Below, piece after piece: positions 1 to 64,000 of a stretch of 64,000 nucleotides of DNA. The stretch's first letter is position 1. Each line of letters begins with the position of its first letter. Source of the stretch: a virus. The position numbers and the translations under genes were made by a program. The stretch lies in the IMG/VR virus record IMGVR_UViG_3300009537_000005; one strand, 5' to 3'. Under the pieces are notes generated by a model, which saw only the letters and a program-made list of their open reading frames with translations, ran no database searches and had not been told where the DNA came from.

Positions 1-123
1 TGGTTTACTTGGCCCGTTGCGATGCTGATGATGATTTATCTATTCATCAATGCCTTTGTTGTATTGTTAATAGAGTGGGACAATGAGTAATTGGTACGAG
101 AAGTCCAGTTATGAAAGGCATGA

Positions 124-318
124 ATGATGATGTCAGAACGTGATACTGCGTTAGCCAATATAATCATCTATTGCTTTGAGGGTGATTATGTTAGCCCCAT
201 GATGTATCTTCAGGGCGGCTTGACCGAAGAGGAAATAAAGAAACTGATGAAAGCCTCCAAGCAACTCAGCGACCTCTGCTTGCAGGAGATACAAAAAAGG
301 AGAAATGCAGATGAGTAG
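124..318 (+). CDS. hypothetical small early protein
   Basis: ORF track; first of a co-oriented run of small ORFs. Confidence 0.3.
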   Translation: MMMSERDTALANIIIYCFEGDYVSPMMYLQGGLTEEEIKKLMKASKQLSDLCLQEIQKRRNADE

Positions 319-514
319 ACCCACATTTCCGCATTGTATTTTACCTGTTGCGTGTATTCGTGCCATTGTCGCCGAGCAAAAAGCTTATGACGACGATCCT
401 GAGGAATATGAAAGACAAGAACGGATTAGGCAGGAAGAAAGAGAATTAGAACAGCAAAGACAGTATGAAAGAAAGCAAATGGAGTGGCAGGAGATCAGGA
501 GGCGGGATGGATAA
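305..514 (+). CDS. hypothetical protein (E/R/Q-rich, helical)
   Basis: ORF track; overlaps the upstream ORF stop by 14 nt. Confidence 0.3.
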   Translation: MQMSRPTFPHCILPVACIRAIVAEQKAYDDDPEEYERQERIRQEERELEQQRQYERKQMEWQEIRRRDG

Positions 515-785
515 ATGTTATAGAATACGCAAAACTTGGTCGAATGGCAATGGAAATTCAAATTATGCCCATCATGCTGATGTAGTAGCACCTCATTGGG
601 CAACAGCATTGAAAGCCGCAAAAGAAGGACGAGTTAGGAACTGGCGATGGATTGATACATGGGATTCGTCTGACGAGGCCTACGAAGAATATGAATATCT
701 ATATCCAGTAGAGCCAGGAAATGCGCCTTGGCATCAGAACAAGATCGCCAAGCCTGTGGAGATCAAGCGAAGGAGGGAGAAGTGA
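465..785 (+). CDS. hypothetical protein; C-terminus EIKRRREK encoded by the 27-nt cassette
   Basis: ORF track; stop TGA 783-785 overlaps GTG 782-784 of the next gene (GTGA). Confidence 0.35.
   Translation: MKESKWSGRRSGGGMDKCYRIRKTWSNGNGNSNYAHHADVVAPHWATALKAAKEGRVRNWRWIDTWDSSDEAYEEYEYLYPVEPGNAPWHQNKIAKPVEIKRRREK
759..785 (+). repeat. 27-nt translational-coupling cassette, copy 1 (GAGATCAAGCGAAGGAGGGAGAAGTGA)
   Basis: Identical 27-mer also at 968-994 and 1185-1211; it encodes EIKRRREK-stop in one frame and SD plus GTG start in another. Confidence 0.7.
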
Positions 786-994
786 GATACTTTGATTATG
801 AGGTACTGGGTTATTGCGAGGCTGGTGTCCCAGCTCCTAGAACTCCAGAAGGTGTTGTCGATTGTCAAGAAAACGCAATGTATCGAATATGGTGGATGGG
901 TAAAGAAATAGATTCCATGCTGTTGTGTCCCGAACACTTCAAGAGTTTCTCAGAAGCAGAGGAAAGAGAGATCAAGCGAAGGAGGGAGAAGTGA
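782..994 (+). CDS. hypothetical protein; probable GTG start inside the repeat (ORF track lists 728..994)
   Basis: AGGAGGGAG SD 8 nt upstream of GTG 782; the same frame ends in a second EIKRRREK cassette. Confidence 0.35.
   Translation: MRYFDYEVLGYCEAGVPAPRTPEGVVDCQENAMYRIWWMGKEIDSMLLCPEHFKSFSEAEEREIKRRREK
968..994 (+). repeat. 27-nt translational-coupling cassette, copy 2
   Basis: Exact repeat. Confidence 0.7.
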
Positions 995-1170
995 CAAAGT
1001 TTGCAGAAATAAAATTAAATGTTGGAGCTACATATGTTCAGCCCTTCGATCAATTAGATGTACTTATTGACGAAATCAAGGAAGGGGAACCGGGGCATGA
1101 ATGGACTATCAAGATCGTTGAAATGACCGAAGAGGAATACGCTGCTTTGCCTGAATTTGAAGGGCACTGA
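991..1170 (+). CDS. hypothetical protein; probable GTG start inside the repeat (ORF track lists 925..1170)
   Basis: GTG 991 is preceded by the cassette SD; GTGA overlap with the upstream stop. Confidence 0.3.
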   Translation: MTKFAEIKLNVGATYVQPFDQLDVLIDEIKEGEPGHEWTIKIVEMTEEEYAALPEFEGH

Positions 1171-1184
1171 AAATCACGAAGATT

Positions 1185-1211
1185 GAGATCAAGCGAAGGA
1201 GGGAGAAGTGA
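1185..1211 (+). repeat. 27-nt translational-coupling cassette, copy 3
   Basis: Exact repeat; GTG 1208 is the start of ORF 1208..1471. Confidence 0.7.
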
Positions 1212-1471
1212 TGTTCGCACCTATATTTGAGAAGAATAGCGATAGATTTATTCTGCGTCTAGAAGATTACATTGCAGAAGATCATAATGGGGCATGGGAA
1301 ATCGGATGGGGAATTGCATTAGTTGAAGGAGTCATAATGGGCTTCAAGTTTACATCTGAAACCATTGAGATCGAAGGCGAAGTTCCTCATGTTCCGGCCA
1401 ATTTAGGCGGATGGCCTGTTGCTGTTTTGTCTGGCCCTACCTTTGATTGTAATGATAACGCCATCAAATAA
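1208..1471 (+). CDS. hypothetical protein
   Basis: GTG start at the identical position in the third copy of the 27-nt cassette. Confidence 0.4.
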   Translation: MMFAPIFEKNSDRFILRLEDYIAEDHNGAWEIGWGIALVEGVIMGFKFTSETIEIEGEVPHVPANLGGWPVAVLSGPTFDCNDNAIK

Positions 1472-1485
1472 GCGAAGGAGGCGGG

Positions 1486-1680
1486 ATGGGCGAAAGACGA
1501 CTTAAGACGACCAACCTAGACGAAGCGAGCGAATGGTTGCTCGATAACATATCAGGTCTGCGGGAGTTTGAACTACAAATAACGATTCGTAGTGAAGACT
1601 TGCTTCCGTTAGTGAAGTTTGTGACAGGTGGGGTTGTAGAAGATGCGTCCAATCAATTGTCACTTTGGACAGAAGAGTAA
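1486..1680 (+). CDS. hypothetical protein
   Basis: ATG preceded by AAGCGAAGGAGG, a partial fourth copy of the cassette. Confidence 0.35.
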   Translation: MGERRLKTTNLDEASEWLLDNISGLREFELQITIRSEDLLPLVKFVTGGVVEDASNQLSLWTEE

Positions 1681-1710
1681 ATTTTAAAATAGTCCCGCTT
1701 TTTAGAGAGG
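1679..1710 (+). promoter_or_regulatory. conserved upstream element AAATTTTAAAATAGTCCCGCTTTTTAGAGAGG (copy 1)
   Basis: Near-identical copies at 7464-7496 and 7737-7770, each 5-10 nt upstream of a small-ORF start. Confidence 0.4.
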
Positions 1711-1714
1711 CTTA

Positions 1715-1999
1715 ATGGTGGATGCACAACAATTTTTACAGATAATCGAAAAAATTTGGTGTCCAGACGGTGTAGCGAAGGGGCTTGGGCCGTGTCGAAA
1801 TTGCATGTTGAGAGCCGCGGTAACCATCCACCACATAACGCCCCGTAGCGTGGCTCCTGAACGTGTCTACGACATAGAAAATGTTCTTCCACTATGCCAT
1901 ATCTGCCACGAGTGGGCAGATACGGCGGGTAAAGCGGGACGAAACGAGTTGTACTTGATAGTGAAAAAAAGACTGGACAAGAAAGTGAGGAAACTATGA
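1715..1999 (+). CDS. HNH endonuclease-like protein
   Basis: Motifs HH-x-N ... PLCHICH (Cys/His HNH core); preceded by the conserved AAATTTTAAAATAGTC element. Confidence 0.55.
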   Translation: MVDAQQFLQIIEKIWCPDGVAKGLGPCRNCMLRAAVTIHHITPRSVAPERVYDIENVLPLCHICHEWADTAGKAGRNELYLIVKKRLDKKVRKL

Positions 2000-2274
2000 A
2001 CATAAAATACGACCGACTACCTGAGCACATGAGGCACGGAGCAAAGCTCTACATTGAACATGGCATTCGACCCGGTGGTTTTTTGACGGCGGTGTTGGAA
2101 AACAACCTTGTTCTCGCCTTTCAATTGGCGGACGGAATCAACCAAGGTTGTATGAAAGACTGGGCTGTGTGGCTAACGTGGGACATCCCCTCTCTTGCTT
2201 GGGGTTCTGCGGAGATGGTAGATATCTGGTCCAGAGCCGGCGGGATGGGACAGTTCGATGATATACCTGATTAG
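1996..2274 (+). CDS. hypothetical protein
   Basis: ORF track; ATGA overlap with the upstream gene. Confidence 0.35.
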   Translation: MNIKYDRLPEHMRHGAKLYIEHGIRPGGFLTAVLENNLVLAFQLADGINQGCMKDWAVWLTWDIPSLAWGSAEMVDIWSRAGGMGQFDDIPD

Positions 2275-2845
2275 CGACCAACACTGGGGACACAATAACA
2301 TACGCCATCTGTCCGTATGGAGAAACTTCGAAACGTTGCAGGATATGGACATCTACATGATTCGAGAATGGAATGGTCGAGTTTTGCCCGGCGATGATGT
2401 GTACCATTTAGGTGACATCTTCTGGAACATTGAGACCGCCCGGCGTGTACTACCCAGACTAAACGGGAACATCCGGCTCATCAAAGGAAATCACGATTGG
2501 TGGTTGGATCGAATGGAAGACGAAGACGAATGGATGTTCGACAAGATAGAGATTCTCGACCCCATACATCGTATCAATTTCAACAAGACGAAGATATGGA
2601 TGTCTCACTTCCCACTTCGAGTGTGGGAAGGTAGTTTTCAAGGTGCTATGCATGTTTATGGGCACTGTCATGGTACAATTGAAAAGGAACGGTTACCTCG
2701 GTCGATGGACATGAGTGTAGACGTGGCCGGCTACCAGCCTTGGACCGTGGAGGAGGTGTGGACTAAGCTGAACAAAGACCCCATTCGGCCGGAGGAACAG
2801 CGTATCTCTGGTGGCCTGAACTATTCAGAAAGGAAAGGACAATGA
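2258..2845 (+). CDS. metallophosphoesterase (calcineurin-like phosphatase fold)
   Basis: D-x-H-x-GH, GD-x-x-W and GNHD motifs in canonical order. Confidence 0.65.
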   Translation: MIYLISDQHWGHNNIRHLSVWRNFETLQDMDIYMIREWNGRVLPGDDVYHLGDIFWNIETARRVLPRLNGNIRLIKGNHDWWLDRMEDEDEWMFDKIEILDPIHRINFNKTKIWMSHFPLRVWEGSFQGAMHVYGHCHGTIEKERLPRSMDMSVDVAGYQPWTVEEVWTKLNKDPIRPEEQRISGGLNYSERKGQ

Positions 2846-3210
2846 ATGACGAAGAGCGAGCAGAAGAGATACAAAGACTCATTAAGAATGTGGACCTCGG
2901 TTCTCTGGATGAAAACAAGAAGAAACTCGTAAAACTAGTCCCAATTCTTTCGTGCAAAATACCCGACTGCCCGGAAGGACTCCATCGGTTCTTGCTTCAC
3001 ATTGATACGTTAGAGGGCACACCAATAGGAGTGAGTCTTGGTGTAGAAGATTGTGAAACGAGCGAAACAGAGGAAATCGTGTTGCTAATCCCTGACGTGT
3101 TGGAATTAATGGAAGCCGTTGGGAACATGATTCGTTTGCAATTGCTAAGACTAGCACTCAGTAGACTGGATTTTGACGACGATGCACCCGAAGATTTATT
3201 ACTTAGTTAG
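2842..3210 (+). CDS. hypothetical acidic protein
   Basis: ORF track; ATGA overlap. Confidence 0.4.
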   Translation: MNDEERAEEIQRLIKNVDLGSLDENKKKLVKLVPILSCKIPDCPEGLHRFLLHIDTLEGTPIGVSLGVEDCETSETEEIVLLIPDVLELMEAVGNMIRLQLLRLALSRLDFDDDAPEDLLLS

Positions 3211-3475
3211 AAAGCTAACGTGGCGAGAAAGCAAGCACTTTTGGCGGACGCAAAGGGCGGAAGTGTACGTTTCCTGTCGGGGGATATGTTGGTTGTGCGG
3301 ACATCGGGTATCCCTAAATGACCGTAAACCATTCTCCATAGACCATATTATCCCCCGTGTGTTGGGAGGTTCGGACAAGCTGTACAACTTGCGACTAACT
3401 CATGCTAGTTGTCATCAGAAGCACTCAAAGACGCAACAGGAGCGACTTGACAGATACGTCGTAAATACGCGATAA
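3173..3475 (+). CDS. HNH endonuclease
   Basis: C-x2-C ... DHIIP ... GG ... N-x-x-L-x-H-x-x-CH-x-x-H: a complete HNH motif. Confidence 0.6.
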   Translation: MTTMHPKIYYLVRKLTWRESKHFWRTQRAEVYVSCRGICWLCGHRVSLNDRKPFSIDHIIPRVLGGSDKLYNLRLTHASCHQKHSKTQQERLDRYVVNTR

Positions 3476-3479
3476 TATA

Positions 3480-3905
3480 GTGAGAGAAAAAATGTGGGAC
3501 GAAGACAGATTACAAGAAGGATGCGACCGATATCACCGTCTGAAAGAGGACGGTCACTTAAATAAAATTGGAGGAAGAATAATGCCAACCGTTTATGCAA
3601 AAGAAGAAGGAGTAATTATTTGGTCGGACTTAAATAGGGCACACAAAGCCGGACGAGTGCCACGGTATGAACCGCTGACTGTTCTTAATTCGTATAAGAA
3701 CTGGTATAGAATCTCTCGGCCGGATGACATCTCTCTGCCACCCGACCCGCTGTACGATGACTACTGGGTACACAACACGGACGTTCTGATGGGACTTCCC
3801 GACCCGATACTACCGGACCCAACACCAGACCCGGTGCCGGGAAATATCAGTATAGACGATGTAGCACAAGCCATTTTCGTAGTCTTGAGATGGTTAAAGC
3901 AGTAA
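3480..3905 (+). CDS. hypothetical protein
   Basis: ORF track. Confidence 0.4.
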   Translation: MREKMWDEDRLQEGCDRYHRLKEDGHLNKIGGRIMPTVYAKEEGVIIWSDLNRAHKAGRVPRYEPLTVLNSYKNWYRISRPDDISLPPDPLYDDYWVHNTDVLMGLPDPILPDPTPDPVPGNISIDDVAQAIFVVLRWLKQ

Positions 3906-3909
3906 GCGC

Positions 3910-4353
3910 TTGGAAGGACCAAGTCAGGCCACATGTATATGGTCTGTTAGCCGCCGTCGGGTGGCAACAAATGGCTCTATGGGCGCTGTTCAACTGGAAG
4001 TGGGAGTGGGGATTTGCCATTCTGTTCGGATTGTCTTGGTTGACAATCTTATTACCGATATATATGTACTGCTACGTAATCTGGCGTACATGGGAGGAGG
4101 TATGAATGAACTAGAACTGCAAACGTACCGATCACAATTCGATAAACATACGCTTCAGATGATGGTAGTGATGTACTTGTATGAATTGTACGACATGATG
4201 TTCGTGGTAGATAGACGAATCGCAAGACTAACACCAAATGGGCGGGAATTGGCTGAGGTTCTGTTAAAAGAGCCCGAATACAGGGATTTTGCTATTGAAA
4301 GGGTCGATTCTGTACGAAAAAACAGTTCAAAGTGGCAAGACTACGTAAATTAG
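3910..4353 (+). CDS. hypothetical protein (alternative overlapping ORF 3890..4105 encodes a TM peptide)
   Basis: ORF track; last ORF before the tRNA-array promoter. Confidence 0.3.
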   Translation: MEGPSQATCIWSVSRRRVATNGSMGAVQLEVGVGICHSVRIVLVDNLITDIYVLLRNLAYMGGGMNELELQTYRSQFDKHTLQMMVVMYLYELYDMMFVVDRRIARLTPNGRELAEVLLKEPEYRDFAIERVDSVRKNSSKWQDYVN

Positions 4354-4365
4354 CAAGTTTGGGGC

Positions 4366-4406
4366 TTGACAAATTTACATTTTGATCCCAAAATATATGT
4401 GCAGGG
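4366..4406 (+). promoter_or_regulatory. sigma70-like promoter of family TTGACAAA-N17-CAAAATATA; drives the tRNA/Y RNA array
   Basis: cTTGACAaatttacattttgaTCCCAAAATATAtg; the same 40-nt architecture recurs at 11665, 38232(-), 51676(-) and 58940(-). Confidence 0.6.
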
Positions 4407-4478
4407 GCTAAAACCCCGGTTTGCCCGATAAAAAATTGCCCGGCTACCTAAATGGATGAACGCAGGGCGGGGCAACTC

Positions 4479-4550
4479 GCAGGGCTGATCTAACTGGAAT
4501 GAGCATTGTCTCCAAAACAATGAATCCTCGTTCGAATCGAGGGCCCTGTG
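4479..4550 (+). tRNA. tRNA-Trp (anticodon CCA)
   Basis: Acceptor GCAGGGC/GCCCTGT, anticodon arm ATTGT-CTCCAAA-ACAAT, T-arm CCTCG-TTCGAAT-CGAGG; weak D-stem. Confidence 0.6.
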
Positions 4551-4555
4551 CTTAT

Positions 4556-4626
4556 AGGCGTGTCGTCTAATGGCAAGACGCGAAGCTGTTAACTTCGTTA
4601 TCTAGGTTCGAGTCCTAGCGTGCCTG
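4556..4626 (+). tRNA. tRNA-Asn (GTT)
   Basis: Acceptor AGGCGTG/CGTGCCT, anticodon arm CGAAG-CTGTTAA-CTTCG, T-arm CTAGG-TTCGAGT-CCTAG. Confidence 0.7.
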
Positions 4627-4632
4627 CCTAAT

Positions 4633-4755
4633 GTGAGCCGAAGGGTCGTGGGTTATCATATCAGAAACGTAAAAGTCGCCTCTCGGGGTGAACATACGAA
4701 GGCAGGAGCCGTGATGCCCGGCCATCTCCCATCCCATTCCTTGCTCGCATAACTT
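4633..4755 (+). ncRNA. Y RNA-like ncRNA A (Ro60-binding-type helix; 3' end abuts tRNA-Ala)
   Basis: 5' box GAGCCGAAGGGTCGTGGGTTATCAT pairs with 3' box CCTTGCTC to give GAGC-[C bulge]-GA / UU-GCUC; a pyrimidine tract CCATCTCCCATCCCATTCC precedes the 3' strand; compare human Y RNA 5' GGUCCGAAGGUAGUGAGUUAUC. Confidence 0.65.
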
Positions 4756-4827
4756 GGGGAATTCATATTAACGGGAGTATGCCTCGTTTGCACCGAGGTC
4801 GTGTGGGTTCGAGTCCCTCATTCTCCA
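4756..4827 (+). tRNA. tRNA-Ala (TGC)
   Basis: Acceptor GGGGAAT/ATTCTCC, anticodon arm CCTCG-TTTGCAC-CGAGG, T-loop TTCGAGT; atypical D-arm. Confidence 0.55.
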
Positions 4828-4947
4828 CCTAGCCCGAGTGACGACGGTCACGAGCATATGCCGGGCAAGGTATTCGTCTCTAGCCGCAAATCGAGACGCC
4901 GCTGCGGAAACTGACCTGCCCCGTAGACGCGGTTTGTTAAGGTCCAC

Positions 4948-5019
4948 GCCCCTCTGGTGAAATGGATATCACTCGTGGCTTCGAACCACGCGTTGCGCGT
5001 TCAAGTCGTGCGGGGGGTG
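4948..5019 (+). tRNA. tRNA-Arg (TCG)
   Basis: Acceptor GCCCCTC/GGGGGGT (G-U pairs), D GTGA-loop-TCAC, anticodon arm CGTGG-CTTCGAA-CCACG, T-loop TTCAAGT. Confidence 0.65.
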
Positions 5020-5087
5020 CCTAATCGGGTCGGGGACATAGCGTTACCTGGCTAAAGTCCGCTGTGTCACAAACTTATCCGAAACAT

Positions 5088-5159
5088 GCCGATATAGCTC
5101 AGATGTAGAGCAGTCGCCTTGTAAGCGACAGTGCGTGGACTCGAGAACCACTATCGGCC
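5088..5159 (+). tRNA. tRNA-Thr (TGT) with a non-canonical T-loop
   Basis: Acceptor GCCGATA/TATCGGC, D GCTC-AGATGTA-GAGC, anticodon arm GTCGC-CTTGTAA-GCGAC; T-loop reads CTCGAGA instead of TTCRAAT. Confidence 0.55.
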
Positions 5160-5162
5160 CCA

Positions 5163-5234
5163 GCGGGCTTGGTGTTAGCAGTAGCACGACGGCCTTCCAA
5201 GCCGCAAGGACGAGTGCGAATCTCGTAGCCCGCT
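5163..5234 (+). tRNA. tRNA-Gly (TCC)
   Basis: Perfect acceptor GCGGGCT/AGCCCGC, anticodon loop CTTCCAA, T-arm ACGAG-TGCGAAT-CTCGT. Confidence 0.7.
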
Positions 5235-5363
5235 CTTAAGCAGAATTAGTTTATCTTAGTAAAACGGAGCCTTGCCAAGGCTCAGTGCGGGGAGCATGGC
5301 CCCGATTCTGCTCCTAAGATACTGTCTGAACAGGAGGTTCGAACCCTCCCAGCAGTATCTCAG

Positions 5364-5434
5364 TGCCTCTTAGTCTAGCGGCAGGACTGCGGTCTTTGGA
5401 ACCGTAAGGCGTGGTTCGAATCCACGAGAGGCAT
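5364..5434 (+). tRNA. tRNA-Gln (TTG)
   Basis: U1-A72 acceptor TGCCTCT/AGAGGCA (bacterial Gln-like), anticodon arm GCGGT-CTTTGGA-ACCGT, T-arm CGTGG-TTCGAAT-CCACG. Confidence 0.75.
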
Positions 5435-5437
5435 CCT

Positions 5438-5566
5438 ATGGTTTGGAACAGTCCTTTTGGTACGATTTATATCTCGCCCGACGTATATTTCGTTCTACTC
5501 GTCGTATGGTTATCTTTGCTTGTATATGGTGGAATGTACATCATGGGAGTGTTCGAAGATAAATAA
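5438..5566 (+). CDS. hypothetical 42-aa hydrophobic peptide (MVWNSPFGTIYISPDVYFVLLVVWLSLLVYGGMYIMGVFEDK) between tRNAs
   Basis: Uninterrupted ATG..TAA frame filling the gap between the two tRNA-Gln genes; predicted single TM helix; below the ORF-track size cutoff. Confidence 0.25.
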   Translation: MVWNSPFGTIYISPDVYFVLLVVWLSLLVYGGMYIMGVFEDK

Positions 5567-5639
5567 TCAGGGACGGTGTAATAGGTTGCACGTCCGGCTC
5601 TGAACCGGAAGATTGCAGGTTCGATCCCTGCTCCCTGAT
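5567..5639 (+). tRNA. tRNA-Gln (CTG)
   Basis: U1-A72 acceptor TCAGGGA/TCCCTGA, anticodon arm TCCGG-CTCTGAA-CCGGA, T-arm GCAGG-TTCGATC-CCTGC. Confidence 0.75.
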
Positions 5640-5718
5640 CCTAGAGACACACAACGGACAAGGCTAGAGGCCGCCGAAGGCGGGTGGGTAGCGAGTGGTT
5701 GACCAGTGTCTCTAACAA

Positions 5719-5791
5719 GCCGCTGTAAGATAAAGGACAGTCGCCAATGCTTCTAACATTGGGAGTGGTGGTTCGAATCCATCCAGCGGTG
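5719..5791 (+). tRNA. tRNA-Arg (TCT)
   Basis: Acceptor GCCGCTG/CAGCGGT, anticodon arm CAATG-CTTCTAA-CATTG, T-arm GGTGG-TTCGAAT-CCATC. Confidence 0.65.
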
Positions 5792-5793
5792 CC

Positions 5794-6025
5794 TATATCG
5801 GGGATTGGGAAAGTCTAGCTAATCCGCTCGCCTTGGACGCGAGAGATCGCTGGGGCAGAGCCAGCATCCCCGACCTAGCCCCCACCGGTACCAGTGAGGG
5901 GTGAGCCTAGTTTCGAGGCCAACTATTCTGTGGCTCAACACAATGTTGGTCCCTGCCTTGAGCAAGTAGGCTAGGCAAATGAAACCCGCCCGGCTGTAGC
6001 GTATGCGAAATTCGCCGGGCAATAC
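5794..6025 (+). ncRNA. unassigned structured spacer in the tRNA array (candidate ncRNA)
   Basis: 232 nt with no tRNA fold; nested inverted repeats (GGGGAT..ATCCCC; GCCCGGC-19nt-GCCGGGC); the overlapping minus-strand ORF 5819..6037 has no support. Confidence 0.25.
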
Positions 6026-6107
6026 GGAAGCGCCCAAAGGAGCGGTACGCGGTCTTGAAAACCGTGAGATGTGAAAGCATGTGGGAGTTCGAGTCTCTCC
6101 GCTTCCG
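6026..6107 (+). tRNA. tRNA-Ser (TGA), class II
   Basis: Acceptor GGAAGCG/CGCTTCC, anticodon arm GCGGT-CTTGAAA-ACCGT, long variable arm (about 18 nt), T-arm GGGAG-TTCGAGT-CTCTC. Confidence 0.75.
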
Positions 6108-6256
6108 CCTAAAGGGTCTATCTGCCCCGGCCCCTAGCTATGGGCACATAGCATAAGAGGTCGCATTCTAGAGGGGCTTGGATTGATCCTAGCCCGCTTC
6201 AAGAGATTGCACCATGTCAGAAAGGACAGAGAGCAAACCATTGGCGGGCTAAACGT

Positions 6257-6328
6257 GGGGATTGTAGTTTATGGAGTAAAACCCTGTCTGTGGAACAGGC
6301 GTAAAGGGTGCGAATCCCTTCAATCCTC
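6257..6328 (+). tRNA. tRNA-His (GTG) with encoded G-1
   Basis: Extra 5' G pairs with C73; acceptor GGGATTG/CAATCCT, anticodon arm CCTGT-CTGTGGA-ACAGG, T-arm AAGGG-TGCGAAT-CCCTT. Confidence 0.75.
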
Positions 6329-6334
6329 CCTCAT

Positions 6335-6406
6335 GTGCTTGTAGCTGAGACAGTCTAGCACTCGGTTGAAGCCCGAGAGACACTGGTGCAATTCCAGTCG
6401 AGCACA
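6335..6406 (+). tRNA. tRNA-Phe (GAA)
   Basis: Acceptor GTGCTTG/CGAGCAC, anticodon arm CTCGG-TTGAAGC-CCGAG, T-arm ACTGG-TGCAATT-CCAGT. Confidence 0.75.
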
Positions 6407-6411
6407 CCTAA

Positions 6412-6484
6412 GTCTCTGATGCGAATGGCAAGCGGACCACCTGCAAAGTGGTTACTAACGTGGGTTCGAATCCCACCAGAGACT
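6412..6484 (+). tRNA. tRNA-Cys (GCA)
   Basis: Acceptor GTCTCTG/CAGAGAC, anticodon arm ACCAC-CTGCAAA-GTGGT, T-arm GTGGG-TTCGAAT-CCCAC; 7-nt variable loop. Confidence 0.65.
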
Positions 6485-6505
6485 CCTTAAAACAAACGAA
6501 GAATT

Positions 6506-6577
6506 GGGTTTGTGGCGAAGTGGCATCGCACCAGCCTCTTAAGCTGTGAGTCGGTAGTTCGAATCTACCCAAGCCCA
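6506..6577 (+). tRNA. tRNA-Lys (CTT)
   Basis: Acceptor GGGTTTG/CAAGCCC, D GCGA-AGTGGCAT-CGC, anticodon loop CTCTTAA, T-arm GGTAG-TTCGAAT-CTACC. Confidence 0.7.
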
Positions 6578-6582
6578 CCTAT

Positions 6583-6663
6583 GCAGTTGTGGTGGAACGG
6601 CATACACGCTGGCCTCAAACCCCAGTGGGGAAACCCGTGCAGGTTCGACTCCTGTCAACTGCA
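6583..6663 (+). tRNA. tRNA-Leu (CAA), class II
   Basis: Acceptor GCAGTTG/CAACTGC, D GTGG-AACGGCAT-ACAC, anticodon loop CTCAAAC, 13-nt variable arm, T-arm GCAGG-TTCGACT-CCTGT. Confidence 0.65.
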
Positions 6664-6667
6664 CTAT

Positions 6668-6741
6668 GCAAGCGTGAAGGGAATGGCATACCTCGGTCAT
6701 TTAAAATGACTGGCTTGGTGGTTCGAGTCCACCCGCTTGTA
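6668..6741 (+). tRNA. tRNA with anticodon TAA (Leu codons UUR) but a short class-I variable loop
   Basis: Acceptor GCAAGCG/CGCTTGT, anticodon arm GGTCA-TTTAAAA-TGACT, 5-nt variable loop, T-arm GGTGG-TTCGAGT-CCACC. Confidence 0.55.
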
Positions 6742-6746
6742 CCTAT

Positions 6747-6821
6747 GCCCTCGTAGGAGAATTGGCATATCCGCACGGTTTAGGCCCGTGGTCAATAGTG
6801 GTTCGAATCCACTCGGGGGTA
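6747..6821 (+). tRNA. tRNA with anticodon TAG (Leu codons CUN) but a short class-I variable loop
   Basis: Acceptor GCCCTCG/CGGGGGT, anticodon arm CACGG-TTTAGGC-CCGTG, 6-nt variable loop, T-arm AGTGG-TTCGAAT-CCACT. Confidence 0.55.
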
Positions 6822-6890
6822 CCTTGTGTAAAGTAGTTTAGATTTTTCTTAACTCAAATCCATTTGAGTATAGTTTTCTTTACTCAACGC

Positions 6891-6965
6891 GCGCCGGTAG
6901 CTCCAATCGGTTAGAGCAGGAGTCTTTTAAACTCAAGGCTGGGGGTTCGAATCCCTCGCGGCGCA
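6891..6965 (+). tRNA. tRNA-Lys (TTT)
   Basis: D GCTC-loop-GAGC, anticodon loop CTTTTAA, T-arm GGGGG-TTCGAAT-CCCTC, acceptor GCGCCGG/GCGGCGC (7-66 mismatch). Confidence 0.65.
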
Positions 6966-6970
6966 CTCCT

Positions 6971-7044
6971 GCCATCATAGTCTAGTGGAAGGACGCAAGC
7001 CTTTCAAGCTTGAGGGCGGGGGTCAGTACCCCGTGATGGTACCA
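6971..7044 (+). tRNA. tRNA-Glu (TTC), CCA encoded
   Basis: Glu-like D-arm GTCTAGTGGAAGGAC, anticodon arm CAAGC-CTTTCAA-GCTTG, T-loop GTCAGTA (non-canonical), 3' TGATGGT-A-CCA. Confidence 0.65.
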
Positions 7045-7045
7045 T

Positions 7046-7117
7046 GCTCTTGTAGTCTAGTGGACAGGACGCTACCCTCTCAAGGTAGAAGCCGGGGTTC
7101 AACTCCCCGTGAGAGCA
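7046..7117 (+). tRNA. tRNA-Glu (CTC)
   Basis: GTCTAGTGGACAGGAC D-arm, anticodon arm TACCC-TCTCAAG? read as CTCTCAA loop (CTC), T-arm CGGGG-TTCAACT-CCCCG, acceptor GCTCTTG/TGAGAGC. Confidence 0.6.
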
Positions 7118-7359
7118 CCTAGGCACGGACCAACGCGGCGAAAGCCGAGGAAGCTCGGGACTACATAGGGCAACTCAGTACAGCCACAGAGACGAGTAAA
7201 GTGAAACGGGCCACGGCTGAGAGTTAGCAATCCCAAGTCGTGCGACAGTGACCCGCTGAGAAGCACAGGTAGGGAGCAGTCACTCGTAAAGAGGGACCGT
7301 CACTTAGTGGCGAGACAGATGTTGGTCGATAACAGAATCCCGGCTATAGTGCCTAACAC
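7118..7359 (+). ncRNA. unassigned 242-nt purine-rich structured spacer (candidate ncRNA)
   Basis: No tRNA fold and no ORF; GAAA-containing motifs (GCGGCGAAAGCCGAGG, GAGTAAAGTGAAACGGGCC); flanked by tRNA-Glu and tRNA-Ser. Confidence 0.2.
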
Positions 7360-7443
7360 GGATGGTTGGCAGAGAGGCTAATTGCACTCGGTTGCTAACC
7401 GAGCGGGGTAACACCCACATAGGTTCGAATCCTATACCATCCG
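7360..7443 (+). tRNA. tRNA-Ser (GCT), class II
   Basis: Perfect acceptor GGATGGT/ACCATCC, anticodon arm ACTCGG-TTGCTAA-CCGAG, long variable arm, T-arm ATAGG-TTCGAAT-CCTAT. Confidence 0.75.
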
Positions 7444-7463
7444 CCTGCGTTATCAAAAAGGCT

Positions 7464-7496
7464 AAAATTTCAAAATAACTTCTCTTTTTGGAGATA
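7464..7496 (+). promoter_or_regulatory. conserved upstream element (copy 2)
   Basis: AAAATTTCAAAATAACTTCTCTTTTTGGAGATA. Confidence 0.4.
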
Positions 7497-7498
7497 TA

Positions 7499-7726
7499 AT
7501 GTATGAAGTAAATATGTTTTATCCGGGCAAAGTCAGAAGTAATCTAGAAAAAGAATTTGACGATAAGATATACGGCCGTTGGGCATCCGGCTATAGCTTT
7601 GAAGATAATATCAGAGACATAGCGTTTAGCATTGAAACTCTAGACCTGGTACGAGATTTGATGGCCTACTTACCCTGTGACGGCTGGATTACGGTACGAC
7701 TGAGAGACGGAGTGGTAGAAGCATAA
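7499..7726 (+). CDS. hypothetical small protein embedded in the tRNA array
   Basis: ORF track; preceded by the conserved AAAATTTCAAAATA...CTTTTTGGAGA element plus SD. Confidence 0.35.
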   Translation: MYEVNMFYPGKVRSNLEKEFDDKIYGRWASGYSFEDNIRDIAFSIETLDLVRDLMAYLPCDGWITVRLRDGVVEA

Positions 7727-7736
7727 ATTACTACCC

Positions 7737-7770
7737 TAAAATTTCAAAATAGTCTCGCTTTTTCGGAGAG
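7737..7770 (+). promoter_or_regulatory. conserved upstream element (copy 3)
   Basis: AAAATTTCAAAATAGTCTCGCTTTTTCGGAGAG. Confidence 0.4.
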
Positions 7771-7776
7771 ATTTCC

Positions 7777-7980
7777 ATGCACAAGCAGAATAATCGTTGG
7801 ACTTGGAAAGAGTTTGGTAAGCGGATCAGCCCACACGCTGGATGGTTTAGTAGATGGAGACGTGGTGACGGGAGACTATGGAAAAAGAAGTTAAGTAAGG
7901 CGCGGAGACGAGCGTGGAAAGACCCACACCAACGGGGATTACTAAGTGTCGAGCGGGAATGTAATTGGAAGACATGGTAA
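7777..7980 (+). CDS. hypothetical basic (R/K/W-rich) small protein
   Basis: ORF track; preceded by a second copy of the same conserved upstream element. Confidence 0.35.
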   Translation: MHKQNNRWTWKEFGKRISPHAGWFSRWRRGDGRLWKKKLSKARRRAWKDPHQRGLLSVERECNWKTW

Positions 7981-8195
7981 TGCGTGGATTAGCATACAGA
8001 CGATATCAAATGGATCGTATCAAGAAGAAACGGGCCCACTACTGGGGTGGACACGCTGGTAGTGATCCAAGACTGTTGGGAATAGTTGCTAAAACACCAC
8101 ACCCTTGTAGTGGCTGGTGTTGTGGCAATCCACGGAAGCATTTTGGCGAGAAGACTCGTCAAGAAATAACATGGACGGCTGGCGATCTCGGTTGA
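7965..8195 (+). CDS. hypothetical small protein; 3' end would overlap tRNA-Ile
   Basis: ORF track; overlaps the 5' part of the tRNA called at 8173, so the true extent is uncertain. Confidence 0.2.
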   Translation: MEDMVMRGLAYRRYQMDRIKKKRAHYWGGHAGSDPRLLGIVAKTPHPCSGWCCGNPRKHFGEKTRQEITWTAGDLG

Positions 8196-8247
8196 ACGCG
8201 CTACTCTGATAAGGTAGTATAGGCAGGTTCGAATCCTGCGCCGTCTA
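8173..8247 (+). tRNA. tRNA-Ile (GAT)
   Basis: Acceptor GGACGGC/GCCGTCT, anticodon arm CTACT-CTGATAA-GGTAG, T-arm GCAGG-TTCGAAT-CCTGC. Confidence 0.65.
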
Positions 8248-8252
8248 CTTCT

Positions 8253-8326
8253 GGACTGGAAGCCAATTGGATTGAGGCATCACTCTTATAAGGTGAGTAT
8301 AGCTGGTTCGACTCCAGCCCGGTCTA
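8253..8326 (+). tRNA. tRNA with anticodon TAT (would read the AUA Ile codon)
   Basis: Acceptor GGACTGG/CCGGTCT, anticodon arm TCACT-CTTATAA-GGTGA, T-arm GCTGG-TTCGACT-CCAGC. Confidence 0.55.
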
Positions 8327-8331
8327 CCTAC

Positions 8332-8405
8332 GGCTTGGTAGCTCAATTGGATAGAGCGCCACACTGTCGATGTGGTGGTTGCGGGTTCAAGTCCCGTCCG
8401 AGTCG
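8332..8405 (+). tRNA. tRNA-Asp (GTC)
   Basis: D GCTC-AATTGGAT-AGAGC, anticodon arm CCACA-CTGTCGA-TGTGG, T-arm GCGGG-TTCAAGT-CCCGT. Confidence 0.7.
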
Positions 8406-8411
8406 CCTTTA

Positions 8412-8492
8412 TAGGGCCGAAGAGTAAGTGGGTTATCATACAGTTGACGTATACCTTCGGGTACTCCCACCCTCACAACTTGCCCTATACAT
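8412..8492 (+). ncRNA. Y RNA-like ncRNA B (short form; compensatory variant of the Ro60-binding helix)
   Basis: 5' box GGGCCGAAGAGTAAGTGGGTTATCAT pairs with 3' box CTCACAACTTGCCC to give GGGC-[C]-GA / UU-GCCC. The A-to-G change on the 5' strand is matched by T-to-C on the 3' strand relative to copies A, C and D. Internal GTACC-TTCG-GGTAC tetraloop hairpin; 3' end abuts tRNA-Val. Confidence 0.65.
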
Positions 8493-8566
8493 GCAGGCTT
8501 AGCTCAGTTGGATAGAGCACTTCTTTTACACAGAAGGTGTCGGGAGTTCGAGTCTCTCAGCCTGTA
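8493..8566 (+). tRNA. tRNA-Val (TAC)
   Basis: Acceptor GCAGGCT/AGCCTGT, D GCTC-AGTTGGAT-AGAGC, anticodon arm CTTCT-TTTACAC-AGAAG, T-arm GGGAG-TTCGAGT-CTCTC. Confidence 0.75.
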
Positions 8567-8573
8567 CCTATAT

Positions 8574-8741
8574 GTGAGCCGACGGTAACAGGGTTCTCGT
8601 CCTTATCAGGAGGAATTCTGAATGCGGGTAACCTGCTATAGTGGTTAAAGTGATGACTAGATCGGGCCCTTATGCTGGTCCGACAACGAAAACATTGCGG
8701 GTCTTGGACCTTCCCCTGGCCACAACTTGCTCACACAACAT
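8574..8741 (+). ncRNA. Y RNA-like ncRNA C (long form, about 168 nt)
   Basis: 5' box GAGCCGACGGTAACAGGGTTCTCGTCCTTATC and 3' box CCTTCCCCTGGCCACAACTTGCTCACACAACAT pair as GAGC-[C]-GA / UU-GCUC; 3' end abuts tRNA-Met. Confidence 0.55.
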
Positions 8742-8815
8742 GCCGAATAGGCCAATTGGATAGGCACCCGTCTCATTAACGGGGTTGTGTGGTTCGATTC
8801 CACAATTCGGTACCA
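8742..8815 (+). tRNA. tRNA-Met or Ile2 (CAT), CCA encoded
   Basis: Acceptor GCCGAAT/ATTCGGT-A-CCA, anticodon arm CCCGT-CTCATTA-ACGGG, T-arm TGTGG-TTCGATT-CCACA; no initiator signature. Confidence 0.7.
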
Positions 8816-8886
8816 CGCGGGGTTGAGGAGCGGCTCCTCCGTAGGCTCATAACCTACTCACGTCGGTTCGAATCCGACCCCCGCTA
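8816..8886 (+). tRNA. second CAT-anticodon tRNA (Met/fMet/Ile2 undetermined); starts directly after the CCA of the previous tRNA
   Basis: D GAGG-AGCGGCT-CCTC, anticodon arm GTAGG-CTCATAA-CCTAC (initiator-like loop sequence), T-arm GTCGG-TTCGAAT-CCGAC, acceptor CGCGGGG/CCCCGCT with a 1-72 mismatch. Confidence 0.5.
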
Positions 8887-8892
8887 CTTAGT

Positions 8893-9044
8893 ACGAGCCG
8901 ACGAGTAAGTGGGTTATCTTCTATCAAAAGAGAGGTCGTGAGTTCGAATCTCACCCCGTCTACCATAGACGGGTAGCTCAGTGGCAGAGCGCTGGCGAAA
9001 GCCTTCCCACTCTCATAACTTGCTCGTACAACATAACTCACAAT
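8893..9044 (+). ncRNA. Y RNA-like ncRNA D with a permuted tRNA-like domain (YrlA-type)
   Basis: 5' box GAGCCGACGAGTAAGTGGGTTATCTT; internal T-arm GTGAG-TTCGAAT-CTCAC; then CCCGTCT-ACCAT-AGACGGG (acceptor stem closed as a hairpin over a CCA-containing loop); then TA-GCTC-AGTGGCA-GAGC D-arm; then 3' box CCTTCCCACTCTCATAACTTGCTCGTACAACAT; followed by tRNA-Tyr. Confidence 0.7.
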
Positions 9045-9125
9045 GGCGGTGCGCCCGTGTGGGAACGGGGTCGGTCTGTAGAACCGATGGCATGCGCATA
9101 GGAAGTTCGATTCTTCACGCCGCCA
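9045..9125 (+). tRNA. tRNA-Tyr (GTA), class II
   Basis: Acceptor GGCGGTG/CGCCGCC, D CCCG-TGTGGGAA-CGGG, anticodon arm TCGGT-CTGTAGA-ACCGA, 12-nt variable arm, T-loop TTCGATT. Confidence 0.7.
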
Positions 9126-9182
9126 CCTAGACCAATTCGGGTCTATTATCCGAGTGGTTTTCTCCTCGGAAAGGAGGATTCA

Positions 9183-10826
9183 GTGACTTACACAAGGCAC
9201 TATAACGTACGAAAGACGCCACAGAACCAACCAATTCCGGGTAAGAACATGGTCGCCAACAGCGCTGGCGGTTTTGCGTTCGCCGTTGACGACTGGGCAC
9301 GTCTAAGACGTTTCTTAATTCTTGGCGCAGAAGGTGGTACATACTACATTGGCGAGAAGGAGCTAACAATCGGGAATGCCGAGGCTGTACTGCGTTGCAT
9401 CAAGGAAGATGGTATTGGTGTTGTTGACACGATTGTTGATGTCAGTAAGGGTGGTAGAGCACCAAAGAACGACCCTGCTCTATTTGCTTTAGCTATGTGT
9501 GCCGGATTAGGAAACGAAAACACGAAGCGCCATGCTCTTAACGCACTGCCAGAAGTAGCACGAATTGGTACTCACCTATTCACTTTCGCAGAGTACGTAC
9601 AAGCGTTTCGTGGCTGGGGACGGTCACTGCGCCGAGCCGTTGGTGAGTGGTACACAACCAAGGAACCAAAGCAACTAGCATACCAGCTAGTGAAGTATCA
9701 ACAGCGGAACGGTTGGTCACACCGTGACTTACTGCGACTATCTCACCCTAAGTCAGATGAGCACAACGTTCTGTTCAATTGGGTGACACAAGGACCGGGC
9801 GAAGGTACACACTTTGATTTGCCGGTAAATGAAGCCACTAGGTTAATTTACGCTTTCGAGAGGGCCAAGACAGCGGACGAAGCAGAGACTATTGAGTTGA
9901 TTATAGACTACGGTCTAACTCGTGAAATGATCCAGACAAAGCACCTAAACAGTGCGGATGTTTGGTTCGCTTTGCTACAGAACATGCCTATGACAGCTAT
10001 GATCCGGAACCTAGGCAAGATGACTCAGGTTGGGCTACTAGGTGACGGCCGATGGGACTCTAACAAGATTGTGCAGGACCGACTGCGAGACTCAGTGCGG
10101 TTGGCCAAGGCAAGAATTCACCCGCTGAATGTTTTAGTAGCTCTGAGAACCTACGATAGCGGTGGCGGATACCGAGGTAAGTTAGTCTGGAATCCGTCGC
10201 GAGACATTGTGAGCGCACTGAATGACGCTTTCTACCTGGCGTTCGATGGAGTATACCCAACAGGCAGGCGGTTTGTGTTGGGCGTGGACGTGAGCAGTAG
10301 CATGAGTGCTACGATAGGCAACACAGTGTTGTCTGCGGCAGAAGCCGCTGTGGCAATGGCGATGGTAATTCGACGAACGGAAGACCAAGCTATAATCCGA
10401 GGATTCGCTGGTGGCGAACGCCGGTATAGCGATCCCTTACAAGGTCCGAACTACGATGGTTTCATGGACTTAGGCATCAGTAGAGAGACACGACTAGAGT
10501 CAGCAATGGAACGGACACGAAACAAGAACTTCGGTCGGACAGACTGTGCTCTGCCTATGTTGTGGGCACTAAAGAACGAGGTCGAAGCTGACGTATTTTG
10601 TATTTTCACTGACTCAGAAACATGGGTAGGAAAAATTCACCCAGTACAGGCGCTACAACAGTACCGAGAAAAGATGAACATCCCGGCTAAGTTGATTGTT
10701 GTGGCGATGACAAGTAATGGCTTCAGCATCGCTGACCCAAACGATGGGGGCATGCTAGACGTGGTGGGATTTGATACATCAATTCCGCAAGTGATGGCGG
10801 ACTTCATTGGGATATCAGGCCCCTAA
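9183..10826 (+). CDS. rsr: Ro60/Rsr orthologue (TROVE domain plus C-terminal vWA domain with a MIDAS motif)
   Basis: N-terminal WARLRRFLILGAEGGTYYIGEKELTIGNAEAVLRCIKEDG...PALFALAMCAG matches Ro60 (human ...[39 protein letters not shown]...PMLFALA); C-terminal VLGVDVSSSMSA is a DxSxS MIDAS motif; GTG start after GGAAAGGAGG. Confidence 0.9.
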   Translation: MTYTRHYNVRKTPQNQPIPGKNMVANSAGGFAFAVDDWARLRRFLILGAEGGTYYIGEKELTIGNAEAVLRCIKEDGIGVVDTIVDVSKGGRAPKNDPALFALAMCAGLGNENTKRHALNALPEVARIGTHLFTFAEYVQAFRGWGRSLRRAVGEWYTTKEPKQLAYQLVKYQQRNGWSHRDLLRLSHPKSDEHNVLFNWVTQGPGEGTHFDLPVNEATRLIYAFERAKTADEAETIELIIDYGLTREMIQTKHLNSADVWFALLQNMPMTAMIRNLGKMTQVGLLGDGRWDSNKIVQDRLRDSVRLAKARIHPLNVLVALRTYDSGGGYRGKLVWNPSRDIVSALNDAFYLAFDGVYPTGRRFVLGVDVSSSMSATIGNTVLSAAEAAVAMAMVIRRTEDQAIIRGFAGGERRYSDPLQGPNYDGFMDLGISRETRLESAMERTRNKNFGRTDCALPMLWALKNEVEADVFCIFTDSETWVGKIHPVQALQQYREKMNIPAKLIVVAMTSNGFSIADPNDGGMLDVVGFDTSIPQVMADFIGISGP

Positions 10827-10834
10827 ACAGTGAT

Positions 10835-10865
10835 CCCGGCACCCAGCCGGGGTCATTCTCTTTTG
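10835..10865 (+). terminator. candidate intrinsic terminator after rsr
   Basis: CCCGGC-ACCCA-GCCGGG hairpin followed by GTCATTCTCTTTTG. Confidence 0.35.
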
Positions 10866-10878
10866 AAAGGAGAGAACA

Positions 10879-11076
10879 ATGTCCAAGACAACCGTGTGTA
10901 TTAAAGCGACTATCTATATTGATGTAGATGTTCCTCACTCTATTGTGGAGGTTGCGACAACGCTTGGTGAATTTCCTGTAGATCAGAAGCTACGAGAAGT
11001 ACTAAAAGATTCACTGGTTCTAATTGTGGATTGGGAAGACGCAGAGGTCGTGGCCCTCTTGTCACAGGACGAATAG
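10879..11076 (+). CDS. hypothetical small protein
   Basis: ORF track; SD GAAAGGAGAGAA upstream. Confidence 0.3.
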   Translation: MSKTTVCIKATIYIDVDVPHSIVEVATTLGEFPVDQKLREVLKDSLVLIVDWEDAEVVALLSQDE

Positions 11077-11097
11077 AAAAATCCAAAGGAGTTAGTT

Positions 11098-11613
11098 ATG
11101 AGAACCGTCAGAGACATGGTGAAGAACGACGAGATGTGGACGCCGCCCGAAGCGACAAACCCATTGATACAGTATCTAGATAACAGTATGACAATTTGGG
11201 AAATGTGTCCTGGTTCTGGACAGATGGTAGATTACTTTGTAACCAGAGGCTACAATGTACTGTGGCACAGTGGGAAGGACGCTTTGCATTGGTCTCCGCC
11301 AGAGTGGTGGGACGTAGCCGTGACTAACCCACCGTGGAGCAAGAAACACTTATTCCTTGAGCGATGTATTAAGTTGGATGATCCCTTCGCATTGCTCCTA
11401 CCAGTCCGAACGCTGGGCGTACGGAGGTGTCAGATATGGCTCGATGACTGTGACTTTTTGTTTTTGCCCAAGAGAATAGATTATACAGGAGGGAACAGTC
11501 CCTATGAAGCAAGCCTTTGGGTTACTAGAAAACTATTACCAAATAGAGTTGTGTTCGCACCACCGGAGTCTATGAATGCCTATGTTCCGGCGGGCGTAAA
11601 ATTCGGGCCATGA
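11098..11613 (+). CDS. DNA N6-adenine methyltransferase (phage Dam-like)
   Basis: Motif I-like CPGSG and catalytic NPPW tetrapeptide; MWTPPE N-terminus typical of phage Dam-family MTases. Confidence 0.6.
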   Translation: MRTVRDMVKNDEMWTPPEATNPLIQYLDNSMTIWEMCPGSGQMVDYFVTRGYNVLWHSGKDALHWSPPEWWDVAVTNPPWSKKHLFLERCIKLDDPFALLLPVRTLGVRRCQIWLDDCDFLFLPKRIDYTGGNSPYEASLWVTRKLLPNRVVFAPPESMNAYVPAGVKFGP

Positions 11614-11664
11614 TGTAGCGAAGGGTACTAGAAGAGTGACTATCAGAGAAAATGGTTTTGGGAC

Positions 11665-11697
11665 TTGACAAATTGTAAATTTGGTCCCAAAATATAG
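11665..11697 (+). promoter_or_regulatory. promoter of the TTGACAAA-N17-CAAAATATA family upstream of the primase gene
   Basis: cTTGACAaattgtaaatttgGTCCCAAAATATAgg; the -10 ends only a few nt before the GTG/ATG, so the mRNA is nearly leaderless. Confidence 0.5.
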
Positions 11698-12600
11698 GTG
11701 ACGGACATGACCGACTTATACGACAAGATAACGGAGATTCTACCAAACTTTGACGAAGTGGGCAGGGGATACATACATACTTACTGTGTATTTCACGACG
11801 ACCGCCAAAAGTCGTTACTGATTTATCCCGACGCTCGCGGCTACACTCCCGGCTTTGTGTGCTTATCGGGCGAATGTAATCGTAGAGGTAGCCTACAAGA
11901 ATTGCTACGAGTTTTAGAGGGTGCACCCCCGCGACCTCGTCACAACTCGGAAAAGGAGAAACCCCCTTATCTTCCGACCGATCTGCATGATCTGATTAAT
12001 TTGACCAATGTGGCACATCGGGATATTCAAGACTCTGAACATCCAGAACGACGACATTATCTGAAACAGAGGGGCGTAGAGGACATGATTGTCCCTGCTC
12101 GTTTAGGATGGTACAAAGGATGGATTTTAACACCCATATATGCTCAGTCTCTAAAGAAACTGGTCGGTGTCTATGCGAGAGCTACTCCGGCGGAGTTCGG
12201 CCGGACTGGCCAGAGATTTCACCAACCCCTAGGCCAGAGGCCGATGTTGTACGTGCCGAACTGGGACATTTGCCTATCGTCCTCCCATGTGGTTGTCGTA
12301 TTTGGTATGATGGACGCTCTAACCTTGTCGCTTATGTTACAACCAGTTGTGACCACCACCGGGGGAAGCAACAGCTTCGACCCGGCATGGCTGTCACAAT
12401 TTCGTTTGCCGATAACGATCATACCGGACGCTAGCGGAGACAGTAAGGCGGCGATAAACTTAGCGGCACAGCTTGGGTGGAGAAGCAAAATACTAAGACT
12501 TCCATACGACGAACAAGTACAAGACCCGGCAGATTTTGCAGAATATGGCCGGTTGAACGAGTTGAAAGGGGTTCTAGATGAAATTGGTGCATTGTCCTGA
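11698..12600 (+). CDS. DNA primase (DnaG-like: CHC2 zinc finger plus TOPRIM)
   Basis: CVFHDDRQKS...C...C zinc-binding N-terminus; IIPDASGDSKAAINLA Toprim acidic motif; the start may be ATG 11707. Confidence 0.6.
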   Translation: MTDMTDLYDKITEILPNFDEVGRGYIHTYCVFHDDRQKSLLIYPDARGYTPGFVCLSGECNRRGSLQELLRVLEGAPPRPRHNSEKEKPPYLPTDLHDLINLTNVAHRDIQDSEHPERRHYLKQRGVEDMIVPARLGWYKGWILTPIYAQSLKKLVGVYARATPAEFGRTGQRFHQPLGQRPMLYVPNWDICLSSSHVVVVFGMMDALTLSLMLQPVVTTTGGSNSFDPAWLSQFRLPITIIPDASGDSKAAINLAAQLGWRSKILRLPYDEQVQDPADFAEYGRLNELKGVLDEIGALS

Positions 12601-12639
12601 CTGCAATGACTTAATCAAACGAGCGGAGGAGAATTAAAG

Positions 12640-12831
12640 ATGGATAAATATCCTTGGCATCCCCAACCGGGGAAGTTATGCCTTACATGCGGAGAGGAGG
12701 AATTACAATACAAATGGTTCGGGGTCGGAAAAGCCCACTGTATGCACTGTAAGGCATGTAAATCTGCGTGGTGGGCCAGAACAGAAAACGAGGCTAAACG
12801 TCAGTACAAAGATAGCCAAGGCGAGGAATAA
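12640..12831 (+). CDS. small zinc-ribbon protein
   Basis: CxxC...CxxC pairs (CLTCGEE / CMHCKAC). Confidence 0.35.
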   Translation: MDKYPWHPQPGKLCLTCGEEELQYKWFGVGKAHCMHCKACKSAWWARTENEAKRQYKDSQGEE

Positions 12832-12851
12832 AAATTTTAAAACGGGAGGAC

Positions 12852-14168
12852 ATGTATGTGTCGGAGCTAAGAAGACATAGAGACCTCAGTGAGACGGTCT
12901 TCGGCCTCGTGCTTGAGGAAAAAATAGAAGCTCAAGATGTGGATGGACAAATGCTTGTCTATCCGTACAATAGAGCGATTGGAGATTTACCCGACGCAGA
13001 CGCCGCAGAACTGAGTCTAAAGTATGGACACGAAGCAATACATGCGGCAATGGAAGCGGCAAAGAATACCAATGGTATTCCGCCCAACAAATGGGTCGAA
13101 CAGTTGGTAATTACGTTCCGAGATTATAAAGTCGTTAACTTAATGGGACGTGTGACCAAGAAAATAAATCAGGGAGAGGATGTAGATTGGGTTTCGGAAC
13201 TTGGTGCGCTGGAACAACTAACCGAGCCAGTCAGTACCGAGCCATTGTCGTGGGCAGACCTCCAAGGAGAATTCAGTCACGAGTGGATGTGGAACGGATG
13301 GATACCACGCAACGAAATGACGTTGTTAGTAGGATGGCAAGAAGCAGGTAAGTCGGCAGTAGCACTATCACTGGTAGATGCGTTTGTAAACGAATCGCCC
13401 CTACCAGACGGGTCATTTTGTCCGTGTCCTACCAACGTCCTTTGGATTGAGACGGAAGGGAGACACAGCGAAAACGTACACCGATCCAGAGAGTGGGAAA
13501 TTAGAGCGGATAAAATATTCTCGCCCACTGGTGATAGCAGAAAAGTTATAGACCTGACACAGCCAGACGATAAGGCAATCATTAGAGCACACGCAATGAA
13601 GCCAGAAATTGGACTGATTGTGATAGACAGCTTAGGCGGGTCATTGATGGACGAAAACGCCGGCGAAGCCAAGAAAATTTTACAGGAGACGGCGAAACTT
13701 GCGCAAGAAACCAGAACAACTATGCTTCTTATTCATCACTTGCGGAAACCGCAGGGAAAGGAGAAAGGAACGAGACCAACACTTCACATGGTTCGTGGAC
13801 ACAGTGGCATTACTCAGTTTGCGCCAAGTGTCATTGCAATTGAGCACGACCCTGACTTGCCTTATAGAACCCTGTTTTCTCTAAAAAACAACTTTATCGA
13901 GAAGCCAAGGGACATCGAGTTTACAATCGGCCCGTTGGGACCAGTATTCGGAGCCAACACAGCAAGTGCGGTTCAAAAGGCAATACGAGACGAGTTCGTA
14001 GACTGGCTAGAAACGATAGATCAACCAATACAATCTAAAGACCTAGTGCGGAAGGCACAGGCGGAGGGACACGAGAAAGAGACGATTAAGCTGGCGTTAA
14101 AGCACCCAAGAGTGCAAGTATCACGACATAACGGATTAACTTTCATATCGACTAAGGAGATAACATGA
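12852..14168 (+). CDS. RecA-fold replicative helicase (DnaB/RepA-like), primase-associated
   Basis: Walker A GWQEAGKSAVAL, Walker B LIVIDSLG, RKPQGKEKG arginine-finger region; sits next to the primase. Confidence 0.55.
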   Translation: MYVSELRRHRDLSETVFGLVLEEKIEAQDVDGQMLVYPYNRAIGDLPDADAAELSLKYGHEAIHAAMEAAKNTNGIPPNKWVEQLVITFRDYKVVNLMGRVTKKINQGEDVDWVSELGALEQLTEPVSTEPLSWADLQGEFSHEWMWNGWIPRNEMTLLVGWQEAGKSAVALSLVDAFVNESPLPDGSFCPCPTNVLWIETEGRHSENVHRSREWEIRADKIFSPTGDSRKVIDLTQPDDKAIIRAHAMKPEIGLIVIDSLGGSLMDENAGEAKKILQETAKLAQETRTTMLLIHHLRKPQGKEKGTRPTLHMVRGHSGITQFAPSVIAIEHDPDLPYRTLFSLKNNFIEKPRDIEFTIGPLGPVFGANTASAVQKAIRDEFVDWLETIDQPIQSKDLVRKAQAEGHEKETIKLALKHPRVQVSRHNGLTFISTKEIT

Positions 14169-14959
14169 CTAGGGTAATAGATAGCCCATCGGCAGGAACA
14201 AGAGGAGACGGAACGGTTAAGGTTGTGGACAATCATAACGTTCGAATTGTAATCGTAGACAAGGAAAAGAAGTCACACGAATTCAATCTGACTTACGACC
14301 AAGGCGTCAACATGGTAAGTATTGGCGACTGGCCTCTTCAGTCCATTGAGGATGTAAACATCAAGATGACGCCAGACTTGGACGACATTGAGACGATTAG
14401 TCCACGTAACGGAGTCTTCTACGTAGAGTTTGATGTGTTTGGCGCAGAGCCAGGCAAGCTCCCCACAATTAGGTACAAAGAAGAGGGCAAACCATTCCCA
14501 GCCGCCAAGTGGGAGAACCCGGAGCGTTACCTGAGCTATCCGCTGTACAAGATTTTGGCAGTCGGACCATACCCAGATGACAGTCCGTACATTGGTATGA
14601 CCATCATGGACTTCCTAACATACGAGTGGGAATGGGACGAGAACCTAGAAGAGTGGCTGATCGTTGGCAGTAAGCGCCGAAAGTGGCACGAACACTTACT
14701 ATCATTCCTGGATGTGTTTGGGTATGACCTACAACACGACACACTAGGGATGGGAGAAATGTACGATGCTGGCGGCCCCGCCGAAATTCCCAACATTCTG
14801 CCGGAACTGGAAGGTATTTTGCAAGAACGAGGACGACTAGCAATTGTAGAGATGGAGAATGGTTGGATACAGTCTGACTCAATTAAGCGAGCCCAGGCCG
14901 GAATGACAAAAGAAAGACTTCGGAGCATTGTTAGCGGCGACGAAGGCCAGCCAGAGTAA
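14165..14959 (+). CDS. hypothetical protein
   Basis: ORF track; ATGA overlap with the helicase. Confidence 0.45.
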   Translation: MTRVIDSPSAGTRGDGTVKVVDNHNVRIVIVDKEKKSHEFNLTYDQGVNMVSIGDWPLQSIEDVNIKMTPDLDDIETISPRNGVFYVEFDVFGAEPGKLPTIRYKEEGKPFPAAKWENPERYLSYPLYKILAVGPYPDDSPYIGMTIMDFLTYEWEWDENLEEWLIVGSKRRKWHEHLLSFLDVFGYDLQHDTLGMGEMYDAGGPAEIPNILPELEGILQERGRLAIVEMENGWIQSDSIKRAQAGMTKERLRSIVSGDEGQPE

Positions 14960-16616
14960 GGAAATGAGAGAGCTTCCACGCGAGGCGAAACCCAATGAAT
15001 TGGTCAGCATCGACATCGAAATGTTTGGAATGTCAAAACCACATCGAGCAGACGGAACATTCGCTTCGATGTCGATTGCGTACCCCAATGGTGACGCTTA
15101 TTTGGTTACTGACGAACAACGAATTCGACCCGCACTTGACCGGATCAATCCGGGCGTGTGGGTTATGCAAAATGCCTTATTCGACCTGCGTATACTGCGG
15201 CGCTATACAGAAGTTTCCCAACGATTCGTTCACGATACAATGGTGGTCGAGCAGGACCTCTTTGGCGGGTGGTATAGTAGGTTTGATTTACAAAATTTGG
15301 CTCGTCGCTGGCTTGGCCTTTATGTCGATAAAAACATCCGTAAAAAATTTGAAAAGACGTCTGTCCTAACACCAGAGATGAAACAGTATTCTTTGGACGA
15401 CGCCATCTATACTGTACGGGTGGCGCAAAAGCAAAGGGAATATATTTACAAAGTATATGACGGAGAAATACCGTGGTACACAGAGATTGACGAACCCGCA
15501 ATTTGGGCCATTCTGGATATGCAACCAATCCCAGTAGATGTAGACGGATGGATTGCTTATGCAAAGACCAAAACAGCCGAAGCACTTGAGAGACAAGAGG
15601 CAATTGGTTTTAACGTCAACTCCCACAAGATTGTTAAGATAGAAATAGAAACACTACTTGGACGTAGAATCAAGAACACGAACGAGAAGAAGACATTAAC
15701 ACCACTGTTAATGAAGTTAGACTCAGAACATCCGGCGGCACTGTTTATTCGAGAAGTCATAGCAGTGAGGAAATTACGAAAGGCTGCTGATACGTACGGT
15801 ATGTCGTGGTTAAAGGATGTAGAGGATGGTCTAGTCTATCCATCGTGGTGGATAACGGGCGCAGAAACGGGACGAATGGCGTGCTCTGATCCTAACATGC
15901 AGAATGTACCAGTGCGGACAGACCCAACGTATAGAACATTCTTCCCGGCCTTACCAGGCCACGTAGTGCAGGTATCAGATGTGTCTCAGCAAGAACCGGG
16001 GTTCAGTGCCCTATTGAGTGGAGACAGAGTGCTTCTAGACGAAATAGAGCGCGGAGTTAAGGGGCATCAAGTTACAGCCGAGCACTTCAATGTAGACTAT
16101 GATACCGGTAAGGCCATCAATCTTGCATTAAACTACGGAATGACGGGATATGGACTGTCTGCTACGGTTGGCATTTCAAAAGAAGCGGCCGAGGCCGGTA
16201 TTCTAAAAAGAGACCGCCACTATCGAACGATGACGGCGTGGCGCAAGAAGAAAATTAGCGAGGCTAGACGTACTTATCATGTACGCACAGTGACAGGACG
16301 ACCGGTATGGGTAAATCCCTACAATCAAAGTGGACAGTGGGAACGTAACGCACAAAATGGTCCTATTCAAGGGTCGGCGGCAGACCACACCAAGTTAGCT
16401 TTAGTAAATTTACATCAGAAGTGCAAGAAAGAAGGGTTACCATTCATGGTGACACACGTAGTACATGACGAGATAGTTCAGCAGGCACCGCTGCCGAAAG
16501 ACAAGTTGTATGCTAGTACGATGAAGGAAGCGTGGGACAAATCTAGTCAGAGACTAGCACCGGGAATAAACATCACCGCCAATATAGTACAAGGAGAAAC
16601 GTGGGGGGTGAAATGA
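14928..16616 (+). CDS. family A DNA polymerase (PolA-like) with an N-terminal 3'-5' exonuclease
   Basis: Exo I SIDIEMFG; Pol motif A RRWLGLYVDKN-like; motif B KAINLALNYGMTGYGLS; motif C VVHDEIV. Confidence 0.85.
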   Translation: MLAATKASQSKEMRELPREAKPNELVSIDIEMFGMSKPHRADGTFASMSIAYPNGDAYLVTDEQRIRPALDRINPGVWVMQNALFDLRILRRYTEVSQRFVHDTMVVEQDLFGGWYSRFDLQNLARRWLGLYVDKNIRKKFEKTSVLTPEMKQYSLDDAIYTVRVAQKQREYIYKVYDGEIPWYTEIDEPAIWAILDMQPIPVDVDGWIAYAKTKTAEALERQEAIGFNVNSHKIVKIEIETLLGRRIKNTNEKKTLTPLLMKLDSEHPAALFIREVIAVRKLRKAADTYGMSWLKDVEDGLVYPSWWITGAETGRMACSDPNMQNVPVRTDPTYRTFFPALPGHVVQVSDVSQQEPGFSALLSGDRVLLDEIERGVKGHQVTAEHFNVDYDTGKAINLALNYGMTGYGLSATVGISKEAAEAGILKRDRHYRTMTAWRKKKISEARRTYHVRTVTGRPVWVNPYNQSGQWERNAQNGPIQGSAADHTKLALVNLHQKCKKEGLPFMVTHVVHDEIVQQAPLPKDKLYASTMKEAWDKSSQRLAPGINITANIVQGETWGVK

Positions 16617-17113
16617 ACGAGTGCGCAGGCTGTGGACGATATATTCTAGAGCCAGAAGGTCCGCCGGATGCAGACATCTTAATCGTCGGTGATGCGCCCA
16701 ATCAATATGACTTACACGAAGGCAGACTGTGGACAGGAGATTTCGGCGATTTGTTGCGAAGTGAACTGCGAAAACAGGGGATAGTCTATAAAAATTGTAG
16801 GGTGACGAACATGTGGCGTCATCCCAAGAATAGTAACTGTGACTTTGAGAAATACCATATTAATTCGCTGCTTAGCGAGATGGAACACCGACCCGCTCTC
16901 TTACTACTCGGTGCGGAAACGGTTACTTATTTTACGGGCTATGGAGTTAGCGAGGTAAGCGGTTTGCGGGTAGATACTTTGCCCCAGAGGAAGTATCTCG
17001 TTCCGAAAAGTGCGGGTATGGTATTTGCCTTATTCAACCCAGCAATTGTTTTACATGAAAAACTAGGTGAAATAAGACACGGACTAACAAAATTTGCGGA
17101 AGCGATAAGATGA
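16601..17113 (+). CDS. uracil-DNA glycosylase family 4-like protein
   Basis: GPPDADILIVGDAPNQYDLHEGRLWTGDFGDLL matches the family-4 UDG GxGP...ExPG..ED..G.PF.G..G.LL signature; overlaps the polA 3' end. Confidence 0.65.
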   Translation: MGGEMNECAGCGRYILEPEGPPDADILIVGDAPNQYDLHEGRLWTGDFGDLLRSELRKQGIVYKNCRVTNMWRHPKNSNCDFEKYHINSLLSEMEHRPALLLLGAETVTYFTGYGVSEVSGLRVDTLPQRKYLVPKSAGMVFALFNPAIVLHEKLGEIRHGLTKFAEAIR

Positions 17114-17760
17114 CAGATATTGGGCATGCTCACGACCAAATAATGGTTGTGCCAGATAAATTCGTTCAGAAAATGAACGCCGAAATTGACGAAGTAATGA
17201 AAAGTGCCAAGGAGTCGGGCGATCCCACCCCAGCATTAGATTTTGCGGCGTCGCTGGCGGCCACTGGCTATTTGCGGGGGATTCAATTAGCCCGACTTCT
17301 GTATGAACTAGACGAGGCGTGGTCGGAATTTAGCACAGATGACGCTGTAGAAGATGCGGTGTTTAAGCACATGGGTATTGCGAATCAGACGTTTGGTAAG
17401 TATAGTAGGATGTATCGCTATGTGCTAAAGGACCGCCCACGTCTCGTTGGGAAACCCATTCGCGGTCTCATAGGACTAATAGCCGCCGCACGAGACGAGG
17501 AGTTTGACGACGATGATTGGGAAGACATATATGATGCTATCGACGTGGCCAGTATGCTGGCCGTTAGGAATAGAGTACGAGGCGTTCAAACGTCCGGTCA
17601 TTCTCGTATCGTTATTGAGCATGCTAGAGATGGCTACGTTAGAGCCCGTAGGGGAGACGAAACAGAAGAACTGGGGTTCTTAACACGTAAACCGAAGACA
17701 GACTTAGGGCGACGTGCGTTAGATCGTATACAACGCGGGTCGGGAATGGTGGAAAGATGA
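17110..17760 (+). CDS. hypothetical protein
   Basis: ORF track; ATGA overlap. Confidence 0.45.
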   Translation: MTDIGHAHDQIMVVPDKFVQKMNAEIDEVMKSAKESGDPTPALDFAASLAATGYLRGIQLARLLYELDEAWSEFSTDDAVEDAVFKHMGIANQTFGKYSRMYRYVLKDRPRLVGKPIRGLIGLIAAARDEEFDDDDWEDIYDAIDVASMLAVRNRVRGVQTSGHSRIVIEHARDGYVRARRGDETEELGFLTRKPKTDLGRRALDRIQRGSGMVER

Positions 17761-17898
17761 GCATAGTAATTTGTTCTGCGTGCGATAAGCGAATTGATTT
17801 AGACTTTGTTTCTGACATAATCTGGATAAGATACAGACCGTATCATTTTGATTGCGCCGACGAGTTGGGCCTGTTAAATGAAGATGGAGAACCCATAG

Positions 17899-18888
17899 AT
17901 GACGACGAAAGAGGTTAAACCCATTGATGAGATTGTGATTATCGGGGATACGTACCCCGTTGTGCGCTTACCTCTCGGTCTTTACTCGATTGATAAAGCG
18001 TTTGGATTTAAAGGCGTCGATGGACTACCACTACGTTCAGTTGTGGAACTCTATGGTCCAAGTCACTCCGGAAAAACTACATTCGCTCTCGACATAGCGG
18101 CGAAAGTAAACCCGGAAGGAGAAATTTGGTATGCCGATTTGGAAGGGACGCTTGACAAAGAATACGCCCGAGAGGTCGTTCACACAGCGGGTTTTCGGGG
18201 CACATTACGAATCACTGACTACACGGAGGAAAAGAAAGGTAAGATTGTTATGCGCTCGCATGAGATACAGGTTCAAGAGGCTATTGAGGCGATGGCAAGA
18301 CCGGAAGTCTCGGCGGGGATATTAGACAGCATCGGTGCTTTCTTTACTGTTGTGGAGGCTGGTAAAGATTTGGGCGAGCGAACGATGGGTCAGCGAGCCA
18401 AAACAATTGCGGATGCTTCTCGTTGGCTATCGGCTGGACTACGCGTTGTGGAAGACCCTAAGCTCTTCGTCTATATTAATCACACCCACCCAAATATCGG
18501 AGGCCGTGGATTTATCACTCCGGGCGGCGAAACTAAAACGTATATTGCGAACACTAGAGTGTGGATCAGAGTTGTGGACAGTGACCGCCCGACAGCCACA
18601 GGAAATTTTCTCGCAGAAGCCAAAGTCCAAAAACTAAAACACGGCGGAACGCATGCTGAACGCAAGGGATGGATATATTTTATACCTGGATATGGAGTGG
18701 CACGAGGCATGACTGCCGTGTTCGATTGTTACAAGTATGGATTGGCTGACTTGGGTAACGTAGTACGGCTCGACGGTGAAAGTCATGGACGAATGAGACA
18801 ACTCGTAGATGCAGAAGTAAACGGAGAGCGCGAAGTGTTTGAGCCATTTCACGCGGCTTTGAAAGGACTAGACAATGATAAAGATTAG
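17899..18888 (+). CDS. RecA-like recombinase (RecA/Sak4/UvsX fold)
   Basis: Walker A LYGPSHSGKTTFAL (compare RecA GPESSGKTT), Walker B-like ILDS. Confidence 0.65.
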   Translation: MTTKEVKPIDEIVIIGDTYPVVRLPLGLYSIDKAFGFKGVDGLPLRSVVELYGPSHSGKTTFALDIAAKVNPEGEIWYADLEGTLDKEYAREVVHTAGFRGTLRITDYTEEKKGKIVMRSHEIQVQEAIEAMARPEVSAGILDSIGAFFTVVEAGKDLGERTMGQRAKTIADASRWLSAGLRVVEDPKLFVYINHTHPNIGGRGFITPGGETKTYIANTRVWIRVVDSDRPTATGNFLAEAKVQKLKHGGTHAERKGWIYFIPGYGVARGMTAVFDCYKYGLADLGNVVRLDGESHGRMRQLVDAEVNGEREVFEPFHAALKGLDNDKD

Positions 18889-19594
18889 TAACTCGGCGCT
18901 GCAACAATTCCTATCGGGATGCCCCGGTCGGCTAAAATACTTTCAGGAGTATAAGTTGAAAGAGCAGTACCTACCGAGACACATGAAGTTTGGAATTGAA
19001 GTACACAGACTTGTGGAAGATGGCTTACCAGCACGAGCATATGAGCACGGTATAGACCCAGTGGCAGCTGACATTGCTCGTAAGATGATAAAGGTGCTGA
19101 AGAAGCAAGGTTACGAAATACTAGATCGAGAAGTGTGGCACCATGCTCCGTTGACTGACGAGATAGAAGTCGTGGGTGTAATAGATATTGTTGCTAGAAA
19201 CATAGATGGGATTCCAGTTTTGATAGACCTAAAAACTGGAGCTAGACAGTGGGTCAAACTAAAGCAAACGTCCGGAGAACTTCGTATACCAAAGGCGGAG
19301 ACGTTTCAAGCTCCCATTTATTTAACTGCTCCATATGAAGACCCATACTTCAACGGAGAATGGCCGCAACGATTGGACTATTTGATGGTTCCGAACGATG
19401 GACGAACAAAGATACATCCTTTCTATGAAAGCGACGACGCCAGAGACAACCTAATTCAGGCTTGTGAACTACTCAAAGCCTCAGAAGACGCCGGATATTT
19501 CGTTCTCAATAGGGGCTGGTTATGTGGAGATTGCGACTGGCGGCGACTGTGTTGGAAACAACCAAATTGGAAGAGATATTATGACGAAAGATAG
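18875..19594 (+). CDS. PD-(D/E)XK nuclease with a Cas4-like Cys cluster (RecB-family exonuclease)
   Basis: VIDIVA...LIDLKTG (D...D-x-K), QAPIYL (QxxxY), N-terminal Cys plus C-terminal CGDCDWRRLC (4-Cys Fe-S-type). Confidence 0.55.
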   Translation: MIKISNSALQQFLSGCPGRLKYFQEYKLKEQYLPRHMKFGIEVHRLVEDGLPARAYEHGIDPVAADIARKMIKVLKKQGYEILDREVWHHAPLTDEIEVVGVIDIVARNIDGIPVLIDLKTGARQWVKLKQTSGELRIPKAETFQAPIYLTAPYEDPYFNGEWPQRLDYLMVPNDGRTKIHPFYESDDARDNLIQACELLKASEDAGYFVLNRGWLCGDCDWRRLCWKQPNWKRYYDER

Positions 19595-19772
19595 AGCGAG
19601 ATGCGAAGGGTGTGGTTTCTTCCCGTTCGTAGAGGACTTAGAACTTGAAGACGCCGTGGAAATTTATCCTGAAACATGGGAAATGACTTATAGTCATTAT
19701 ATACAAATAGCGATAGATGATTTTCGACGCTGTGGGCCAGTTGTAATCTATGGAGAAGACGATGAACATTAA
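19581..19772 (+). CDS. hypothetical small protein (ORF track lists 19464..19772; ATG 19581 avoids the overlap)
   Basis: In-frame ATG giving an ATGA-type junction with the nuclease gene; CEGCG motif. Confidence 0.3.
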   Translation: MTKDRARCEGCGFFPFVEDLELEDAVEIYPETWEMTYSHYIQIAIDDFRRCGPVVIYGEDDEH

Positions 19773-20193
19773 TTGGCGCAAATGGTTATGTAGACTAGAC
19801 ATTCAGCACCGATGGGATCGGCATAGAGACATCCTTGGTCCACAGAGGGGAGCCACGAAAACTTGTTTGCGATGTGGACGAAGCGTAAAGTGGGTCTATG
19901 GGTGGGTCAATGGCAGGCAAGAGTTAGGAATGTACTGGTGCTCTGAAAAGGACGCTCCTTTAGTAGGTGGATGGATAGCAGGAAACATACTCTTCGCCAT
20001 GATACTTGGCACCATCTGTCATTTTACCAAGTTTATGCCCGAGACGTCGTGGTGGCAACATGTAGGTATGTTTATCTTGGCTCCAGTCATCCTGGTAGTC
20101 TTTTTTCTGGTCTTTACAGGACTCGCTCTGGGTGTAAGTTGTGTATTTAGTCAAGGGTGGAAGCGATTTAATGAATGGTTGAACAATGCCTGA
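19750..20193 (+). CDS. hypothetical membrane protein
   Basis: Two or three predicted TM helices (ILFAMILGTICHF; FILAPVILVVFFLVFTGLALGV). Confidence 0.4.
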   Translation: MEKTMNINWRKWLCRLDIQHRWDRHRDILGPQRGATKTCLRCGRSVKWVYGWVNGRQELGMYWCSEKDAPLVGGWIAGNILFAMILGTICHFTKFMPETSWWQHVGMFILAPVILVVFFLVFTGLALGVSCVFSQGWKRFNEWLNNA

Positions 20194-20217
20194 CCAAACG
20201 CACGTGGAGGTGGCAAG

Positions 20218-20544
20218 ATGAGCGACACTGTTTTTAAGGCATTCGAAAGATGGGTATGCAAAATATTCGGCGGAGAAAGGTGGTGGGAAGCCCCAGAAGA
20301 ATGTAAAGGTACTGATCCCTTCGCTCCAGAAGCAAAATATCGCAAACGTATACCCAATTGGTTAGAAGACATGGTGCTGCAAGCAGAGCGACAAGCTCGT
20401 GATGACCAATTGCCACTTGTAGTATTGGGGGAACGACAAAGAAAACGTATTGATAGTTTAGTAATAATCCGGCTAATCGACTTTATTGATTGGTACGTCG
20501 GTTGGCATACCGAACCAGAGGCCGTAGACTCTGACGACACATAA
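20218..20544 (+). CDS. hypothetical protein
   Basis: ORF track; SD GGAGGTGG. Confidence 0.4.
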   Translation: MSDTVFKAFERWVCKIFGGERWWEAPEECKGTDPFAPEAKYRKRIPNWLEDMVLQAERQARDDQLPLVVLGERQRKRIDSLVIIRLIDFIDWYVGWHTEPEAVDSDDT

Positions 20545-20560
20545 TAAAGGAGGAAAATCT

Positions 20561-20911
20561 ATGGACGGTTTCGTACCAGAGCTAGTCTTGGGTGGAGTGT
20601 CTGCAATCGTAGGAGTTATCCTACTTGTGGAGAGTCTCAAGCGGCTTGGCGTTGCCAAGAGCGACCCGAAAGAGGGGTGGTTAACATACCAGCGTGCGGC
20701 GCTGTTGTCTGGTGTGGTACTTGGTAGCTTTGCCCTTGTGGCTGACCCCGCGTTCCCTAACGGTCGAGCGGAAATGATTCAGACTATTGCCGAATACCTA
20801 TTCGGAGGCATAGCCTCTGGATTGGCTTACGACCTTGTTGGGGATGCGTTCTTCGCTCGCTTACAGCAGATCGTGGATGCCGTGCTAGGTCGAGTCGGCA
20901 CGGATTTCTAG
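20561..20911 (+). CDS. hypothetical membrane protein
   Basis: TM helices; SD AAAGGAGGAAAA. Confidence 0.4.
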   Translation: MDGFVPELVLGGVSAIVGVILLVESLKRLGVAKSDPKEGWLTYQRAALLSGVVLGSFALVADPAFPNGRAEMIQTIAEYLFGGIASGLAYDLVGDAFFARLQQIVDAVLGRVGTDF

Positions 20912-20966
20912 GCGGTAACATAGGAGCGGGGTTCTACGGCCCCGCCCCGACAACAAAGGAGACTGT

Positions 20967-21680
20967 ATGAGTAATTATTGGACTAAGCAGGAAGAACAAG
21001 AACTTTGGACGTATGTCAATGGACCAACACGACTTCAATATAAAACCGTTGCGCGTTACATGGACCGGTCGGTAGACGCCATTCGCAATAAGGTATTTCA
21101 AATGCGAAAGATGCACGGCAACGACTGGCTTCGTGAAGAAAGGATCGGGTTCTTCGACATCGAGGCGACACACCTAAAGGCAAACATTGGTCAAATGATT
21201 TCGTGGGCCATAAAACCTTTGGGAGAACCAGAGAAGTTCTTTGGTTGGACGCGACATGAAGCAATCCGGTGGGACAAAATGGATCGTCGTATCATGAAGG
21301 AACTAATCAGGGAACTAAAGAATTATGACTTGATTGTAACCTACTACGGAACCGGCTTCGACAACAAATTCATTCGAACCAGAGCCATGATCCTTGGACT
21401 ACCTGGTTTCCCGACGTTTGGACAGCTAAAACACTATGATGTGTACTACTCGGTGAAGAACAAGATGTCTCTACACAGTAATCGCTTGGCTGTAGCTACG
21501 CAAACACTAGGCATCGAGGGTAAAACACCATTACCACCTGAAATATGGGGACCAGGACGATTGGGTTATCCGGACGCCATGGCGTTGATTGAAGAGCACA
21601 ACCGAGAGGACGTAAAAATCCTAGAGGAACTGTACCTCGAGATAATTCCTTATGTCCAAGTTCAACGAAAGTCTATCTAA
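20967..21680 (+). CDS. DnaQ-like (RNase H-fold) 3'-5' exonuclease with an N-terminal HTH-like region
   Basis: Exo I FFDIEAT, YYGTGFDNKF, later HNRED acidic/His motif. Confidence 0.5.
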   Translation: MSNYWTKQEEQELWTYVNGPTRLQYKTVARYMDRSVDAIRNKVFQMRKMHGNDWLREERIGFFDIEATHLKANIGQMISWAIKPLGEPEKFFGWTRHEAIRWDKMDRRIMKELIRELKNYDLIVTYYGTGFDNKFIRTRAMILGLPGFPTFGQLKHYDVYYSVKNKMSLHSNRLAVATQTLGIEGKTPLPPEIWGPGRLGYPDAMALIEEHNREDVKILEELYLEIIPYVQVQRKSI

Positions 21681-21694
21681 GGAAAGGAGGAAAA

Positions 21695-21883
21695 ATGAAC
21701 GGTAAATCTTGGGCCACGGTGCTAACGTCCACGGGGATTGCGGCGCTTGCGCTGCTCGGGATAATCACTGTAGCAACACACCGTATCCCACGGTCATTCG
21801 TGAGTGTGTTATTGCTTACCGGCGGTATCACACTATTAGTCGCCGCTTGGTATAAGAGAGCGGAAGGAGAAGAAGGAGAATGA
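21695..21883 (+). CDS. small membrane protein
   Basis: Two TM helices; ATGA overlap with the next gene. Confidence 0.35.
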   Translation: MNGKSWATVLTSTGIAALALLGIITVATHRIPRSFVSVLLLTGGITLLVAAWYKRAEGEEGE

Positions 21884-22827
21884 AGTACGTTGTGTTACCA
21901 ATTATTGGGGTACTGGTATTGGTGGGGAACGTTGCGTTCTTTAGTTCCTGGAATCCCGTCGAGTACGGTACCGTCGAAGCTGTGACTGAGTACGGAGCGT
22001 TGACTGGAGAAGTATTCAAAGAGGGTTTGAATTGGAAAACACCGTTTATCCAAGGTACCAGAGAATACAGCGTCCTGACACGAACATACGAAACCAGCGA
22101 ACATCCGGAGGAGTCACAAGCTGACTTTACTGACTTTCCGGTGACGGCTCAAACGTCAGATGGACAGCAAATTGAAGTAACCTATACCGCGAAGTTCCGT
22201 ATTGATGAGAGCGATGTGTTGTATGTTCTTCGAAACTGGGGCGATATAAACGAGGTCGTAGAGAATGTAGTCAAAGCCGATAGCCGCTCGTGGTCACGAA
22301 AGTTAGCACAGAACTTCGAAGCCGAGGGGCTGTTCTCAGGTTCGGGTATTCAGGAATACGAAACAAACGTACGTGAAACTTTGACCAGGACCTTTAAGGG
22401 CGCTGGCGTAACGATGGTTGACTTCTTAGTCCGCAAGATTACGTTCGATCCCGACTACGTACAGGCCATCGAAAACCAACAAATTGAGCAAGAACGTATT
22501 CAGACCGCAGAGTTCACGGCGCAAGCCGCTGAGTTCGAGCGAGATGCACAAATCAGGGCGGCAGAGGCCGAGAAGCAACGGGACATTTTGTTGGCAGAAG
22601 CTAACGCCCAGAAGACACTTCTAAACGCCGAGGCTAACGCACAGGCCATTGTTTTAGAGGCCAATGCTCAAGCAGGTGCTATCAGAGTGCAAGGCGAAGC
22701 ACTGAGAAGTTTCAGCGAAATGATGCAGTGGACGTTCCTAGAGCAGTGGAACGGTGTACTGCCCATCTATATGACAGGTGAGTCAATCACCCCACTATTG
22801 CCGTTGGAAGAGATCGGAGGCAATTAA
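21880..22827 (+). CDS. SPFH/band-7 (prohibitin/HflC-like) domain protein
   Basis: N-terminal TM anchor, SPFH-like core and C-terminal Ala/Glu/Gln coiled coil (AQAAEFERDAQIRAAEAEKQR). Confidence 0.55.
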   Translation: MKYVVLPIIGVLVLVGNVAFFSSWNPVEYGTVEAVTEYGALTGEVFKEGLNWKTPFIQGTREYSVLTRTYETSEHPEESQADFTDFPVTAQTSDGQQIEVTYTAKFRIDESDVLYVLRNWGDINEVVENVVKADSRSWSRKLAQNFEAEGLFSGSGIQEYETNVRETLTRTFKGAGVTMVDFLVRKITFDPDYVQAIENQQIEQERIQTAEFTAQAAEFERDAQIRAAEAEKQRDILLAEANAQKTLLNAEANAQAIVLEANAQAGAIRVQGEALRSFSEMMQWTFLEQWNGVLPIYMTGESITPLLPLEEIGGN

Positions 22828-23013
22828 ATGGAGAAAGCTAGAAAGTACCTAGAACGACGAAAGGCTCTGGCCGCAGAGAGACTAGTACTGATTGCTCAGT
22901 ACCAAACAGAAGCAAGAGCCGAAATAGTAGACTTGGCTGATTTGGCTGATAGAATAAAGGACACTGTCCTAATGCTAAAGCGTGTCGTTGATGCAGACAT
23001 AGTTGATGTTTAG
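22828..23013 (+). CDS. hypothetical small protein
   Basis: ORF track; 4-nt convergent overlap with the minus-strand gene. Confidence 0.3.
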   Translation: MEKARKYLERRKALAAERLVLIAQYQTEARAEIVDLADLADRIKDTVLMLKRVVDADIVDV

Positions 23014-23276
23014 GCGAAGATAGTCCAACCTAATAGAGCCATAACTAAAGCAGATAGGGATGCGACGAGTCTCTCTAGTATCCCTATTCTCTTTCCATTT
23101 TCGGACTCCCGTTTCGCCAGCGTCGATATCATATCGGTGTTCTTGATGATACCTGCCAGCAGGATACGGTTGCTCACTCTCTGTGGCAAATCTCCTGCCG
23201 TTTCTAGGTCTCTGAGTTCTTGAAGTATTCCGTCGTTAAATGACATGATGTGCCTCTCTATCTTACGCCTCCACAT
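23010..23276 (-). CDS. lysis-associated membrane protein (holin or spanin candidate)
   Basis: C-terminal TM helix; immediately downstream of the endolysin gene on the same strand, with overlap. Confidence 0.35.
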   Translation of the reverse strand: MWRRKIERHIMSFNDGILQELRDLETAGDLPQRVSNRILLAGIIKNTDMISTLAKRESENGKRIGILERLVASLSALVMALLGWTIFA

Positions 23277-24153
23277 AAGACACGTTTTTTGCCCACTTGA
23301 CTAACTTTGCGATCTCGGCCTGATTGGCCTTAACCTGCTTTTCTAAGTCTCCATTCGGAGGAGGGGTTGGTGCGATGTTCATGATTTCGTGAAACTTGGC
23401 TACTGTCCACATCCATCGGTCGAGATCAATTCTAGTGCTCATCATACCAACCAATTTACCGTCGGCATGACTGGTAGTTTGATGAATCATAACTTGACTG
23501 ATGTCCACCGTATCCGGCAGTGCCGTAGGCCAAGGGTGCTCATCAGGCTGGTTAGGCCATAACCACTGTGCAATCCACCATACGATTTCAGAAAACCAAT
23601 CCTGCGTTTCCATGAACCCATCGGTGAACCACTTCGCTGAATAAACCCCCACGTCTACCCCAAGTTCGGCTTTTGTTAAGTTGAGGGCACCAATCGTTTG
23701 ATCTGAGATGTGCTTCTTGGAGTAATTATTGTGTACTTCGACGTCCCACCAAATCCACTTCGGAAGTGGGCCGCCCAACTTATTGATAATGTCTCTGAGC
23801 CTACCAACTTGTGATGGTACGTCATGGTTGGGAATGAGAACGTGATAGACCATCCAAGGGAAGTTGTTATTCTCGCACTTCTGAGCGCTGGCTATGAACT
23901 GTGTATCGTCATAGCTAACATTCTTACCTTGACCAGTACGAATAATGGCCGCTTTGAATTTCGGTGGGCCATAGACCATGTGCTTACCAATGTCCACGTC
24001 GCCCTGAAAGTGACTCCAGTCCGACATAAGTATCCTTGGGTCAGTTGCGGACGGTGGAAAAGGACTTGCGACTGCGGTGGCTACTGCGGCGAGAGCCCTT
24101 CTCGGAGCACTTGTTGGCGTCTTACCTACGTTTGCTGTAATAACCTTTGTCAT
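23263..24153 (-). CDS. endolysin, GH25-type muramidase candidate
   Basis: DWSHFQG motif close to the GH25 signature DVSxxQG; Ala-rich signal/linker at the N-terminus. Confidence 0.55.
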   Translation of the reverse strand: MTKVITANVGKTPTSAPRRALAAVATAVASPFPPSATDPRILMSDWSHFQGDVDIGKHMVYGPPKFKAAIIRTGQGKNVSYDDTQFIASAQKCENNNFPWMVYHVLIPNHDVPSQVGRLRDIINKLGGPLPKWIWWDVEVHNNYSKKHISDQTIGALNLTKAELGVDVGVYSAKWFTDGFMETQDWFSEIVWWIAQWLWPNQPDEHPWPTALPDTVDISQVMIHQTTSHADGKLVGMMSTRIDLDRWMWTVAKFHEIMNIAPTPPPNGDLEKQVKANQAEIAKLVKWAKNVSYVEA

Positions 24154-24210
24154 TAGTATAACCTCGTTTGTTTGTTGTGATAACCCCTGTCATTAATATT
24201 CTAATTGTAT

Positions 24211-24891
24211 TTATCCCATAGTAACAAAGAAAAATCCTTCTGCGGGCCCAGCACCTGGAAGCAAAGCCACCCCAACACTTACGAAAGAGTGTTGTGCGGA
24301 CGAAACGTTCCATGTGATTTGGCCCGCAGAAGATGGCTGATCTCCAAAAACAACGTCTGAATTTACCATGTCTAAACCCGCTCTGGGAACCATAGAACTG
24401 TTACCACTTGTGGGTAACGGGTGTGCCTGAAGAACAGTGGCCCCTGCTATTACCCATCCGCCCAATACTCCACCCGAAACCGTTGTTCCTATTTTAGTAC
24501 TTACTGACTGCGTCCAGGCACTTGTAAGGTCACCCACTTGAGTAGTTCCTAAATATGAGGCTACGACAAGACCCACGTCTTCCACTGTCGAGCCGAGGGT
24601 TACCTCGACGGCTTGTGGTCCCTCAGGCGGATGGCGAAATGAAAATAAAGCAATGTTAGCAATGCTTTGAGATTTTTGGACAAGCAGGGAGGCGCTAGAG
24701 CCGGCGTAAGTTACCGTGGGACTCAACGACGTAGAACCTCTCCAACCAACCAAAATCGTCACTAAACTATTTGAACTGCCTGCCGTGTGATTCACACTTA
24801 TAGTAGATACATTTGCACCTTTAGCAGTAGATATAGAATTTAATCCTATTGTCACAATGACCTCGTGCCCCAAAGAGACAACGCCGCCCAC
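24211..24891 (-). CDS. tail fibre / distal tail protein candidate (G/S/T/V-rich)
   Basis: Low-complexity beta-rich composition typical of fibres. Confidence 0.4.
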   Translation of the reverse strand: MGGVVSLGHEVIVTIGLNSISTAKGANVSTISVNHTAGSSNSLVTILVGWRGSTSLSPTVTYAGSSASLLVQKSQSIANIALFSFRHPPEGPQAVEVTLGSTVEDVGLVVASYLGTTQVGDLTSAWTQSVSTKIGTTVSGGVLGGWVIAGATVLQAHPLPTSGNSSMVPRAGLDMVNSDVVFGDQPSSAGQITWNVSSAQHSFVSVGVALLPGAGPAEGFFFVTMG

Positions 24892-25946
24892 GTAAGTGAA
24901 GATGAACCGGCCGTCACCTCGAAAGTTAAATAATCCCCCTCAGTCCATGTAGTTGTGGCGCTCGAACCGGCCGCACCAGAGGTTCGTTGAGCACCCGACA
25001 AAGTAAAGTCAGCGGACGAAATAGAATTGTTAGATGATGTAGGCGTAGATGATAAGTCGTCTATATATATCCCAATGCCAATATCTCCCGCTATATTCGA
25101 CACCATTTCAAAGCCATCCCACCCCACGCTCCATGGAATGCGAAAAGTGCCCCTTACGCCCTCGACAATTGTCGAGTTACCGCCGCTGAAAAAGGCCGTA
25201 AGACTCCATGGGACTGTGCCGCCGCCACTTGGTGTTCTCCACGCCGCCACACCGCCGGTCGTTTCCAGAACTTGTCCAGAAGTACCAACAGTAGACCCGA
25301 TTGTACCGGGAATTGTTGTAGAATTTCTCCACGCTAACGCTGAACCAGTTGTCTGTAAAACTTGCCCGGACGAACCTGCTCCAAGTACGGTCATAAATCC
25401 AGAAGAATCGCCGGTCCACAATTCTCCCATGTCAAGTCCCACCCAATTGGGTTTACCTCCATCCATGAACAACATTGTGCCTGATGATCCTAGACTCCAC
25501 AGTGGTCTAACTTGAGTTGTATCAAAAAATAAAACACTCGGAGAACCGGGTTTTGCCAACTCGGTCACTTCTCCCGATGAATTGCCATAAAACAAAGTTC
25601 CAGATGACATACCTACCCAAGTAGCTACACCGCCGGTTGACTGTAGAATTTGTCCGGAACTGCCAACTGTAGACCCAATTGAGCCAGGCAGAGACAGAGA
25701 CGCAGGATTTACCCATTTGGTCTCTCCGGCCGTTGTCTGAAGAACTTGACCAGCTTTTCCAGCCTTAATCCACTCCTCGTTGAGCCTAAATCGGTTATTG
25801 GGACCGAGAATACCAGCCATCTGAGCGCGTAGTTGTTTTATTTCTCCTTGGAGAACGCTCAGAGTAGCAACAATGTCTTCGACTTCTGTACTTTGTGCTG
25901 TTGGAAATACCATGATTACAGTCCCAAGATAATAGACATTACGCAC
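24852..25946 (-). CDS. tail fibre protein candidate
   Basis: N-terminal coiled coil (LQGEIKQLRAQMAGILG) then Gly/Ser/Thr-rich repeats. Confidence 0.45.
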   Translation of the reverse strand: MRNVYYLGTVIMVFPTAQSTEVEDIVATLSVLQGEIKQLRAQMAGILGPNNRFRLNEEWIKAGKAGQVLQTTAGETKWVNPASLSLPGSIGSTVGSSGQILQSTGGVATWVGMSSGTLFYGNSSGEVTELAKPGSPSVLFFDTTQVRPLWSLGSSGTMLFMDGGKPNWVGLDMGELWTGDSSGFMTVLGAGSSGQVLQTTGSALAWRNSTTIPGTIGSTVGTSGQVLETTGGVAAWRTPSGGGTVPWSLTAFFSGGNSTIVEGVRGTFRIPWSVGWDGFEMVSNIAGDIGIGIYIDDLSSTPTSSNNSISSADFTLSGAQRTSGAAGSSATTTWTEGDYLTFEVTAGSSSLTWAALSLWGTRSL

Positions 25947-26262
25947 TGGCTCCCGGTTTTAGAACGTGAATAACGATACCAGTTTTGTACGTTACTCCAC
26001 CTGACGCCATGGCAGGTTCGACCACAATCGTTAAACCACCGTATCCAGATGGAATAGTAATAAGGGGCACAGTCTGAACGTTCGAAATAACAGACGTGCT
26101 ACCGCTCAATATATTTGACGTGTCGTCTGACCCATTAACAAAGGCGGCGCATCCCGCCGTTGAAATTGTACTGAATTGGCTCCACGTCAGAGCGAAGGCT
26201 CTGCTTTCGCCTTCCCGCATGATCTGGTCGCCTTCGAGGATAAATGGTGTTTCCTGACTCAT
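25939..26262 (-). CDS. hypothetical structural protein
   Basis: ORF track; overlaps neighbours by 8 nt. Confidence 0.35.
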   Translation of the reverse strand: MSQETPFILEGDQIMREGESRAFALTWSQFSTISTAGCAAFVNGSDDTSNILSGSTSVISNVQTVPLITIPSGYGGLTIVVEPAMASGGVTYKTGIVIHVLKPGASA

Positions 26263-26367
26263 TACGAAACTCCTAAGTGGTTAGAAACGAATTTGACCCA
26301 TTCTATTCTTAGATTTCCGAAGCGCCGTCCGGTAATATCTTCAATTTTGTGGGTTTCTTGTGACATA

Positions 26368-27198
26368 TTATTCCTCTATAATAAAATGAATTAACAGGTT
26401 ATGAGCAGTTGCTTGGCGATATTGGTCTGTAAACAGTTCGTATTGTGGATCAAGCGTAAAGCCCGCTGCTACGTACGTTACACTTACCGGCACTGTACTA
26501 GGAACCCCTCCTCCATATACCACCTGCTCCCATGCTATTTTCTGTTCGGATGATCCGTGCCACCCACTACGAATAATTGTGTTGTGACTCGATTGTCCTA
26601 TTTCACTAATTCCATCTGCGTCCCACTGATAAAAAGACGAATTCTCTTTTGTTGTGGGGTACGTAAAGGTAAGAGGAGGATAAGCAGACGATACGGCCGC
26701 CCAACCTGTGTATCCAAGTGTCATAGAAAGGCCGGCTCCTGAAGATATTGATACGCCGGGATTTGTTGATGTCCCCGTCGATGTAACAATCGTTGCTGTG
26801 CTAACAAAGGTGGTGCCATAAAAACAGGCGACATTAACATAAATTTGAGACATAGTAGACGGAAAGGTAACAGAAACTTCTCCTATGTCCGCACCCGCCA
26901 CCGTTGTAGGTTCTACACTATACAAATGAAGATTTAGATAATGAGACGAATCTTCTTGAACGGTTCCGCTGGACAAGAGCGTGGCGGCTACTCCATCCCA
27001 AGTTACTGACGACGGGGCCGAATCCGCCCCTCTAGAAAATACACCAATGATTGCAATGCCGCCGGTTGTAACGCCGGGTGCCATAGTAAACGTCGTTCCG
27101 GCTGTACCACTGCTTGCTGGTTCATTATACGTCGTATTCAAAACACGAATCATGGTATTGCCAGAATTAATACCGACAGTTGATCTTGGTCCTGCCAT
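26368..27198 (-). CDS. tail fibre-like protein (S/T/G-rich)
   Basis: Composition; position in the tail module. Confidence 0.4.
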   Translation of the reverse strand: MAGPRSTVGINSGNTMIRVLNTTYNEPASSGTAGTTFTMAPGVTTGGIAIIGVFSRGADSAPSSVTWDGVAATLLSSGTVQEDSSHYLNLHLYSVEPTTVAGADIGEVSVTFPSTMSQIYVNVACFYGTTFVSTATIVTSTGTSTNPGVSISSGAGLSMTLGYTGWAAVSSAYPPLTFTYPTTKENSSFYQWDADGISEIGQSSHNTIIRSGWHGSSEQKIAWEQVVYGGGVPSTVPVSVTYVAAGFTLDPQYELFTDQYRQATAHNLLIHFIIEE

Positions 27199-27776
27199 TA
27201 TCCAAACAACTCCCGCACAATCCGTCGTGCGTCGTCTAGGTCTTCTGGGTGGTCAAACTCCAGACGAATGATTTCTTGAAGCCCACGATGCCGCAGAATT
27301 TCATTTAGAATTTGATCTCGTTCTCGGTCTGATTCCATTCTAGAAGAATGGCCGTGAATGAACCCCGCACCAGTCTCAACCGGAAATGGAATTCCCCCGT
27401 CGTACACAATAAAGTCGATGGTTCTTTCTTCGCCGGGCAGTTCGTATGCACTATGGACTTCGTATTGAAACACAAAATCTAGTCTGGCTTCGTTTAGTGC
27501 TATAGCAAATCGCTCTTCGAGCTTAGATGCCTCTTCGCCCCGCACGTAGCCCGTTAGAATTTCCGCTGCCTCCGCTACTGGCGTCACGAAATCGGGGTCT
27601 AGTCGTGCTTTACGGCTGGTCTTAAACTCGTATGGCCGGACGATCCCCGGAACTCGAACATCGGACTTCGATCTACGTCGCGTCTTTAAATTCGGGTCTC
27701 TGAAGATAGCCTTTGATCCCAATTTACCAATGGACATTATAATTCCCTGATGGCAAGTCTTAGAACACCGCCCCAT
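27198..27776 (-). CDS. hypothetical virion protein
   Basis: ORF track; ATGA-type overlap. Confidence 0.4.
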   Translation of the reverse strand: MGRCSKTCHQGIIMSIGKLGSKAIFRDPNLKTRRRSKSDVRVPGIVRPYEFKTSRKARLDPDFVTPVAEAAEILTGYVRGEEASKLEERFAIALNEARLDFVFQYEVHSAYELPGEERTIDFIVYDGGIPFPVETGAGFIHGHSSRMESDRERDQILNEILRHRGLQEIIRLEFDHPEDLDDARRIVRELFG

Positions 27777-30505
27777 TCCCCTTCAGGAGTTGTAAAGGTA
27801 CGATTAAGAATTGGATGTTCAGAAAATACATAGATATTGTCCATCGCTGACCACACAGACCGCATTAAAATAGGTTGGTTGCTCTCCGCCGCCTCTCGCA
27901 ACCAAGCATAAAACTTATCCGGATCAGAATCTCTAAGTCCCTGGCTATCTACTTGGAAGTCTCCAGCCTTGGCTTCGATATTCCACAGTCTTTTAACGGG
28001 CGTTCGGCCTACCGCCTTTAGTGTAGCGGCAAGTAGTTCTGATGGAACCGTGCTATTTTGCGTCACAGCCCGGAATCGGAATCGAATAGCGTGCTTGTCG
28101 CCCCGTCGAATAAACAATTCGTCCTGTGGCGACCGATAGAACTGACCCATGGGTGTCCACCGAGTTGATCGAATGTTGTCATCCAGCTGATACTCTACAT
28201 AGATACGAGAGATGCTTGACGCTAGGCTTTGGGTATGAGCATCCAGTCCGTAAAAGAGCTTCTTCAATTGTGTAGCGCCCATATCCACCGTGGCGGTTTC
28301 AAGCACACTTTCGTGTTGGTAGTGAATGTCCTTGTCGTTCCGAGGATTCAGCGTATCCTTCGGGAACGGCATAGAAATCAATTCGCCACCCTCACTGAAC
28401 CACATTCTAGGCCGAGCACCGGCGTTATTCTGGAAGTGCACTTCTTGCATCCTGTAACCAGTACTGTATGCTCGGTGAATTTCATGCCAGCCCTTCGTTC
28501 CGTCCCACGCCATTATGGCGCTCCGGCCAGTTGTGCCAGCATCAATAGAGTGGAAGCTCCACGCTATCACGGGCACAGACGCAGAGATTGGTCCTTGGTG
28601 GCCTGGCTTCAGACCGGCACCACGCCACGGCCCGATGTCGTCTAGTGTTCCTTGGTACAGTCGTTCCAAAGAGTGGCTCCACGATAGGTGAAGCAGTAGA
28701 TTTTGCGTGAAGAGACTCCGACCGTTATTACTACTTGGGAAGGCATCAAGACCGATGTTTACTTTCTCTGCTCTTTGGTCCTTAACTACCCACAAGCTAT
28801 CTTCTTTGGCGGCGTACAAAAATCCACCATAGTCTGTTAGGTTTGTGAACGGATAGTCGGACGATCCAACGGCACTCACAAGACTGCTGGCCGTGCTAAA
28901 TGCAATAGACGATCCCTTGGTTGTGGGAGATTTGCCATAATAAATATCTGCGTCACTGCTTATGGCACCATAAATTCTATTTTCACTTGAAACTTGGAAG
29001 TTGTGAAAATAGTCTGGTTTTATGGCAGTAGTGTTCTTTAGGTTCTCGTGGACGCTTGAGTTCCAGTAGAAAGTCCCAATGAAAGTAGAATTTCCGAACG
29101 CAAAGTAGGCAACGTCACCAGCCACCATTACGTCTTTGACAGCGGCGTCTCCAACAGCAGAACTGGCCACCACTGACTCCCAGTGGTTTGTGTCGTGAAT
29201 AACCATTTCGCTATCGGCAGAAGATGGCGCTTGATCCAAAGACACACTTAGTTTTGCTCCGCCGTCCGCTCCGGATGATGCCGCCACTGCTGTGATTGGA
29301 GCCTCAAGTCCGGAACCGGTTCCTTTAATAATTGCCAATGTAGCGCCCACAAGATATGACGCTTCGCTTGAAATGGTGTTGCAATGAAAAGCATCTGTTG
29401 TACCAGCAACCGCTGACGAGTGTTTTCCACGAACACCGTTGATTAGAAGTAAACTCGAACTACCATCTGCGTCCATGGACACAGCGTATGTAGCTCGTTC
29501 CATTTCAAATAACTTCCAACGACGACCACGTTTGGCAATCTTTGCGGGCGCTGTTCTAAAGTAGAAGTTGACCGTTGATGCGACCCGAGTTGATCCATTA
29601 CCCCTCGTAGCAGAACTGTTGCTTGCCGCAGATGTATTATATCCGATTTCCCAGTGATTTGCCACCGTGCCGGCTTGGGTTGTCCATAGATACACCCAAA
29701 TCGCCTTTGTGGTAGAGCCATCTTGTGCTACCGCCGAAGTAAGCGTTGCATTCCACACTACACTTTCGAGTGCTTCTATTCCAGTTGATCCTAATGTCGT
29801 AAGATTAGATGACGCAGAAGATATTCCCGTCGTTGATGCGTCCGTTGTGGCTAGTACTCTCAGTGGAGCAGGGGGCACTCCAAATCGACGAATCCATGTT
29901 TGAACTCGTTTGATGTCATAAGCACCGCTACTTTGTGTAAAACTACGGCCGTAAATGACGTCTCCAGATGATGCGACAGTTGACGCAGTAAAGGACTGCC
30001 AACTCATAGATCGACCAACGTCGAATCTATTTGCGCCCGGCATTAGTACATCGCCGGTCAGTGTAGACATCTCGCCCCAACTCCATTGTGGGGCTTGGTG
30101 CCATACACCCGGTGTTAAGGTCCAACCATATCCATCGTAATACTGGGTCGGGTCGTTAGAAAAGAACTCACTGCCGCGACCACCCGACCAATCCCGCATC
30201 TCGATGTGGGCAAATGACGGATCAAAGTCACCGAACCTCTTGCCACCACCGCCGCCTTTCTCAATGTTGGACGGAGTAAGGGCACTCTCAACGATAGATC
30301 GAGCGCCTCTTTTTAGTTTTACGCCCCAGATGCGACCACCACCCTGTAAGGATATATGGTGAGTGGCCCCAGGCGACTCGGGCCTCACATATACACTCAT
30401 TAAGATGTTACTCCTGTAGATGGCGCTGGGATTCGAGTACCTATCAGTGAACCATAGCCGGGGATCATTAATTTGGGCTTTCGTTTCGGTTGTGGTATAG
30501 GCCAC
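27737..30505 (-). CDS. large tail protein (922 aa; host-specificity/baseplate candidate)
   Basis: Size and position; S/T/G/A-rich repetitive regions. Confidence 0.45.
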   Translation of the reverse strand: MAYTTTETKAQINDPRLWFTDRYSNPSAIYRSNILMSVYVRPESPGATHHISLQGGGRIWGVKLKRGARSIVESALTPSNIEKGGGGGKRFGDFDPSFAHIEMRDWSGGRGSEFFSNDPTQYYDGYGWTLTPGVWHQAPQWSWGEMSTLTGDVLMPGANRFDVGRSMSWQSFTASTVASSGDVIYGRSFTQSSGAYDIKRVQTWIRRFGVPPAPLRVLATTDASTTGISSASSNLTTLGSTGIEALESVVWNATLTSAVAQDGSTTKAIWVYLWTTQAGTVANHWEIGYNTSAASNSSATRGNGSTRVASTVNFYFRTAPAKIAKRGRRWKLFEMERATYAVSMDADGSSSLLLINGVRGKHSSAVAGTTDAFHCNTISSEASYLVGATLAIIKGTGSGLEAPITAVAASSGADGGAKLSVSLDQAPSSADSEMVIHDTNHWESVVASSAVGDAAVKDVMVAGDVAYFAFGNSTFIGTFYWNSSVHENLKNTTAIKPDYFHNFQVSSENRIYGAISSDADIYYGKSPTTKGSSIAFSTASSLVSAVGSSDYPFTNLTDYGGFLYAAKEDSLWVVKDQRAEKVNIGLDAFPSSNNGRSLFTQNLLLHLSWSHSLERLYQGTLDDIGPWRGAGLKPGHQGPISASVPVIAWSFHSIDAGTTGRSAIMAWDGTKGWHEIHRAYSTGYRMQEVHFQNNAGARPRMWFSEGGELISMPFPKDTLNPRNDKDIHYQHESVLETATVDMGATQLKKLFYGLDAHTQSLASSISRIYVEYQLDDNIRSTRWTPMGQFYRSPQDELFIRRGDKHAIRFRFRAVTQNSTVPSELLAATLKAVGRTPVKRLWNIEAKAGDFQVDSQGLRDSDPDKFYAWLREAAESNQPILMRSVWSAMDNIYVFSEHPILNRTFTTPEGEWGGVLRLAIREL

Positions 30506-31302
30506 CTTACTCGCGCTTCTGCTACCTGTTGTTTAGCATCATTCCACCGTTGAATATCAAACTCTTCGGCTCCACGAGCCCGTGAGTTTCTATATTCATA
30601 CATTTTCTCAACAAGTAATAGCGTCGCCAGTTCTGGGTGGACTGCTTCGTCAATAAGCGCTGTTGACACATCTACCCGTTGATGATGATCTTGGAACCAA
30701 ACCTGAATATCTCGACCGCTAGGAAGATAGTCCCCCAAAACTAGCTGGTTCTGTGCCCCGGCTGTGGATGGTATAATGTCATATTGGCCTTCATACAAAT
30801 CAATCCAGTTTGGATCGGTAGCAGAAGAACCAGTCTGTCCTTCAAATCGAACCCTGAACGGCCGTCCGTACTTGGCCGCCAAAGGTAGGTTATAGACCAG
30901 CTGGCTGGCCGACGACTGCATGCTTCTATCTGTGCGTACAATGGGCCCAGCGGCTCGTAGGGCATCATTGGCTAGTTCGACCATAACTTCAAAGCCGAAC
31001 TCTGGCGTTGTGTATCCAAAGGAAATAGCAGATAGAGTTGTAGAAAGCTGGGCCGTAGATACCGATACAGTTGACCACGACCACTGTCCGGAAGAAGCGT
31101 CATAGTCTGTGATGCGCGCAAAGTAGCTCAATGTCGAGAAGAACAAAGTACCGTTGTTGTACACATCATCGGCCGTAGCCGACGACTTAAGTTGTGAATT
31201 AATTATTCCAGCCGACGAGTCTATATTACTCGATGTCTCGAATTGTATAGTCCCCACTTTCAGGTGGGCTGACTTCATCATATCAAAAAGTGCAAAGGTC
31301 AT
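30400..31302 (-). CDS. tail/baseplate protein candidate
   Basis: ORF track; position. Confidence 0.4.
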   Translation of the reverse strand: MTFALFDMMKSAHLKVGTIQFETSSNIDSSAGIINSQLKSSATADDVYNNGTLFFSTLSYFARITDYDASSGQWSWSTVSVSTAQLSTTLSAISFGYTTPEFGFEVMVELANDALRAAGPIVRTDRSMQSSASQLVYNLPLAAKYGRPFRVRFEGQTGSSATDPNWIDLYEGQYDIIPSTAGAQNQLVLGDYLPSGRDIQVWFQDHHQRVDVSTALIDEAVHPELATLLLVEKMYEYRNSRARGAEEFDIQRWNDAKQQVAEARVRWPIPQPKRKPKLMIPGYGSLIGTRIPAPSTGVTS

Positions 31303-31374
31303 TAAAGTTCCTCACAGACACATGATCGCCAATGGCTTCTTTGTCTTGTGTTAGAAGCCCCGTTTGTATAACAT

Positions 31375-32193
31375 TTATTTGTCTGTAAATTCCGAATCTG
31401 GTAAATTCCCGAATTCAGAGCTAAAATGGACGTCATTATCTTCCTCCGTTTCTTCTACAGACGTAAGACTCTCCACTACAACTGGTTCAATATGGGAAAC
31501 ATCCGATTCTGTGTCTGAAATTTCTTCTTTTACTTCTATTGTCGGAAGATCGGGCTGTTGTAGACCGTGTTCAAGGACTGACCTTTCATGTACCGGACCG
31601 CTCTGTAGTGGTTGTTTAACCACCGGTAGATCATCAAGTTTGATGTCGTCTGGGATTGGATTGAACGTCGGCTTTTCTACGTCGTGTGGTTTCACCGGTC
31701 CAAGAGGAACTGGTTCTACCTCTATTCTAGCGCCCATGTCTTCTCTCAAAGCATTAAACACTTTTACACACCGAACTAGAAATTCGCGAGACAAATTTGT
31801 TCCGCTGGCACCTTCTCTTGGGTCTAGGTCTTCTGCCCAGTCCACCAGTTCTCGAATCATTCTGTCTCGAACTCGAAATAGGGCACTTGAACGGGCCTTA
31901 AATTCTCCTTCCGAAATTTCACTAGATACTGTCTTTAAATATAGAGCAGTTCTTTGTTCCTCAATGAACTGTCGCACGGCTTGGTTCTGCTTTGTTCTCA
32001 GACCGGCGTTTACTTTGAAGTGAGTTTCCGCTTTCCCGCCTGTAAATGCTTCTGCCGCTTCCTTAAACGACTTATTTGGTGTTAGGGGCTTACCCGCTGG
32101 ATTACCCTTAGTGGGCATGTGTCCGAACTGTCCGCCGATGAACTTTGGTCTCTTTTGAGTCATTCTATTCTCCCAGCTTTCGGGCGGGCGCAA
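31375..32193 (-). CDS. hypothetical structural protein (basic N-terminus, acidic C-terminus)
   Basis: ORF track. Confidence 0.4.
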   Translation of the reverse strand: MRPPESWENRMTQKRPKFIGGQFGHMPTKGNPAGKPLTPNKSFKEAAEAFTGGKAETHFKVNAGLRTKQNQAVRQFIEEQRTALYLKTVSSEISEGEFKARSSALFRVRDRMIRELVDWAEDLDPREGASGTNLSREFLVRCVKVFNALREDMGARIEVEPVPLGPVKPHDVEKPTFNPIPDDIKLDDLPVVKQPLQSGPVHERSVLEHGLQQPDLPTIEVKEEISDTESDVSHIEPVVVESLTSVEETEEDNDVHFSSEFGNLPDSEFTDK

Positions 32194-32373
32194 AGCGATC
32201 CTTCTGATCTTGCTTCAATGCCCGCAGAAGCCTTAAGTATGGTGATTCCGGTTTGGGAGGAGGAGGGGAATCGGGATGAATCCCCATCAGAAACCTTTGA
32301 CTGTGCGGCAGTAGTTCCTCCCACGATTTACGCCGCATTTCTTCTTCGAGGTCTACAAAACTTAGTTGTTCCA

Positions 32374-32619
32374 CTATTTTCTGTTTTTCTTGCCGAAGAT
32401 CAATTCATGAACTAGATCATTGAACGACGGTCTTAGGACACTCACCAAATCCTGCGGTGGCTGTACGGTATCTATCTGCCCATCTGCTCGTTTCTGCAAT
32501 GGAAGATTCTTTCCGGCGACTCCGCCCATAACTGAACCCGCCATTGGTCTCGCAGTTAGAACTTTAGCCTTCTTCTCGCTCTTCGGTTTGATTTTTACTT
32601 TTGCTTGTCTACGCGCCAT
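32374..32619 (-). CDS. hypothetical small basic protein
   Basis: ORF track. Confidence 0.3.
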   Translation of the reverse strand: MARRQAKVKIKPKSEKKAKVLTARPMAGSVMGGVAGKNLPLQKRADGQIDTVQPPQDLVSVLRPSFNDLVHELIFGKKNRK

Positions 32620-32993
32620 TATGAAATCCTCTTACCATCTTCGTCAAACTCAGGCCAGCCCCTTGTTGGTGGTCCAAAGTGATACCGATGGATTCTGTTG
32701 TCATTATATCGGCTCCGCACAACTCTGTATACTTGATCCGGGTGAGTCGCGTATTCCCGCAGTTCGGCTTCAATCTCGTCGGCTTGGCCGTCATTAGGAA
32801 GAACAGCCATGCTGTCTTCGAACTGTATGTCCCCTGCTTCTGTCTTGATACGAGCGTCACCGATTCCCTGTACGTTTAACAACGAATGTTGTTTATTTCG
32901 AAAGTGACGATTGGTTTTGTCTTTTAAAGACTGATTGACTGGTTTCTCTGTCGCTAGAATTTTGGTGACTTCATCATAAATTTTACCGCTCAT
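32619..32993 (-). CDS. hypothetical protein
   Basis: ORF track. Confidence 0.4.
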   Translation of the reverse strand: MSGKIYDEVTKILATEKPVNQSLKDKTNRHFRNKQHSLLNVQGIGDARIKTEAGDIQFEDSMAVLPNDGQADEIEAELREYATHPDQVYRVVRSRYNDNRIHRYHFGPPTRGWPEFDEDGKRIS

Positions 32994-33002
32994 CTTCTCT
33001 CC

Positions 33003-33839
33003 TTAATGTTCTTGTAATAGGGTTACGGCCCCATGAGACCACCCGGCAGTTATAATTTTACCGCCTCCACCGATGTAATAGGCCCGAAATCCTACTTCCT
33101 GTCCTGCGCTTAAATCTGCTATCGTAAGGACACTATGTGTATTTCCAAAAGCCGATCCGCCGGTAGCGGCTATTTTATATTTTAGCGCAAGCCATTTGTT
33201 ATTTGTATAATCCCTTATTCCCATAGACATATTAGAAATCGGGATTTGGATGTAAAGGTGTCCGGTTATCAAATAGAGCCCAGCCGTGCCTATTGTTACT
33301 ACGGAACTTCCGGTGCTAAACATATTTCCGTAGTCATAGTGTTCGCTATCGAAGTTTACGGCAAGGTCTGCGCCTGTCGAAAAACTCTGATTTGATGAGT
33401 GTTTGCAAGACACTGCATCTTTAGTTAGGTCATAATCAGCTAATGATGCGGCGAACCAAGTTTCGAATTCACCAGAACCAATAGCCAGAGTCGACGCAGC
33501 TAACACCTCCAGTTCAACCGTGTCCCCGGCACTAGCGTAATAAAATCCAAGTACAGCATTTTTACCTGTTCCGCTATTTGGATTCATCGTACCGCCAGCA
33601 ATCTCTACTGTACTGTTCACTAAGAGACGCATATGATATGTATAATTAACACCAGCAAGGTTTTGCATCTGTGCCGCGATTGCATATAGTCCGTCTTGTG
33701 GAAGACTTAAACGATTGTTAGCATTGTCCGCAACAGAACTGTAGTCCCAATCATCTGTATCGAAAGCAATGGTCTGCCACGATCCAGTTGTTCCTACGTT
33801 TTGAGTGCTGGCCGCGTAAATTCTACCGCCTACAGACAT
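33003..33839 (-). CDS. tail tube/sheath-module protein candidate
   Basis: ORF track; beta-rich. Confidence 0.4.
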   Translation of the reverse strand: MSVGGRIYAASTQNVGTTGSWQTIAFDTDDWDYSSVADNANNRLSLPQDGLYAIAAQMQNLAGVNYTYHMRLLVNSTVEIAGGTMNPNSGTGKNAVLGFYYASAGDTVELEVLAASTLAIGSGEFETWFAASLADYDLTKDAVSCKHSSNQSFSTGADLAVNFDSEHYDYGNMFSTGSSVVTIGTAGLYLITGHLYIQIPISNMSMGIRDYTNNKWLALKYKIAATGGSAFGNTHSVLTIADLSAGQEVGFRAYYIGGGGKIITAGWSHGAVTLLQEH

Positions 33840-34345
33840 TATACACCCCTCAACAAAGCACCGCTTAGGGTTGCCTTAACTTTTTTATTGTAAACCAAAG
33901 CGCCAGCGGCACTTTGACGTACCCATACCGCGACCGTATCTCCGGCAGAAAGCTCTAAGGTGGCCGCTCCGTTAAACCATCCTCTACCATTAGAAAGATA
34001 CACGGTGGCAGGAGCATAAGCAATGCCGTTAATCATCAAATAAACATACCATCCTGCTCCACCGTCTTGTCCGCCGGGATCGCCTCCAGTAAATGAAATT
34101 GCCCACACACCGCCATATCCAGTTGGAATTGTGACAATGGTGTCGTCTACTCCAGAAGAGAAGAACGAAGATCCCGCCGGTTGTTCGTAAATAATGTTTT
34201 CAAAGGAAACCGAAGTGGTATTGTCAACGTTTACTGTGTAGCTACTATCGCGTTGTACCATAAAGCCAGCGAAATCGAGGCCGCTCCCACCACCACTCAG
34301 AGACTTTCCTCCGTGATGTCCCAATCCCAATAGAAGGAGACCCAT
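33839..34345 (-). CDS. tail module protein
   Basis: ORF track; ATGA overlap. Confidence 0.4.
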   Translation of the reverse strand: MGLLLLGLGHHGGKSLSGGGSGLDFAGFMVQRDSSYTVNVDNTTSVSFENIIYEQPAGSSFFSSGVDDTIVTIPTGYGGVWAISFTGGDPGGQDGGAGWYVYLMINGIAYAPATVYLSNGRGWFNGAATLELSAGDTVAVWVRQSAAGALVYNKKVKATLSGALLRGV

Positions 34346-34770
34346 TAGTCACCCCACAACAGTCCAGTTAGTCCACCGTCGGCGTGCGCCACCGTGCTTC
34401 TAATAGAAAAGTAACCCGCTTCGATACCCATTATGTTTGCCGCTCCGAGCATTCCTGCTCCGGGTTCAGCACATAAAAAGATCGTCGTTAGAGTAGCACC
34501 AGAGCTTCTACCATAGTTTAGCTTGATAGGAACCGTGCTGATTGCCACAGCAGTTGACCCGCTGATAGCAAAGCCACGAAGTCGAAAGGTAGGAAGGGAA
34601 CCGTAGTGTGGAGTTTGACTTGACAAAGATGAAACATACCCACTCATAGGATTCCATTCGACTATAAGACCCGCCGCGGTCGAATGACCACTAGCGAACC
34701 ACGGTCGATTTTGATTTGCCATATTTTCCTCTAATAAAGATAAAGCCGGGGGACCGAGCCCCCGGCCCAT
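34345..34770 (-). CDS. head-tail joining protein candidate
   Basis: ORF track. Confidence 0.35.
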   Translation of the reverse strand: MGRGLGPPALSLLEENMANQNRPWFASGHSTAAGLIVEWNPMSGYVSSLSSQTPHYGSLPTFRLRGFAISGSTAVAISTVPIKLNYGRSSGATLTTIFLCAEPGAGMLGAANIMGIEAGYFSIRSTVAHADGGLTGLLWGD

Positions 34771-34794
34771 AGTTCAGACCATTGCTGATCTAGG

Positions 34795-35217
34795 TTAGGT
34801 TGTTACACCATCCCACGAAACGGTTGAGTTTGATGTCTTGGCGTTCAGTCCTCGGCTACCCGGAATTGCCAGATATCGGTTGTCGTTGAGACCAACGAAC
34901 TCGATAGTCTGTCCATCTTCCGACGTAGAGTTAAACTGCGCCCATACGTATGTTGTACCGTCTAGGATGATATCAAACGCAGTGCTCGGACCGATTAAGG
35001 TACCGGAGCTAACAGCGTCCGCCGTGAACGCAAATCTAAATGACAATCCAAATTCAGGAGTTGGCAATTGGATTCGCTGGGCAGATGACTGACCGCCTAC
35101 CAATAACAGCCGACCGGCGTCTTCTGAGGCAACCGTAGTTGCGGTAGACGCTGTAGACAGTTTTTTAGGCAGTCCATGTCGTGCGCCTAACCCCATGTAT
35201 GAAGGAACTCTACTCAT
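34795..35217 (-). CDS. head-tail joining protein candidate
   Basis: ORF track. Confidence 0.35.
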   Translation of the reverse strand: MSRVPSYMGLGARHGLPKKLSTASTATTVASEDAGRLLLVGGQSSAQRIQLPTPEFGLSFRFAFTADAVSSGTLIGPSTAFDIILDGTTYVWAQFNSTSEDGQTIEFVGLNDNRYLAIPGSRGLNAKTSNSTVSWDGVTT

Positions 35218-35238
35218 AGTTTTTCTCCTGGGTTAGGT

Positions 35239-35964
35239 TTACGCAGTTGTTCCTGCTGCTATTTGGAATAGCTGGGCAGTTGAGTTAGTTGCGTTGTTCA
35301 ACACGTTCTGAAGGCCCCAGATCGGGCCCGCTGTTGAGATGCAGATGAACTTGAACCAGTTCGGTCCAGATGATACGTGCGTCACGGCTCCGGTTGAAAT
35401 CACTGTGTTAGTGCTGTCGATATGAGCCCAAATCTCTCCACCAGCATTGGCACCTGTAGTCATGAAGTGATATTGGTCGCCCGCCGTTGTGTTTAGAATG
35501 AAATCGAACTCCATACCAACGGCCAGATTGCCCGATGATGGTAAGTGATAGAAGCAGCTTGATGCCCCCACCGTGCTGATGACGTGTAGCTTTCCGGCAT
35601 TTGACGACAGTACCGTGTACTGTGTCGTAGCGCCAGCTAGAGCTACCTGTCCTTTCTTACCGGCAGAGTCAAGAATCTGAGCGCCGCCAGCGAACAAACC
35701 AGAAGAGTTCATTTCCATCTTGACTGATGATCCAGATAGTGCTAGGAAACCACCATCAGCGTCAAGTGCCGCAACGTCATTACCTGCGATTGTTGAGCCT
35801 TCTGGTACATAGTCTCGGAATGTGAAGAATCGTCCAGTGTTTGCAGTTGAGTGAGTAAACGTTAGCATAGTTCGAGATGAATCGAACTGTCGCATTTCGG
35901 ACTCGCCCCTGCTTGGTAGTGCTAGGCCGTTATAAAAATTACGACCTAAAGGTGTCTTAGGCAT
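35239..35964 (-). CDS. virion protein (Ig-like/decoration candidate)
   Basis: ORF track; immediately downstream of the capsid gene. Confidence 0.4.
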   Translation of the reverse strand: MPKTPLGRNFYNGLALPSRGESEMRQFDSSRTMLTFTHSTANTGRFFTFRDYVPEGSTIAGNDVAALDADGGFLALSGSSVKMEMNSSGLFAGGAQILDSAGKKGQVALAGATTQYTVLSSNAGKLHVISTVGASSCFYHLPSSGNLAVGMEFDFILNTTAGDQYHFMTTGANAGGEIWAHIDSTNTVISTGAVTHVSSGPNWFKFICISTAGPIWGLQNVLNNATNSTAQLFQIAAGTTA

Positions 35965-36048
35965 GTTATTTCCTTCCCTTGTTTGATATAAGGAGGGCTA
36001 AACCGTGGTCAGGGAAAACCTTTAGCTTTAGCCCCCCGTAATTTCCGA

Positions 36049-37278
36049 TTAGATGCCGATCACTTGTCGCTCTGCACCAACTTCCAGACGGAACAATCTA
36101 TTCTCGGCTGGTCGGCCGAAGCCGATGATGTGTCGCCAACCCAAGGTTCGGAACTGCTTCAGTGTACCGGTGTCATCCGGAGGGATGATCCGACCAAATT
36201 CACCTTCAGCGCCGTCATACACCTTGGCTAGAGAGTTAGCACCGAAGACTACAACGGCGTGTGCTTGGTTGTAGCTTTCTACGATGGCACCAGAACTGTA
36301 AGCGTAGTTTAGTCCGCCGTTGGGTCCGGAACCGATGACGTTCATGCTTGTTGTCGTACCGTCTACTACGTAGAAGGTCTCGACTTCTGCATTTTCGCCA
36401 AGTGCTGTGGTTTCTCTGTTACCAATTGTGAAGTATGAGTTACTTGCAGATGAAATTGATGTGTTTAGATTGATAGATGTTGAGCCTGCGCTCACATCTG
36501 CGGATAGAGAAGCGCTCGTCGGACCTCGGCTTGATCCGCCGCCCATGAAGATTTTCGCGTTGTTGCTTTGAACGATCTTCACACCGGACATAGTCATGCC
36601 GATTTCGCCGTTTAGAACCACTTCTGGTCCGGCATCTCGATACTGTCCGATCAGGATAACTCCTGTATCTTCAGCCAAATCCATTACCACAACATCTCGC
36701 ATAACTGCCGCGAGACCTGCACCAACGCCCGCACCAACAGATGGAATCTTAGGTGCCGCCGACAAGAATGCCGCCGCGTTGTATAGCAGGGCAGGTGTCA
36801 GTTGGTGAGATGATAATCCGGATCGGGCTGTACCAGTACCATATGCAACAGCAGAGCCCGCTATAGCCGCACTTCGTGCGACGAAGTCGATTGTCTGTGC
36901 TGCGTTGTCAGCCACCAATTCTGCCGCCGCCTGCTCTATCGGAACCTGTGATTGAGCCCGAGTTAGAAGACCAAGTTGTACGGCATTACCGTAGAAACTT
37001 GGGCTTACGTCGAAGCTCTGGTCAGCCAGCTGCACAGGAGAGATATCTACATACTCTGACCGTGCTGTGTTAGCTGGCGCTAGTGGGCTGAAGAACGGAA
37101 GTCGCAGACTTGAAAATCTGTTGCCGTCTTGTAGCACACCCTTCTCAGGAACGTAAGAGATAGGCGCTTGGGCATAAACATATTGTAGTGGCTGGCGCAA
37201 TTCATAGTTTCTTTGTAAGATGACAATAAGTGAGTCACCAAGTTCTGATTGGCCTGTAACAGCCATGTTTGCCTCCAA
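36049..37278 (-). CDS. major capsid protein candidate
   Basis: 409 aa directly downstream of the scaffold-like gene, followed by a hairpin; composition consistent with an HK97-fold capsid protein. Confidence 0.5.
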   Translation of the reverse strand: MEANMAVTGQSELGDSLIVILQRNYELRQPLQYVYAQAPISYVPEKGVLQDGNRFSSLRLPFFSPLAPANTARSEYVDISPVQLADQSFDVSPSFYGNAVQLGLLTRAQSQVPIEQAAAELVADNAAQTIDFVARSAAIAGSAVAYGTGTARSGLSSHQLTPALLYNAAAFLSAAPKIPSVGAGVGAGLAAVMRDVVVMDLAEDTGVILIGQYRDAGPEVVLNGEIGMTMSGVKIVQSNNAKIFMGGGSSRGPTSASLSADVSAGSTSINLNTSISSASNSYFTIGNRETTALGENAEVETFYVVDGTTTSMNVIGSGPNGGLNYAYSSGAIVESYNQAHAVVVFGANSLAKVYDGAEGEFGRIIPPDDTGTLKQFRTLGWRHIIGFGRPAENRLFRLEVGAERQVIGI

Positions 37279-37295
37279 TTATTTACGAGGCGGTA

Positions 37296-38174
37296 TTATG
37301 CTCCTTGATAGTATTTGACATTAGGGTCTTGTGGTTTGTATTTAATGTCGTGCTCTTCATACGAAGTTGCCAACAGTTTGTCTACCTCCGCCTTGGCCGC
37401 TCTGGCCGCGTCGGAACCAGCACCCTTAGTTCGAATAGCATCTTGTAGGGCTTTCATCACCGCGTCGTAGTTTTCGCTTGTTGGGGGTGTTACGTCATTG
37501 GAGGGTGGCGGGGTTCCTCCCCCACCTTCAGGTAGTGCCGCCGCCACAGGGATTTCGGCCCCAGTCCTGATAGCAATGTACAAATCGTTGAGTGCGGTGT
37601 AAGCGTCGATCTTTGTATCATAGCGTCCAGACTGAACCTGAGCTAGAGCGTCTGCTGGTATCTCTAACTCGTCCTTTGTGGCACGATCTTGGATATTCTG
37701 CACGGCTTGTGCCCACTCCATTTCCCACTCAGCTTTTCTCTGAGCTGTTCGTCCCGCTTCGTCCGGAGCGGGTTGGATTGAAGTTAGAGCTTCTTGTATT
37801 TTAGCGTCCAGCGCTGATTCGAGATTCTGCGTTGCTTCTGCTCGTTCGATCTGCGCTAAAATATCATCCCAATTGCCGTCCGCTTCTTCGACTCGAGACT
37901 TGATGTTCAAAAGCTCGTCAAGTTTAGTTTCAAATCGACCATAGCGACGGTCATGTTTGGATTGGACTTCTCGCTCGGCTAATTGTTCCAACAGTTCCTT
38001 TTGGGCGTCGGAAAATGATGCCAGCTTCTCGTCCAAAAGCTCTGACACACGCTCCTCAGTAATCCCACTCGGAACCGAAGGTTGCTGTCCCTCTGCGACG
38101 CTTGAAACTTCTCCCACGGACGGTGCGATAGGTTCCGCGACGCTAGAGGCGCTCTCTAGTTCTTTGTCGGTCAT
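37296..38174 (-). CDS. scaffolding protein candidate
   Basis: Acidic, highly helical/coiled-coil 292-aa protein immediately upstream of the capsid gene; own promoter at 38232-38267. Confidence 0.5.
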   Translation of the reverse strand: MTDKELESASSVAEPIAPSVGEVSSVAEGQQPSVPSGITEERVSELLDEKLASFSDAQKELLEQLAEREVQSKHDRRYGRFETKLDELLNIKSRVEEADGNWDDILAQIERAEATQNLESALDAKIQEALTSIQPAPDEAGRTAQRKAEWEMEWAQAVQNIQDRATKDELEIPADALAQVQSGRYDTKIDAYTALNDLYIAIRTGAEIPVAAALPEGGGGTPPPSNDVTPPTSENYDAVMKALQDAIRTKGAGSDAARAAKAEVDKLLATSYEEHDIKYKPQDPNVKYYQGA

Positions 38175-38231
38175 CTAAGATGCCTCCATTTAATTGTTCG
38201 GTAGTTAAGTGAAAAAGCTAAACTACCGTCT

Positions 38232-38267
38232 ATGTATATTTTGGGACCATTTCATTCGTTTGTCAAG
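38232..38267 (-). promoter_or_regulatory. minus-strand promoter of the TTGACAAA family (scaffold/capsid operon)
   Basis: Reverse complement reads gtcTTGACAaacgaatgaaatgGTCCCAAAATATAcatag. Confidence 0.55.
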
Positions 38268-38289
38268 ACATTTGTGCCAATTTGTGCAT

Positions 38290-38320
38290 TACCAACACAT
38301 AAAACGGTCCTAAAATATAC
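38290..38320 (+). promoter_or_regulatory. divergent plus-strand variant promoter pointing into the 3' end of the giant minus-strand gene
   Basis: TTACCA-N16-TAAAATATAcATG; shares the GGTCCTAAAATATA core; would give an antisense or leaderless transcript over ORF 38321..38578. Confidence 0.3.
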
Positions 38321-38477
38321 ATGGGAGACGTTTATCGACTGGGGAAGATATTGATTTTGCCCATCCAACCCAAATTCAGATGGGTTAGTAATTATCATCC
38401 CAGATGCGAGGGTAATCTGATAGATTATGCTTCCCGCTGTAAGCGGGGCTGTTGGCCCCTGAATTATTCTCATAAGA

Positions 38478-41400
38478 TTATCTACCGCCTAAAAGCTCCC
38501 ATAAATGCGGCGGTAACCCATCTGGGTCGTTCAGAAGTCGTTTTAACGGCCCCGGAGCCAAATTTTCGAATGCTGTAGGCGATTGTCCTTGTACACCCAT
38601 TTGTTCCAATTCCGACTGATATCTCGCCGCCGATGCTTCAAGTTCGCCTTCTCGGGCCAGAGCAATCCGTAAAATACGATCAAACTCCCACCGAACTCTG
38701 GTTTCTAGTTCGGCGTTTTCTTGTAGCATAGACGCGGCACCATTCGGATTGCTGTTTACAATCTTGTAATATCGTCTCGCAGATTGCTTTGTAGACGGCC
38801 ACAATGAATCTGCCTGCGCTCGAATGTGGTCTACCACATCGGCTTGGGTACGATTGTTGGCCGACTGTCCCTGTGCGTAGGACATCACTTGGTCACTAAT
38901 CCATCTTTGTTGTTCATCTACATTGAATGATTGTATCTCAACATTGGGATCAATCACGTTTTCTTCGCCTCTAAAGAATGGGCCCTGCCGTTCTTCTATG
39001 GTGTCTCCCAATTCCAGTACCTTCTGGTCTATGATTGGTAGCATCTCGTCTCGCATAACCAAATAGCCCTTCAATTCTGGGTTGTCCTTGAAGTATTTGT
39101 TAGCAGCTTTGGTTTCTCCCATATCTTTTAGTTCGTGATATACAGACCACTTGTCCCAGATGTTATCCCCAAAGACTTGTTCTACTGTTTGGTAGAACTG
39201 ACCCTTATAGAACTTCTCCAGCTTTTCTACACTGCCGTAGTATGTCATAAGAGACGGACTACCGTTAATTGTCATTTGTTTGAAGTCCAGAGCTTCCTGT
39301 ACGATTGGGTTCGCTTTTAGGAAATTTCGCATGGCGTCTTGGTTAGACTCGTCGAACGATGCGTAATATAAATCCACTTTTTGCCAGATATCCTCGCCAA
39401 AAACCTTTTCGCCGTGTGCCATCATGTCTGAATATTCTTGAGAAGCCCTATCCCAATCTCGTCGAGTTGCGTCCGGAGGTACGTCCAACAAAGCCCCCAG
39501 TTGCATCACGCCGCCCATAAAGTCCAAACGTTGTGCTTCTGATAGCTCCGATAGGTCGCCCTTGTTCGATCTAAATTGTGTAATGGTGTCATAATCCATA
39601 TTAGCCACTTTTGCCATTTCAAACGACATGCCTGGTGGGATACGATTTAGTACGTTCCATGCCAGAGCTTCGTCTCGTTCTAGGCCACCCTTTTTCGCCA
39701 GTAGAATAGTGTCTAAAAACGGATACGCCTCTCGAAGCATGTTCCATCCCTTTGCGTAGTTTTCCTCTGACACGTCTGGTCGGTGAGCTATTAGGTTACG
39801 CATTTCCTTATACATAGTGTCAATTTGAATGTCACCTTCTGGTCGTGGCTTTGCTCCCACACCAAACATAAACTGTCCGGCAATGAGACCCCAATGGCTG
39901 GCACGGTCATGAATTGCCCGCGCTCTGGCCACGTCCCAAATCTCACCTTCCTGTCGATAGGCGGCTTCTATAATTTCGGCCTCAGTCCACTTACCCTCAT
40001 TAACCATCAAACCTAACTGACGACCAACTCTACCGCGTTCGTAGGCTTCTACGCCTACCTTTGAGCCAGTGAATGCCAAAGGATCACCACCGCCCCACAG
40101 GTGAACGGCCGGGTCAATCTCGATTCCCAGACCTTGTGGGTCAACCAGTGCTGTAATGTCTCTGATTGCCTTACTTTGTGGAAGTAGACGACCTGCCCAT
40201 CGCGCGGCGGCTTCTTCTTCTCCCTGTAAGCTGTAGTACGCCGCTAGTCCATAGGTAAATGGCGTCCACACAGACGGTCCCATTTTTTGTATGTCTTCCA
40301 TGGCACCGCCCCACCAGTCCTTTCGTCTTTGTGGGTCAGTGAAGTCAACATTCGTTAGGCCGTGAAGTGGATTAATCATGGCTTCTAGGTTGAAGTACAG
40401 GGGATTTTCTGCGTCCAGACCAAATAGATCGTTAGTGTTCATTTGGTATTTCCACCAGTCCGGTAGACCAGCGTGTTTCTTTTCTAGAAAGCGCCGGTAC
40501 TGTAAGTAGTGAGTCAGGATGGCGGGTGTTTGTACCATTCTTTTCATCCACTTAGCATATGATCGGCTGTACCAGAACTGGTATGGAAAAATTAGACCAG
40601 CGACCATGTCGAACCCGTACCGCTTGCCATAGTTATGCAGAGCAAAGTCCCGCTCTTTTACCGCTACCTGTCCTGCCATGGTTCTTACTTCATTAATTTT
40701 TTCTTGAATACCACTCGCGCCTTCTCGTAGACGAGCCCATTCTTCGTTACTGTAGGCAGCTCTGTGAGGAGAAAGCTGAGGGGAGTCGTCAAGAGTATTT
40801 AGGTGCGCCAACACTTCGTCGATACTTTTCTTTACTTGAGGGAAGGTTGCGTAGTCTGAACGTGCCACTGTAGGTGTGGCATCATCCATGGCCGCTATAA
40901 TAGGAGTAGAAAATCGTTCTGGGGGATCAGTTCTAGGTGTGTATAAATAACGACGACCACCTTCCGCTTCATCAATTATCAAGCCATCAATCTGATCGTA
41001 GAACCTATGTAGGTCTTTTGTATCAGGCTGTATGCCCATTTCTAGTTTGAACTCGTCGGACAATTTCTTCATTTCGTCCATGAATTTGGTTCCTACGCCA
41101 CGTCCTCGTTGTGCTTCCGGAACCACGAACTTACCCGGACGCCATCCCATCCCTTTATTAGTCTTAAATTGCGGCTGAAACAGAGCGTAATCACCATCAC
41201 CCAAATCTATTCTGTAGATGTCCTCGGTGAAGAAGAACTCGTCTTGCATAGACTGTGGTAAATCGGCCTCGTTAACCTTTACATATCGTTCTGCTATTGC
41301 GGATCGAATGGCCGTTTGTTCGACATCCAGGCCGTCTTGAATCGCTTTAATTCGTCTATCAATTTCTGCTATCTCGGCCTGTCTCACTTCTTCTAATTGC

Positions 41401-44400
41401 TCAGGAGCAGTCTTCAGTCTCTTCTCCATCCTGTTCATTCTAGCCGACAATTCGTTATACCTATTGGCATTCTCTGCAACGTCGTCTGGAATTGATATCT
41501 GTGATCGCTTAACACTTCTTCTACCAAGTGGTGTGTTGACATAGATTTTGTCTTGTCCGCCCGGTGTAGTGTATGGTAAACTATCCACGCTAACGCGGAG
41601 CGGCTTGTCTCCGAATCCTGTAACCAGAACTTCACTACCTTCTCGCAGTTCGCCCCAATCTCCAGCCGGATTATTCAGCATATTAATCTCAGTCTGAAGT
41701 TCTCTCATTTGGAACTTGATGCTGTCCCGAGTCTGTCCGCCAAGAAAGATAGTAGTCTTTTCTTCTTCAAGAAGTCTAATTGTCAACGCACTGTCTGGTT
41801 CCTTTCCAGCCAGAATTCTCAACATTTCTTCCGCTCTAGCCTCAGAACCGGCCACGTCTTTGATGGCCTCGCCTAACACGTCGTCTAGAAGACCCATAGT
41901 CTCTTTCGGATCGAATGTTCCGTCCTGCGCTTGTGTGCGTATATTGTGTATGAACCGACGGACGGTTTCGGCAGTTGCTTCTAGCCCCTCTGGTTCTAGG
42001 GCCTTCGATGCCGCCTTTCGAATCATCCATGTGTCGATTAACAAGTCCTCTAGTTCGTTTGCCCCCACTCTTAAAATAGCATTGCCATTTCCGTCCATAA
42101 CCGTTCGGTGCATAGCATCTGCCAGAGAGTGCTTTCGTCGAACCCTCTCAAGCATTGGCTCAATCAGCTTGCTAATTTCTCCTGTACCTTCTGGATCAAG
42201 GACATGTTTGAACTTCTCGATCCCATCCATGTAGTGATTCATTTGCCCAAGAAAGCCTTCCCAATATTCTCGGGTGGCTTTTTCTGTATATCCTCTCCAC
42301 AAAGAATTCTTGAACATTCTATTTAAATCTGCTTTAGGAAGTTCCTCCGCAAATTCCGGAACTGGTCCCATCCAACCTCTTTGCTTGTGCCACAGGTCTA
42401 AAATGGAAATATGTTGCATTTCTGTTACTTCGTCGTTCCACTTCCAAACTTGTGTCCGGAAGTTGAGCATTGTGCGACGTACCCCAGTTTCACCGGCCAT
42501 TACCGAGTCCGCCTTCTTCTTTGATTCTTGAATTACATTGAACATGAAGTCCTTGGCTTTTCGACCCATTGACTTCGCTTCGTCAACACTTCTGGCTCCA
42601 CGCGTAAAATGATTATGTACGGCATCTCCGACCATTCTCAGTGTATCGTCTAGAGCGGCACTGGCCTCGTCAACCATTACTTGAGCAGTGTGAACTTTTC
42701 GTTCGAATAAGTCGCCCAAACGGTTACCTCGTATACCACCCATCCCCTTTTCAATGTCCGCAATCTCTTCTATATAACGTGGGTCTCGACGAATAACTCC
42801 TTCCCCAGAGGCGAGGAAGCCCCGTCCTTGATGCTGATTTACTATTTCATTTAAACGTGTGGCTTGTTCCTGCCTAGAAAGACTTGGGTTTAGCGCTTTC
42901 CGAACGGCGTCGTCAAGGTGTAGTTTCTCTAGAATGGCCAATTGACGGTCATTTAGAAATAGGAGGTTAGACAAATTGTCTACTCCCCGTGCGTCAGCAA
43001 ATTCTACAAGTGCCTTATTCACATCCCCGTAATGCTTCTTAATTAGTCGCTGTAATACCTTCACATCTCCGGGGTTTTTTACAAGCTGATCTAGTCCCTG
43101 CAACGCATATTTCGGCGTAAGAAATCTATTCATGAATCGCTTGACCGACCGAGCCATAACATGCGTACCAGCAATTACTTCGTCTTCTGATGCCTTTGTA
43201 GCGAAGTAATTGAACTTACCTTTCATCCAGTCTCCAGCATCAAACGACGCCGCCGCTCCGCCACCAATACCACGACGTTCTGCGGCTGGAGCAAAGCCAC
43301 CAAGATAATCATTCAAAGTATTTCTAGCCCACTTCCGACTCCAAGGGTTCTCGAAAAACGATTCGGCGGCGGCCTTAGGACTCACGTCCACAAAAAGCAC
43401 AGCGAAGTTACCCATTCTGTTTCTCATACGATATGCTGGGTTAAGTCCCATGAACAAAGTTCCTTGGGCTTTTCCTGCCGCTCTATACGCAGGTCGAACT
43501 TTACTGTATATCTGATGAAGCGTTTGATGTAGCTGGTTGGGTGCATTCGCCGCCCATGGTTTTGTTTCTAGAATCTTATTTGCTTTTGCCACGTCCTCGG
43601 CTTTACCAGACTTTAGCAATTCTGTGTACTTTCCATGTTCTTCAATTCGTCTTCCGATTGTAGGAAAAATATCATTTGTAATTCTCTTTAATTCGTCAGC
43701 TAGGAGTTGGTTTGTTTTCACTATGTCGCCACCGGCTTCGTCTAACAACTCCACGATCCTCTTACCGTTATTATCTCCCATTAATCTACGCCATACGTGT
43801 GCCGTTCGCTGTGCATTTTCTCCGAACAATAAGTTCTTCGGAATGTTGGTGCCCTTTATGGCATTCTGTACGTTTTCAAGCGCTTCCAATCTAGCCACGT
43901 CCTCTAGGTTGCTGTCCAATAACTTAGACAAATCATTCATAAGACGAACGGCGTCGTCTGGTCCTTCCGTCAGAGATACCAATTGGTGAATTGTATCTGA
44001 CATATTTTCTGTTAGTGTATTTTGTAAGGAATCTGCGGTTTCTGTCAGAAGTCCTCGCAGTCCTCCAAGGTCTTCGGCCCTACGAGCATCGCCAGCAATA
44101 TCATCTACAGCTCGCCGTGCTCCGTCGTTTATCCACTGTAACAATTCTGCTGTAGCCTTCTGGATTTTTCCAACGTCTCCTCCTTCTGCCGCAACGTCAA
44201 TCGCCCGCATAAGTCTTTTGCCGTCTCGGGCAACCTTAACGCCATCACCAAATGCGCCTAGATCGGCGGCGAGCGGAAGGAGTTTCTTTGCGCCAAGAGA
44301 AATTAGGTTAAGGGGATCAAATAAGAACTCTCCCATAAGTTCTTCTAGGGGGTCTTCCAATTCCATAGCCAGCAAACGGGGGTCTTCACCAGCGGCTACT

Positions 44401-45290
44401 CTCCGCAGGAATTCTTCTTTAACGGCAATGTCTTTCCATGCCGTATATCCAAGTTCGGATGCAAGCTCATTTCGATCTTTCGTAACTTCGTCTAGCGAAG
44501 TTGCGCCTGTAATTTGGTGTATAGCTTCCTTGAAGAAAACCGGAAATGCCTTGAGTGGACCTACGTATCCCCTCCATCTCTCTAGTTCTTCGTCGGTAAC
44601 TAATTTATCCTGTTGTAGAGAAGCAATTGAGTTTAGATACGCAGGACCAGTAACGTCAACTTTCCACCATCTGTCTAATTCTTGGGCTCCTAGTCCTATA
44701 AAGGAAACGAACGAACCAACTGCCCGAGGGATAACGTTAAGAACACTTAGCTTGTCGCCACCAACAGATTCGGCACCTTCCCAGCCTGCTCTAATCCCCT
44801 CGGCGGCAATACCCAATAGTGCCATGAAGGACTGTCCGTATTTCTTCCCTGCTGTGGCATTGCCGGCTTCTGCCTCAGTGTCCCAATAATCGTATACGTC
44901 CTTTACCTGGCCCAACGATGCCTTTAGGGCAGGATTATCGTCCGGCAGTTCAGTCCTGTCTTCTGTGAATTTGTAGGAGATTCGTGCCCAAATGCCCTTC
45001 AAACCGGGACCAAAATCGGGCTTTCCGTTGAACTGCCAACCACGAGCGGTTTCCGGCAGTTCTTCTCCATTCGGACCAAAAATGGCCGTCTTGTAGTCCC
45101 AATCAGTGGGCATTCCTCGATCATCGTACTCTCGCGCGACGCCGGGAAAAGGACTGTTGATAGAGTTTAATTGAGCTCGCCAATCTTCGGGACTTTCGTA
45201 ATTGTACGTGAACGATGCTTTAATCGACTCAGTTTGTGGCACCGTGCCTGCCGTTGCGCCAAATGCTCCTTTTGCTTTTCGTCTTGCCAT
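38478..45290 (-). CDS. giant 2270-aa virion-associated protein (function unknown)
   Basis: Single uninterrupted ORF between the LysM protein gene and the scaffold promoter; mixed helical and globular segments; no motif I can assign. Confidence 0.6.
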   Translation of the reverse strand: MARRKAKGAFGATAGTVPQTESIKASFTYNYESPEDWRAQLNSINSPFPGVAREYDDRGMPTDWDYKTAIFGPNGEELPETARGWQFNGKPDFGPGLKGIWARISYKFTEDRTELPDDNPALKASLGQVKDVYDYWDTEAEAGNATAGKKYGQSFMALLGIAAEGIRAGWEGAESVGGDKLSVLNVIPRAVGSFVSFIGLGAQELDRWWKVDVTGPAYLNSIASLQQDKLVTDEELERWRGYVGPLKAFPVFFKEAIHQITGATSLDEVTKDRNELASELGYTAWKDIAVKEEFLRRVAAGEDPRLLAMELEDPLEELMGEFLFDPLNLISLGAKKLLPLAADLGAFGDGVKVARDGKRLMRAIDVAAEGGDVGKIQKATAELLQWINDGARRAVDDIAGDARRAEDLGGLRGLLTETADSLQNTLTENMSDTIHQLVSLTEGPDDAVRLMNDLSKLLDSNLEDVARLEALENVQNAIKGTNIPKNLLFGENAQRTAHVWRRLMGDNNGKRIVELLDEAGGDIVKTNQLLADELKRITNDIFPTIGRRIEEHGKYTELLKSGKAEDVAKANKILETKPWAANAPNQLHQTLHQIYSKVRPAYRAAGKAQGTLFMGLNPAYRMRNRMGNFAVLFVDVSPKAAAESFFENPWSRKWARNTLNDYLGGFAPAAERRGIGGGAAASFDAGDWMKGKFNYFATKASEDEVIAGTHVMARSVKRFMNRFLTPKYALQGLDQLVKNPGDVKVLQRLIKKHYGDVNKALVEFADARGVDNLSNLLFLNDRQLAILEKLHLDDAVRKALNPSLSRQEQATRLNEIVNQHQGRGFLASGEGVIRRDPRYIEEIADIEKGMGGIRGNRLGDLFERKVHTAQVMVDEASAALDDTLRMVGDAVHNHFTRGARSVDEAKSMGRKAKDFMFNVIQESKKKADSVMAGETGVRRTMLNFRTQVWKWNDEVTEMQHISILDLWHKQRGWMGPVPEFAEELPKADLNRMFKNSLWRGYTEKATREYWEGFLGQMNHYMDGIEKFKHVLDPEGTGEISKLIEPMLERVRRKHSLADAMHRTVMDGNGNAILRVGANELEDLLIDTWMIRKAASKALEPEGLEATAETVRRFIHNIRTQAQDGTFDPKETMGLLDDVLGEAIKDVAGSEARAEEMLRILAGKEPDSALTIRLLEEEKTTIFLGGQTRDSIKFQMRELQTEINMLNNPAGDWGELREGSEVLVTGFGDKPLRVSVDSLPYTTPGGQDKIYVNTPLGRRSVKRSQISIPDDVAENANRYNELSARMNRMEKRLKTAPEQLEEVRQAEIAEIDRRIKAIQDGLDVEQTAIRSAIAERYVKVNEADLPQSMQDEFFFTEDIYRIDLGDGDYALFQPQFKTNKGMGWRPGKFVVPEAQRGRGVGTKFMDEMKKLSDEFKLEMGIQPDTKDLHRFYDQIDGLIIDEAEGGRRYLYTPRTDPPERFSTPIIAAMDDATPTVARSDYATFPQVKKSIDEVLAHLNTLDDSPQLSPHRAAYSNEEWARLREGASGIQEKINEVRTMAGQVAVKERDFALHNYGKRYGFDMVAGLIFPYQFWYSRSYAKWMKRMVQTPAILTHYLQYRRFLEKKHAGLPDWWKYQMNTNDLFGLDAENPLYFNLEAMINPLHGLTNVDFTDPQRRKDWWGGAMEDIQKMGPSVWTPFTYGLAAYYSLQGEEEAAARWAGRLLPQSKAIRDITALVDPQGLGIEIDPAVHLWGGGDPLAFTGSKVGVEAYERGRVGRQLGLMVNEGKWTEAEIIEAAYRQEGEIWDVARARAIHDRASHWGLIAGQFMFGVGAKPRPEGDIQIDTMYKEMRNLIAHRPDVSEENYAKGWNMLREAYPFLDTILLAKKGGLERDEALAWNVLNRIPPGMSFEMAKVANMDYDTITQFRSNKGDLSELSEAQRLDFMGGVMQLGALLDVPPDATRRDWDRASQEYSDMMAHGEKVFGEDIWQKVDLYYASFDESNQDAMRNFLKANPIVQEALDFKQMTINGSPSLMTYYGSVEKLEKFYKGQFYQTVEQVFGDNIWDKWSVYHELKDMGETKAANKYFKDNPELKGYLVMRDEMLPIIDQKVLELGDTIEERQGPFFRGEENVIDPNVEIQSFNVDEQQRWISDQVMSYAQGQSANNRTQADVVDHIRAQADSLWPSTKQSARRYYKIVNSNPNGAASMLQENAELETRVRWEFDRILRIALAREGELEASAARYQSELEQMGVQGQSPTAFENLAPGPLKRLLNDPDGLPPHLWELLGGR

Positions 45291-47143
45291 TATCCTACCG
45301 CCGGTGCGCCGATGCGCCAGTTGTATAGAGTGGTTCCTTGTCCACCACCGAATCCGCCTCTGGTACCACCTCCGCCTCCAGTAGGAATGGTGTTAAAGAC
45401 AGAACCAATGCCCAGAAGAGAAGAAACACCACTATTTGTTGGACTAGAAAGTAACTGTCTGTTAATCCAAATGTCTCCAACATTACGTTCCCAACCTTGT
45501 TCTGTCAAAAAGTCCTCTACTTCTTTCTTTGTAGTGATATCACTAAATTCACGAAGGGCATCGGGATCAGTATTCATAAGGCCCAGAAGCCGCATTAGAT
45601 TGTCGCTCTGAACACCAGAAATTCTCGGATCGTGTAGAGCTTTTTCTATAATAGACATAGCCCACAATTCTCCGTCGGCTAGCGCTCCTAAAAAGGCTAT
45701 TCCGTCCTTTACTTGCTCTCCAATTTCGTCAGGTCGTAGCATTCCTTCAGACATTAGAGTACCCGCTGTGATTGCCACATTCATATCCCAGTTTTGTTGC
45801 ATACCCAAAAGCACGTCTGGCCGCTGGGCTGAGTTTTGAAGAGTAAATTTTTTCTCTCCCAATGTGATAGGATTATTCCATCGGTGAATCATTTCGTCTG
45901 TCGTTACTTCTGCCGGTTCTGTATTTACGCGCGCATCAATGGCCTCCGGACTACTTGTTGATGTCGCCTTAAATCCAGTCATGTGTACTGCTCTTTGTAT
46001 AGCTTGGTCAGGCTCCATTCCTCTTTCTATAAGTGATAGCATGTAGTTCACTTGTCGTTGTGTCATACTAGTAGGTAGATACCGAGTAGTAATCTGATCC
46101 ATTATTTCTTGGGCTTGAACAGACTTCGGGTGAGTAGGGTCTGGCTCACCGCCTAATGCAGTGTAGATTTGACCGGCCACCATATTTTGGCGAACTTTTG
46201 TAAAGTCAATAATAGTTCCAATTTCAAACGGACCTTTCTCAGTTCCGAACGCCAGTCGAACTGCCTCGTCGAACGGTACTCCATTACTAACCATTTCCCC
46301 AACGATTGCTTCTCGCTCGGCATTGGTCATGTCTGGCGAGAATCGACTGAGAGGCACACCACCAACCACTTCTGGTTGACCTTCACCTTCTTGTCGGATA
46401 CCTCTAGCCTCTCGTAACTTTCTTATCGCTTCTATGTCGAGGGGTATATCCGCTTTGTCCACAACGCGGCCGGTTCTGATTTGAGGACCGCCCTCTGCTA
46501 TAGGCTGTCTTGGGATTAGTTTGTCTCCGCGCCTTCTAGCGCCCCGAATCACGCCGAATCGTTCTGATCTTGGTCTTTTTCTTAGTCTATCCATGACATC
46601 TTTGGGTAAAATGTCCTCTAGTCCAACGGTACCACTTTCTAGTTGCGCCTGAAATTCTGGGCTTATGGCAGGTGTAATCTGTGCATCTCGTCCGGCCTGT
46701 GCAAAGTTTGCTAGTTGTGTAGCCGAAAATTCTAATTTTGTTAGTTGTGGGGCTTCTCCCGTCGCCGGTTCAACAAGATCGCTAACAAACGGCGCTCCTC
46801 CGTCCTGTTCGAAAAGCCCTTGGAGATTTAGCCCCTGTGCCGCCGCTCCGTATCCTCCTCCGGGACCTCTATAAAATTCTCCTATTTCTCTTAGTCCCTC
46901 TCCCGGAACGCCAGTAACAGAAAACGTCCCGGCAGAATATGATCCGCTAGCAATTCGTTCCGCGGCGACATTTCGCTGTTGAGCGCCAAAGCTTTTGGTA
47001 GGAAGCTGAATTCTTTGTCCGGGCATAATTAAATCAGGATCACGAAGTCTTGGATTGGCGGCCACTAAATCCAAAAGATTAATGCCGGCCCGCCGGGCAA
47101 TTTTTGCTAAACTGTCTCCACTTCTTATTGTGTATGATGGCAT
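45290..47143 (-). CDS. LysM domain-containing 617-aa protein (minor head / MuF-like or peptidoglycan-binding ejection protein candidate)
   Basis: N-terminal YTIRSGDSLAKIARRAGINLLDLVAANP...PGQRIQLP is a canonical LysM motif; immediately downstream of portal; C-terminal Gly-rich tail. Confidence 0.55.
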   Translation of the reverse strand: MPSYTIRSGDSLAKIARRAGINLLDLVAANPRLRDPDLIMPGQRIQLPTKSFGAQQRNVAAERIASGSYSAGTFSVTGVPGEGLREIGEFYRGPGGGYGAAAQGLNLQGLFEQDGGAPFVSDLVEPATGEAPQLTKLEFSATQLANFAQAGRDAQITPAISPEFQAQLESGTVGLEDILPKDVMDRLRKRPRSERFGVIRGARRRGDKLIPRQPIAEGGPQIRTGRVVDKADIPLDIEAIRKLREARGIRQEGEGQPEVVGGVPLSRFSPDMTNAEREAIVGEMVSNGVPFDEAVRLAFGTEKGPFEIGTIIDFTKVRQNMVAGQIYTALGGEPDPTHPKSVQAQEIMDQITTRYLPTSMTQRQVNYMLSLIERGMEPDQAIQRAVHMTGFKATSTSSPEAIDARVNTEPAEVTTDEMIHRWNNPITLGEKKFTLQNSAQRPDVLLGMQQNWDMNVAITAGTLMSEGMLRPDEIGEQVKDGIAFLGALADGELWAMSIIEKALHDPRISGVQSDNLMRLLGLMNTDPDALREFSDITTKKEVEDFLTEQGWERNVGDIWINRQLLSSPTNSGVSSLLGIGSVFNTIPTGGGGGTRGGFGGGQGTTLYNWRIGAPAVG

Positions 47144-47343
47144 TATACTTCCTCTTCAAGAGGCGGAAGAATTTGAGACGGTGGTCTATCTCGTAGTTCT
47201 AGCGCTTCTTGTGGCGTCATGCGCTTTAGACGGTTTTCCGGCATCCGTCCTTCCATGGTCGCCTCTACCCACTCCTGAAACCATCGTTGTACTCGTAGCT
47301 GAGATTCTAGCTCCGCGATGTCCCATTCTCTTTGTGTAAGCAT
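47143..47343 (-). CDS. hypothetical small protein
   Basis: ORF track; tight coupling on both sides. Confidence 0.3.
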   Translation of the reverse strand: MLTQREWDIAELESQLRVQRWFQEWVEATMEGRMPENRLKRMTPQEALELRDRPPSQILPPLEEEV

Positions 47344-49205
47344 TATTCTAATCCGCCGCCCACTGGGTTACCGGCTTCGTCTACTCCGGTTGCCTGGGCG
47401 GGCGATGTCTGACCCGGAGCGAACTGGTCGCTCGGCAGACCACCTTGATTGGTATCAAATCCCGGTCCTTCAAGTCCCGCTTCTGCTCCGGCCGGTGTGC
47501 CTTGCCGTTGTGCCCCAACCTGTTGTTGTGCCAAAGCCTGTTGTTGCATAGCGGCGGCCATTTCGGCTTGTGCTTGTTGTTGAACCTGTTGAATAATTTG
47601 TTGGATTGTGTTGGCCGAGTCGAATTGTATCTTCTGAAGGACGCCCTGTAAATAAGCCATATCAAATTGTTCGAATGTCCACATCTTGATTTTTTCGTCT
47701 GGATTTGTTTCGCCCAGTTGCTCAAGTACGTCTCTAGTTGGGAGTTTCAAATGTTGGCTGATTTGGATTGCGGTTTGTACTCTCTGCTGCCGATCAATGG
47801 GAACGTCTTGTTGTAGCTCAACACTCATATAAATTCGTTTTGGATCAATGTCATCGGCTGGGATTTCATATTCAAAGTTGTTTTCGTCGTAGCCTTTTAT
47901 TCCTTTCTTTGATACCTTACCCCAGTTTAGCATAGTTCGATATGCTTCTTCGAACCAACGTTCGCCTAGGAACTTGTAAGGCATAAGAGATGCCATCGCC
48001 TGCTGCACTCGCAAGTTAAACCCAGAGAATGTTTCCTCGGGTCCGGCTTCGGCGTTAATCAGCACTCGGGGAAGTGTGCTTTGATTCATTTCAAATATGA
48101 ATCTATCATACGCTTCTCTAAGTGCCGGGTCTAGCCCTTGTTGAGGCATAGCTTCTACGTCGTGCCCAGCGGGTACGTCCCACGTGCCCCCCGGCTCGCC
48201 ATAATCGGCCGTTACGGTATCTGGTCGAATACCGGTCCGCTTTACTTTCGGACCGGCCGCTTCGGCAATCGCTTCTGAAATTTGCAACGATCCAATAATA
48301 TTCGTATTTACAAATTGGTCAGCTTTCCAAATTCCGTATAACAGTGGGAACCGACTGTGGTGCGGTTCTACTTCTAGCTGGCTTCCGCCAACCACACATG
48401 CCCACGGTAGGAACTCATACTCCCAGTTTTCGTTCATAAGCATAATTGCTTCGTCTGTCTTACCTGGGTCTGTCAGAGCGTCTAACGTTAAGCCGGGCAC
48501 AATAAACACTGTGTGTTGATTGTAATCCGACCAGTCGAAGAAAAGCCAATCTTTCGACGCCTCATCCTTGTCTATAAGTGCCTGAAGTTCTGGGTTATTC
48601 CAAAAGATTTGAATGTCGTTGACTTTCTTGTTGGTAACATACAATACCGACTCTAACATGTAGTCAGAGTATCTAGTATAAACGTTCTTGGGGTTTCGAA
48701 GATTAATTACAAAGTCACCATAGCGAAGTGCGGCTCTCTGTCGATTTGAATTCCCGCCTAGTTTCTCAATCGCCTTAATTTGTGTAGGTAAGTGGACGAT
48801 TTGTCCTACGATTTCATCGTACATAACCGCAGAACGCACAACATCCTGGCGCAAAACCGCCCGTCGTCTGACTGCTTTGTCCATCTGCCACTTTAGTGCC
48901 ATTTCCCATTGATTTGCGATGTCTCTGGAGAATTCTCCAAAATTGCCGGGAATAGTAAATGGATCAATCTTGATGCGTTCGTCTAAACCTGATAATACTC
49001 GAACTGCGGCCTTGATTGCATCATTAGGAGCAGTGGTCTTTACTTCTCGAATCCACTCAGCATCCATGCCGCTTGGTAGTGACCATTCGAGTCTAGCAAT
49101 TTGGTCTGTTTGTATCTGCATCTTTCGCAGGTCTGCGTACTCGTTTATGAGGTCACGCGCAATCTCGATGTAAAAGTCTACTCTTTCTTCTTTTGGCTTG
49201 GTCAT
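47343..49205 (-). CDS. portal protein candidate
   Basis: 620 aa directly downstream of the large terminase; Q-rich C-terminal tail. Confidence 0.5.
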   Translation of the reverse strand: MTKPKEERVDFYIEIARDLINEYADLRKMQIQTDQIARLEWSLPSGMDAEWIREVKTTAPNDAIKAAVRVLSGLDERIKIDPFTIPGNFGEFSRDIANQWEMALKWQMDKAVRRRAVLRQDVVRSAVMYDEIVGQIVHLPTQIKAIEKLGGNSNRQRAALRYGDFVINLRNPKNVYTRYSDYMLESVLYVTNKKVNDIQIFWNNPELQALIDKDEASKDWLFFDWSDYNQHTVFIVPGLTLDALTDPGKTDEAIMLMNENWEYEFLPWACVVGGSQLEVEPHHSRFPLLYGIWKADQFVNTNIIGSLQISEAIAEAAGPKVKRTGIRPDTVTADYGEPGGTWDVPAGHDVEAMPQQGLDPALREAYDRFIFEMNQSTLPRVLINAEAGPEETFSGFNLRVQQAMASLMPYKFLGERWFEEAYRTMLNWGKVSKKGIKGYDENNFEYEIPADDIDPKRIYMSVELQQDVPIDRQQRVQTAIQISQHLKLPTRDVLEQLGETNPDEKIKMWTFEQFDMAYLQGVLQKIQFDSANTIQQIIQQVQQQAQAEMAAAMQQQALAQQQVGAQRQGTPAGAEAGLEGPGFDTNQGGLPSDQFAPGQTSPAQATGVDEAGNPVGGGLE

Positions 49206-49274
49206 ACTTTACCCTATAATTTTGTATCTAAATTTGTCGGATTTGTCCGCGGCGAAGACATTTAACTTTTCTTA

Positions 49275-50996
49275 TTATAGACGCGTCTCAACAAAACCAT
49301 GAAAAGGATTTTTCTTTTTGGACCTCTGTCCTAGTTGTCGTACTGGGTCAGCAAATGAGATCAAAGCGTGGTAAATAGCATAGTAAATGGCGTCTAAGAT
49401 ATCTGCTGCCTTATCACCGCGTTTACGAATATCAGGATATCGTTTCAAGACCTTTTCTACTTCCGCCAAGAAAATGGCCTGTTGCTGATCTCCGACATGG
49501 TCTTTGTCTAAAAGCACGACTCGTTCGCCTGCAAACATGGGTTCGAGATTCATTTCCCATCGCCGTTCTTTGCTTTCACTTCCGGGTGTAACTCCCCAGA
49601 TAGGCATAGATTGATGAGTTGTTCGGGCTAAGATGTGCATAAACTCTTTACCGCCGGCCGCTTCTTCAATTTGTACTGCTTCCATATTGTTGTACTTCGT
49701 CCAGTATTCGAGAGTTAATCGCTCCGCCTGTGATTGTGTTACCCGCGCAACTACTCCATCAATGATGATCCATGTTCCGCTTTCTGGATGTTGAGCAATC
49801 ACAACCAGCGCAAAGTAGCTTCGTTCTGACCCCGTTCCTTCTCCAGCCGCGTAGTCACAACCAATTCTGTGAAACCAATAATCTTTGTGTATTTGAACTA
49901 CTCTAAACGTAAAGTGCTTATCGAACTCGCCTACTAGCTTTAGTAAACGATTTTTCATAAATTCCCGCTTGCCTGGCGATGTGTCGGCATCATAAATTGC
50001 TTGAATAGCCTCAACAGGAAATACCTCAGGACAAGTTGGTGTTCCCGGCCACGTTCCTTCAAGAGTAATCGGGGTTTCAATCTTTATATATTGTGGACTC
50101 TCTGGAAGCGTCTGCGTTAGGTCGTCGTCGTTCCAAGGTGTCCCAATCATACCCAGACGGCTTGTGGGCTGACGTGTGGGCTCCACTTCTGATATGAAGC
50201 GAGTTTTGATCGTCTCTGTTTCGTTCAGCGTTTCGCCGGCCCGGTGGAGGTCGTCCGCCAGCATTAAATTCGAAGTTCTGGAACCAAGAACACCGGCACC
50301 TCCAATACCAAACTTCGAGATGGTCGGTGACGTCCTTGATGCCTCCATCAACGCCCACTCGTCTTCAGGAACGGTTGTATCAATAACACTGTAACCCGTT
50401 CCGGCGCTCCATTCGCCTCCCGCTTGGCCTGGCCGCGACTTCGGTACAACCTTCGGAAACCACAGCTTCCATGCTGGGTTGTTAACGATGATATTTGCTA
50501 TCCCTTCTGCCGCTTTGCGAGCCGGAGCATCTGCCACTCGTATAATCAAATTTTCAAGGTGGGGATACAGGCCAGTTCCATAAACCATTAGGTTCCTCAT
50601 GAAAATTGATTTTCCAAATCCACGACTAGCAATAATTACCGGTGAAACTCGTTTTGACCAACATTGCCAACAGTGATCTGCCCACTTTTGTTGGTGGGAT
50701 AACAAAGGAAGGGTAGTCGCCGTAAGAAAAAACAATGCGAACCCCTCTGGACTGTCGGCTTTAATTTCTGGGTTAGGAATGGGATTTGATCCATAAGTTG
50801 GGAGTAGTTTCCATTGTTTGGGCGATAATGCGCCCTCGGGAGCTTCTATATACCAGTCGTGTTCTACTTGTCTGAAGAATTGGAAGAAGTCTCGCCCAAT
50901 TGCTTCGCTTATACGCTTTACTTCATTTTCTATTGCTTCGGGAGATACGATTGCTCCTTGCAGGGCATTATCCAATAAAAGCCTAATTTGGATCAT
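49275..50996 (-). CDS. terminase large subunit
   Basis: Walker A ASRGFGKS, Walker B LMLADDL, C-terminal RNase H-like nuclease region; 573 aa. Confidence 0.75.
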   Translation of the reverse strand: MIQIRLLLDNALQGAIVSPEAIENEVKRISEAIGRDFFQFFRQVEHDWYIEAPEGALSPKQWKLLPTYGSNPIPNPEIKADSPEGFALFFLTATTLPLLSHQQKWADHCWQCWSKRVSPVIIASRGFGKSIFMRNLMVYGTGLYPHLENLIIRVADAPARKAAEGIANIIVNNPAWKLWFPKVVPKSRPGQAGGEWSAGTGYSVIDTTVPEDEWALMEASRTSPTISKFGIGGAGVLGSRTSNLMLADDLHRAGETLNETETIKTRFISEVEPTRQPTSRLGMIGTPWNDDDLTQTLPESPQYIKIETPITLEGTWPGTPTCPEVFPVEAIQAIYDADTSPGKREFMKNRLLKLVGEFDKHFTFRVVQIHKDYWFHRIGCDYAAGEGTGSERSYFALVVIAQHPESGTWIIIDGVVARVTQSQAERLTLEYWTKYNNMEAVQIEEAAGGKEFMHILARTTHQSMPIWGVTPGSESKERRWEMNLEPMFAGERVVLLDKDHVGDQQQAIFLAEVEKVLKRYPDIRKRGDKAADILDAIYYAIYHALISFADPVRQLGQRSKKKNPFHGFVETRL

Positions 50997-51570
50997 TTAG
51001 CGGAACCTCGATTATAATAACCTCGTCTTCCGCCATTTCCCAATTCATCTGAGAATCAACCAATGAAGCCACGTCCTCGTTTCCTTGTGCCCGCTGGTCT
51101 TCAATATATGCCTTTGCCTGTGGTGGGGTAAAACGGAAGTTCATAAGTTTTACTTGTCGATTGTCTATAAGTACTTTAGCATCCGCGCCGTCTGGTATTT
51201 CGTTCATAAGTTGCAAAAGCAGTTTGGCAGAAGCGGCTTTGCCCTTAAGTGCTTGCCTGAACTGGGGATAAAGTATCGTGTAAGCCAGCGCTTGGTCGTA
51301 CGAGACATCTTCACCCAATTCTTCTGAGACAAACGCAATTAAAGCTTCGCGATTGCGAGCTTCTTGTTTTTCCCATCTTTTTAAGGCCGCTTGCCGACCC
51401 GACTCTGGATTAAACAACGGATGTGCTCCAGGAGGTCTTTTAGTAAAGCGTCCCTCATTTCTTTCCTCGACAGTGTTATTTTCGGGTTTGTTCTGTCCAT
51501 TCTGGATCACTCTTTCTTCGCTCCGCAATCGCTTGTTTTCCCAAAGCAGAAACGCGCTTGTGCTCATCAA
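50983..51570 (-). CDS. terminase small subunit candidate
   Basis: 195-aa basic/helical protein immediately upstream of TerL, behind the promoter at 51676-51710. Confidence 0.35.
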   Translation of the reverse strand: MMSTSAFLLWENKRLRSEERVIQNGQNKPENNTVEERNEGRFTKRPPGAHPLFNPESGRQAALKRWEKQEARNREALIAFVSEELGEDVSYDQALAYTILYPQFRQALKGKAASAKLLLQLMNEIPDGADAKVLIDNRQVKLMNFRFTPPQAKAYIEDQRAQGNEDVASLVDSQMNWEMAEDEVIIIEVPLNDPN

Positions 51571-51675
51571 GATTTGGGTCTTTTCAATTGTGTTTCGAAT
51601 TACAACTGATGTGACTAATGAAATGCCGACGAAGCGCCTATCGTCTCGTTTTTCTTCGGGCGTGGCGCTCCTCTA

Positions 51676-51710
51676 AGTATATTTTGGGATCATAAGGACG
51701 TTTTGTCAAG
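51676..51710 (-). promoter_or_regulatory. minus-strand promoter of the TTGACAAA family (packaging operon)
   Basis: Reverse complement reads gttcTTGACAaaacgtccttatgaTCCCAAAATATActtag. Confidence 0.55.
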
Positions 51711-51969
51711 AACTTCCCTTAAATTCGGGGTCATTTATCGCAAAATTCGCTCCCAAAGCGGCCAAAAGTTGTAAAATATCTGTTCTAGTGATCGCCGGAT
51801 CAGTTATTGATAGTCTTGTGTACACTTCTTCTACCAAAGTTCGCATTTTCGAGCGCTCAGAGCGTTCCATTTTCATTAGAGCGCTCGAAAACACTTTTCG
51901 GCCGGTGTATTGAAGTTCGGCGGCGAGTTTACTTGTTGTACTTCCCATTTTCTTGCTCCATAAGCTCAT
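51706..51969 (-). CDS. hypothetical small protein
   Basis: ORF track. Confidence 0.3.
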   Translation of the reverse strand: MSLWSKKMGSTTSKLAAELQYTGRKVFSSALMKMERSERSKMRTLVEEVYTRLSITDPAITRTDILQLLAALGANFAINDPEFKGSS

Positions 51970-53161
51970 CTAATAGCGCCGTCGTTTCTTCAAAGTCCTC
52001 CAGCCAATTCGTTCGGATAACAAAATCTATCAAATGTTTATTTCCTTGTTGAACAAATGACTTATACGGCAAATCTTCCCACGTACCAACCAGATTTTCT
52101 TCGACCGGGTCTTCTCCAAGCGGTTCTCCTCTGGCTTGTGCTTCCTCTTTACTCGGGCTGGCATATCCATACGTCATGTAGCCATGGTAATTTTCTAGTC
52201 TTCCAGGCATAACGTTCTGTGCATAAGCAATAAACGTATCTTGAGGGAAATAAACCTCAATTCCATGCGCCGCGCATTGTCCTAACCACCATTCCATACC
52301 CGGTCGTTGTTGAAAATATTCTGTTTCTACCTGCTCTAGTTCGCACCCATAAATTTCAATACGTTCCCAATCCTTCACACCAGTTAATTTTTCATAAATT
52401 ACCAATGCAAGCATATAACTGAATGTCGAAGCGAAATACTGGTGTACATAACCAGCGCCTCGTGGTAATTTATCACCAATCAAAAGCTCACAGACCTCTC
52501 TCAAAGGAAATTTTACACTATTCGGAACGTCCGCAAAGTGCCTCTGCATGTAAATTTGAGGTACTTTGCTCTCTTGTAGCCATTTCCAATGGTCTTCTGC
52601 GTATCGAGTTCGTCGTCTAGTGAATCTCCAGCGATGGTGAAGCTGGAACCAGCGATCAAATAACGATATTTTTTCTTTAAAGATGACAGCGGAGTCATTC
52701 AAACCCCACCATTCGTCGATGCCAGTCTCGTTCCATGGTGCCAAAGGTCCACTTCGGCTGTGTGTACCCATCATCACAACAGTTTTCTTGTCCTTTCGTT
52801 GTTTCATTCGTTCTCGAATTGTGATCGGATGTGCCCTAGCAACGTAATCATATGCCATTTTCTTTTCTCTCGATGACGAGGGGCGCTCTGTCGACGGTAT
52901 GTTGAAGTTTGCTTCGCCGTCTTCGTTCACAGTAAGCGCCGTATGATTGTTGCACATCGGACAATTTATCGGATGAGTTCCAACCGGCATCATCGGGATA
53001 CTTACATTGAAGTTAAGTTCATCTCCACGAACCGGTGCCATTGGATTTGCTTGTCCATGCGCGCTTCTTTTGTGATTTCGTAGCGCCGCCACAGACCCAA
53101 ACTCCTTTTCGCATAGTGGACATTTCTTCTTTTGTTTTCTAGGTCTATTTCTTTTCGTCAT
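51929..53161 (-). CDS. hypothetical protein with an N-terminal C2H2-type zinc finger
   Basis: CPLCEKEFGSVAALRNHKRSAH. Confidence 0.4.
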   Translation of the reverse strand: MTKRNRPRKQKKKCPLCEKEFGSVAALRNHKRSAHGQANPMAPVRGDELNFNVSIPMMPVGTHPINCPMCNNHTALTVNEDGEANFNIPSTERPSSSREKKMAYDYVARAHPITIRERMKQRKDKKTVVMMGTHSRSGPLAPWNETGIDEWWGLNDSAVIFKEKISLFDRWFQLHHRWRFTRRRTRYAEDHWKWLQESKVPQIYMQRHFADVPNSVKFPLREVCELLIGDKLPRGAGYVHQYFASTFSYMLALVIYEKLTGVKDWERIEIYGCELEQVETEYFQQRPGMEWWLGQCAAHGIEVYFPQDTFIAYAQNVMPGRLENYHGYMTYGYASPSKEEAQARGEPLGEDPVEENLVGTWEDLPYKSFVQQGNKHLIDFVIRTNWLEDFEETTALLDELMEQENGKYNK

Positions 53162-53913
53162 TAGAATGCCGTCACTGGGGCAATGGGCCCGAACTTTCTC
53201 GATGGTAGTCTACGACGAAGTGATAGAAAGATTCCATTCTTGTAAAATATCGACCAGTCCTCGTTTTCGTGGATGATCTTATTCACGCCGTGAAATACAT
53301 CTGGATAGCCTTCTTCGTAGTTGTCGAAACCGATATAATCTGATGTCCGCTTGCTTACATTCTCGAAGTCTTTATACGGCATATCTCGCATATGATCGCC
53401 ATCAATGTAAGCAGTAACAAAATTATTTTCTTCCAATTCTTCCGGCCATGGATCGGAGTACTTCTGAATTAAATTTAACTTCACGTCAAACAGCTTGGCG
53501 TTCTTTCTCAACTCCTCTGGGGTAGCGACAAGCAGACTTTGATCTTCTTTTGGTTGACCGGTAGTGGGGTCTATAATTCTAATGTCCTCCTCCCTTTTTT
53601 CAGCGTCGTACGGATCAATACAATATACTTCTCCTTCTAATCCCAACTTTCGTTTTACAAGAGCCACGGCGATGGCGCTTGCTCCAAACAAAGTCCCAAT
53701 CTCTACGTGGTCTCCGTCGCCGGCGTTGGCAACCATGCTCATCAGGAAAACCAAACTCGCTCCGCCATCGGCAATTCTGCCTGTAAATTCCTTATCTTTC
53801 ATGCTCTGATTAAGTTCTTGCATAACTTTAAATACTTCTGGGTAAATCCTCATTACTTGGCCTCCGGTAATTTCGCCGCGCCTTGGGCGACAGCAATTTC
53901 TGCCAATTCCCAC
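53161..53913 (-). CDS. class I SAM-dependent methyltransferase (TylF/MycF-like O-methyltransferase)
   Basis: GDGDHVEIGTLFGASA Rossmann SAM-binding segment and YIDGDH metal/substrate motif. Confidence 0.45.
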   Translation of the reverse strand: MGIGRNCCRPRRGEITGGQVMRIYPEVFKVMQELNQSMKDKEFTGRIADGGASLVFLMSMVANAGDGDHVEIGTLFGASAIAVALVKRKLGLEGEVYCIDPYDAEKREEDIRIIDPTTGQPKEDQSLLVATPEELRKNAKLFDVKLNLIQKYSDPWPEELEENNFVTAYIDGDHMRDMPYKDFENVSKRTSDYIGFDNYEEGYPDVFHGVNKIIHENEDWSIFYKNGIFLSLRRRLPSRKFGPIAPVTAF

Positions 53914-54599
53914 TCTTCACGGGTATTGATGTCGAACCCTTCCCATTCGTCCACAACAAACGGAACGATGATTGATCCAGCTATGCTCCGTGTTTCGTAA
54001 ACGGTTTTCGTTCTGGCAAATTCCATACCAGCAGTTTGGACGTAGACATCAAACAGAGATTGAGTTGGTGAACTGTGCCACGGTTGAAATTCTGGCCCCA
54101 TAGGAAACAAGGGCAATAGTAGATTGTCTCGAATAACCCACATCTTGCCTGGGTGTTCTGATGCTCGTCGTACAGTTCTTAAAGAATCCGCCTCTTGGCG
54201 AAAATAGAATTCTGACGCTGCCGCCGAAATTAGACTTGCGCTTCGGAATGGACTTGTTACTCTTAAAATAGCAAATACATCTGCTGGATCGCCATCTTCA
54301 TCAAGTTTTTGTAGCGCCCACTGTACCCATTCGATATCCGGCGAATTGTCCTGTACTGTGTAATTTGGACGTTTCCACGGAACTGATGCTCCGTAGTCCT
54401 TGGCTATTTCGGCGTGCACGTCGCTCTTCACAACCGCTATAACTCGATCAAAAACACCACTGTTGATGGCCGCTCGAATTGTGTACGCCATAAGCGGATG
54501 TCCAGCCAAAAGTGCCTGTTCTTTATCCAGTCCGTCAATTAGACCTACTCTACTCCCACCTGCCCGAAGTGGAATAAACGCTACCGTATTTGTTCGCAT
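53853..54599 (-). CDS. cytidylyltransferase of the CMP-nonulosonic acid synthetase (NeuA/CMP-Kdo synthetase) family
   Basis: N-terminal AFIPLRAGGSRVGL (compare NeuA IPARGGSKGL) and FDRVIAVVKSD. Confidence 0.55.
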   Translation of the reverse strand: MRTNTVAFIPLRAGGSRVGLIDGLDKEQALLAGHPLMAYTIRAAINSGVFDRVIAVVKSDVHAEIAKDYGASVPWKRPNYTVQDNSPDIEWVQWALQKLDEDGDPADVFAILRVTSPFRSASLISAAASEFYFRQEADSLRTVRRASEHPGKMWVIRDNLLLPLFPMGPEFQPWHSSPTQSLFDVYVQTAGMEFARTKTVYETRSIAGSIIVPFVVDEWEGFDINTREEWELAEIAVAQGAAKLPEAK

Positions 54600-55591
54600 T
54601 GAAGTAATTCTCCTTTTTTCACGTCTCTATCCAACCGATGACGCACAAATTTTGCTACATTTAACTTGGTTGGATACAAACCCCCCGGTTTCATGGGAGA
54701 CTGTATCGCTATATGATATTCTTTTATTTTCGTTCCTTTTTTCAAATCCCTTCCCCAATAGAGACTATGTGCCATTTTTTGAATCGGCGCAATTTCGGAC
54801 TTCATTGGTTGGTCTCGCCATTCTAACGCCCTGGCTGTGCGGTTTAGGTACTTAACGTACTGTTGGAGCCCGAAAAACTCCAAAGAGAACCTGTGGTCGG
54901 TTCCTTTTGCGTTGTGATCCAAGGTTATGTGCTTTTCAAAGACTCTGGCTCCAAGAGCATATGCCGCCGCCCCAAGCTCAATCCCATCCTGGTGGTCTGA
55001 CAAACCAATTGGAATGTACGGGAATGTTTCCTGAAGAACCGAAATCCTTCGAAGATTCATCATATCAGGTGGACAGGGATACGCTGCTACGCAGTGGAGG
55101 ATTGTTAGAGGATAATCCACAGGAAAAAGCGATACAGTTCTTATTATCGAATTTACAGACTGTCCTCCTACTGACATAATTGTCGGTTTGCCTGTTTTTA
55201 CAATTTCGCAAACTAAAAGATGATTTGTAACGTGGGCCGACGCGATTTTGTACTTACTAACATCTAATTTCTCTAAAAACTTTACGGATGGAATATCAAA
55301 CGGAGTAACGAAAAATTCTAGACCTTTTGATTCCGCGTATTGCTTTAGGGTCTCAAATTCGCTGGTTCCGAACTCTAGGGCTTCTCTGTGAGCCCCATAA
55401 GTCGGTCCGTAGCCATCATATGGCCTATTAAACATTTCGTCCGTATATAAACTTCGATTGTCCCGCTTTTGAAATTTTACGGCGTCTGTACCAGCTAGAT
55501 GTGCCATATCAATCAGCTTGTGAGCATCTTGAAGACTGCCATTGTGATTACCGCCAATTTCTGCTATGATGTAGGGGCTATTGTTGTCCAT
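54581..55591 (-). CDS. NeuB-family nonulosonic acid synthase (sialic/pseudaminic/legionaminic acid synthase)
   Basis: YIIAEIGGNHNGSLQDAHKLIDMAHLAGTDAVKFQKR is the classic NeuB signature; C-terminal SAF-like segment. Confidence 0.8.
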   Translation of the reverse strand: MDNNSPYIIAEIGGNHNGSLQDAHKLIDMAHLAGTDAVKFQKRDNRSLYTDEMFNRPYDGYGPTYGAHREALEFGTSEFETLKQYAESKGLEFFVTPFDIPSVKFLEKLDVSKYKIASAHVTNHLLVCEIVKTGKPTIMSVGGQSVNSIIRTVSLFPVDYPLTILHCVAAYPCPPDMMNLRRISVLQETFPYIPIGLSDHQDGIELGAAAYALGARVFEKHITLDHNAKGTDHRFSLEFFGLQQYVKYLNRTARALEWRDQPMKSEIAPIQKMAHSLYWGRDLKKGTKIKEYHIAIQSPMKPGGLYPTKLNVAKFVRHRLDRDVKKGELLQCEQIR

Positions 55592-55802
55592 AAAGTATTA
55601 ATCCTAGTATTCCTAGTACTACAAGAGAAGTTATTGATACAGCAATCCACGCTAAAAATAACTCCACATAGGTATCGCCAAAATAATCGTCTGGCTGTCC
55701 GTCGTTGTCTTTGTCTTGCCAAGGCCACTTCACTATAAACCTCCTGTTGAAAATCCACCGTCGCCGTTCCATAGTGATGTAGTAGTAAGAACGCCGTTCC
55801 AT
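55578..55802 (-). CDS. small membrane protein
   Basis: ORF track; one TM helix. Confidence 0.3.
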   Translation of the reverse strand: MERRSYYYITMERRRWIFNRRFIVKWPWQDKDNDGQPDDYFGDTYVELFLAWIAVSITSLVVLGILGLILYGQQ

Positions 55803-55984
55803 GGTGATGTAGTAGGGAAAACCAAACCACCCGACCGAAAGTCTGGTGTACCGTTGGAACTGGCGACATATTTCGATAGTTCTGGCAGTCTACTTGCCGG
55901 TAGTCCCGCTCCACATCCCGAACATTGCAACTGGGTTTCCCCGTCGTTCGCCTGGTTGCAATATTCACATTTTATTCTTCTCAT
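55733..55984 (-). CDS. small zinc-ribbon protein
   Basis: CEYC...CSGC. Confidence 0.3.
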   Translation of the reverse strand: MRRIKCEYCNQANDGETQLQCSGCGAGLPASRLPELSKYVASSNGTPDFRSGGLVFPTTSPWNGVLTTTSLWNGDGGFSTGGL

Positions 55985-56130
55985 AATTTATTCCCCTTTC
56001 CATTCAAAGGTTGTAACATATAGAATTCCTACGAAGCATTTGAATATAGAAAATCCAAATGATCGTGCATCTTTCCACTCTGTCGGTTCATTCCACGTAA
56101 AAGCAATTGGTAAAGTGGGAAACGGTTGAA

Positions 56131-56904
56131 TTACCATGCGCAGTAACCTCCGTCGATCAAAACCTGCTGGCCAGCAAACTCTGGACACTCTATTGCGAAT
56201 CTGAGGGCGGCTCGCCAACTTTGTTCGCTAATTGCTCTACCCAACGGAACGTTTTTAAAAAACTTTTCTTTGAATTCATCGGGAAGTCCCTTATCCAGCG
56301 GTCCGAAAGCAATGGTAACGGACCGAATATTGTGGCTTCCGTACTGTACGGTAATTGACCTTGATAATTGAATAAGTGCCGCTTTCGAGAGGTTGTAGGC
56401 AACTGGTTTTTCAAATCCCTCGTCATAGTTCCTCCAATCGGCACCAATGTTACCCATGATGCTACCAATGTTGATTATTACTCCTCCTCCGATGGCCTTC
56501 ATCCCCGGAATAAATGCCTTTGCGACATTAGCCGACCCGACAAGGTTCACATTGAGTATTTTTTCCATGTCTCCGAAAAAAGTGGCTCCAGAGCCGGGTG
56601 GATTGTCAATCGCCGCGTTGTTAACCACAACAGATGGTATTATGCCCTCTTCAAACAAATCGGCGGCATAGGCTCGCAACAAATCGGGGTTTGTTACATC
56701 ATATAGAGGCAAATCATAGCTAAAGACCTCATAACCCATCCGTGTTAGTTCGTCTATCCAGATTGGCCCCACCCGTCCGCTTCCGCCCGTTACTACTGCG
56801 TACTTCACGTACGTCGGTGGGGATGCCAATGAGGCCAAGCTTCTTTCCCAGTCAAAGTTAAAGTATTCTCCTACTTTCCAGTTGACCATTGTGTCTTGTT
56901 TCAT
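56131..56904 (-). CDS. short-chain dehydrogenase/reductase (SDR)
   Basis: TGGSGRVG Rossmann motif, NNAA, catalytic YNLSK (YxxxK). Confidence 0.7.
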   Translation of the reverse strand: MKQDTMVNWKVGEYFNFDWERSLASLASPPTYVKYAVVTGGSGRVGPIWIDELTRMGYEVFSYDLPLYDVTNPDLLRAYAADLFEEGIIPSVVVNNAAIDNPPGSGATFFGDMEKILNVNLVGSANVAKAFIPGMKAIGGGVIINIGSIMGNIGADWRNYDEGFEKPVAYNLSKAALIQLSRSITVQYGSHNIRSVTIAFGPLDKGLPDEFKEKFFKNVPLGRAISEQSWRAALRFAIECPEFAGQQVLIDGGYCAW

Positions 56905-58166
56905 GCCGATATCCTCACATACGTTGGTTCGCTTTTCTTTAACGCTGTTTTGAGGGTCGTATATATTTCATCAGGCGCTGGTTGGATTACATCCATTAAA
57001 TTTCCGATATACTCGGCGTCGTCAAGGCTTTGATGACTGATACCCGGCCCGGATGGGTCTAGAGGCCCCGCCATAGTTCCAATGTACACTACAGCTGTTC
57101 CTTCAGTAAGCTGGTTGTAAATTTGTTCGAATGCCCGGCGAATGAAACAAGCATAGGTAGCAAAAATCGGCTTTTGTCCCATCAAGGCGCGGGCCGAGGC
57201 AAAGGAGACTGCGTTTTGCTCCGCAATACCAAAGTCAAATACTCTATCAGGAAATTTTTCGCGAAGGTCGTATAAATGGAGGTCTCGCGCAGTATCGGCC
57301 GTAACCAAAATAACATCCTCATCGTTTTCCATAATCTTCTTGACCGATAGGCCCAGGGCTTTCATCTTTGAATTTTCTGGAAGCTCCGCTCCGGGCGCTC
57401 CGAAATGTGATTCTACTGTTCCTTCAAATTCCGTTCCCTTTCCTTTTGTTGTTATAAGAACAACCAGCCACGGGCCGCTCTCGCGATGCTCCTCTACCGT
57501 ATCTAAAATAAGATTAATCTCATCTAGGTCGTTTCCGTTCTCTGTACCTGCTACACTCCATCCAGCACCAACAAACATTTTTACAATTCGGTCTGTTGTG
57601 AGTTCAGTGGGCCCGTCTTGACTGAATTGGTTATAGTCGACGATAGCAACAATATTATTGACTTCATAATTTGCTGCCGCCAAGGCCGCCTCCCAATTCT
57701 GTCCCTCCATCATCTCCCCGTCGCCTAGAAGGACGTAAACCATTCTATCTTGGTCGAGGGCAAATCCAAGGGCTTTGGAAAGCCCCATTCCCAACGAACC
57801 GGTATTCGCCTCGATTCCGGGTATGTCCACGGTGGGATGACCGGGCAGGCCACCGTTGTTTCTGAAAGTATCCAACCGTCCCACATCAAGAATCCCACTC
57901 TCGGCCAGTACGGCATACTGTGCCAATGCGTCGTGTCCTTTTGAGGAGATAAATATGTCATCTTCATCCATCCTGTCCCTGATCGCTACGATAGCATCCA
58001 GCGACGATAAGGACGTTCCTAGGTGCCCCTTGCCCGCTTTCTCGACGATTTCAATAATTCGGGCTCGTAGCCGCTCGATCATTTCTTTACGTTCTTCTTT
58101 AGTGCCGCTAAGTGCTTCGTCGTCTTTTGTACTGTCGGGTGTGTCTTCTTTTCTTTTATAGGGCAT
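56901..58166 (-). CDS. transketolase-like thiamine-diphosphate enzyme (TPP-binding and Pyr domains in one 421-aa chain)
   Basis: GH...GSLGMGLS TPP-binding region and FGIAEQNAVSFASA pyrimidine-binding region. Confidence 0.65.
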   Translation of the reverse strand: MPYKRKEDTPDSTKDDEALSGTKEERKEMIERLRARIIEIVEKAGKGHLGTSLSSLDAIVAIRDRMDEDDIFISSKGHDALAQYAVLAESGILDVGRLDTFRNNGGLPGHPTVDIPGIEANTGSLGMGLSKALGFALDQDRMVYVLLGDGEMMEGQNWEAALAAANYEVNNIVAIVDYNQFSQDGPTELTTDRIVKMFVGAGWSVAGTENGNDLDEINLILDTVEEHRESGPWLVVLITTKGKGTEFEGTVESHFGAPGAELPENSKMKALGLSVKKIMENDEDVILVTADTARDLHLYDLREKFPDRVFDFGIAEQNAVSFASARALMGQKPIFATYACFIRRAFEQIYNQLTEGTAVVYIGTMAGPLDPSGPGISHQSLDDAEYIGNLMDVIQPAPDEIYTTLKTALKKSEPTYVRISA

Positions 58167-58177
58167 TGTTTGTCTCC

Positions 58178-58486
58178 TTACCTTAATTCCTTTATTTTAA
58201 CAACAGCTTTACGTGGAATAATCATCATTGCATCTCCGTCTCTCGGCTGTTGATTTTCTTCTTCTCCTTTAGAACATCCAGTCCACGCAAAACTTTGTAG
58301 AAGTCCAATTCGATCTTTTTCGTCTATAAGTAAATAGCCAATGGTTCTGCATTGTAGAGATACATTACGCCCACCACTTTCGTAGTTCTCTAATTCAAGC
58401 CAACCGGTGCGTAAATGACTGTCAACCCACGTAACTTCAACTTTTTGATTTTTTCTCATTGTTCTCTCCCAACCGTTGACTTCCAT
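58178..58486 (-). CDS. hypothetical protein
   Basis: ORF track. Confidence 0.35.
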   Translation of the reverse strand: MEVNGWERTMRKNQKVEVTWVDSHLRTGWLELENYESGGRNVSLQCRTIGYLLIDEKDRIGLLQSFAWTGCSKGEEENQQPRDGDAMMIIPRKAVVKIKELR

Positions 58487-58737
58487 AAGGGGTCAACATA
58501 ATCTTCTTCCTTTCGATTTTTTTCCCACCAGTCCTTCTTATCCCCGTCTAGGTCTCCAACCTCTCGCAAGATATACCAACTGAGAAATACCTCCAGCATT
58601 TGGCCGACAAAAGTTAGGCCCGCTAAAATAAGAATTGCCCACTCCATTACCATAGCTCCGTAATTCGTAATGCCACCAAAATTAGAATGGTACCCATCGT
58701 TTATTCCTCCCCCGGTTTTTGTTCGGGCGGGTTCCAT
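58456..58737 (-). CDS. hypothetical membrane protein
   Basis: ORF track; TM helix; first gene after the promoter at 58940-58972. Confidence 0.35.
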   Translation of the reverse strand: MEPARTKTGGGINDGYHSNFGGITNYGAMVMEWAILILAGLTFVGQMLEVFLSWYILREVGDLDGDKKDWWEKNRKEEDYVDPLWKSTVGREQ

Positions 58738-58939
58738 AGGTCTTCTCGTATAAATATGCCGTTACAATCGCCATGAGGCCGTGCTATAACGTCCGGCGGT
58801 GTGATGTCGAGCGGTACTTCCAATTCCCACTGGGCGTCACAAAACTGGCAATCATAGGTATAAATCCAGGTTCCGTCCAATTAAGTTCTCCTGCTTAATT
58901 TACTCTAGGTTAAGTGAAAAGGCTTAACTCCCCTTCACC

Positions 58940-58972
58940 TATATATTGGGACCAAAACCTCGTTTTGTCAAC
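58940..58972 (-). promoter_or_regulatory. minus-strand promoter of the TTGACAAA family (sugar-cluster operon)
   Basis: Reverse complement reads ggggTTGACAaaacgaggttttgGTCCCAATATATAggtg. Confidence 0.55.
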
Positions 58973-59039
58973 CCCCAAATTCCTAGGTGATGCCTAATTT
59001 ATACCAAGGTGAATTAAAAAGTACTCTCCGCAACTTTTG

Positions 59040-59440
59040 ACGGGTAACGCGGGAATAAGGAGAGATGTAGACCTACTAGGGGGGTACCCTTCCAACCGAC
59101 CTAGGACGCAAATTCTGTGTGTGTGTACAAGCATAATAGCCCCACGGGGTGTATGGGAGTGGGGGTAGAGTACCGCTATATGTGGGGGATAGGGGTGAAA
59201 ATGGGCTAACCGGGCGGGGGTGGGGCGGATTCAGCACGTAGAACAAAGAAGAATCACGTAGGAGAAGGAGGAATCACGTAGGGATCGGTACAGTAGGGGG
59301 TCTAAGAACGATTCTAAGGGGTAGTTATGGGGTCTGTGTATGGTGGAAAGCCAATTCGCACCCCGCATGCTGTTAGGATGATAGTGGGGGGAATCAAAAC
59401 ACCCCATCCAGTTAGTAGAATGGGGTGTTTATGGGGGATC
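59040..59440. repeat. G-tract-rich noncoding island (C-rich on the transcribed minus strand)
   Basis: At least 12 runs of G4-G6 on the + strand within 400 nt; GT dinucleotide repeat; direct repeat GAATCACGTAGG x2 (59253, 59273); no ORF on either strand. Confidence 0.6.
59397..59435 (-). terminator. intrinsic terminator of the minus-strand gene 59448-60119
   Basis: ACACCCCA-N14-TGGGGTGT hairpin, followed on the minus strand by TTTTGATT. Confidence 0.5.
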
Positions 59441-59447
59441 GTGTGGA

Positions 59448-60119
59448 CTAAGCTAAACCTTGTATCCACCTAACTACGAACAGCACGCTAGACCACAAGG
59501 TCATGGGATACTCTTTAGTCAACTGAACGTCTCCATAGGGTTGTATCACCAAGGGGCGAAGATATCCGCCGTTGACCCTAGGGGTGGGGAGAGCAGGATC
59601 ACCGTCTAACAACGTTGGCACGTTGGTATTCGCACGGGGTCTAAACTCCCATGGCTTACCAGTAGGGCGACGTCCACTTTGAATAAGGACATCTAGCTCA
59701 CGCTCCAAGTCGTCATGAGCTAGATTGACCAGGTAACTTTCGTGCACAGCAAGTAGACTTGTGATCTTGTGATAGTTATCCATTATCTTATCCCCCTTAT
59801 CACGTAGGTCCTTAGCTTGCCGAATACTCGGTAAGTACACGTACTTTTTACCATGACGTTGGGCGTACTCTCTCTCACGTCGTCGTTGTCTAGCACTTTC
59901 CCTTTGTTCTTCGGTTTGCCTTGCGCGATACTCACGCATATATGCCGCTCGTTTGTCCTTATCTTCTCGTGTCTTATCAGACTTTTCATGCTTTCGTTTA
60001 GGTTCAGGTTCAGTATGTTTTACAATCCCCGTCCTTGCGCCCATGGCAGTAGTGGATTGCAATTCTATTGCCTTGCGCAATATCCTATTTTGTAGCTTAC
60101 GCTTTACTTTCGTACTCAT
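59448..60119 (-). CDS. hypothetical basic protein (R/K/E-rich)
   Basis: ORF track. Confidence 0.45.
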   Translation of the reverse strand: MSTKVKRKLQNRILRKAIELQSTTAMGARTGIVKHTEPEPKRKHEKSDKTREDKDKRAAYMREYRARQTEEQRESARQRRREREYAQRHGKKYVYLPSIRQAKDLRDKGDKIMDNYHKITSLLAVHESYLVNLAHDDLERELDVLIQSGRRPTGKPWEFRPRANTNVPTLLDGDPALPTPRVNGGYLRPLVIQPYGDVQLTKEYPMTLWSSVLFVVRWIQGLA

Positions 60120-60266
60120 TACCTATCCTTTCATTGCAATGTCAGTCTACTCAACTGCACATAAATTGTATCACAGGTGTCAAATTACTCTAGGGATTTT
60201 AGGACTGTGTGGACAATCTGCTCTGCTATATAAAGGAAAGCTCAAAACAGCACGTATGAATGGTCT

Positions 60267-60300
60267 TTGACTCAGACGTCGTAAAAATGGTAAACTATAT
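60267..60300 (+). promoter_or_regulatory. promoter/operator repeat copy 1 (TTGACT-N18-TAAACT)
   Basis: TTGACTcagacgtcgtaaaaatggTAAACTatat, a degenerate copy of the CACGTCGTAAACGTG palindrome. Confidence 0.5.
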
Positions 60301-60360
60301 CGTAAGGATCAGTCGGTTGATTGCCTGATCCTTACAATCAAATAAGAAAGGACGTCGATA

Positions 60361-60624
60361 ATGGCAACCTTTGACTTTGACAACGGATATCAAACAAACA
60401 CAGGAAAGCAGTCAACTAAACGTAGACGAATAAAAACAAACCGAGTGTATGGTGCACCATGTGATTGTTTTGACCTAGGTCTAACCTGTCCACATACTAC
60501 AAAGGAAAAAACAACCAACATACCAGACTCGATTGTTCTAGACAGTACGGACAAACGTCCAGATTGGCAAAAACACTTTGTGGTCGAAAGGAGTCAGAAC
60601 ACACAACGTTATAAGGCAGGATAG
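60361..60624 (+). CDS. hypothetical small protein
   Basis: ORF track; downstream of promoter copy 1. Confidence 0.4.
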   Translation: MATFDFDNGYQTNTGKQSTKRRRIKTNRVYGAPCDCFDLGLTCPHTTKEKTTNIPDSIVLDSTDKRPDWQKHFVVERSQNTQRYKAG

Positions 60625-60661
60625 GCCAACGAAAAAGCAGTACAGATGAAGTAACGTTTAC

Positions 60662-60696
60662 TTGACTCGCACGTCGTAAACGTGGTAAACTAGATT
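60662..60696 (+). promoter_or_regulatory. promoter/operator repeat copy 2
   Basis: TTGACTcgCACGTcgtaaACGTGgTAAACTagatt. Confidence 0.55.
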
Positions 60697-60781
60697 GTAG
60701 GGCAGTGCGGATTGCAATTGACTACGGTCGATTGCAGTGCGGGCGACCCTACGCTCAAATACAATTTGAAAGGATGATACA

Positions 60782-61006
60782 ATGGCAACAAACGTGGTAC
60801 AGAGTCGCGAAGACGCTCAGTTAAAGGCGTCAAAGCGAATCAATACAGCACTAGACAAGTTTAGACAAATTGGTAACACGGTCAATTGGGCCTTGACTAC
60901 CGAGGATCGACTTGCCATGGCAGATGCAATAGAGCAAGGGGCGGTCGAACTGGTCGAAAAACTGCGCGGTTCGAGCGCTAGTGGATCAACCGAATTTTCG
61001 TTCTAA
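60782..61006 (+). CDS. hypothetical small protein
   Basis: ORF track. Confidence 0.4.
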   Translation: MATNVVQSREDAQLKASKRINTALDKFRQIGNTVNWALTTEDRLAMADAIEQGAVELVEKLRGSSASGSTEFSF

Positions 61007-61105
61007 GATGTAGTGTTTCACAAGGCGACTAACTGGGTCAAAATCTAACACATCGCCGTAGTTAGTCGCCGTAGAAACCCAACATCACATTATAAGGGAG
61101 TTGAA

Positions 61106-61345
61106 ATGGTGACAATACTTGACTTAGATAGACGCGATCCTCTGGTAGTGTCCAGCACAATCTGGCAAGGAAGTGAACGTGTGGATATTCGGACCCACTA
61201 CTATGCGAAAGAATCCGACGAACTAAGCCCTACCAAGAAGGGAGTCAGCCTCAAGATCGACGAAGTACCAATTGTAGTACAGGCTGTTCTTGACGCCTAC
61301 AACCAAATGACGGGACAAAATCTAAGCTTGACTCACACGTCGTAA
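61106..61345 (+). CDS. hypothetical small protein
   Basis: ORF track; SD AAGGGAG. Confidence 0.4.
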   Translation: MVTILDLDRRDPLVVSSTIWQGSERVDIRTHYYAKESDELSPTKKGVSLKIDEVPIVVQAVLDAYNQMTGQNLSLTHTS

Positions 61346-61362
61346 ACGTGGTAAACTATATT
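61328..61362 (+). promoter_or_regulatory. promoter/operator repeat copy 3
   Basis: TTGACTcaCACGTcgtaaACGTGgTAAACTatatt. Confidence 0.55.
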
Positions 61363-61648
61363 GAAGGGAGACGACATGATTACAGTACTACCAAGAAACC
61401 AAGATGGCACGCTATCCAGCTTCGCATGGCCGGGGGGATATCGACTCTGGTATTATGGATGGGAAAACGACGAATGGGTAACACTTTGCCCCGAGTGTGC
61501 AAATGATTACAGTCGAGACACCGAGCGAATGGAGACCTTCGAATTTGACTGCGCTTATCCAGTGTGGGAGGGCGACCCAACTTTATGCGACGAATGTCAA
61601 GCCGAGTATCCGAGCGAATATGGTAATCCATACGCACCAGAGGACTAG
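61361..61648 (+). CDS. hypothetical Cys-rich protein (CPEC...CDEC)
   Basis: ORF track; zinc-ribbon-like Cys pairs. Confidence 0.4.
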   Translation: MKGDDMITVLPRNQDGTLSSFAWPGGYRLWYYGWENDEWVTLCPECANDYSRDTERMETFEFDCAYPVWEGDPTLCDECQAEYPSEYGNPYAPED

Positions 61649-61775
61649 ACATGAATCCCCCACCAATCGACCGGCTTGTATACGGAGTCATTTCGTGGTA
61701 TAAGATGGGGGAGATTTTAGTCGTGATGATAGGACTATGTTGTCTACTATCACAGTGGGCAATCTTGGAGGGTGA

Positions 61776-62009
61776 ATGATGCACCACAAAATGTCTGTAA
61801 AGGTCAACCTACGAAATCATCTAATTCGAACTGCGAAAGACAATGCGAAAGCACGAGGACATATATTAGGAACGTTTGACCTATACGGATTAAACCGTGC
61901 CTATGCAAACTGTCTTTGCTGTAATTGTTGGATACAGATAAATACAAACCCTTCGGTAAATGAAATTGACATTGCCGGAACTGCTATAGCTTTGCAATGC
62001 GAGGAGTAA
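61776..62009 (+). CDS. hypothetical small protein
   Basis: ORF track. Confidence 0.35.
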   Translation: MMHHKMSVKVNLRNHLIRTAKDNAKARGHILGTFDLYGLNRAYANCLCCNCWIQINTNPSVNEIDIAGTAIALQCEE

Positions 62010-62012
62010 ACG

Positions 62013-62348
62013 ATGTGCGATTGCACCCCCGATAGCGGACTGCCTAATTGTCTTTGTAGGAATTGTGGAGAACCTTCTTTCTCCCTTGATAACTATCCAT
62101 GGGGCGACTGGACCGCGCGTGATTGGTCCGAACCTCAAGAATTATCCAACTGGACGATTGATGACGAGGGGAGGGAGATAATTCCCACGGCAAGTATAAA
62201 ATATAACGAGAAGGGACTTTCACTTTCAAGTCTATGGCAAGGTAGGAACATAGTCGCATGTTGGGACAACGAGGGCAACCAATTCAGTCTACATCACGCC
62301 TATAGTCTTATGTTTGACCTAGCACGCAACCTAGGATTGTTTGACTGA
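62013..62348 (+). CDS. hypothetical Cys-rich protein
   Basis: ORF track. Confidence 0.4.
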   Translation: MCDCTPDSGLPNCLCRNCGEPSFSLDNYPWGDWTARDWSEPQELSNWTIDDEGREIIPTASIKYNEKGLSLSSLWQGRNIVACWDNEGNQFSLHHAYSLMFDLARNLGLFD

Positions 62349-62349
62349 C

Positions 62350-62384
62350 TTGACTCGCACGTCGTAAACGTGGTAAACTAGATT
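62350..62384 (+). promoter_or_regulatory. promoter/operator repeat copy 4
   Basis: TTGACTcgCACGTcgtaaACGTGgTAAACTagatt; additional TTGACT at 62341. Confidence 0.55.
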
Positions 62385-62398
62385 ATGGAGACAACAAA

Positions 62399-62584
62399 AT
62401 GGAACACTTAGAATTACAAATTACATTCGTTGCCAAATGTGAAAAAGACATGGAACATTTACGGGAAATTTTATACGAGCTAAAATGGTTTATAGTGGGC
62501 TGTAACATTGACGACGAAAATGAAGGTATTAAGTTTTTGGGGTTTACTGAAAACGAATGGTATGCAGATAGTCCGTTCGAATAA
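62399..62584 (+). CDS. hypothetical small protein
   Basis: ORF track. Confidence 0.35.
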   Translation: MEHLELQITFVAKCEKDMEHLREILYELKWFIVGCNIDDENEGIKFLGFTENEWYADSPFE

Positions 62585-62595
62585 CCCCAACAAAT

Positions 62596-62668
62596 GTCCT
62601 CTTAGTCTAGAGGTCTAGGACACCGACTTCTCAGGTCGGGAACGTAGGTTCGAATCCTACAGAGGACA
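62596..62668 (+). tRNA. tRNA-Glu (CTC), isolated copy
   Basis: GTCCTCT-TA-GTCTAGAGGTCTAGGAC D-arm closely resembles bacterial tRNA-Glu; anticodon arm CCGAC-TTCTCAG-GTCGG; T-arm GTAGG-TTCGAAT-CCTAC. Confidence 0.65.
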
Positions 62669-62783
62669 CCTAGCCGTCCCGTCGGCCAGTGGCCCTACGC
62701 TGGCAGAAGTAGGCAGAAGCTAAATACCCAGTCAACCACGGGAGAAGACTGGTTTCTTCTCACTACGTCTGAAAGGAAAGAAC

Positions 62784-63857
62784 ATGAAGCTCAAGAAACA
62801 CGAAATAGTCGAATGCAAATCAAACACTGACGTAACAACACTATCACAAGTAGGAAGAGACGAAATTAGGAGGTTCTTGGGTATTGCTACCACCGGACGT
62901 TTTTGTTTTGGTAGGTGTTGTCCCATGCCGTTTAGTTGGTCTATAGAACAAAATGCAGACGACATACAACAAGGGTACCGAGGAAAGCTAACAACTAGAA
63001 TCTCTGCCTACGTATTTAAAACCACCGGTATGTCTTTATCTCCCCCGGAAAAACAACACATCGGTAACATTATCTATCAACATACAATACAGCCAGAAAA
63101 CTACCTGTTGAAAATGGACGACAACATCATAGGAATGGAAGAAGACAGGTTTGGGGACGGAGGGTCATGTTTCTATGGTGACAACGAGGGAGCGAGAGAA
63201 TTAATGCAAGATAATGGATTCCTCGTGGCGAAAATATACACAGAAGATGGGCATCCCAAAGCACGGGCATGGGCATACGAGCTCGCAAATCACGGTCTTA
63301 TACTGTTCAATGGGTACGGATTTGATGGCAAGTCTACGATTGAACACGCCAAAATAATATCATCCGTACTAGACGAACCGTATTCAAATGTAGAACTATG
63401 GAATTATGGTCAACGCTCTGGCCTTTTGTACCTAAATAACGGATCGGGTTATTTAGTAGGAGAATCAGACCTAACAGAATTCGACTTTCGCATAGACGAG
63501 GAGCCATATCAAAGAGGAGAAAGGTGTTATAGCTGCGGCGAGAGGGGCGCTTCATATTGGCATTGGGTAGATTATGAACAATACTGTGACCCGTGCTACG
63601 AAGACAACTTCTATGAGTGTAGCCAATGTGATGAGCCTGTTTCTATAGAATATGCCGAAAGGATCAACAATGGTGCATACCACCTTGAGTGCGCCTATGA
63701 TAAAGGATACACAAGATGTGAAAGTTGTGATGACTGGGCTTATAGACCAAGCGGACGGTATGATGATGATGGATACGAGATTCCCGTGTGTAATAGTTGT
63801 TCTCCTGATTTTAACACCTTAGAAGACTTGGAAGAGAAAGGAATACAACCCAGATGA
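62784..63857 (+). CDS. hypothetical 357-aa Cys-rich protein (multiple CxxC zinc-ribbon motifs)
   Basis: ORF track; SD GAAAGGAAAG; CYSCGERG, CDPC, CSQCDEP, CESCDDW, CNSC. Confidence 0.45.
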   Translation: MKLKKHEIVECKSNTDVTTLSQVGRDEIRRFLGIATTGRFCFGRCCPMPFSWSIEQNADDIQQGYRGKLTTRISAYVFKTTGMSLSPPEKQHIGNIIYQHTIQPENYLLKMDDNIIGMEEDRFGDGGSCFYGDNEGARELMQDNGFLVAKIYTEDGHPKARAWAYELANHGLILFNGYGFDGKSTIEHAKIISSVLDEPYSNVELWNYGQRSGLLYLNNGSGYLVGESDLTEFDFRIDEEPYQRGERCYSCGERGASYWHWVDYEQYCDPCYEDNFYECSQCDEPVSIEYAERINNGAYHLECAYDKGYTRCESCDDWAYRPSGRYDDDGYEIPVCNSCSPDFNTLEDLEEKGIQPR

Positions 63858-64000
63858 ACATAAAACAGCTTCAGCACAGATGTCACCAAAAAATTAAAGA
63901 CTTCCATGATTTAGGCGAAGTGAATCACCCCGTGGGAGGAGAATACATCTACATAGACAGAGGCACGAACATTTTGGGAGTCGCTCATTTGGACACATGG

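Follow-up and report, generated by a model that had tools for sequence, protein, structure and literature searches.

What does a phage do with a group of sugar-acid genes set beside its virion genes? The window, a 64,000-nucleotide stretch of viral DNA, carries on its minus strand six tightly packed, phage-borne enzyme genes (51929–58166). Five of these had been read in the first-pass annotation as a nonulosonic acid cluster, and they lie where it placed them; their domains are as foreseen and their catalytic motifs unbroken. The sixth had been overlooked. The explanation we favor, with moderate confidence, is a late-expressed, translationally coupled glycosylation module that would make, activate and methylate an acidic Kdo/Kdn-like sugar and transfer it, likely to virion proteins. 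Judged by its genes, the most probable product of the module is an unusual acidic keto-sugar, activated with CMP and formed via an uncharacterised transketolase-dependent route; less certainly, the phage may attach this sugar to its own particle proteins. What was computed is the set of genes with their domains and motifs, the fold, and the conservation in bacteria and in two lineages of phages; the features, all on the minus strand, are as follows.

56901–58166, minus strand: short transketolase-like ThDP enzyme, 421 aa (Pfam Transketolase_N 112 bits, Transket_pyr 74.5 bits)
56131–56904, minus strand: classical SDR, 257 aa (Pfam adh_short_C2 67.6 bits)
55578–55802, minus strand: small ORF flanked by the SDR and NeuB genes, at most 74 aa, with a C-terminus that is hydrophobic
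54581–55591, minus strand: NeuB-family PEP-dependent ulosonic acid synthase, 336 aa (TIM-barrel domain PF03102, 216 bits against a Pfam gathering score of 22.1)
53853–54599, minus strand: CMP-ulosonic acid synthetase (cytidylyltransferase), 248 aa (CTP_transf_3 PF02348 21.8 bits; PseF model TIGR03584 E 7.6e-25)
53161–53853, minus strand: SAM-dependent methyltransferase (Methyltransf_24 PF13578, 36.5 bits)
51929–53161, minus strand: putative CMP-sugar-dependent transferase, 410 aa (N-terminal C2H2 zinc finger, CxxC element, predicted GT42/Maf-like-fold core)
58940–58972, minus strand: promoter-like site of the first-pass annotation (TTGACA with a weak -10)

The module shares a single minus-strand block with the terminase, portal, capsid and tail genes and adjoins TerS, TerL and the portal gene. 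Its placement beside virion genes, as annotated, is borne out by TerL at 49275–50996 (phrog_38, E 2e-39) and the major head protein at 36049–37278 (phrog_1357); the replication block lies apart, on the plus strand. Genes within the module are joined by overlaps of 4 nt (transketolase-like stop with SDR start) and 19 nt, and by two TAATG stop/start junctions, one between the cytidylyltransferase and methyltransferase genes, the other tying the sixth gene, in the same orientation, to the methyltransferase gene. The likely methyltransferase start is the ATG at 53853, and the 230-aa homologues of phages L001 and L002 begin at the same methionine. The five annotated genes are co-oriented but not strictly adjacent, as a 540-bp stretch with the small ORF separates the NeuB and SDR genes. 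This ORF has a homologue at the equivalent position in L001 (phmmer E 4e-18) and no family match in Pfam or NCBIfam. The dedicated promoter proposed upstream is only putative: its hexamer is perfect and its -10 poor, it is absent from the output of the consensus promoter scan, and promoter-like sites in the region occur at chance level (21 found, 15 ± 4 expected).

The synthase is a NeuB-family enzyme, as annotated. Its motifs AEIGGNHNGS, AVKFQ, GLSDH (H200) and FEKH (H221) are conserved in an alignment with PDB PseI (8h2c) and NeuB (6ncs); following the N. meningitidis NeuB structure, we take H200 and H221 to be metal ligands. The C-terminal SAF/antifreeze-like domain (PF08666) scores 19.6 bits against a cut-off of 21. 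The cytidylyltransferase had been placed in the NeuA/CMP-Kdo-synthetase family. It falls below the CTP_transf_3 gathering score of 22.6, but we keep the assignment because the PseF model, PDB NeuA (1eyr, E 1.5e-7) and bacterial homologues support it. It carries an IPLRAGGSR motif at residues 9–17 and is 48–52% identical to its counterparts in the bacterial operons described below; the sole bacterial one scanned (locus L097, 48% identical) scores 83.7 bits on PF02348. The SDR has the expected TGGSGRVG (39–46) and YNLSK (170–174) motifs and is 33.6% identical to the bacterial operon SDR; that the phage enzyme reaches only about 32–34% here weighs against the pathway proposed below. The fifth annotated gene does encode a SAM methyltransferase, but not of the TylF type it had been assigned to: in Pfam only PF13578 matched, TylF (PF05711) did not, and the best PDB match is 6g7d (E 0.034).

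The transketolase-like ThDP enzyme, also correctly recognized at first pass, is made up solely of a PP and a Pyr domain. The chain stops behind the latter, and the C-terminal domain PF02780 of three-domain transketolases is absent. Phage homologues among the matches listed are likewise short (roughly 370–475 aa), and the N chain of a PDB split transketolase (6yak) matches with E 1e-41. All 36 homologues compared, from phages and bacteria, share residues H48, H78, H110, GDG148–150, N179, E316 and H378; from general knowledge of transketolases we take GDG...N as the ThDP-binding motif, the histidines as catalytic and the glutamate as that of the Pyr domain. Ketol transfer between sugar phosphates is the putative activity of this short transketolase.

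A bacterial counterpart helps to place these enzymes in a pathway. Among 80 GTDB loci retrieved with the transketolase profile, 29 have NeuB and/or the cytidylyltransferase within 10 kb, with the consensus order NeuB, KdsC-like HAD, SDR, Aldedh, cytidylyltransferase, transketolase, often flanked by KpsC/S-like or other transferases. The six-gene operon was found here only in metagenome-assembled genomes, from many phyla, and its NeuB is 45–46% identical to that of the window. The HAD protein scores 117.8 bits as KdsC and 95.7 bits as Kdn-9-P phosphatase; the SDR best matches the sugar-acid dehydrogenases mannonate oxidoreductase, gluconate 5-dehydrogenase and KduD in NCBIfam, and 2,5-dioxovalerate dehydrogenase is the top match of the Aldedh. 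All proteins scanned, four from phages and six from bacteria, stay below the NCBIfam equivalog cut-offs. With its KdsC-like phosphatase and semialdehyde dehydrogenase, the operon points to a non-amino Kdo/Kdn-like ulosonic acid.

The search for an accompanying glycosyltransferase, suggested in the first-pass annotation, leads to the sixth gene. The predicted fold of its 410-aa product best matches the Campylobacter sialyltransferase Cst-I and a Maf glycosyltransferase, and on this modeled fold we regard it as a putative CMP-sugar-dependent transferase. Compared to Cst-I/Cst-II (GT42) and the Maf transferases (PF01973 fold group), it has no significant sequence similarity (hhalign probability 1.7% with Cst-I, 27% with an MptE-like domain), which leaves it outside GT42/Maf at the sequence level; its core has no Pfam or PHROG match. 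It has its own N-terminal zinc finger and belongs to its own large family, comprising 4,433 representative clusters and situated in phage head and tail modules. The window-clade transferase carries the C2H2 finger and a basic tail, KRNRPRKQKKK, features that could indicate nucleic-acid binding; family members outside this clade start at the core domain, without the zinc-finger region. Of the loci of 73 IMG/VR relatives, 17 have a GT2 gene nearby and 4 a Methyltransf_24 gene; NeuB, the cytidylyltransferase, the transketolase and the SDR occur near none of the 73 within the flanking DNA covered. A bond between the family and this one sugar can therefore be discounted.

The module as a whole recurs in phages. 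In the same phage clade, L001, L002 and L003 hold all six genes beside TerL and the portal gene, with a rearranged order in L002 and L003. The unrelated HK97-type phage L077 carries NeuB, SDR, cytidylyltransferase, short transketolase and methyltransferase genes between TerL and the genes for portal, protease and capsid. A non-homologous FkbM methyltransferase occupies the methyltransferase slot in this second lineage, and a relative of the transferase lies two genes after the L077 capsid gene. The second-lineage cassette is present, in whole or in part, on about 20 IMG/VR contigs; 12 of these also have a transferase relative, located inside the cassette in L167 and L169. By sequence comparison, the module has spread between unrelated phage lineages. 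Neither the KdsC-like phosphatase nor the aldehyde dehydrogenase known from the bacterial operon is present in the phage cassettes, so the phage product may differ or depend on host enzymes.

From these data we infer an order of reactions, a sugar structure and an acceptor. The NeuB-family synthase would condense PEP with an aldose phosphate to a 3-deoxy-2-ulosonic acid, Kdo/Kdn-like and non-amino, whose phosphate is probably taken off by a host KdsC-type phosphatase. The SDR and the dedicated short transketolase may then remodel the sugar. In the most coherent order, the SDR would oxidize the next-to-last hydroxyl to yield a ketol, and the transketolase would then remove or exchange the terminal C2 unit; alternatively, the transketolase may only provide an unusual aldose phosphate to the synthase. 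The sugar would next be O-methylated by the methyltransferase and activated by the cytidylyltransferase to a CMP-sugar. Finally, the sialyltransferase-fold protein would place it on an acceptor, for which capsid or tail proteins from the same late block are the likeliest candidates, resulting in an acidic, methylated glycan coat on the virion. A bolder, joint proposal is held only tentatively: that an undescribed ulosonic or ulosaric acid is the product of the transketolase-linked operon and of its derivative in phages (NeuB-type condensation, next-to-last-hydroxyl oxidation, transketolase C2 removal), and that the 410-aa protein founds a large unrecognized family of phage transferases decorating virions with CMP-activated acidic sugars. 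If this is true, glycosylation of virions with Kdo-like sugars would be a widespread trait among environmental phages.

Virion-protein glycosylation, one of the uses first suggested, appears the best-supported one, as putative glycosylation genes are embedded in the structural (late) module in the window, in L077 and in the wider transferase family. The other use suggested was remodeling of host surface glycans, as in superinfection exclusion; in our wording of this rival, the CMP-sugar would alter envelope glycans (LPS, capsule, flagellin) during infection, for such exclusion or to avoid trapping of progeny. Maf-type enzymes glycosylate flagellin, and the bacterial pathway homologues reside in loci for polysaccharides, alongside KpsC/S-like and other glycosyltransferases. 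We nevertheless consider a host-envelope target improbable, since the module heads the late structural block beside terminase and portal, the second-lineage cassette is inserted between TerL and portal, and cassette-free phages carry the transferase family among capsid, connector and tail genes. Furthermore, the Pfam census of the window contains no integrase family, and a search of 185,579 GTDB species genomes found no transferase relative, a result that speaks against life as a prophage.

Less probable still is the classical nine-carbon amino nonulosonic acid pathway of the first-pass annotation (sialic, pseudaminic or legionaminic, possibly methylated). The best NCBIfam matches of the synthase and cytidylyltransferase are indeed NeuB, PseI and PseF models, and their closest solved structures are PseI, NeuB and NeuA. 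However, the scores lie far under the equivalog cut-offs: 243 against 399.65 bits (synthase, TIGR03569), 207 against 340.25 (synthase, PseI TIGR03586) and 87.8 against 205.7 (cytidylyltransferase, PseF TIGR03584). PDB NeuB and PseI match the window synthase at 131 bits or less, much more weakly than the bacterial operon proteins. Of the upstream amino-sugar enzymes (NeuC, PseB/C/H/G or LegB/C/H/G), the Pfam census of the 42 other window ORFs shows no sign: it lists neither NeuC/epimerase_2 nor a DegT aminotransferase, an acetyltransferase or a 4,6-dehydratase, and the gene tables of L001, L002 and L077 have none of these either; the orthologous bacterial operon has its KdsC/Kdn-9-P-type phosphatase, sugar-acid SDR and semialdehyde dehydrogenase instead. 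We thus set aside the amino-sugar assignment in favor of a Kdo/Kdn-like product.

The zinc finger and basic tail of the window-clade transferase would also suit an enzyme that binds DNA and adds the sugar as a base hypermodification, and virus-encoded DNA-hypermodifying glycosyltransferases have a precedent (bioRxiv 10.1101/2023.12.21.572611). This is very unlikely, given that the window census has no hydroxymethylase, TET/5mYOX or thymidylate-synthase-like gene, that the finger is confined to one clade, and that the genes lie in the structural rather than the plus-strand replication block. Unlinked auxiliary genes that boost host pentose-phosphate/Kdo metabolism, with no phage-specific glycan, are scarcely credible: phages are known to carry pentose-phosphate genes and the transketolase catalytic residues are intact, but two unrelated phage lineages have kept the entire set in translationally coupled form, along with genes for a cytidylyltransferase, a methyltransferase and a protein of transferase fold.

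To our knowledge, most of the virion glycosylation by phage enzymes documented so far comes from mycobacteriophages, which take their sugar nucleotides from the host. With the module, a phage would be able to produce an acidic sugar of its own, activate and methylate it, and pass it on to an acceptor; we found no description of such a module in the literature searched. Two further finds come with it, a six-gene pathway widespread in bacteria and a large family of phage proteins of sialyltransferase-like fold. They could lead to a new sugar, to a use of transketolase that is new to glycan synthesis and to a new family of glycosyltransferases. The virion glycosylation loci of mycobacteriophages include an O-methyltransferase. 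Their glycosyltransferase genes reportedly lie among structural genes, and capsid or tail proteins are decorated (Freeman et al. 2023, Cell Host Microbe, via PMC12619734; PMC11256854). The window genes are similarly placed; unlike the mycobacteriophages, which use host nucleotide sugars and classical glycosyltransferases, the module would bring a complete CMP-ulosonic-acid pathway and a sialyltransferase-fold enzyme. In Kdo and Kdn pathways (KdsA/KdsC/KdsB; Bacteroides Kdn-9-P synthase, Kdn-9-P phosphatase and CMP-Kdn synthetase), PEP and an aldose phosphate give a ulosonate phosphate, followed by a YrbI/KdsC-family phosphatase and a CTP_transf_3 cytidylyltransferase. The bacterial counterpart operon shares synthase, phosphatase and cytidylyltransferase, but also contains a transketolase of its own, an SDR of sugar-acid type and a semialdehyde dehydrogenase, which have no known role in Kdo/Kdn synthesis; the phage version is without the phosphatase and the dehydrogenase. 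In the rifamycin AHBA pathway, a transketolase (Orf15) feeds the aminoDAHP synthase. That pathway likewise pairs a dedicated transketolase with a PEP-dependent aldolase, although the aldolase belongs to another family and the product is a different one.

The module comprises six enzyme genes, all carried on the minus strand:

56901-58166, minus strand: transketolase-like protein of 421 amino acids (Pfam Transketolase_N 112 bits, Transket_pyr 74.5 bits)
56131-56904, minus strand: classical SDR (Pfam/NCBIfam scan)
54581-55591, minus strand: NeuB-family synthase (PF03102, 216 bits)
53853-54599, minus strand: cytidylyltransferase (CTP_transf_3 21.8 bits, cut-off 22.6; TIGR03584 PseF, E 7.6e-25)
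53161-53853, minus strand: methyltransferase, Methyltransf_24 (Pfam, 36.5 bits)
51929-53161, minus strand: putative transferase of 410 amino acids (Pfam: only an N-terminal C2H2 zinc finger)

The first-pass annotation had described the five genes between 53161 and 58166, and these are confirmed as ORFs, by their Pfam/NCBIfam families and by catalytic or cofactor motifs present in all five proteins. Its NeuB assignment is borne out by PF03102, the cytidylyltransferase lies marginally under the CTP_transf_3 cut-off, and the methyltransferase belongs to Methyltransf_24 rather than to TylF, as had been proposed. The genes are tightly arranged, with a 4-nt overlap between transketolase and SDR, a 19-nt overlap between NeuB and cytidylyltransferase, and TAATG stop/start overlaps joining the cytidylyltransferase gene to the methyltransferase gene and the latter to the 410-aa gene. 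The SDR-NeuB interval measures 540 bp and contains a small ORF, which is kept in the relative phage contig L001. The GC content of the module (0.445-0.47) lies inside the range for the rest of the window. In the Pfam scan, the C-terminal PF02780 domain is absent from the transketolase-like protein. A frameshift truncation was ruled out, as the stop is overlapped by the SDR start and the phage homologues listed are all short.

Upstream of the module lies a 710-bp non-coding gap (58738-59447, minus strand). Around 59285-59235 it has the motif TACGTG(A/C)T three times, at a spacing of about 20 nt, and it also includes a C-rich tract and a TTGACA site. The gap may serve to regulate the late block. 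The dedicated promoter previously placed at 58940-58972 does possess a perfect TTGACA, but its -10 is weak, it is missing from the consensus promoter scan, and promoter-like sites in the region occur at chance level.

A bacterial counterpart of the module was recovered from GTDB with a transketolase profile. Among the 80 loci obtained, 29 carry NeuB and/or a cytidylyltransferase within 10 kb, and the transketolases of these linked loci are fused, full-length proteins that share 32-36% identity with the window protein. After clustering, the consensus order is NeuB, 177-aa HAD, SDR, 495-aa Aldedh, cytidylyltransferase and transketolase; 11 loci have the HAD gene and 19 the Aldedh gene. One such operon is:

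L097 5430-11845: bacterial operon with NeuB, KdsC-like HAD, SDR, Aldedh, CTP_transf_3 and fused transketolase

Frequent flanks are PF05159 KpsC/S-like proteins, a weak BFO_1060-family glycosyltransferase and epimerases. The operon is widespread but was seen in metagenome-assembled genomes only; these come from many phyla, with representatives in Melainabacteria/Obscuribacterales, Chloroflexota, Methylobacter, Deltaproteobacteria, Elusimicrobia, Actinomycetes and Acidobacteriota. The same arrangement is found within a polysaccharide locus on a 2-Mb bacterial metagenome contig. The window NeuB is 45-46% identical to the operon NeuB proteins and the window cytidylyltransferase 48-52% identical to its operon counterparts, whereas NeuB and PseI from the PDB are much weaker matches to the window NeuB (131 bits or less). 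At the level of sequence, these relationships indicate that the phage genes derive from the bacterial transketolase-linked pathway.

The NCBIfam matches of the operon provide insights into its chemistry. The HAD is KdsC-like (NF007019 117.8 bits; Kdn-9-P phosphatase 95.7 bits), the best matches of the SDR are D-mannonate oxidoreductase (172 bits), gluconate 5-dehydrogenase and KduD, and for the Aldedh the top model is 2,5-dioxovalerate / alpha-ketoglutarate-semialdehyde dehydrogenase (428 bits). The curated cut-off is reached by none of the six operon members scanned, so the NCBI models give the pathway no specific name. Together with the Pfam census, which found no amino-sugar tailoring genes in the window, these matches point to an aldose phosphate as the starting material and to a putative non-amino, Kdo/Kdn-like 3-deoxy-2-ulosonic acid as the product. 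For the bacterial operon, we could infer just one order in which every enzyme has the role typical of its closest named families. PEP and an aldose phosphate would first be joined in a NeuB-type condensation, after which the KdsC-like phosphatase would remove the phosphate; the SDR would then oxidise the next-to-last hydroxyl, giving a -CO-CH2OH ketol end, from which the transketolase would take off a C2 unit to leave a terminal aldehyde. Oxidation by the Aldedh would yield a dicarboxylic ulosaric acid, which would finally be activated with CMP. 3-Deoxy-D-lyxo-heptulosaric acid (Dha) was considered as the product and dropped, as its stereochemistry is not derivable from the data. Compared with this operon, the phage cassettes are without phosphatase and Aldedh and have two extra genes, one for a methyltransferase and one for the transferase. 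The missing steps may therefore be supplied by the host, or the phage product may differ, with a terminus that is O-methylated and not carboxylated. From CMP, the sugar would be passed on to an acceptor by the transferase.

Alternatively, the transketolase may only provide an unusual aldose phosphate for the synthase, and the rifamycin AHBA pathway is a precedent for a transketolase supplying substrate to a synthase. A classical sialic, pseudaminic or legionaminic pathway, as the first-pass annotation had proposed, is disfavoured. The synthase and cytidylyltransferase score under cut-off in the NCBIfam equivalog models of these types, the tailoring genes are absent from the window census, and the orthology is to the bacterial operon. 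As a whole, that earlier interpretation is supported in part and is revised here towards the non-amino acid.

The module is conserved in phages as a set. Its short transketolase homologues form a tight family, found in metagenomes only. The six genes adjoin TerL and portal in L001, L002 and L003, relative contigs of the same clade, and L002 and L003 have them in a rearranged order, an argument for selection acting on the gene set over simple synteny. A second cassette occurs in L077, an unrelated HK97-type phage (Terminase_4, PF03354 TerL, PF04860 portal, S78 protease, PF05065 capsid), where NeuB, SDR, cytidylyltransferase, short transketolase and an FkbM methyltransferase lie between TerL and portal, and a 263-aa transferase relative is encoded two genes past the capsid gene. 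This cassette, whole or partial, is present on about 20 IMG/VR contigs, 12 of which also encode a transferase relative; in L167 and L169 its gene is situated within the cassette. The methyltransferases of the two lineages, Methyltransf_24 and FkbM, are non-homologous, which suggests that methylation itself is required. Four further IMG/VR loci (L182, L186, L189 and L192) combine a split, N-terminal-only transketolase gene with an SDR and with a NeuB of more distant relationship (E about 1e-45), and may represent a third version of the transketolase-NeuB association.

The predicted fold of the 410-aa protein best matches Cst-I (GT42) and Maf. By hhalign, no significant sequence-level link to GT42 or Maf was obtained: the alignment with Cst-I (sequence identical to PDB 2p2v/2p56) is limited to FSYMLALVIYEK...RIEIYGCE with SGVYMCAIAIALG-YKTIYLCGIDF at a probability of 1.7%, and an MptE-like domain fused to a distant family member reaches 27%. 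A PDB profile search returned zinc-finger matches only, a BFVD fold search returned uncharacterised phage proteins only, and the domain fusions in 10 long family members were not informative. Since homology is not demonstrable at this level, the assignment as a transferase is fold-based, and we consider it moderately secure. The family is large: searching 1.84 billion representative proteins with its profile yields 4,433 clusters at E <= 1e-3, of which 3,058 remain at E <= 1e-10. In 73 IMG/VR loci encoding relatives (26-40% identity), the gene sits amid structural genes, with connector, portal and tail genes nearby and a protease-capsid fusion upstream in 36. A GT2 gene (PF00535, 24.9 bits) is near it in 17 loci, and four loci have a Methyltransf_24 gene at a distance of 1.5-2 kb. 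Within the locus DNA examined, genes for NeuB, cytidylyltransferase, transketolase and SDR are all missing from the 73 loci. The family therefore resides in virion modules generally and is not confined to the sugar of this module. This placement supports virion proteins as acceptor, and it weakens the claim of specificity for the cassette's product; for other family members, the donors may be CMP-sugars of the host, CMP-Kdo for example. No relatives were found in 185,579 GTDB species genomes, and hence these give no clue to a prophage or host.

The window represents a tailed phage very distant from cultured phages. Against 50,697 phage records, its TerL (49275-50996; phrog_38, E 2e-39) reaches a tblastn identity of 23-25% at best. 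Only three of these records have a NeuB homologue, and a DNA search of them with the module region gave no match. Neither NeuB nor the transketolase is on record by exact-protein look-up, a single-sequence NeuB search of IMG/VR gave no match, and PHROGs holds no family for NeuB, cytidylyltransferase, transketolase or the 410-aa protein. The module is followed by terminase, portal, head (major head protein at 36049-37278) and tail genes in a single minus-strand block, and replication genes (DNA polymerase A, RecA and others) are among the plus-strand ORFs of 2258-22827. Gene position and late co-orientation favour virion proteins as the acceptor. Remodelling of the host envelope is a possible role but a poor match to the position among late structural genes, to the lack of an integrase match in the Pfam census of the window and to the lack of prophage relatives among GTDB genomes. 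DNA glycosylation has the zinc finger of the 410-aa protein as its sole hint; this finger is missing from most family members, and the window census found no base-hydroxymethylation genes. A purely metabolic role is contradicted by the conservation of cytidylyltransferase, methyltransferase and transferase as a set.

Several further features of the window were observed:

38478-45290, minus strand: 2,270-aa ORF between portal-proximal genes and head genes, with no PHROG match or Pfam family
33003-33839, minus strand: 278-aa protein with a sub-threshold BclA C-terminal (C1q-like) domain (29.9 bits, cut-off 38) and a weak PHROG match to a minor tail protein
45290-47143, minus strand: 617-aa protein adjoining the portal gene, its N-terminal segment matching LysM-type transglycosylase/endolysin PHROGs
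23263-24153: separate GH25 lysozyme
4479-9127, plus strand: dense tRNA array (26 by ARAGORN; 22 above the Rfam gathering score) covering most amino acids, in an ORF-poor stretch from 4353 to 9183
9183-10826, plus strand: Ro60 orthologue (TROVE 169.5 bits, Ro60 vWA 216 bits) directly downstream of the array
62596-62668, plus strand: one further tRNA
62784-63857, plus strand: 357-aa ORF with a Cys-rich C-terminal half and many CxxC pairs, no Pfam family at E <= 1e-4 in the window census

The 278-aa protein may be the tip of a fibre and a possible target of glycosylation, and the 617-aa protein may be a virion-associated cell-wall-binding protein. Because bacterial Ro60 partners with tRNA-like Y RNAs, a Y RNA could, by analogy, lie among the tRNA-like genes or in nearby spacer.

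Among the full texts searched, we found no description of a transketolase-linked NeuB operon or such a phage cassette, of phage nonulosonic acid genes or ulosonic acids on phage particles, or of heptulosaric acid biosynthesis. Virion glycosylation is already known in mycobacteriophages (Freeman et al. 2023, cited in PMC12619734; PMC11256854). To this known glycosylation of phage virions, the module would add a sugar pathway that has yet to be characterised and a large family with a transferase fold that had gone unrecognised.

Follow-up and report, generated by a model that had tools for sequence, protein, structure and literature searches.

What is the role of a short region in which guanine tracts crowd onto one strand of a phage genome? 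The window analyzed here is the whole stretch of DNA available to us, 64 kb in length, and makes up most of the 69,284-bp (~69 kb) genome of an uncultivated metagenomic phage. All known members of its lineage come from metagenomes of groundwater and freshwater, and it has no cultured relative. A first-pass annotation had singled out an island at 59040–59440 as a region that could form G-quadruplexes (G4) or R-loops or act as a Rho-utilization (rut) site, with a replication or packaging signal as its fall-back idea. We analyzed the composition and anatomy of this island, the genome around it (called W where it is compared with relatives, which are named L0xx), and the corresponding regions of those relatives. 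Our results show that the island is the one large noncoding control region of the phage, located where the early and late gene blocks meet and that the feature is strongly nonrandom and conserved as a type among relatives.

Composition and anatomy of the island

Thirteen runs of at least four guanines start within 59040–59440 on the + strand, a density far beyond chance that bears out the initial count of at least 12 runs of G4–G6. Elsewhere, the maximum is five such runs per 400 bp on either strand, and the 129 runs found in 64 kb correspond to ~0.8 per 400 bp. From these run counts, we estimate the Poisson tail for 13 runs to be of the order of 1e-11. Between 59130 and 59396, the + strand consists of 39% G and 14.6% C, and the GC skew at the island (+0.45 to +0.57) is the extreme of the window. 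The strings that had been quoted as examples, TAGGGGGGTACCC (59077–59089), GGGAGTGGGGGTAGAG (59155–59170), GTGGGGGATAGGGGTG (59182–59197), and CGGGCGGGGGTGGGGCGG (59211–59228), are all present, as are the direct repeat GAATCACGTAGG, at 59251 and 59271, and the (GT)5 tract, which is a (TG)5T at 59116–59126. The G4Hunter score, which had been suggested as a check and was calculated in 25-nt windows, reaches 1.96 in the island, above the usual threshold of 1.5; only six 25-nt windows in the 64 kb score 1.75 or more, four of them within the island. The segment 59184–59214 (+) is the only canonical four-tract motif (G3+N1–7) on either strand of the 64 kb.

The island is noncoding and belongs to an ORF-free gap at 58738–59447 (ORFs of at least 70 aa), the largest outside the tRNA array. 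Small ORFs inside it (43–58 aa) were rejected as unconserved because the region cannot be aligned. Phase-variable simple repeats were also rejected, the G6 and (GT)5 tracts being too short and (GT)n being conserved as a sequence element. The spacing of the G-runs is irregular (6–74 bp), with no helical phasing at periods of 8–14 bp, and because the runs lack a 10–11-bp periodicity we excluded phased duplex-binding arrays. A structured RNA was excluded as well because the island matched no Rfam family, the only match being CRISPR-DR48 at chance level (E = 2.5), and gave no fold signal relative to shuffled sequences on either strand (z = +0.88; −0.31 for the minus-strand RNA).

The sugar-operon promoter that had been placed on one side of the island is present at 58942–58971 (−). 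This phage promoter of the leftward sugar/terminase/structural operon lies within TTTGGTCCCAATATA and consists of TTGACA (58971–58966), an 18-nt spacer, and AATATA (58947–58942). Its motif class occurs five times in the window (4381+, 11680+, 38251−, 51694−, and 58956−), each time upstream of a gene block, and alignment places the promoter at the same position in L001, L005, L011, and L004. The four other copies in the window have no such island, so a general promoter accessory was excluded. The island begins ~60 bp upstream of the −35 element of the conserved promoter. A moderately AT-rich upstream spacer with TCCTAGGTGATGCCTAAT (58976–59026) corresponds in the alignment to tandem (A/G)TGCGTAGG sites 11 bp apart in relatives; two copies of TGCGTAGG occupy this position in L005, L017, L009, and L001, and the L005 spacer carries an additional AT-rich insert of ~80 bp.

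Next to the spacer lies a conserved core, TCCGCAACTTTTGACGGGTAACG ... CCTACTAGGGGGGTACC ... CGACCTAGGACGCAAA (59027–59113, +), which is single-copy in the window, where 64 of ~69 kb are readable. It can be aligned with L004, L011, L005, and L001 over its length and with L017 and L009 in part, and its G6 tract is replaced by a C7 tract in L001. It is followed by the conserved TTTTGTGTGTRT (59114–59128, +), of which the (TG)5T tract is a part and which stands after the core in W, L001, L004, L005, L011, and L009. Farther on, the sequence contains a C4/G4 palindrome, ATAGCCCCACGGGG (59136–59153), with ATAGCCCC-like motifs also in L015 and L001, and a first dense G-tract block (59146–59225, +) that includes the canonical G4 motif, extendable to 59225. 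A conserved CGGATTCAGCACGTAGAA block (59226–59243, +) is identical in L004 and partly kept in L001. Three CACGTAG(G) repeats at an exact spacing of 20 bp occupy 59235–59282 (+; starts at 59235, 59255, and 59275), the last two inside GAATCACGTAGG; they are not conserved in relatives. A CACGT half-site is common to the CACGTAGG repeats and to the palindrome in all four early-promoter repeats described below. The second G-tract block (59293–59391, +) comprises the same-strand WWGGGG motifs GTAGGGGG, TAAGGGG, TATGGGG, and AGTGGGGGG.

The far side of the island is bounded by an intrinsic terminator, as had been proposed. Its hairpin (59397–59430, −) has a perfect 11-bp stem (59397–59407/59420–59430) and a 12-nt loop, with TTTTGATT after it on the minus strand; an equivalent hairpin with a T-run is found in L001 and L004. 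The terminator belongs to a gene for a 223-aa basic, helical orphan protein (59448–60119, −), which reads toward the island and is present only in W and L001. The first-pass annotation had described the island as flanked by two leftward operons; the operon on the left stands, and the neighbor on the right is this single gene. The 223-aa protein had no Pfam or PHROG match, and its predicted structure (pLDDT 54.6, pTM 0.20) was unusable for a fold search. Because the island of W is separated from the gene on one side by an intrinsic terminator and precedes the promoter on the other, it is possibly barely transcribed.

Genome layout and terminase class

The early promoters, the 27 tRNAs of the phage, and its replication genes point to the right, whereas the late operon, which includes the terminase, starts at 58971 and runs to the left. 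The early promoters are four copies of a 42-nt repeat on the + strand (60266–62390). The + strand at 9–23 kb encodes a Ro60-like protein, a primase/helicase, a family-A DNA polymerase, and a UvsX-like recombinase. The primase/helicase (12852–14168) and PolA (14928–16616) constitute a T7-like replisome, and there is no recognizable initiator gene among the neighboring or replication genes. The minus-strand block spans 37 kb, from 58.97 kb down to 23.3 kb, and starts with small genes, followed by the sugar operon (transketolase-like/SDR/NeuB/methyltransferase) and, past it, by the large terminase (49275–50996), a probable portal, a 2270-aa orphan, the major head protein, and an endolysin. Because the late promoter lies to its left and the early promoters lie beyond the 223-aa gene to its right, the island sits at the boundary of the early and late arms. 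A gene for a PC4-like single-stranded DNA (ssDNA)-binding protein is located 1.7 kb from it.

The best PHROG of the large terminase is phrog_38, the family that T7 gp19 and the terminase of OLIVR1, an N4-like Agrobacterium phage of the Schitoviridae, also match best. Its only solved relatives are the T7 gp19 structures 8dgc and 4bij, and an hhalign comparison with T7 gp19 returned a probability of 97% (E = 7e-11) over 363 columns. In a tblastn search, the closest isolates include N4-like Schitoviridae, with OLIVR1 among them; the terminase identity to N4-like phages is only ~25%. How a phage forms its DNA ends is commonly predicted from the phylogeny of its terminase (PMC5000459), and the short exact terminal repeats made by this class measure 200–700 bp (PMC5000459). 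The terminase class predicts the existence of short repeats, not their location. A 195-aa protein encoded upstream of TerL, a small-terminase candidate, matched nothing in Pfam, PHROG, or PDB and is unlike the OLIVR1 TerS. The 2270-aa protein had no matches, and no recognizable N4 virion RNA polymerase was found.

In qualitative terms, the region resembles the terminal repeats of T7 and SP6 in style. The terminases belong to the same family, phrog_38, and in each case a noncoding, single-copy region of a few hundred base pairs lies beside early promoters. A C-run/G-run palindrome is present in the T7 terminal repeat (CCCCCATAGGGGG), with a counterpart in SP6 (CCCCATAGGG) and in the window (ATAGCCCCACGGGG); T7 CCCCCATAGGGGGTACC likewise shares the C-run/G-run palindrome style of CCTACTAGGGGGGTACC and ATAGCCCCACGGGG, a qualitative likeness. 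G3–5 runs, GGGTT/GGGG, TGTGTC, and flanking arrays of short same-strand repeats are further elements of this style, and SP6 GCGTGTGTGGGCGTGGGC and T7 GGGTTGGGGATGACCCTTGGGTTTG are GT-rich stretches like that of the window. The strand asymmetry of G-runs is 7 versus 1 in SP6, 6 versus 5 in T7, and 10 versus 15 in phiKMV and is absent in N4; that of the window is far stronger than in T7. However, the island has no alignable sequence similarity to T7 or SP6, and the phage of the window has ~70 kb and two convergent arms, unlike a unidirectional podovirus of 40 kb. We identified neither a T7-type RNA polymerase nor a CJ pause signal in it. The two-arm layout of OLIVR1 matches the proposed map: early genes and tRNAs run inward from the left end, and late genes run inward from the right end, from which the OLIVR1 terminase genes are 1.5 kb away. 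The left end of N4 carries G4/C4 hairpins and a C8 run. In contrast to the N4-like phages, our phage has no recognized N4 virion RNA polymerase, and an N4-style repeat is only proposed.

Conservation among related phages

At the DNA level, we found no match for 58700–59700 among GenBank phages, and two protein queries, a terminase alignment, and two conserved DNA patterns revealed no relatives in IMG/VR. A host sought by aligning the terminase against genome_contigs gave no match, and HIP1, a cyanobacterial palindrome that we considered as a host clue, was absent. Relatives were traced in a large protein collection through proteins homologous to the terminase, to the 223-aa protein, and to the transketolase-like enzyme. 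This search yielded seven further genotypes with a syntenic region: L001 (identical to L002), L004, L005 (identical to L008 over 14.5 kb), L011, L015, L009, and L017. The last two are more distant, with a terminase identity of 45–46%. A scan of metagenomes with DNA patterns recovered only L008, the twin of L005, and a chance bacterial match, L007.

In all genotypes, a noncoding region of 380–870 bp is found upstream of the same late operon. Its promoter-proximal part aligns among W, L004, L011, L005, and L001, with L017 and L009 alignable in part, and has the shared order promoter, tandem TGCGTAGG-type sites, core, and TTTTGTGTGTRT. The conserved core of ~100 bp reads TCCGCAwyTTTyGACGGGtAACG ... 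CCTACTAGGGGGG ... GACCTAGGACAGAA in the alignment, and its conservation is roughly equal to that of coding DNA. Beyond TTTTGTGTGTRT, the region is unalignable, yet a strand-asymmetric G-run or GT-rich character is kept. The homologous island contains nine runs of at least four guanines in L011 and seven in L001, both above the background of their own loci, and L004 has GGCGTGTGT repeats in place of G4 runs. Across six relatives, ATGGGG was counted 14 times (0.8 expected) and TAGGGG 10 times (0.4 expected), compared with one and two occurrences, respectively, on the opposite strand. These strand-specific hexamers are enriched 17- to 25-fold at the same locus in five of the six, and both the motif cluster and the core occur only once in each genome.

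Some relatives also differ from W in arrangement. The homologous island of L011, L009, and L017 lies between divergent promoters; its polarity in L011 is the same as in W, and the G/T-rich block is on the other strand (late-sense) in L009 and L017. Canonical G4 motifs (four tracts of G3+, loops of up to 7) occur in only two of the eight homologous regions, those of W and L017, the latter on the same strand with a G4Hunter score of 2.32. The contigs of three of the eight genotypes (L004, L005=L008, and L015) stop inside the intergenic region, which by our rough estimate, assuming ~5% per contig, would occur by chance with p ~0.01. The assemblies of W, L001/L002, L011, L009, and L017 run straight through the island. 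What the eight diverged natural versions keep is the core, (GT)n, and the same-strand G-run hexamers, but not the canonical G4 or the rut polarity. A strong G4Hunter score and a rut-like composition in one genome are not in themselves a sign that either is the selected function.

Candidate functions of the region

We interpreted the observed anatomy, conservation, uniqueness in the genome, terminase class, and gene layout in terms of a chromosome end. The island may be, or may contain, a short direct terminal repeat or concatemer junction of the T7/N4 type; this is the best-supported of the readings but a tentative one, to which we assign a probability of roughly 35%. The terminase class, the N4-like layout, the size and single-copy nature of the noncoding region, its resemblance to the T7 and SP6 repeats, and the three contigs that stop within it all speak for this reading. 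It would represent the variable half of a single-copy, cis-acting, noncoding region at the junction of the early and late arms. Concatemers would be made by replication, and the terminase encoded ~8 kb downstream would bind the conserved core TCCGCA..GACGGGTAACG..CCTACTAGGGGGG..(GT)n. Recognition would also include the array of WWGGGG or GT-rich motifs, all on one strand, that is particular to each lineage, and the DNA would be cut there. At one end of the virion DNA, the early promoters would then point inward; at the other, the same would hold for the late promoter with the sugar operon, terminase, and structural genes, as in N4-like phages; if the chromosome is opened at the island, its map therefore becomes N4-like. 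The G4 potential of W would be a by-product of the motif array and not a selected property. We infer every step that leads from a T7/N4-class terminase to ends at the island; physical ends are thus putative there, and the G-tract motifs are candidate recognition or processing elements.

A role at the DNA level fits better than one at the RNA level because there is no helical phasing, no RNA structure, and no transcript entering the region in the relatives of the divergent type. Several observations weaken the case for a terminal repeat. The read-through in five genotypes fits collapsed terminal repeats but fits equally well with there being no ends here, and the contig breaks could result from strain-level hypervariability or poor coverage of G-rich DNA. 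No second copy of the repeat is visible in 64 of the ~69 kb. Against this reading, the 223-aa gene in W and L001 would read outward to the proposed end, and in the distant L009 and L017 the G/T-rich block has switched strands. The comparative evidence favors a replication or packaging signal.

A replication origin would open at the island, or form an R-loop or G4 on the G-rich strand, and provide entry for the T7-like primase-helicase and PolA, with the CACGTAG repeats acting in an iteron-like manner. The T7-like replisome and UvsX-like recombinase, encoded without a recognizable initiator gene, are consistent with this proposal, as are the 20-bp spacing of the three repeats, the AT-rich patch that adjoins the core and is enlarged by the insert in L005, and the position between divergent promoters in three relatives. 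Several G-runs read GGGGTC or GGGTC, which is of the T7 primase recognition type, and with one or two strong promoters firing away from it, the island would be negatively supercoiled. The cumulative GC-skew minimum at ~58.9–59.0 kb also coincides with the region, but the change in gene orientation there, together with the skew of the island itself, accounts for most of it. With direct repeats that all point the same way and an AT-richer patch next to them, the region recalls iteron origins (lambda ori, P1, and plasmid iterons); unlike these, it has no adjacent initiator gene, its three regular repeats are not conserved in relatives, and its G-run motifs are irregularly spaced and unphased. The AT-rich patch is modest. 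None of the promoters points so as to produce RNA from the G-rich strand, and the strand polarity flips in L009 and L017. We regard an origin as a serious rival, although of rather low probability; it and a terminal repeat are not mutually exclusive because the T7 terminal region also carries secondary origins. A rival of equal weight is that the island controls transcription, or acts as an insulator, at the switch from early to late genes, with arrays of sites for phage regulators upstream of a late-class promoter; comparable would be the p4/p6 control region that phi29 has between its divergent early and late promoters. Its closeness to the conserved −35 element, the tandem TGCGTAGG sites kept 11 bp apart in four relatives, the CACGT half-site that the CACGTAGG repeats share with the four early-promoter palindromes, and a sigma-like gene in L001 all suit such a role. 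They account for the promoter-proximal 150 bp and CACGTAGG, but not for a further 250–350 bp in which unphased G-run or GT-rich motifs sit on one strand and change too fast to be aligned, and four other promoters of the same class have no island.

The remaining explanations concern the G-rich half itself. It might be a compositional or mutational by-product of a poorly constrained spacer, for example through strand-biased deamination or slippage, as its unalignable sequence and unphased G-runs would suggest. The enrichment of the same strand-specific hexamers at one locus in five of six relatives, the uniqueness of the cluster in each genome, and a neighboring core conserved roughly like coding DNA make this improbable. 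We give as little credence to the converse idea that the G-tract array itself works, extruding G4 or ssDNA under the negative supercoiling that the flanking promoters generate. The replisome or T7-class terminase would use that structure, and not a duplex sequence, to initiate replication or process concatemer ends, possibly with the PC4-like protein; if true, it would be a bacterial-virus counterpart of eukaryotic G-rich origin elements and herpesvirus G-rich pac elements. A rut site would act as a Rho-dependent back-up terminator, where RNA reading through the hairpin of the 223-aa gene loads Rho and the late operon is shielded from early transcription. The composition claimed for the minus-strand RNA was confirmed: it is C-rich and G-poor (C 37%, G 16%, mean C/G 2.6, maximum 5.9), contains the longest C>G bubble of the window (59106–59366, a stretch with C/G above 2), has 24.9 YC dinucleotides per 100 nt against a window average of 12.2, and is without stable structure (z = −0.3). 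Like known rut sites, it is YC-rich over >250 nt after a gene, and a place directly behind an intrinsic terminator would suit a back-up terminator in W, L001, and L004. A conserved function did not hold up, as no C-rich-sense transcript enters the divergent-promoter islands of L011, L009, and L017, the late-sense strand being G/T-rich in the last two; homologues are found in spacers between divergent promoters that are not transcribed, or with reversed polarity, and the conserved motifs and core block are unexpected for rut sites. We consider this explanation very improbable. Least probable is a functional G4 on the + strand, acting as a regulatory or recombinogenic structure. The canonical motif and its score in W, the stronger motif in L017, and the nearby gene for the PC4-like protein speak for it, PC4/Sub1 proteins being known to bind G4 DNA. 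G4-associated cis elements include the Neisseria pilE G4 and the origin G-rich repeated elements of metazoan origins, and the island is reminiscent of them in clustering its G-tracts on one strand upstream of promoters, where negative supercoiling is to be expected, and, in W, in its canonical G4 motif. However, six of the eight homologous regions have no such motif, L004 carries GGCGTGTGT repeats where G4 runs would be expected, and the conserved unit is the WWGGGG hexamer, not a four-tract arrangement; no associated sRNA promoter was found.

All the plausible kinds of element (phage chromosome ends, packaging sites, origins, and control regions) are well known, and no new category is needed. 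Pinning down the region would give the right start and orientation of these genomes and would offer a candidate recognition site for the terminase or replisome in a phage that combines a T7/N4-class packaging enzyme with a non-podovirus-sized genome. As a separate observation, the lactococcal Chi sequence GCGCGTG occurs in the regions of L001 and L004 and is absent from the island of the window; the island shares with Chi-like recombination hotspot clusters a short G-rich motif repeated in one orientation, its polarity being flipped in L009 and L017.

Early-region promoter repeats

A 42-nt early-promoter repeat, CTTGACTCRCACGTCGTAAACGTGGTAAACTA, occurs in four plus-strand copies in the window (60266–60307, 60661–60702, 61327–61368, and 62349–62390). 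Within the repeat, a CACGT-N5-ACGTG palindrome lies inside a sigma70-like −35/−10 pair; the palindrome is a probable operator. Its CACGT half-site is shared by the CACGTAGG repeats of the island, the G-tract-rich noncoding region at 59040–59440. The early region also encodes, 1.7 kb from the island, a PC4-like single-stranded-DNA-binding/coactivator protein of 79 amino acids (61106–61345, plus strand; PF02229, E = 3e-10).

The sugar operon and its surroundings

The minus-strand sugar operon (51929–58166) encodes a truncated transketolase-like TPP enzyme, an SDR, a NeuB-type nonulosonic acid synthase, and a methyltransferase. We found counterparts in the related phage contigs L001, L004, L005, L009, L011, L015, and L017, with a CMP-transferase in addition in L004; the operon is kept throughout the phage lineage, with the late promoter on one side and the terminase genes on the other. 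A 410-amino acid protein (51929–53161, minus strand), whose gene lies two positions upstream of that for the terminase, has counterparts of 383–417 residues in all relatives. Its residues 13–35 give a weak, below-threshold match to a C2H2 zinc finger, and we regard the protein as a candidate for binding DNA at G-rich sites.

In L005, the first gene downstream of the late-class promoter carries a Tad6 domain (PF25188; contig positions 382–831), and L011 has an HNH endonuclease in this slot. Because the small genes that follow the promoter differ between relatives, the slot may be an accessory or anti-defense hot spot.

Counting restriction sites, we obtained 40 CCWGG in the window and 1 in 20.7 kb of L001, both rarer than the ∼105 and ∼30, respectively, expected from a hand estimate based on base composition. 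GGATCC was absent from the whole window and from L001. The CCWGG depletion and the GGATCC absence suggest avoidance of host restriction systems.

tRNA genes and other features of the window

The window holds 27 tRNA genes, 26 of them in an array (4479–9127) downstream of a late-class promoter copy (4365–4395), the other being an isolated tRNA-Glu in the early region (62596–62670). Immediately 3′ of the array lies the gene for a Ro60/TROVE-like RNA-binding protein of 547 amino acids (9183–10826, plus strand; phrog_850, E = 4e-85); a TROVE/vWA_Ro60 gene is also present in another transketolase-bearing phage (L012, L014). Near the window start, a 36-nt repeat, GAGATCAAGCGAAGGAGGGAGAAGTGA, occurs three times on the plus strand at intervals of ∼210 bp (759–794, 968–1003, and 1185–1220); the copies resemble ribosome-binding/start regions that recur from one small tandem gene to the next.

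A UvsX/RecA-like recombinase gene (17899–18888, plus strand; phrog_97, E = 4e-23) adjoins exonuclease genes, which implies recombination-dependent replication or repair. Between a LysM/transglycosylase gene and the scaffold and major-head genes, a minus-strand gene (38478–45290) encodes a 2270-amino acid protein for which PHROG, Pfam, and PDB sequence searches returned no match. Its counterparts in L003, L005, and L009 are of similar size (2014–2243 amino acids), and the protein may be a virion enzyme or else an internal protein that is ejected.

Follow-up and report, generated by a model that had tools for sequence, protein, structure and literature searches.

Repeated putative early promoters upstream of ORFan genes in a novel tailed phage

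Phages T7 (promoters A1–A3), T5 and SPO1 carry several strong primary-sigma early promoters at the leading end of the genome, from which small early genes are driven. The early promoters of phage N4 contain a DNA hairpin (a 5–7-bp stem and a 3-nt loop) that is recognised by the virion RNA polymerase, and MerR promoters have spacers of 19–20 bp. Operators can lie inside the spacer or the core of a promoter, as they do for P22 Arc at Pant and in the lambda-type OR/OL. The repressor sites of Cluster A mycobacteriophages, called stoperators, are asymmetric 13-mers present in many copies that are scattered genome-wide (PMC9283540). In the T4-like phages RB49, phi1, PST and nt-1, repeated sigma-70-like early promoters known as PeSLs (promoter-early stem-loops) are found 5' of the ORFans of hyperplastic regions and mediate modular shuffling (PMC2839356; PMC4122927). 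The PeSL stem-loop is most often situated between the -35 and -10 elements and, in RB49 and phi1, acts as a terminator or attenuator (PMC2839356).

The locus described here belongs to a novel, probably virulent tailed phage, of which a 64-kb stretch of DNA (the window) was analysed. No near-identical DNA was found in the phage collection, and neither INPHARED nor IMG/VR contained a close match. The terminase has only remote matches (23–25% identity), to unclassified Caudoviricetes and to Agrobacterium phage OLIVR; the capsid matches are remote as well, and the PHROG matches are generic. Similar to the PeSL phages, this phage has repeated, strongly conserved, sigma-70-like putative early promoters, which directly precede the small ORFans of a hyperplastic early region; their -35 and -10 elements enclose an inverted repeat, and differences in gene content among related phages start and end at the promoter repeats. 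Unlike the PeSL phages, it is not T4-like, it carries only four copies as opposed to about 50, and the stem is short and not GC-rich, with neither measurable excess stability nor the features of a terminator. The promoter sets of T7, T5 and SPO1 are alike mainly in their hexamers, whereas three of the present copies share the whole spacer and start region, one mismatch aside.

A four-copy repeat with promoter geometry

The repeat is built on a 30-mer, TTGACTCGCACGTCGTAAACGTGGTAAACT, which is found exactly at two sites (W2 and W4), with a single mismatch (CG to CA) at a third (W3), and in degenerate form at a fourth (W1). The latter reads TTGACTCAGACGTCGTAAAAATGGTAAACT, matches TTGACT-N18-TAAACT and agrees with the other copies at 26–27 of 30 positions. 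The four copies are as follows.

60267–60296, + strand: W1, first and degenerate promoter copy (TTGACT-18-TGgTAAACT) in a divergent intergenic region; dyad lost; predicted to drive g1
60662–60691, + strand: W2, promoter copy with a dyad at 60670–60684; predicted to drive g2 and a PC4-like ORF; orthologous to promoter R3 of the related phage L002
61328–61357, + strand: W3, promoter copy with one mismatch and a dyad at 61336–61350; predicted to drive the ORFs from 61376 to 62348
62350–62379, + strand: W4, promoter copy identical to W2, with a dyad at 62358–62372; predicted to drive a 61-aa ORF, tRNA-Glu and a 357-aa ORF

The four-copy repeat is thus confirmed. The preliminary description of this DNA had placed TTGACT-CG...TAAACT at three sites, with a degenerate copy at 60267; this is correct except that the site at 61328 reads CA, not CG. 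W2, W3 and W4 are identical to one another at 29–30 of 30 positions (97–100%), and the chance expectation for the 30-mer, from 100 shuffles, is 0 matches. The conserved block spans 42 nt, from -36 to about +6, with 81–100% identity among the copies, and the sequences that flank it are unrelated. The preliminary description had proposed a search of the full genome for the palindrome; in the 64-kb window, neither the 30-mer nor the dyad was found beyond these promoter copies. Scans for the motif gave 0 matches in contigs from IMG/VR and JGI metagenomes, the source contig being missed as well.

The -35 element is TTGACT in all four copies (5/6 matches to TTGACA). It is followed by an 18-nt spacer that ends in TGG directly 5' of the -10 element, i.e. 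in the TGn of an extended -10. The -10 element itself, TAAACT, matches the consensus at 4/6 positions, among them the A at hexamer position 2 and the T at position 6. The two hexamers had been called near consensus, which fits the -35 element but overstates the -10. In a promoter scan, each of the four copies had 9/12 hexamer matches plus the TG. RTGn is kept by all five promoters with an 18-nt spacer (W1–W4 and R3), while the promoters with a 17-nt spacer and a better -10, TACAAT, are without it. The -10 elements end 12–85 nt 5' of a ribosome-binding site and an ATG on the + strand (60361, 60782, 61376 and 62399), and the copies are located at the switch from a leftward block (23263–60119) to a rightward block of small ORFan genes. 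The -35/18-nt/TGgTAAACT arrangement, its placement and the conservation of the hexamers in two relatives uphold the original proposal of promoters ahead of successive small genes, and on these sequence grounds the promoter reading of the four copies is well supported.

The copies are probably sigma-70/sigma-A-type early promoter cassettes that originated by recent copying and that also act as gene-swap points. All four elements would be copies of one early promoter used by the RNA polymerase of the host, and initiation would be expected about 6–8 nt 3' of the -10, within the conserved A(G/T)AT(T/C)G. They would head four successive ORFan transcription units at the start of the rightward, presumably early block. 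A cassette of about 36–42 nt would have been copied or recombined within the genome recently, leading to the near-identity of the copies, spacer included. The promoter copies would also supply short patches of homology for the gain, loss and exchange of ORFan cassettes. A separate promoter class, TTGACAAA...GGTCCCAAnATATA, which is much more idiosyncratic and better conserved, precedes tRNA, replication and structural genes.

Genes and predicted RNA features of the putative early units

The genes and predicted RNA structures around the four copies are the following.

59448–60119, - strand: 223-aa basic ORF, divergently transcribed, with a homologue in L002 (49% identity)
60302–60335, + strand: 5'-terminal stem-loop of the predicted W1 transcript, stable (z -3.0)
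60361–60624, + strand: g1, putative first early gene, encoding an 87-aa basic protein with a CxC..CxH motif; 49–53% identity in L002 and L004
60696–60753, + strand: 5'-terminal stem-loop of the predicted W2 transcript, very stable
60782–61006, + strand: g2, 74 aa, 66% identical to its L002 orthologue; predicted helical hairpin; no Cys
61106–61345, + strand: PC4-like ORF of the ssDNA-binding type (Pfam PF02229, 3e-10); no Cys; no L002 orthologue
61376–62348, + strand: W3 unit with ORFs of 90, 42, 77 and 111 aa, several of them Cys-rich or zinc-ribbon-like; no family assignment or L002 orthologue
62399–63857, + strand: W4 unit with a 61-aa ORF, tRNA-Glu(CTC) at 62596–62670 and a 357-aa Cys-rich ORF

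The downstream genes had been characterised as small and Cys-rich. This is accurate for several of them, but neither g2 nor the PC4-like ORF contains cysteines. W3 overlaps the 3' end of the PC4-like ORF (its last six codons and the stop), and a PDB sequence search with this ORF found no match. The possibility that g2 is an RHH protein was rejected, as its AF2 model (pLDDT 68) consists of two long helices with no N-terminal strand and has no fold match in the PDB. The structure model of the 223-aa ORF has a pLDDT of 55 and is uninformative on a repressor role. The 93-nt 5' UTR of W2, which contains the stem-loop at 60696–60753, folds at -40 kcal/mol (z -7.9). An Rfam scan of the region 59500–64000 identified the tRNA only.

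Hexamers, but not the dyad, are conserved in related phages

The relatives, all metagenomic, were recovered by protein homology searches followed by retrieval of the encoding contigs. They are L001, L002/L003 and L004, and two of them (L002/L003 and L004) are independent phages with orthologous promoters. The anchor that recovered L002, which lies on the 73.7-kb contig NODE_8 of ENA ERZ25746546, was the 223-aa ORF. Protein-anchored locus searches with the 357-aa ORF, an alignment of g1 and a 410-aa alignment found no relatives in viral, metagenome and genome collections, and the window proteins have no exact match in the contig index. L001 encodes a distant homologue of the 357-aa ORF; its promoter, TTGACA-17-TAGACT, is an ordinary one whose spacer is unrelated.

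In L002/L003 and L004, promoters are present at the orthologous positions, with TTGAC(T/A), TAC(A/C)AT and AGATTAG-AGGA conserved and the spacers different. W2 and its orthologue R3 agree at 9/18 spacer positions and 18/30 positions overall, which does not exceed the 63–65% identity of the flanking g1/g2 DNA. All five arm pairs of the W2 dyad are lost in register in R3, where a 4-bp CATG-N8-CATG is left. Because the spacer and the dyad are not conserved between orthologues, the near-identity of W2–W4 points to recent intragenomic copying and not to a long-term operator constraint. The L002 genome itself has two different promoter spacers. An apparent extra copy at ~4380 of L002 was rejected, being intragenic and without a -35 element.

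The comparison of L004 with L002 places the limits of a gene cassette at the promoters. Over g1 and promoter 2, as far as TACAATAGATTA, the two are about 88% identical (an estimate from the alignment), and their homology is back exactly at GATACAATAGATTAG, at the -10 element of promoter 3. The ORFs in between, of 71 and 61 aa, are unrelated and have no BLASTP match. The window has no gene between g1 and g2, and its genes from 61106 to 63857 are without an L002 counterpart, with synteny on both flanks.

The spacer dyad and its possible roles

The dyad consists of 5-bp arms, CACGT and ACGTG, around an asymmetric centre, CGTAA. It is therefore not the perfect 15-bp palindrome of the preliminary description, nor is it common to all four units: three carry it, whereas W1 reads GACGT...AAATG and has a best inverted repeat of 2 bp. 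About 3% of the 20-mers of window sequence contain an inverted repeat with 5-bp arms by chance, so the statistical weight lies in the repeated 30-mer and not in the dyad. Between -35 and -10, the centres of the half-sites are separated by 10 bp, and the right arm ends in the TG of the extended -10. The dyad is probably in large part a by-product, with the GTG of the right arm belonging to the -16/extended -10 element. In addition, since ACGT is its own reverse complement, a direct ACGT...ACGT repeat is automatically an inverted one. Folded as RNA, the hairpin has an energy of -4.8 kcal/mol (z -0.3), and 70/200 shuffles are equally stable; as DNA, its z is -1.6. On the other hand, two independent promoter types (W2–W4 and R2/S2) have 5-bp-arm repeats in their spacers, to be set against the chance rate, and neither first promoter, W1 or R1, has one. 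There are thus hints in the sequence that the spacer dyad may have some role at internal promoters. A central spacer motif, (C/T)GTCGT, is common to 8/10 promoters in three phages, which is more than a free spacer predicts.

According to the original proposal, CACGT-N5-ACGTG is an operator for a dimeric repressor of the phage or host that could shut all four units at once; in the form considered here, the repressor would occlude RNA polymerase and shut W2–W4 together, leaving W1 exempt or weakly bound. This part of the proposal has the right geometry: as in Arc-, lambda- and stoperator-type systems, a short repeated sequence is tied to phage promoters, and dyad half-sites roughly one helical turn apart overlap the RNA polymerase-binding region in the classic position for occlusion. 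The spacer is identical in three copies, and W1 differs from W3 at three positions, all in the arms, as expected if W1 had escaped control. In the relative, the second promoter has a 5-bp-arm dyad, TCCTA-N8-TAGGA, and the first has none; two dyads among some 5–7 independent spacers exceed the chance rate. Beyond the geometry, none of the tests that were run bore the operator out, and we regard it as unlikely. The main argument, that spacer identity reflects constraint, is removed by the comparison with the relatives, where recent copying explains the identity of W2–W4 (97–100% among paralogues, 60% between orthologues) and the repeat left at R3 has another spacing. Two unrelated spacer types within the L002 genome could not both be covered by one repressor, and the extended -10 already accounts for three bases of the right arm. 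In contrast to the operators of the known systems, the dyad is found in only three of the four promoters and has not been conserved at orthologous ones; stoperators are spread genome-wide, whereas the dyad sites in the 64-kb window are confined to the promoter copies. An HTH repressor gene, a search for which had been suggested, was not found: Pfam and PHROGs detected no HTH, RHH, MerR, Cro/CI-type, other repressor-like or sigma gene among the ~60 window ORFs, and there is no HTH, RHH, MerR or Cro/CI-type protein among 10 early ORFs of L002. Most window ORFs have no assigned function, and the window covers 64 kb of a 69,284-bp contig, which leaves some room for a repressor. The structure predictions, a helical hairpin for g2 and a low-confidence model for the 223-aa ORF, yielded no DNA-binding fold. 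Recent copying would explain the identity of W2–W4 and be compatible with a function of the dyad, doubtful as such a function is. A more elaborate version, which we find quite improbable, has phage-specific spacer dyads at internal early promoters read by a fast-evolving, unprofiled early protein, with g1 as one candidate, in a minimal feed-forward switch. If it were true, g1, made from the exempt first promoter, would shut or time the ORFan units, and the operator specificity would co-diverge between phages (CACGT-N5-ACGTG here and TCCTA-N8-TAGGA in L002 and L004).

A role at the level of RNA would be closer to that of the PeSLs. The stem-loop CACGU-CGUAA-ACGUG would attenuate or terminate read-through from upstream, or mark a processing or 3'-stabilising site, and in this way insulate the units. 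The RB49/phi1 stem-loop most often occupies the same -35/-10 interval (PMC2839356). The distribution of the dyad, present at the internal W2–W4 and R2/S2 and missing at W1 and R1, would also make sense, as a first promoter has no upstream transcription on its strand and hence no need of insulation. Yet the stem is only 5 bp long with the unremarkable z values given above, no U-tract lies 3' of it (GGUAAACUAGAUU), the terminator scan made no call at the dyad, and the stems of R2 and R3 are even weaker; we hold such a role to be very unlikely.

Least of all do the data point to a phage-specific apparatus, be it an N4-like virion RNA polymerase, a phage sigma factor or a MerR-like activator of a spacer dyad, and that the element is read by any of these is extremely improbable. 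The likeness to N4 consists of an inverted repeat in repeated early promoters at a genome end and of a giant ORF (2270 aa) in the virion block. But the loop here is 5 nt rather than 3, the hairpin has no excess stability and is absent from W1 and the relatives, and the hexamers, like the extended -10, are canonical for sigma-70/sigma-A. For the 2270-aa ORF, Pfam, PHROGs and the PDB sequences gave no match, and hence none to the virion RNA polymerases of N4 or crAss type. L002 does encode a sigma-70-family protein, at 2549–3472 of its sequence, but the likelier target of any phage sigma, more so than the W copies, is the TTGACAAA...GGTCCCAAnATATA class. The 18-nt spacer is one base above the optimum. 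MerR promoters have longer ones, and no MerR gene was found among the window ORFs. A 'DLGDGD' stretch was noted by eye in the 2270-aa ORF; it is not a DxDxD motif.

With the copies read as early promoter cassettes of the sigma-70/sigma-A type, the early region of a phage lineage that has no cultured or catalogued relatives gains a usable transcription map, which shows four early units with their probable starts and, for later genes, another promoter class distinct from the first. The PeSL idea is thereby extended beyond the T4-like myoviruses, and short promoter cassettes appear to double as joints for the exchange of ORFans.

Predicted early transcription units and their repeated promoter

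The window, part of a 69,284-bp JGI contig that extends 5.3 kb beyond it, is a tailed-phage genome not closely related to any entry in INPHARED or IMG/VR. It carries genes for a terminase, a major head protein, a DNA polymerase, a helicase/primase and a Ro-like RNA-binding protein, as well as 27 tRNA genes (an array of 26 lies at 4479–9127). Genes run leftward from 23263 to 60119, and rightward at 1–22827 and from 60361 on. Promoter copy W1 lies in the divergent intergenic region, W2–W4 follow within 2.1 kb, and each stands 12–85 nt ahead of an RBS and ATG.

Promoter copies and the units downstream of them
60267–60296, + strand: W1, diverged copy TTGACTCAGACGTCGTAAAAATGGTAAACT, upstream of g1 (87 aa)
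60662–60691, + strand: W2, exact copy of the 30-mer TTGACTCGCACGTCGTAAACGTGGTAAACT, upstream of g2 (74 aa) and a PC4-like ORF
61328–61357, + strand: W3, 30-mer with one mismatch (CG to CA), upstream of four small ORFs
62350–62379, + strand: W4, exact copy of the 30-mer, upstream of a 61-aa ORF, tRNA-Glu and a 357-aa Cys-rich ORF

Reading of 59800–64000 and pattern searches bear out the four-copy promoter of the preliminary description. The number of 30-mer matches expected by chance, from shuffled sequence, is 0. Repeat search and alignment place W1–W4 in one 42-nt family (81–100% identity) with unrelated flanks; W2, W3 and W4 have 29–30 of 30 positions in common. A promoter scan gives 9/12 hexamer matches for each copy, with TG ahead of the −10. 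The PC4-like ORF (61106–61345; PF02229, transcriptional coactivator p15/ssDNA-binding fold, 3e-10) takes its last six codons and TAA stop from W3.

The spacer dyad had been described as a perfect 15-bp palindrome, but its arms, CACGT and ACGTG, are 5 bp long and flank a non-symmetric centre, CGTAA. W1 lacks it (best inverted repeat, 2 bp), and neither dyad nor 10-mer core occurs in a promoter-like setting elsewhere in the window. Since about 3% of window 20-mers contain an inverted repeat with 5-bp arms by chance, and about 17% one with 4-bp arms, the significant object is the repeated promoter, not the dyad.

Other elements of these regions deserve mention. GTCAAATTACTCTAG (60179–60193, divergent intergenic region) is conserved in the related locus L002 and adjoined on the minus strand by TGTGATACAAT, which resembles an extended −10; the promoter or control region of the leftward 223-aa gene probably lies here. 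Very stable stem-loops occur at the 5′ termini predicted for the W1 and W2 transcripts (60302–60335, z −3.0; 60696–60753, z −7.9, within a 93-nt W2 5′ UTR that folds at −40 kcal/mol), and another, which lacks a U-tract, between g2 and the PC4-like ORF (61024–61070, z −4.8). Their possible roles are stabilisation of the mRNA 5′ end or processing. The W4 unit holds a lone tRNA-Glu(CTC) (62596–62670) between its 61-aa and 357-aa ORFs; a second gene with a CTC anticodon is at 7046–7119. Near the left end, a gene-junction cassette, GAGATCAAGCGAAGGAGGGAGAAGTGA, occurs in three copies at 759–794, 968–1003 and 1185–1220 (spacing ~210 nt); it encodes a common C-terminus, EIKRRREK*, and includes the RBS and overlapping GTG start of the following small gene.

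Related loci and cassette boundaries

A homologue of the divergent 223-aa ORF (49% identical) lies at a locus, L002, of a 73.7-kb ENA contig; the Logan contig L003 is identical to this locus. Leftward synteny covers the transketolase-like gene, SDR, NeuB, methyltransferase, zf-C2H2 protein and terminase; rightward, only g1 and g2 have orthologues there. L004, a fragment of a third phage, also carries g1. Within the syntenic part, the cluster at 53161–58166 (−), encoding NeuB (6.9e-64), cytidylyltransferase-like, short-chain dehydrogenase, transketolase-like and methyltransferase proteins, is kept in L002 at 59–75% identity, and its gene content suggests nonulosonic/sialic-acid-type synthesis.

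Early promoters of the related loci (−35; spacer; −10; start region)
R1, L002: TTGACT; CCTATGTCGTGCTGATA; TACCAT
R2 = S2, L002 and L004: TTGACT; CCTATGTCGTGCTAGGA; TACAAT; agatta
R3, L002: TTGACA; ACATGCCCGTAAACATGA; TACAAT; agatta
S1, L004: TTGACT; AGCGCGTCGTGCTGACA; TACAAT
S3, L004: poor −35; TACAAT; agattag

Conservation across the lineage extends to the −35, the −10 and the A(G)ATTAG-AGGA start region, but not to the spacer. TGn occurs in every promoter with an 18-nt spacer (W1–W4, R3) and in no other. W2 and its orthologue R3, both ahead of g2, agree at 9/18 spacer and 18/30 overall positions, an identity equal to that of g1 and g2 DNA (63–65%), and 5/5 dyad arm pairs are lost in register. 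The paralogues W2–W4 are much more alike than these orthologues, which points to recent intragenomic copying or conversion; their spacer identity is thus no sign of constraint.

Across g1 and promoter 2, as far as TACAATAGATTA, L004 and L002 align at an estimated identity of roughly 88%. Homology is then absent over two unrelated ORFs (71 and 61 aa; no BLASTP alignment) and returns exactly at GATACAATAGATTAG of promoter 3. In the window the g1–g2 interval contains zero genes, and the PC4-like ORF through the 357-aa ORF have no L002 counterpart. Homology that breaks and returns at promoters indicates that the copies are joints for ORFan cassette exchange. In T4-like phages, the PeSLs (promoter-early stem-loops) are repeated sigma-70-like early promoters that precede ORFans in hyperplastic regions, most commonly carry the stem-loop between −35 and −10, and mediate modular shuffling (PMC2839356; PMC4122927). 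The window copies likewise precede ORFans and mark exchange joints, but this is a functional match, not membership: their dyad stem is weak (−4.8 kcal/mol; z −0.3 as RNA, −1.6 as DNA) and lacks a U-tract, and the phage is not T4-like.

Alternative readings of the dyad and a second promoter class

Could the dyad be a repressor operator, as predicted from its place inside the spacer? Its half-sites are one helical turn apart, all three W1–W3 differences strike the arms, and R2/S2 has a 5-bp dyad of its own, TCCTA-N8-TAGGA, absent from R1, so that in two independent cases an internal promoter has a dyad and the first promoter does not. We nevertheless consider an operator unlikely. The dyad is not kept at the orthologous promoter, L002 has two unrelated spacers within one genome, the window has no further dyad sites, and the extended −10 already requires the GTG of the right arm. 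The HTH repressor envisaged in the preliminary description did not turn up; no HTH, RHH, MerR or Cro/CI-like protein was detected among ~60 window ORFs or 10 L002 early ORFs. The g2 product is predicted to fold as a helical hairpin (pLDDT 68) and matches no PDB fold; the structure model of the 223-aa ORF is uninformative.

Nor is there support for an N4-like hairpin promoter: the dyad hairpin is unremarkable, and the sequence of the 2270-aa ORF matches nothing in Pfam, PHROG or PDB. This ORF (38478–45290, −) belongs to the virion block and adjoins a 617-aa ORF with an N-terminal LysM/transglycosylase-like domain; both are candidate ejection or internal virion proteins. A second promoter-like family, class II, cTTGACAAA-N13-tG(A/G)TCCCAA(A/T/G)ATATA, has five window copies and would better suit a phage sigma factor.

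Class II promoter-like elements
4366–4397 and 11665–11696, + strand: window
38266–38235, 51709–51678 and 58971–58940, − strand: window
about 3546–3602, 11182–11231 and 18640–18689, + strand: L002
about 3577–3521, − strand: L002

Often flanked by a TTTGGG...CCCAAA inverted repeat, these copies stand ahead of the tRNA array and of replication, structural and packaging genes, and the motif is conserved nearly base for base in L002. There it also lies upstream of a gene (2549–3472, −) for a 307-aa sigma-70-family protein (Sigma70_r3, 28.3 bits; Sigma70_r4, 27.9 bits; both over the Pfam cut-off). Tblastn finds no homologue of this protein in the window, so the gene is either in the 5.3 kb beyond it or absent. 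Class II may comprise middle/late promoters that are recognised with the help of a phage factor. An ORF-poor stretch of ~570 nt (58880–59448), C-rich on the transcribed (−) strand, separates the 223-aa ORF from a class II promoter. It has short patches conserved in L002 (e.g. ACACACACA..GTCGGTTG and TAGTAGGT) and no Rfam match within the scanned part, and is a possible non-coding RNA or origin.

Most probably the dyad of W2–W4 is incidental, though it may have a regulatory role specific to this lineage. W1–W4 themselves look like early promoter cassettes of an ordinary host type that were copied recently within this genome and that double as recombination joints.
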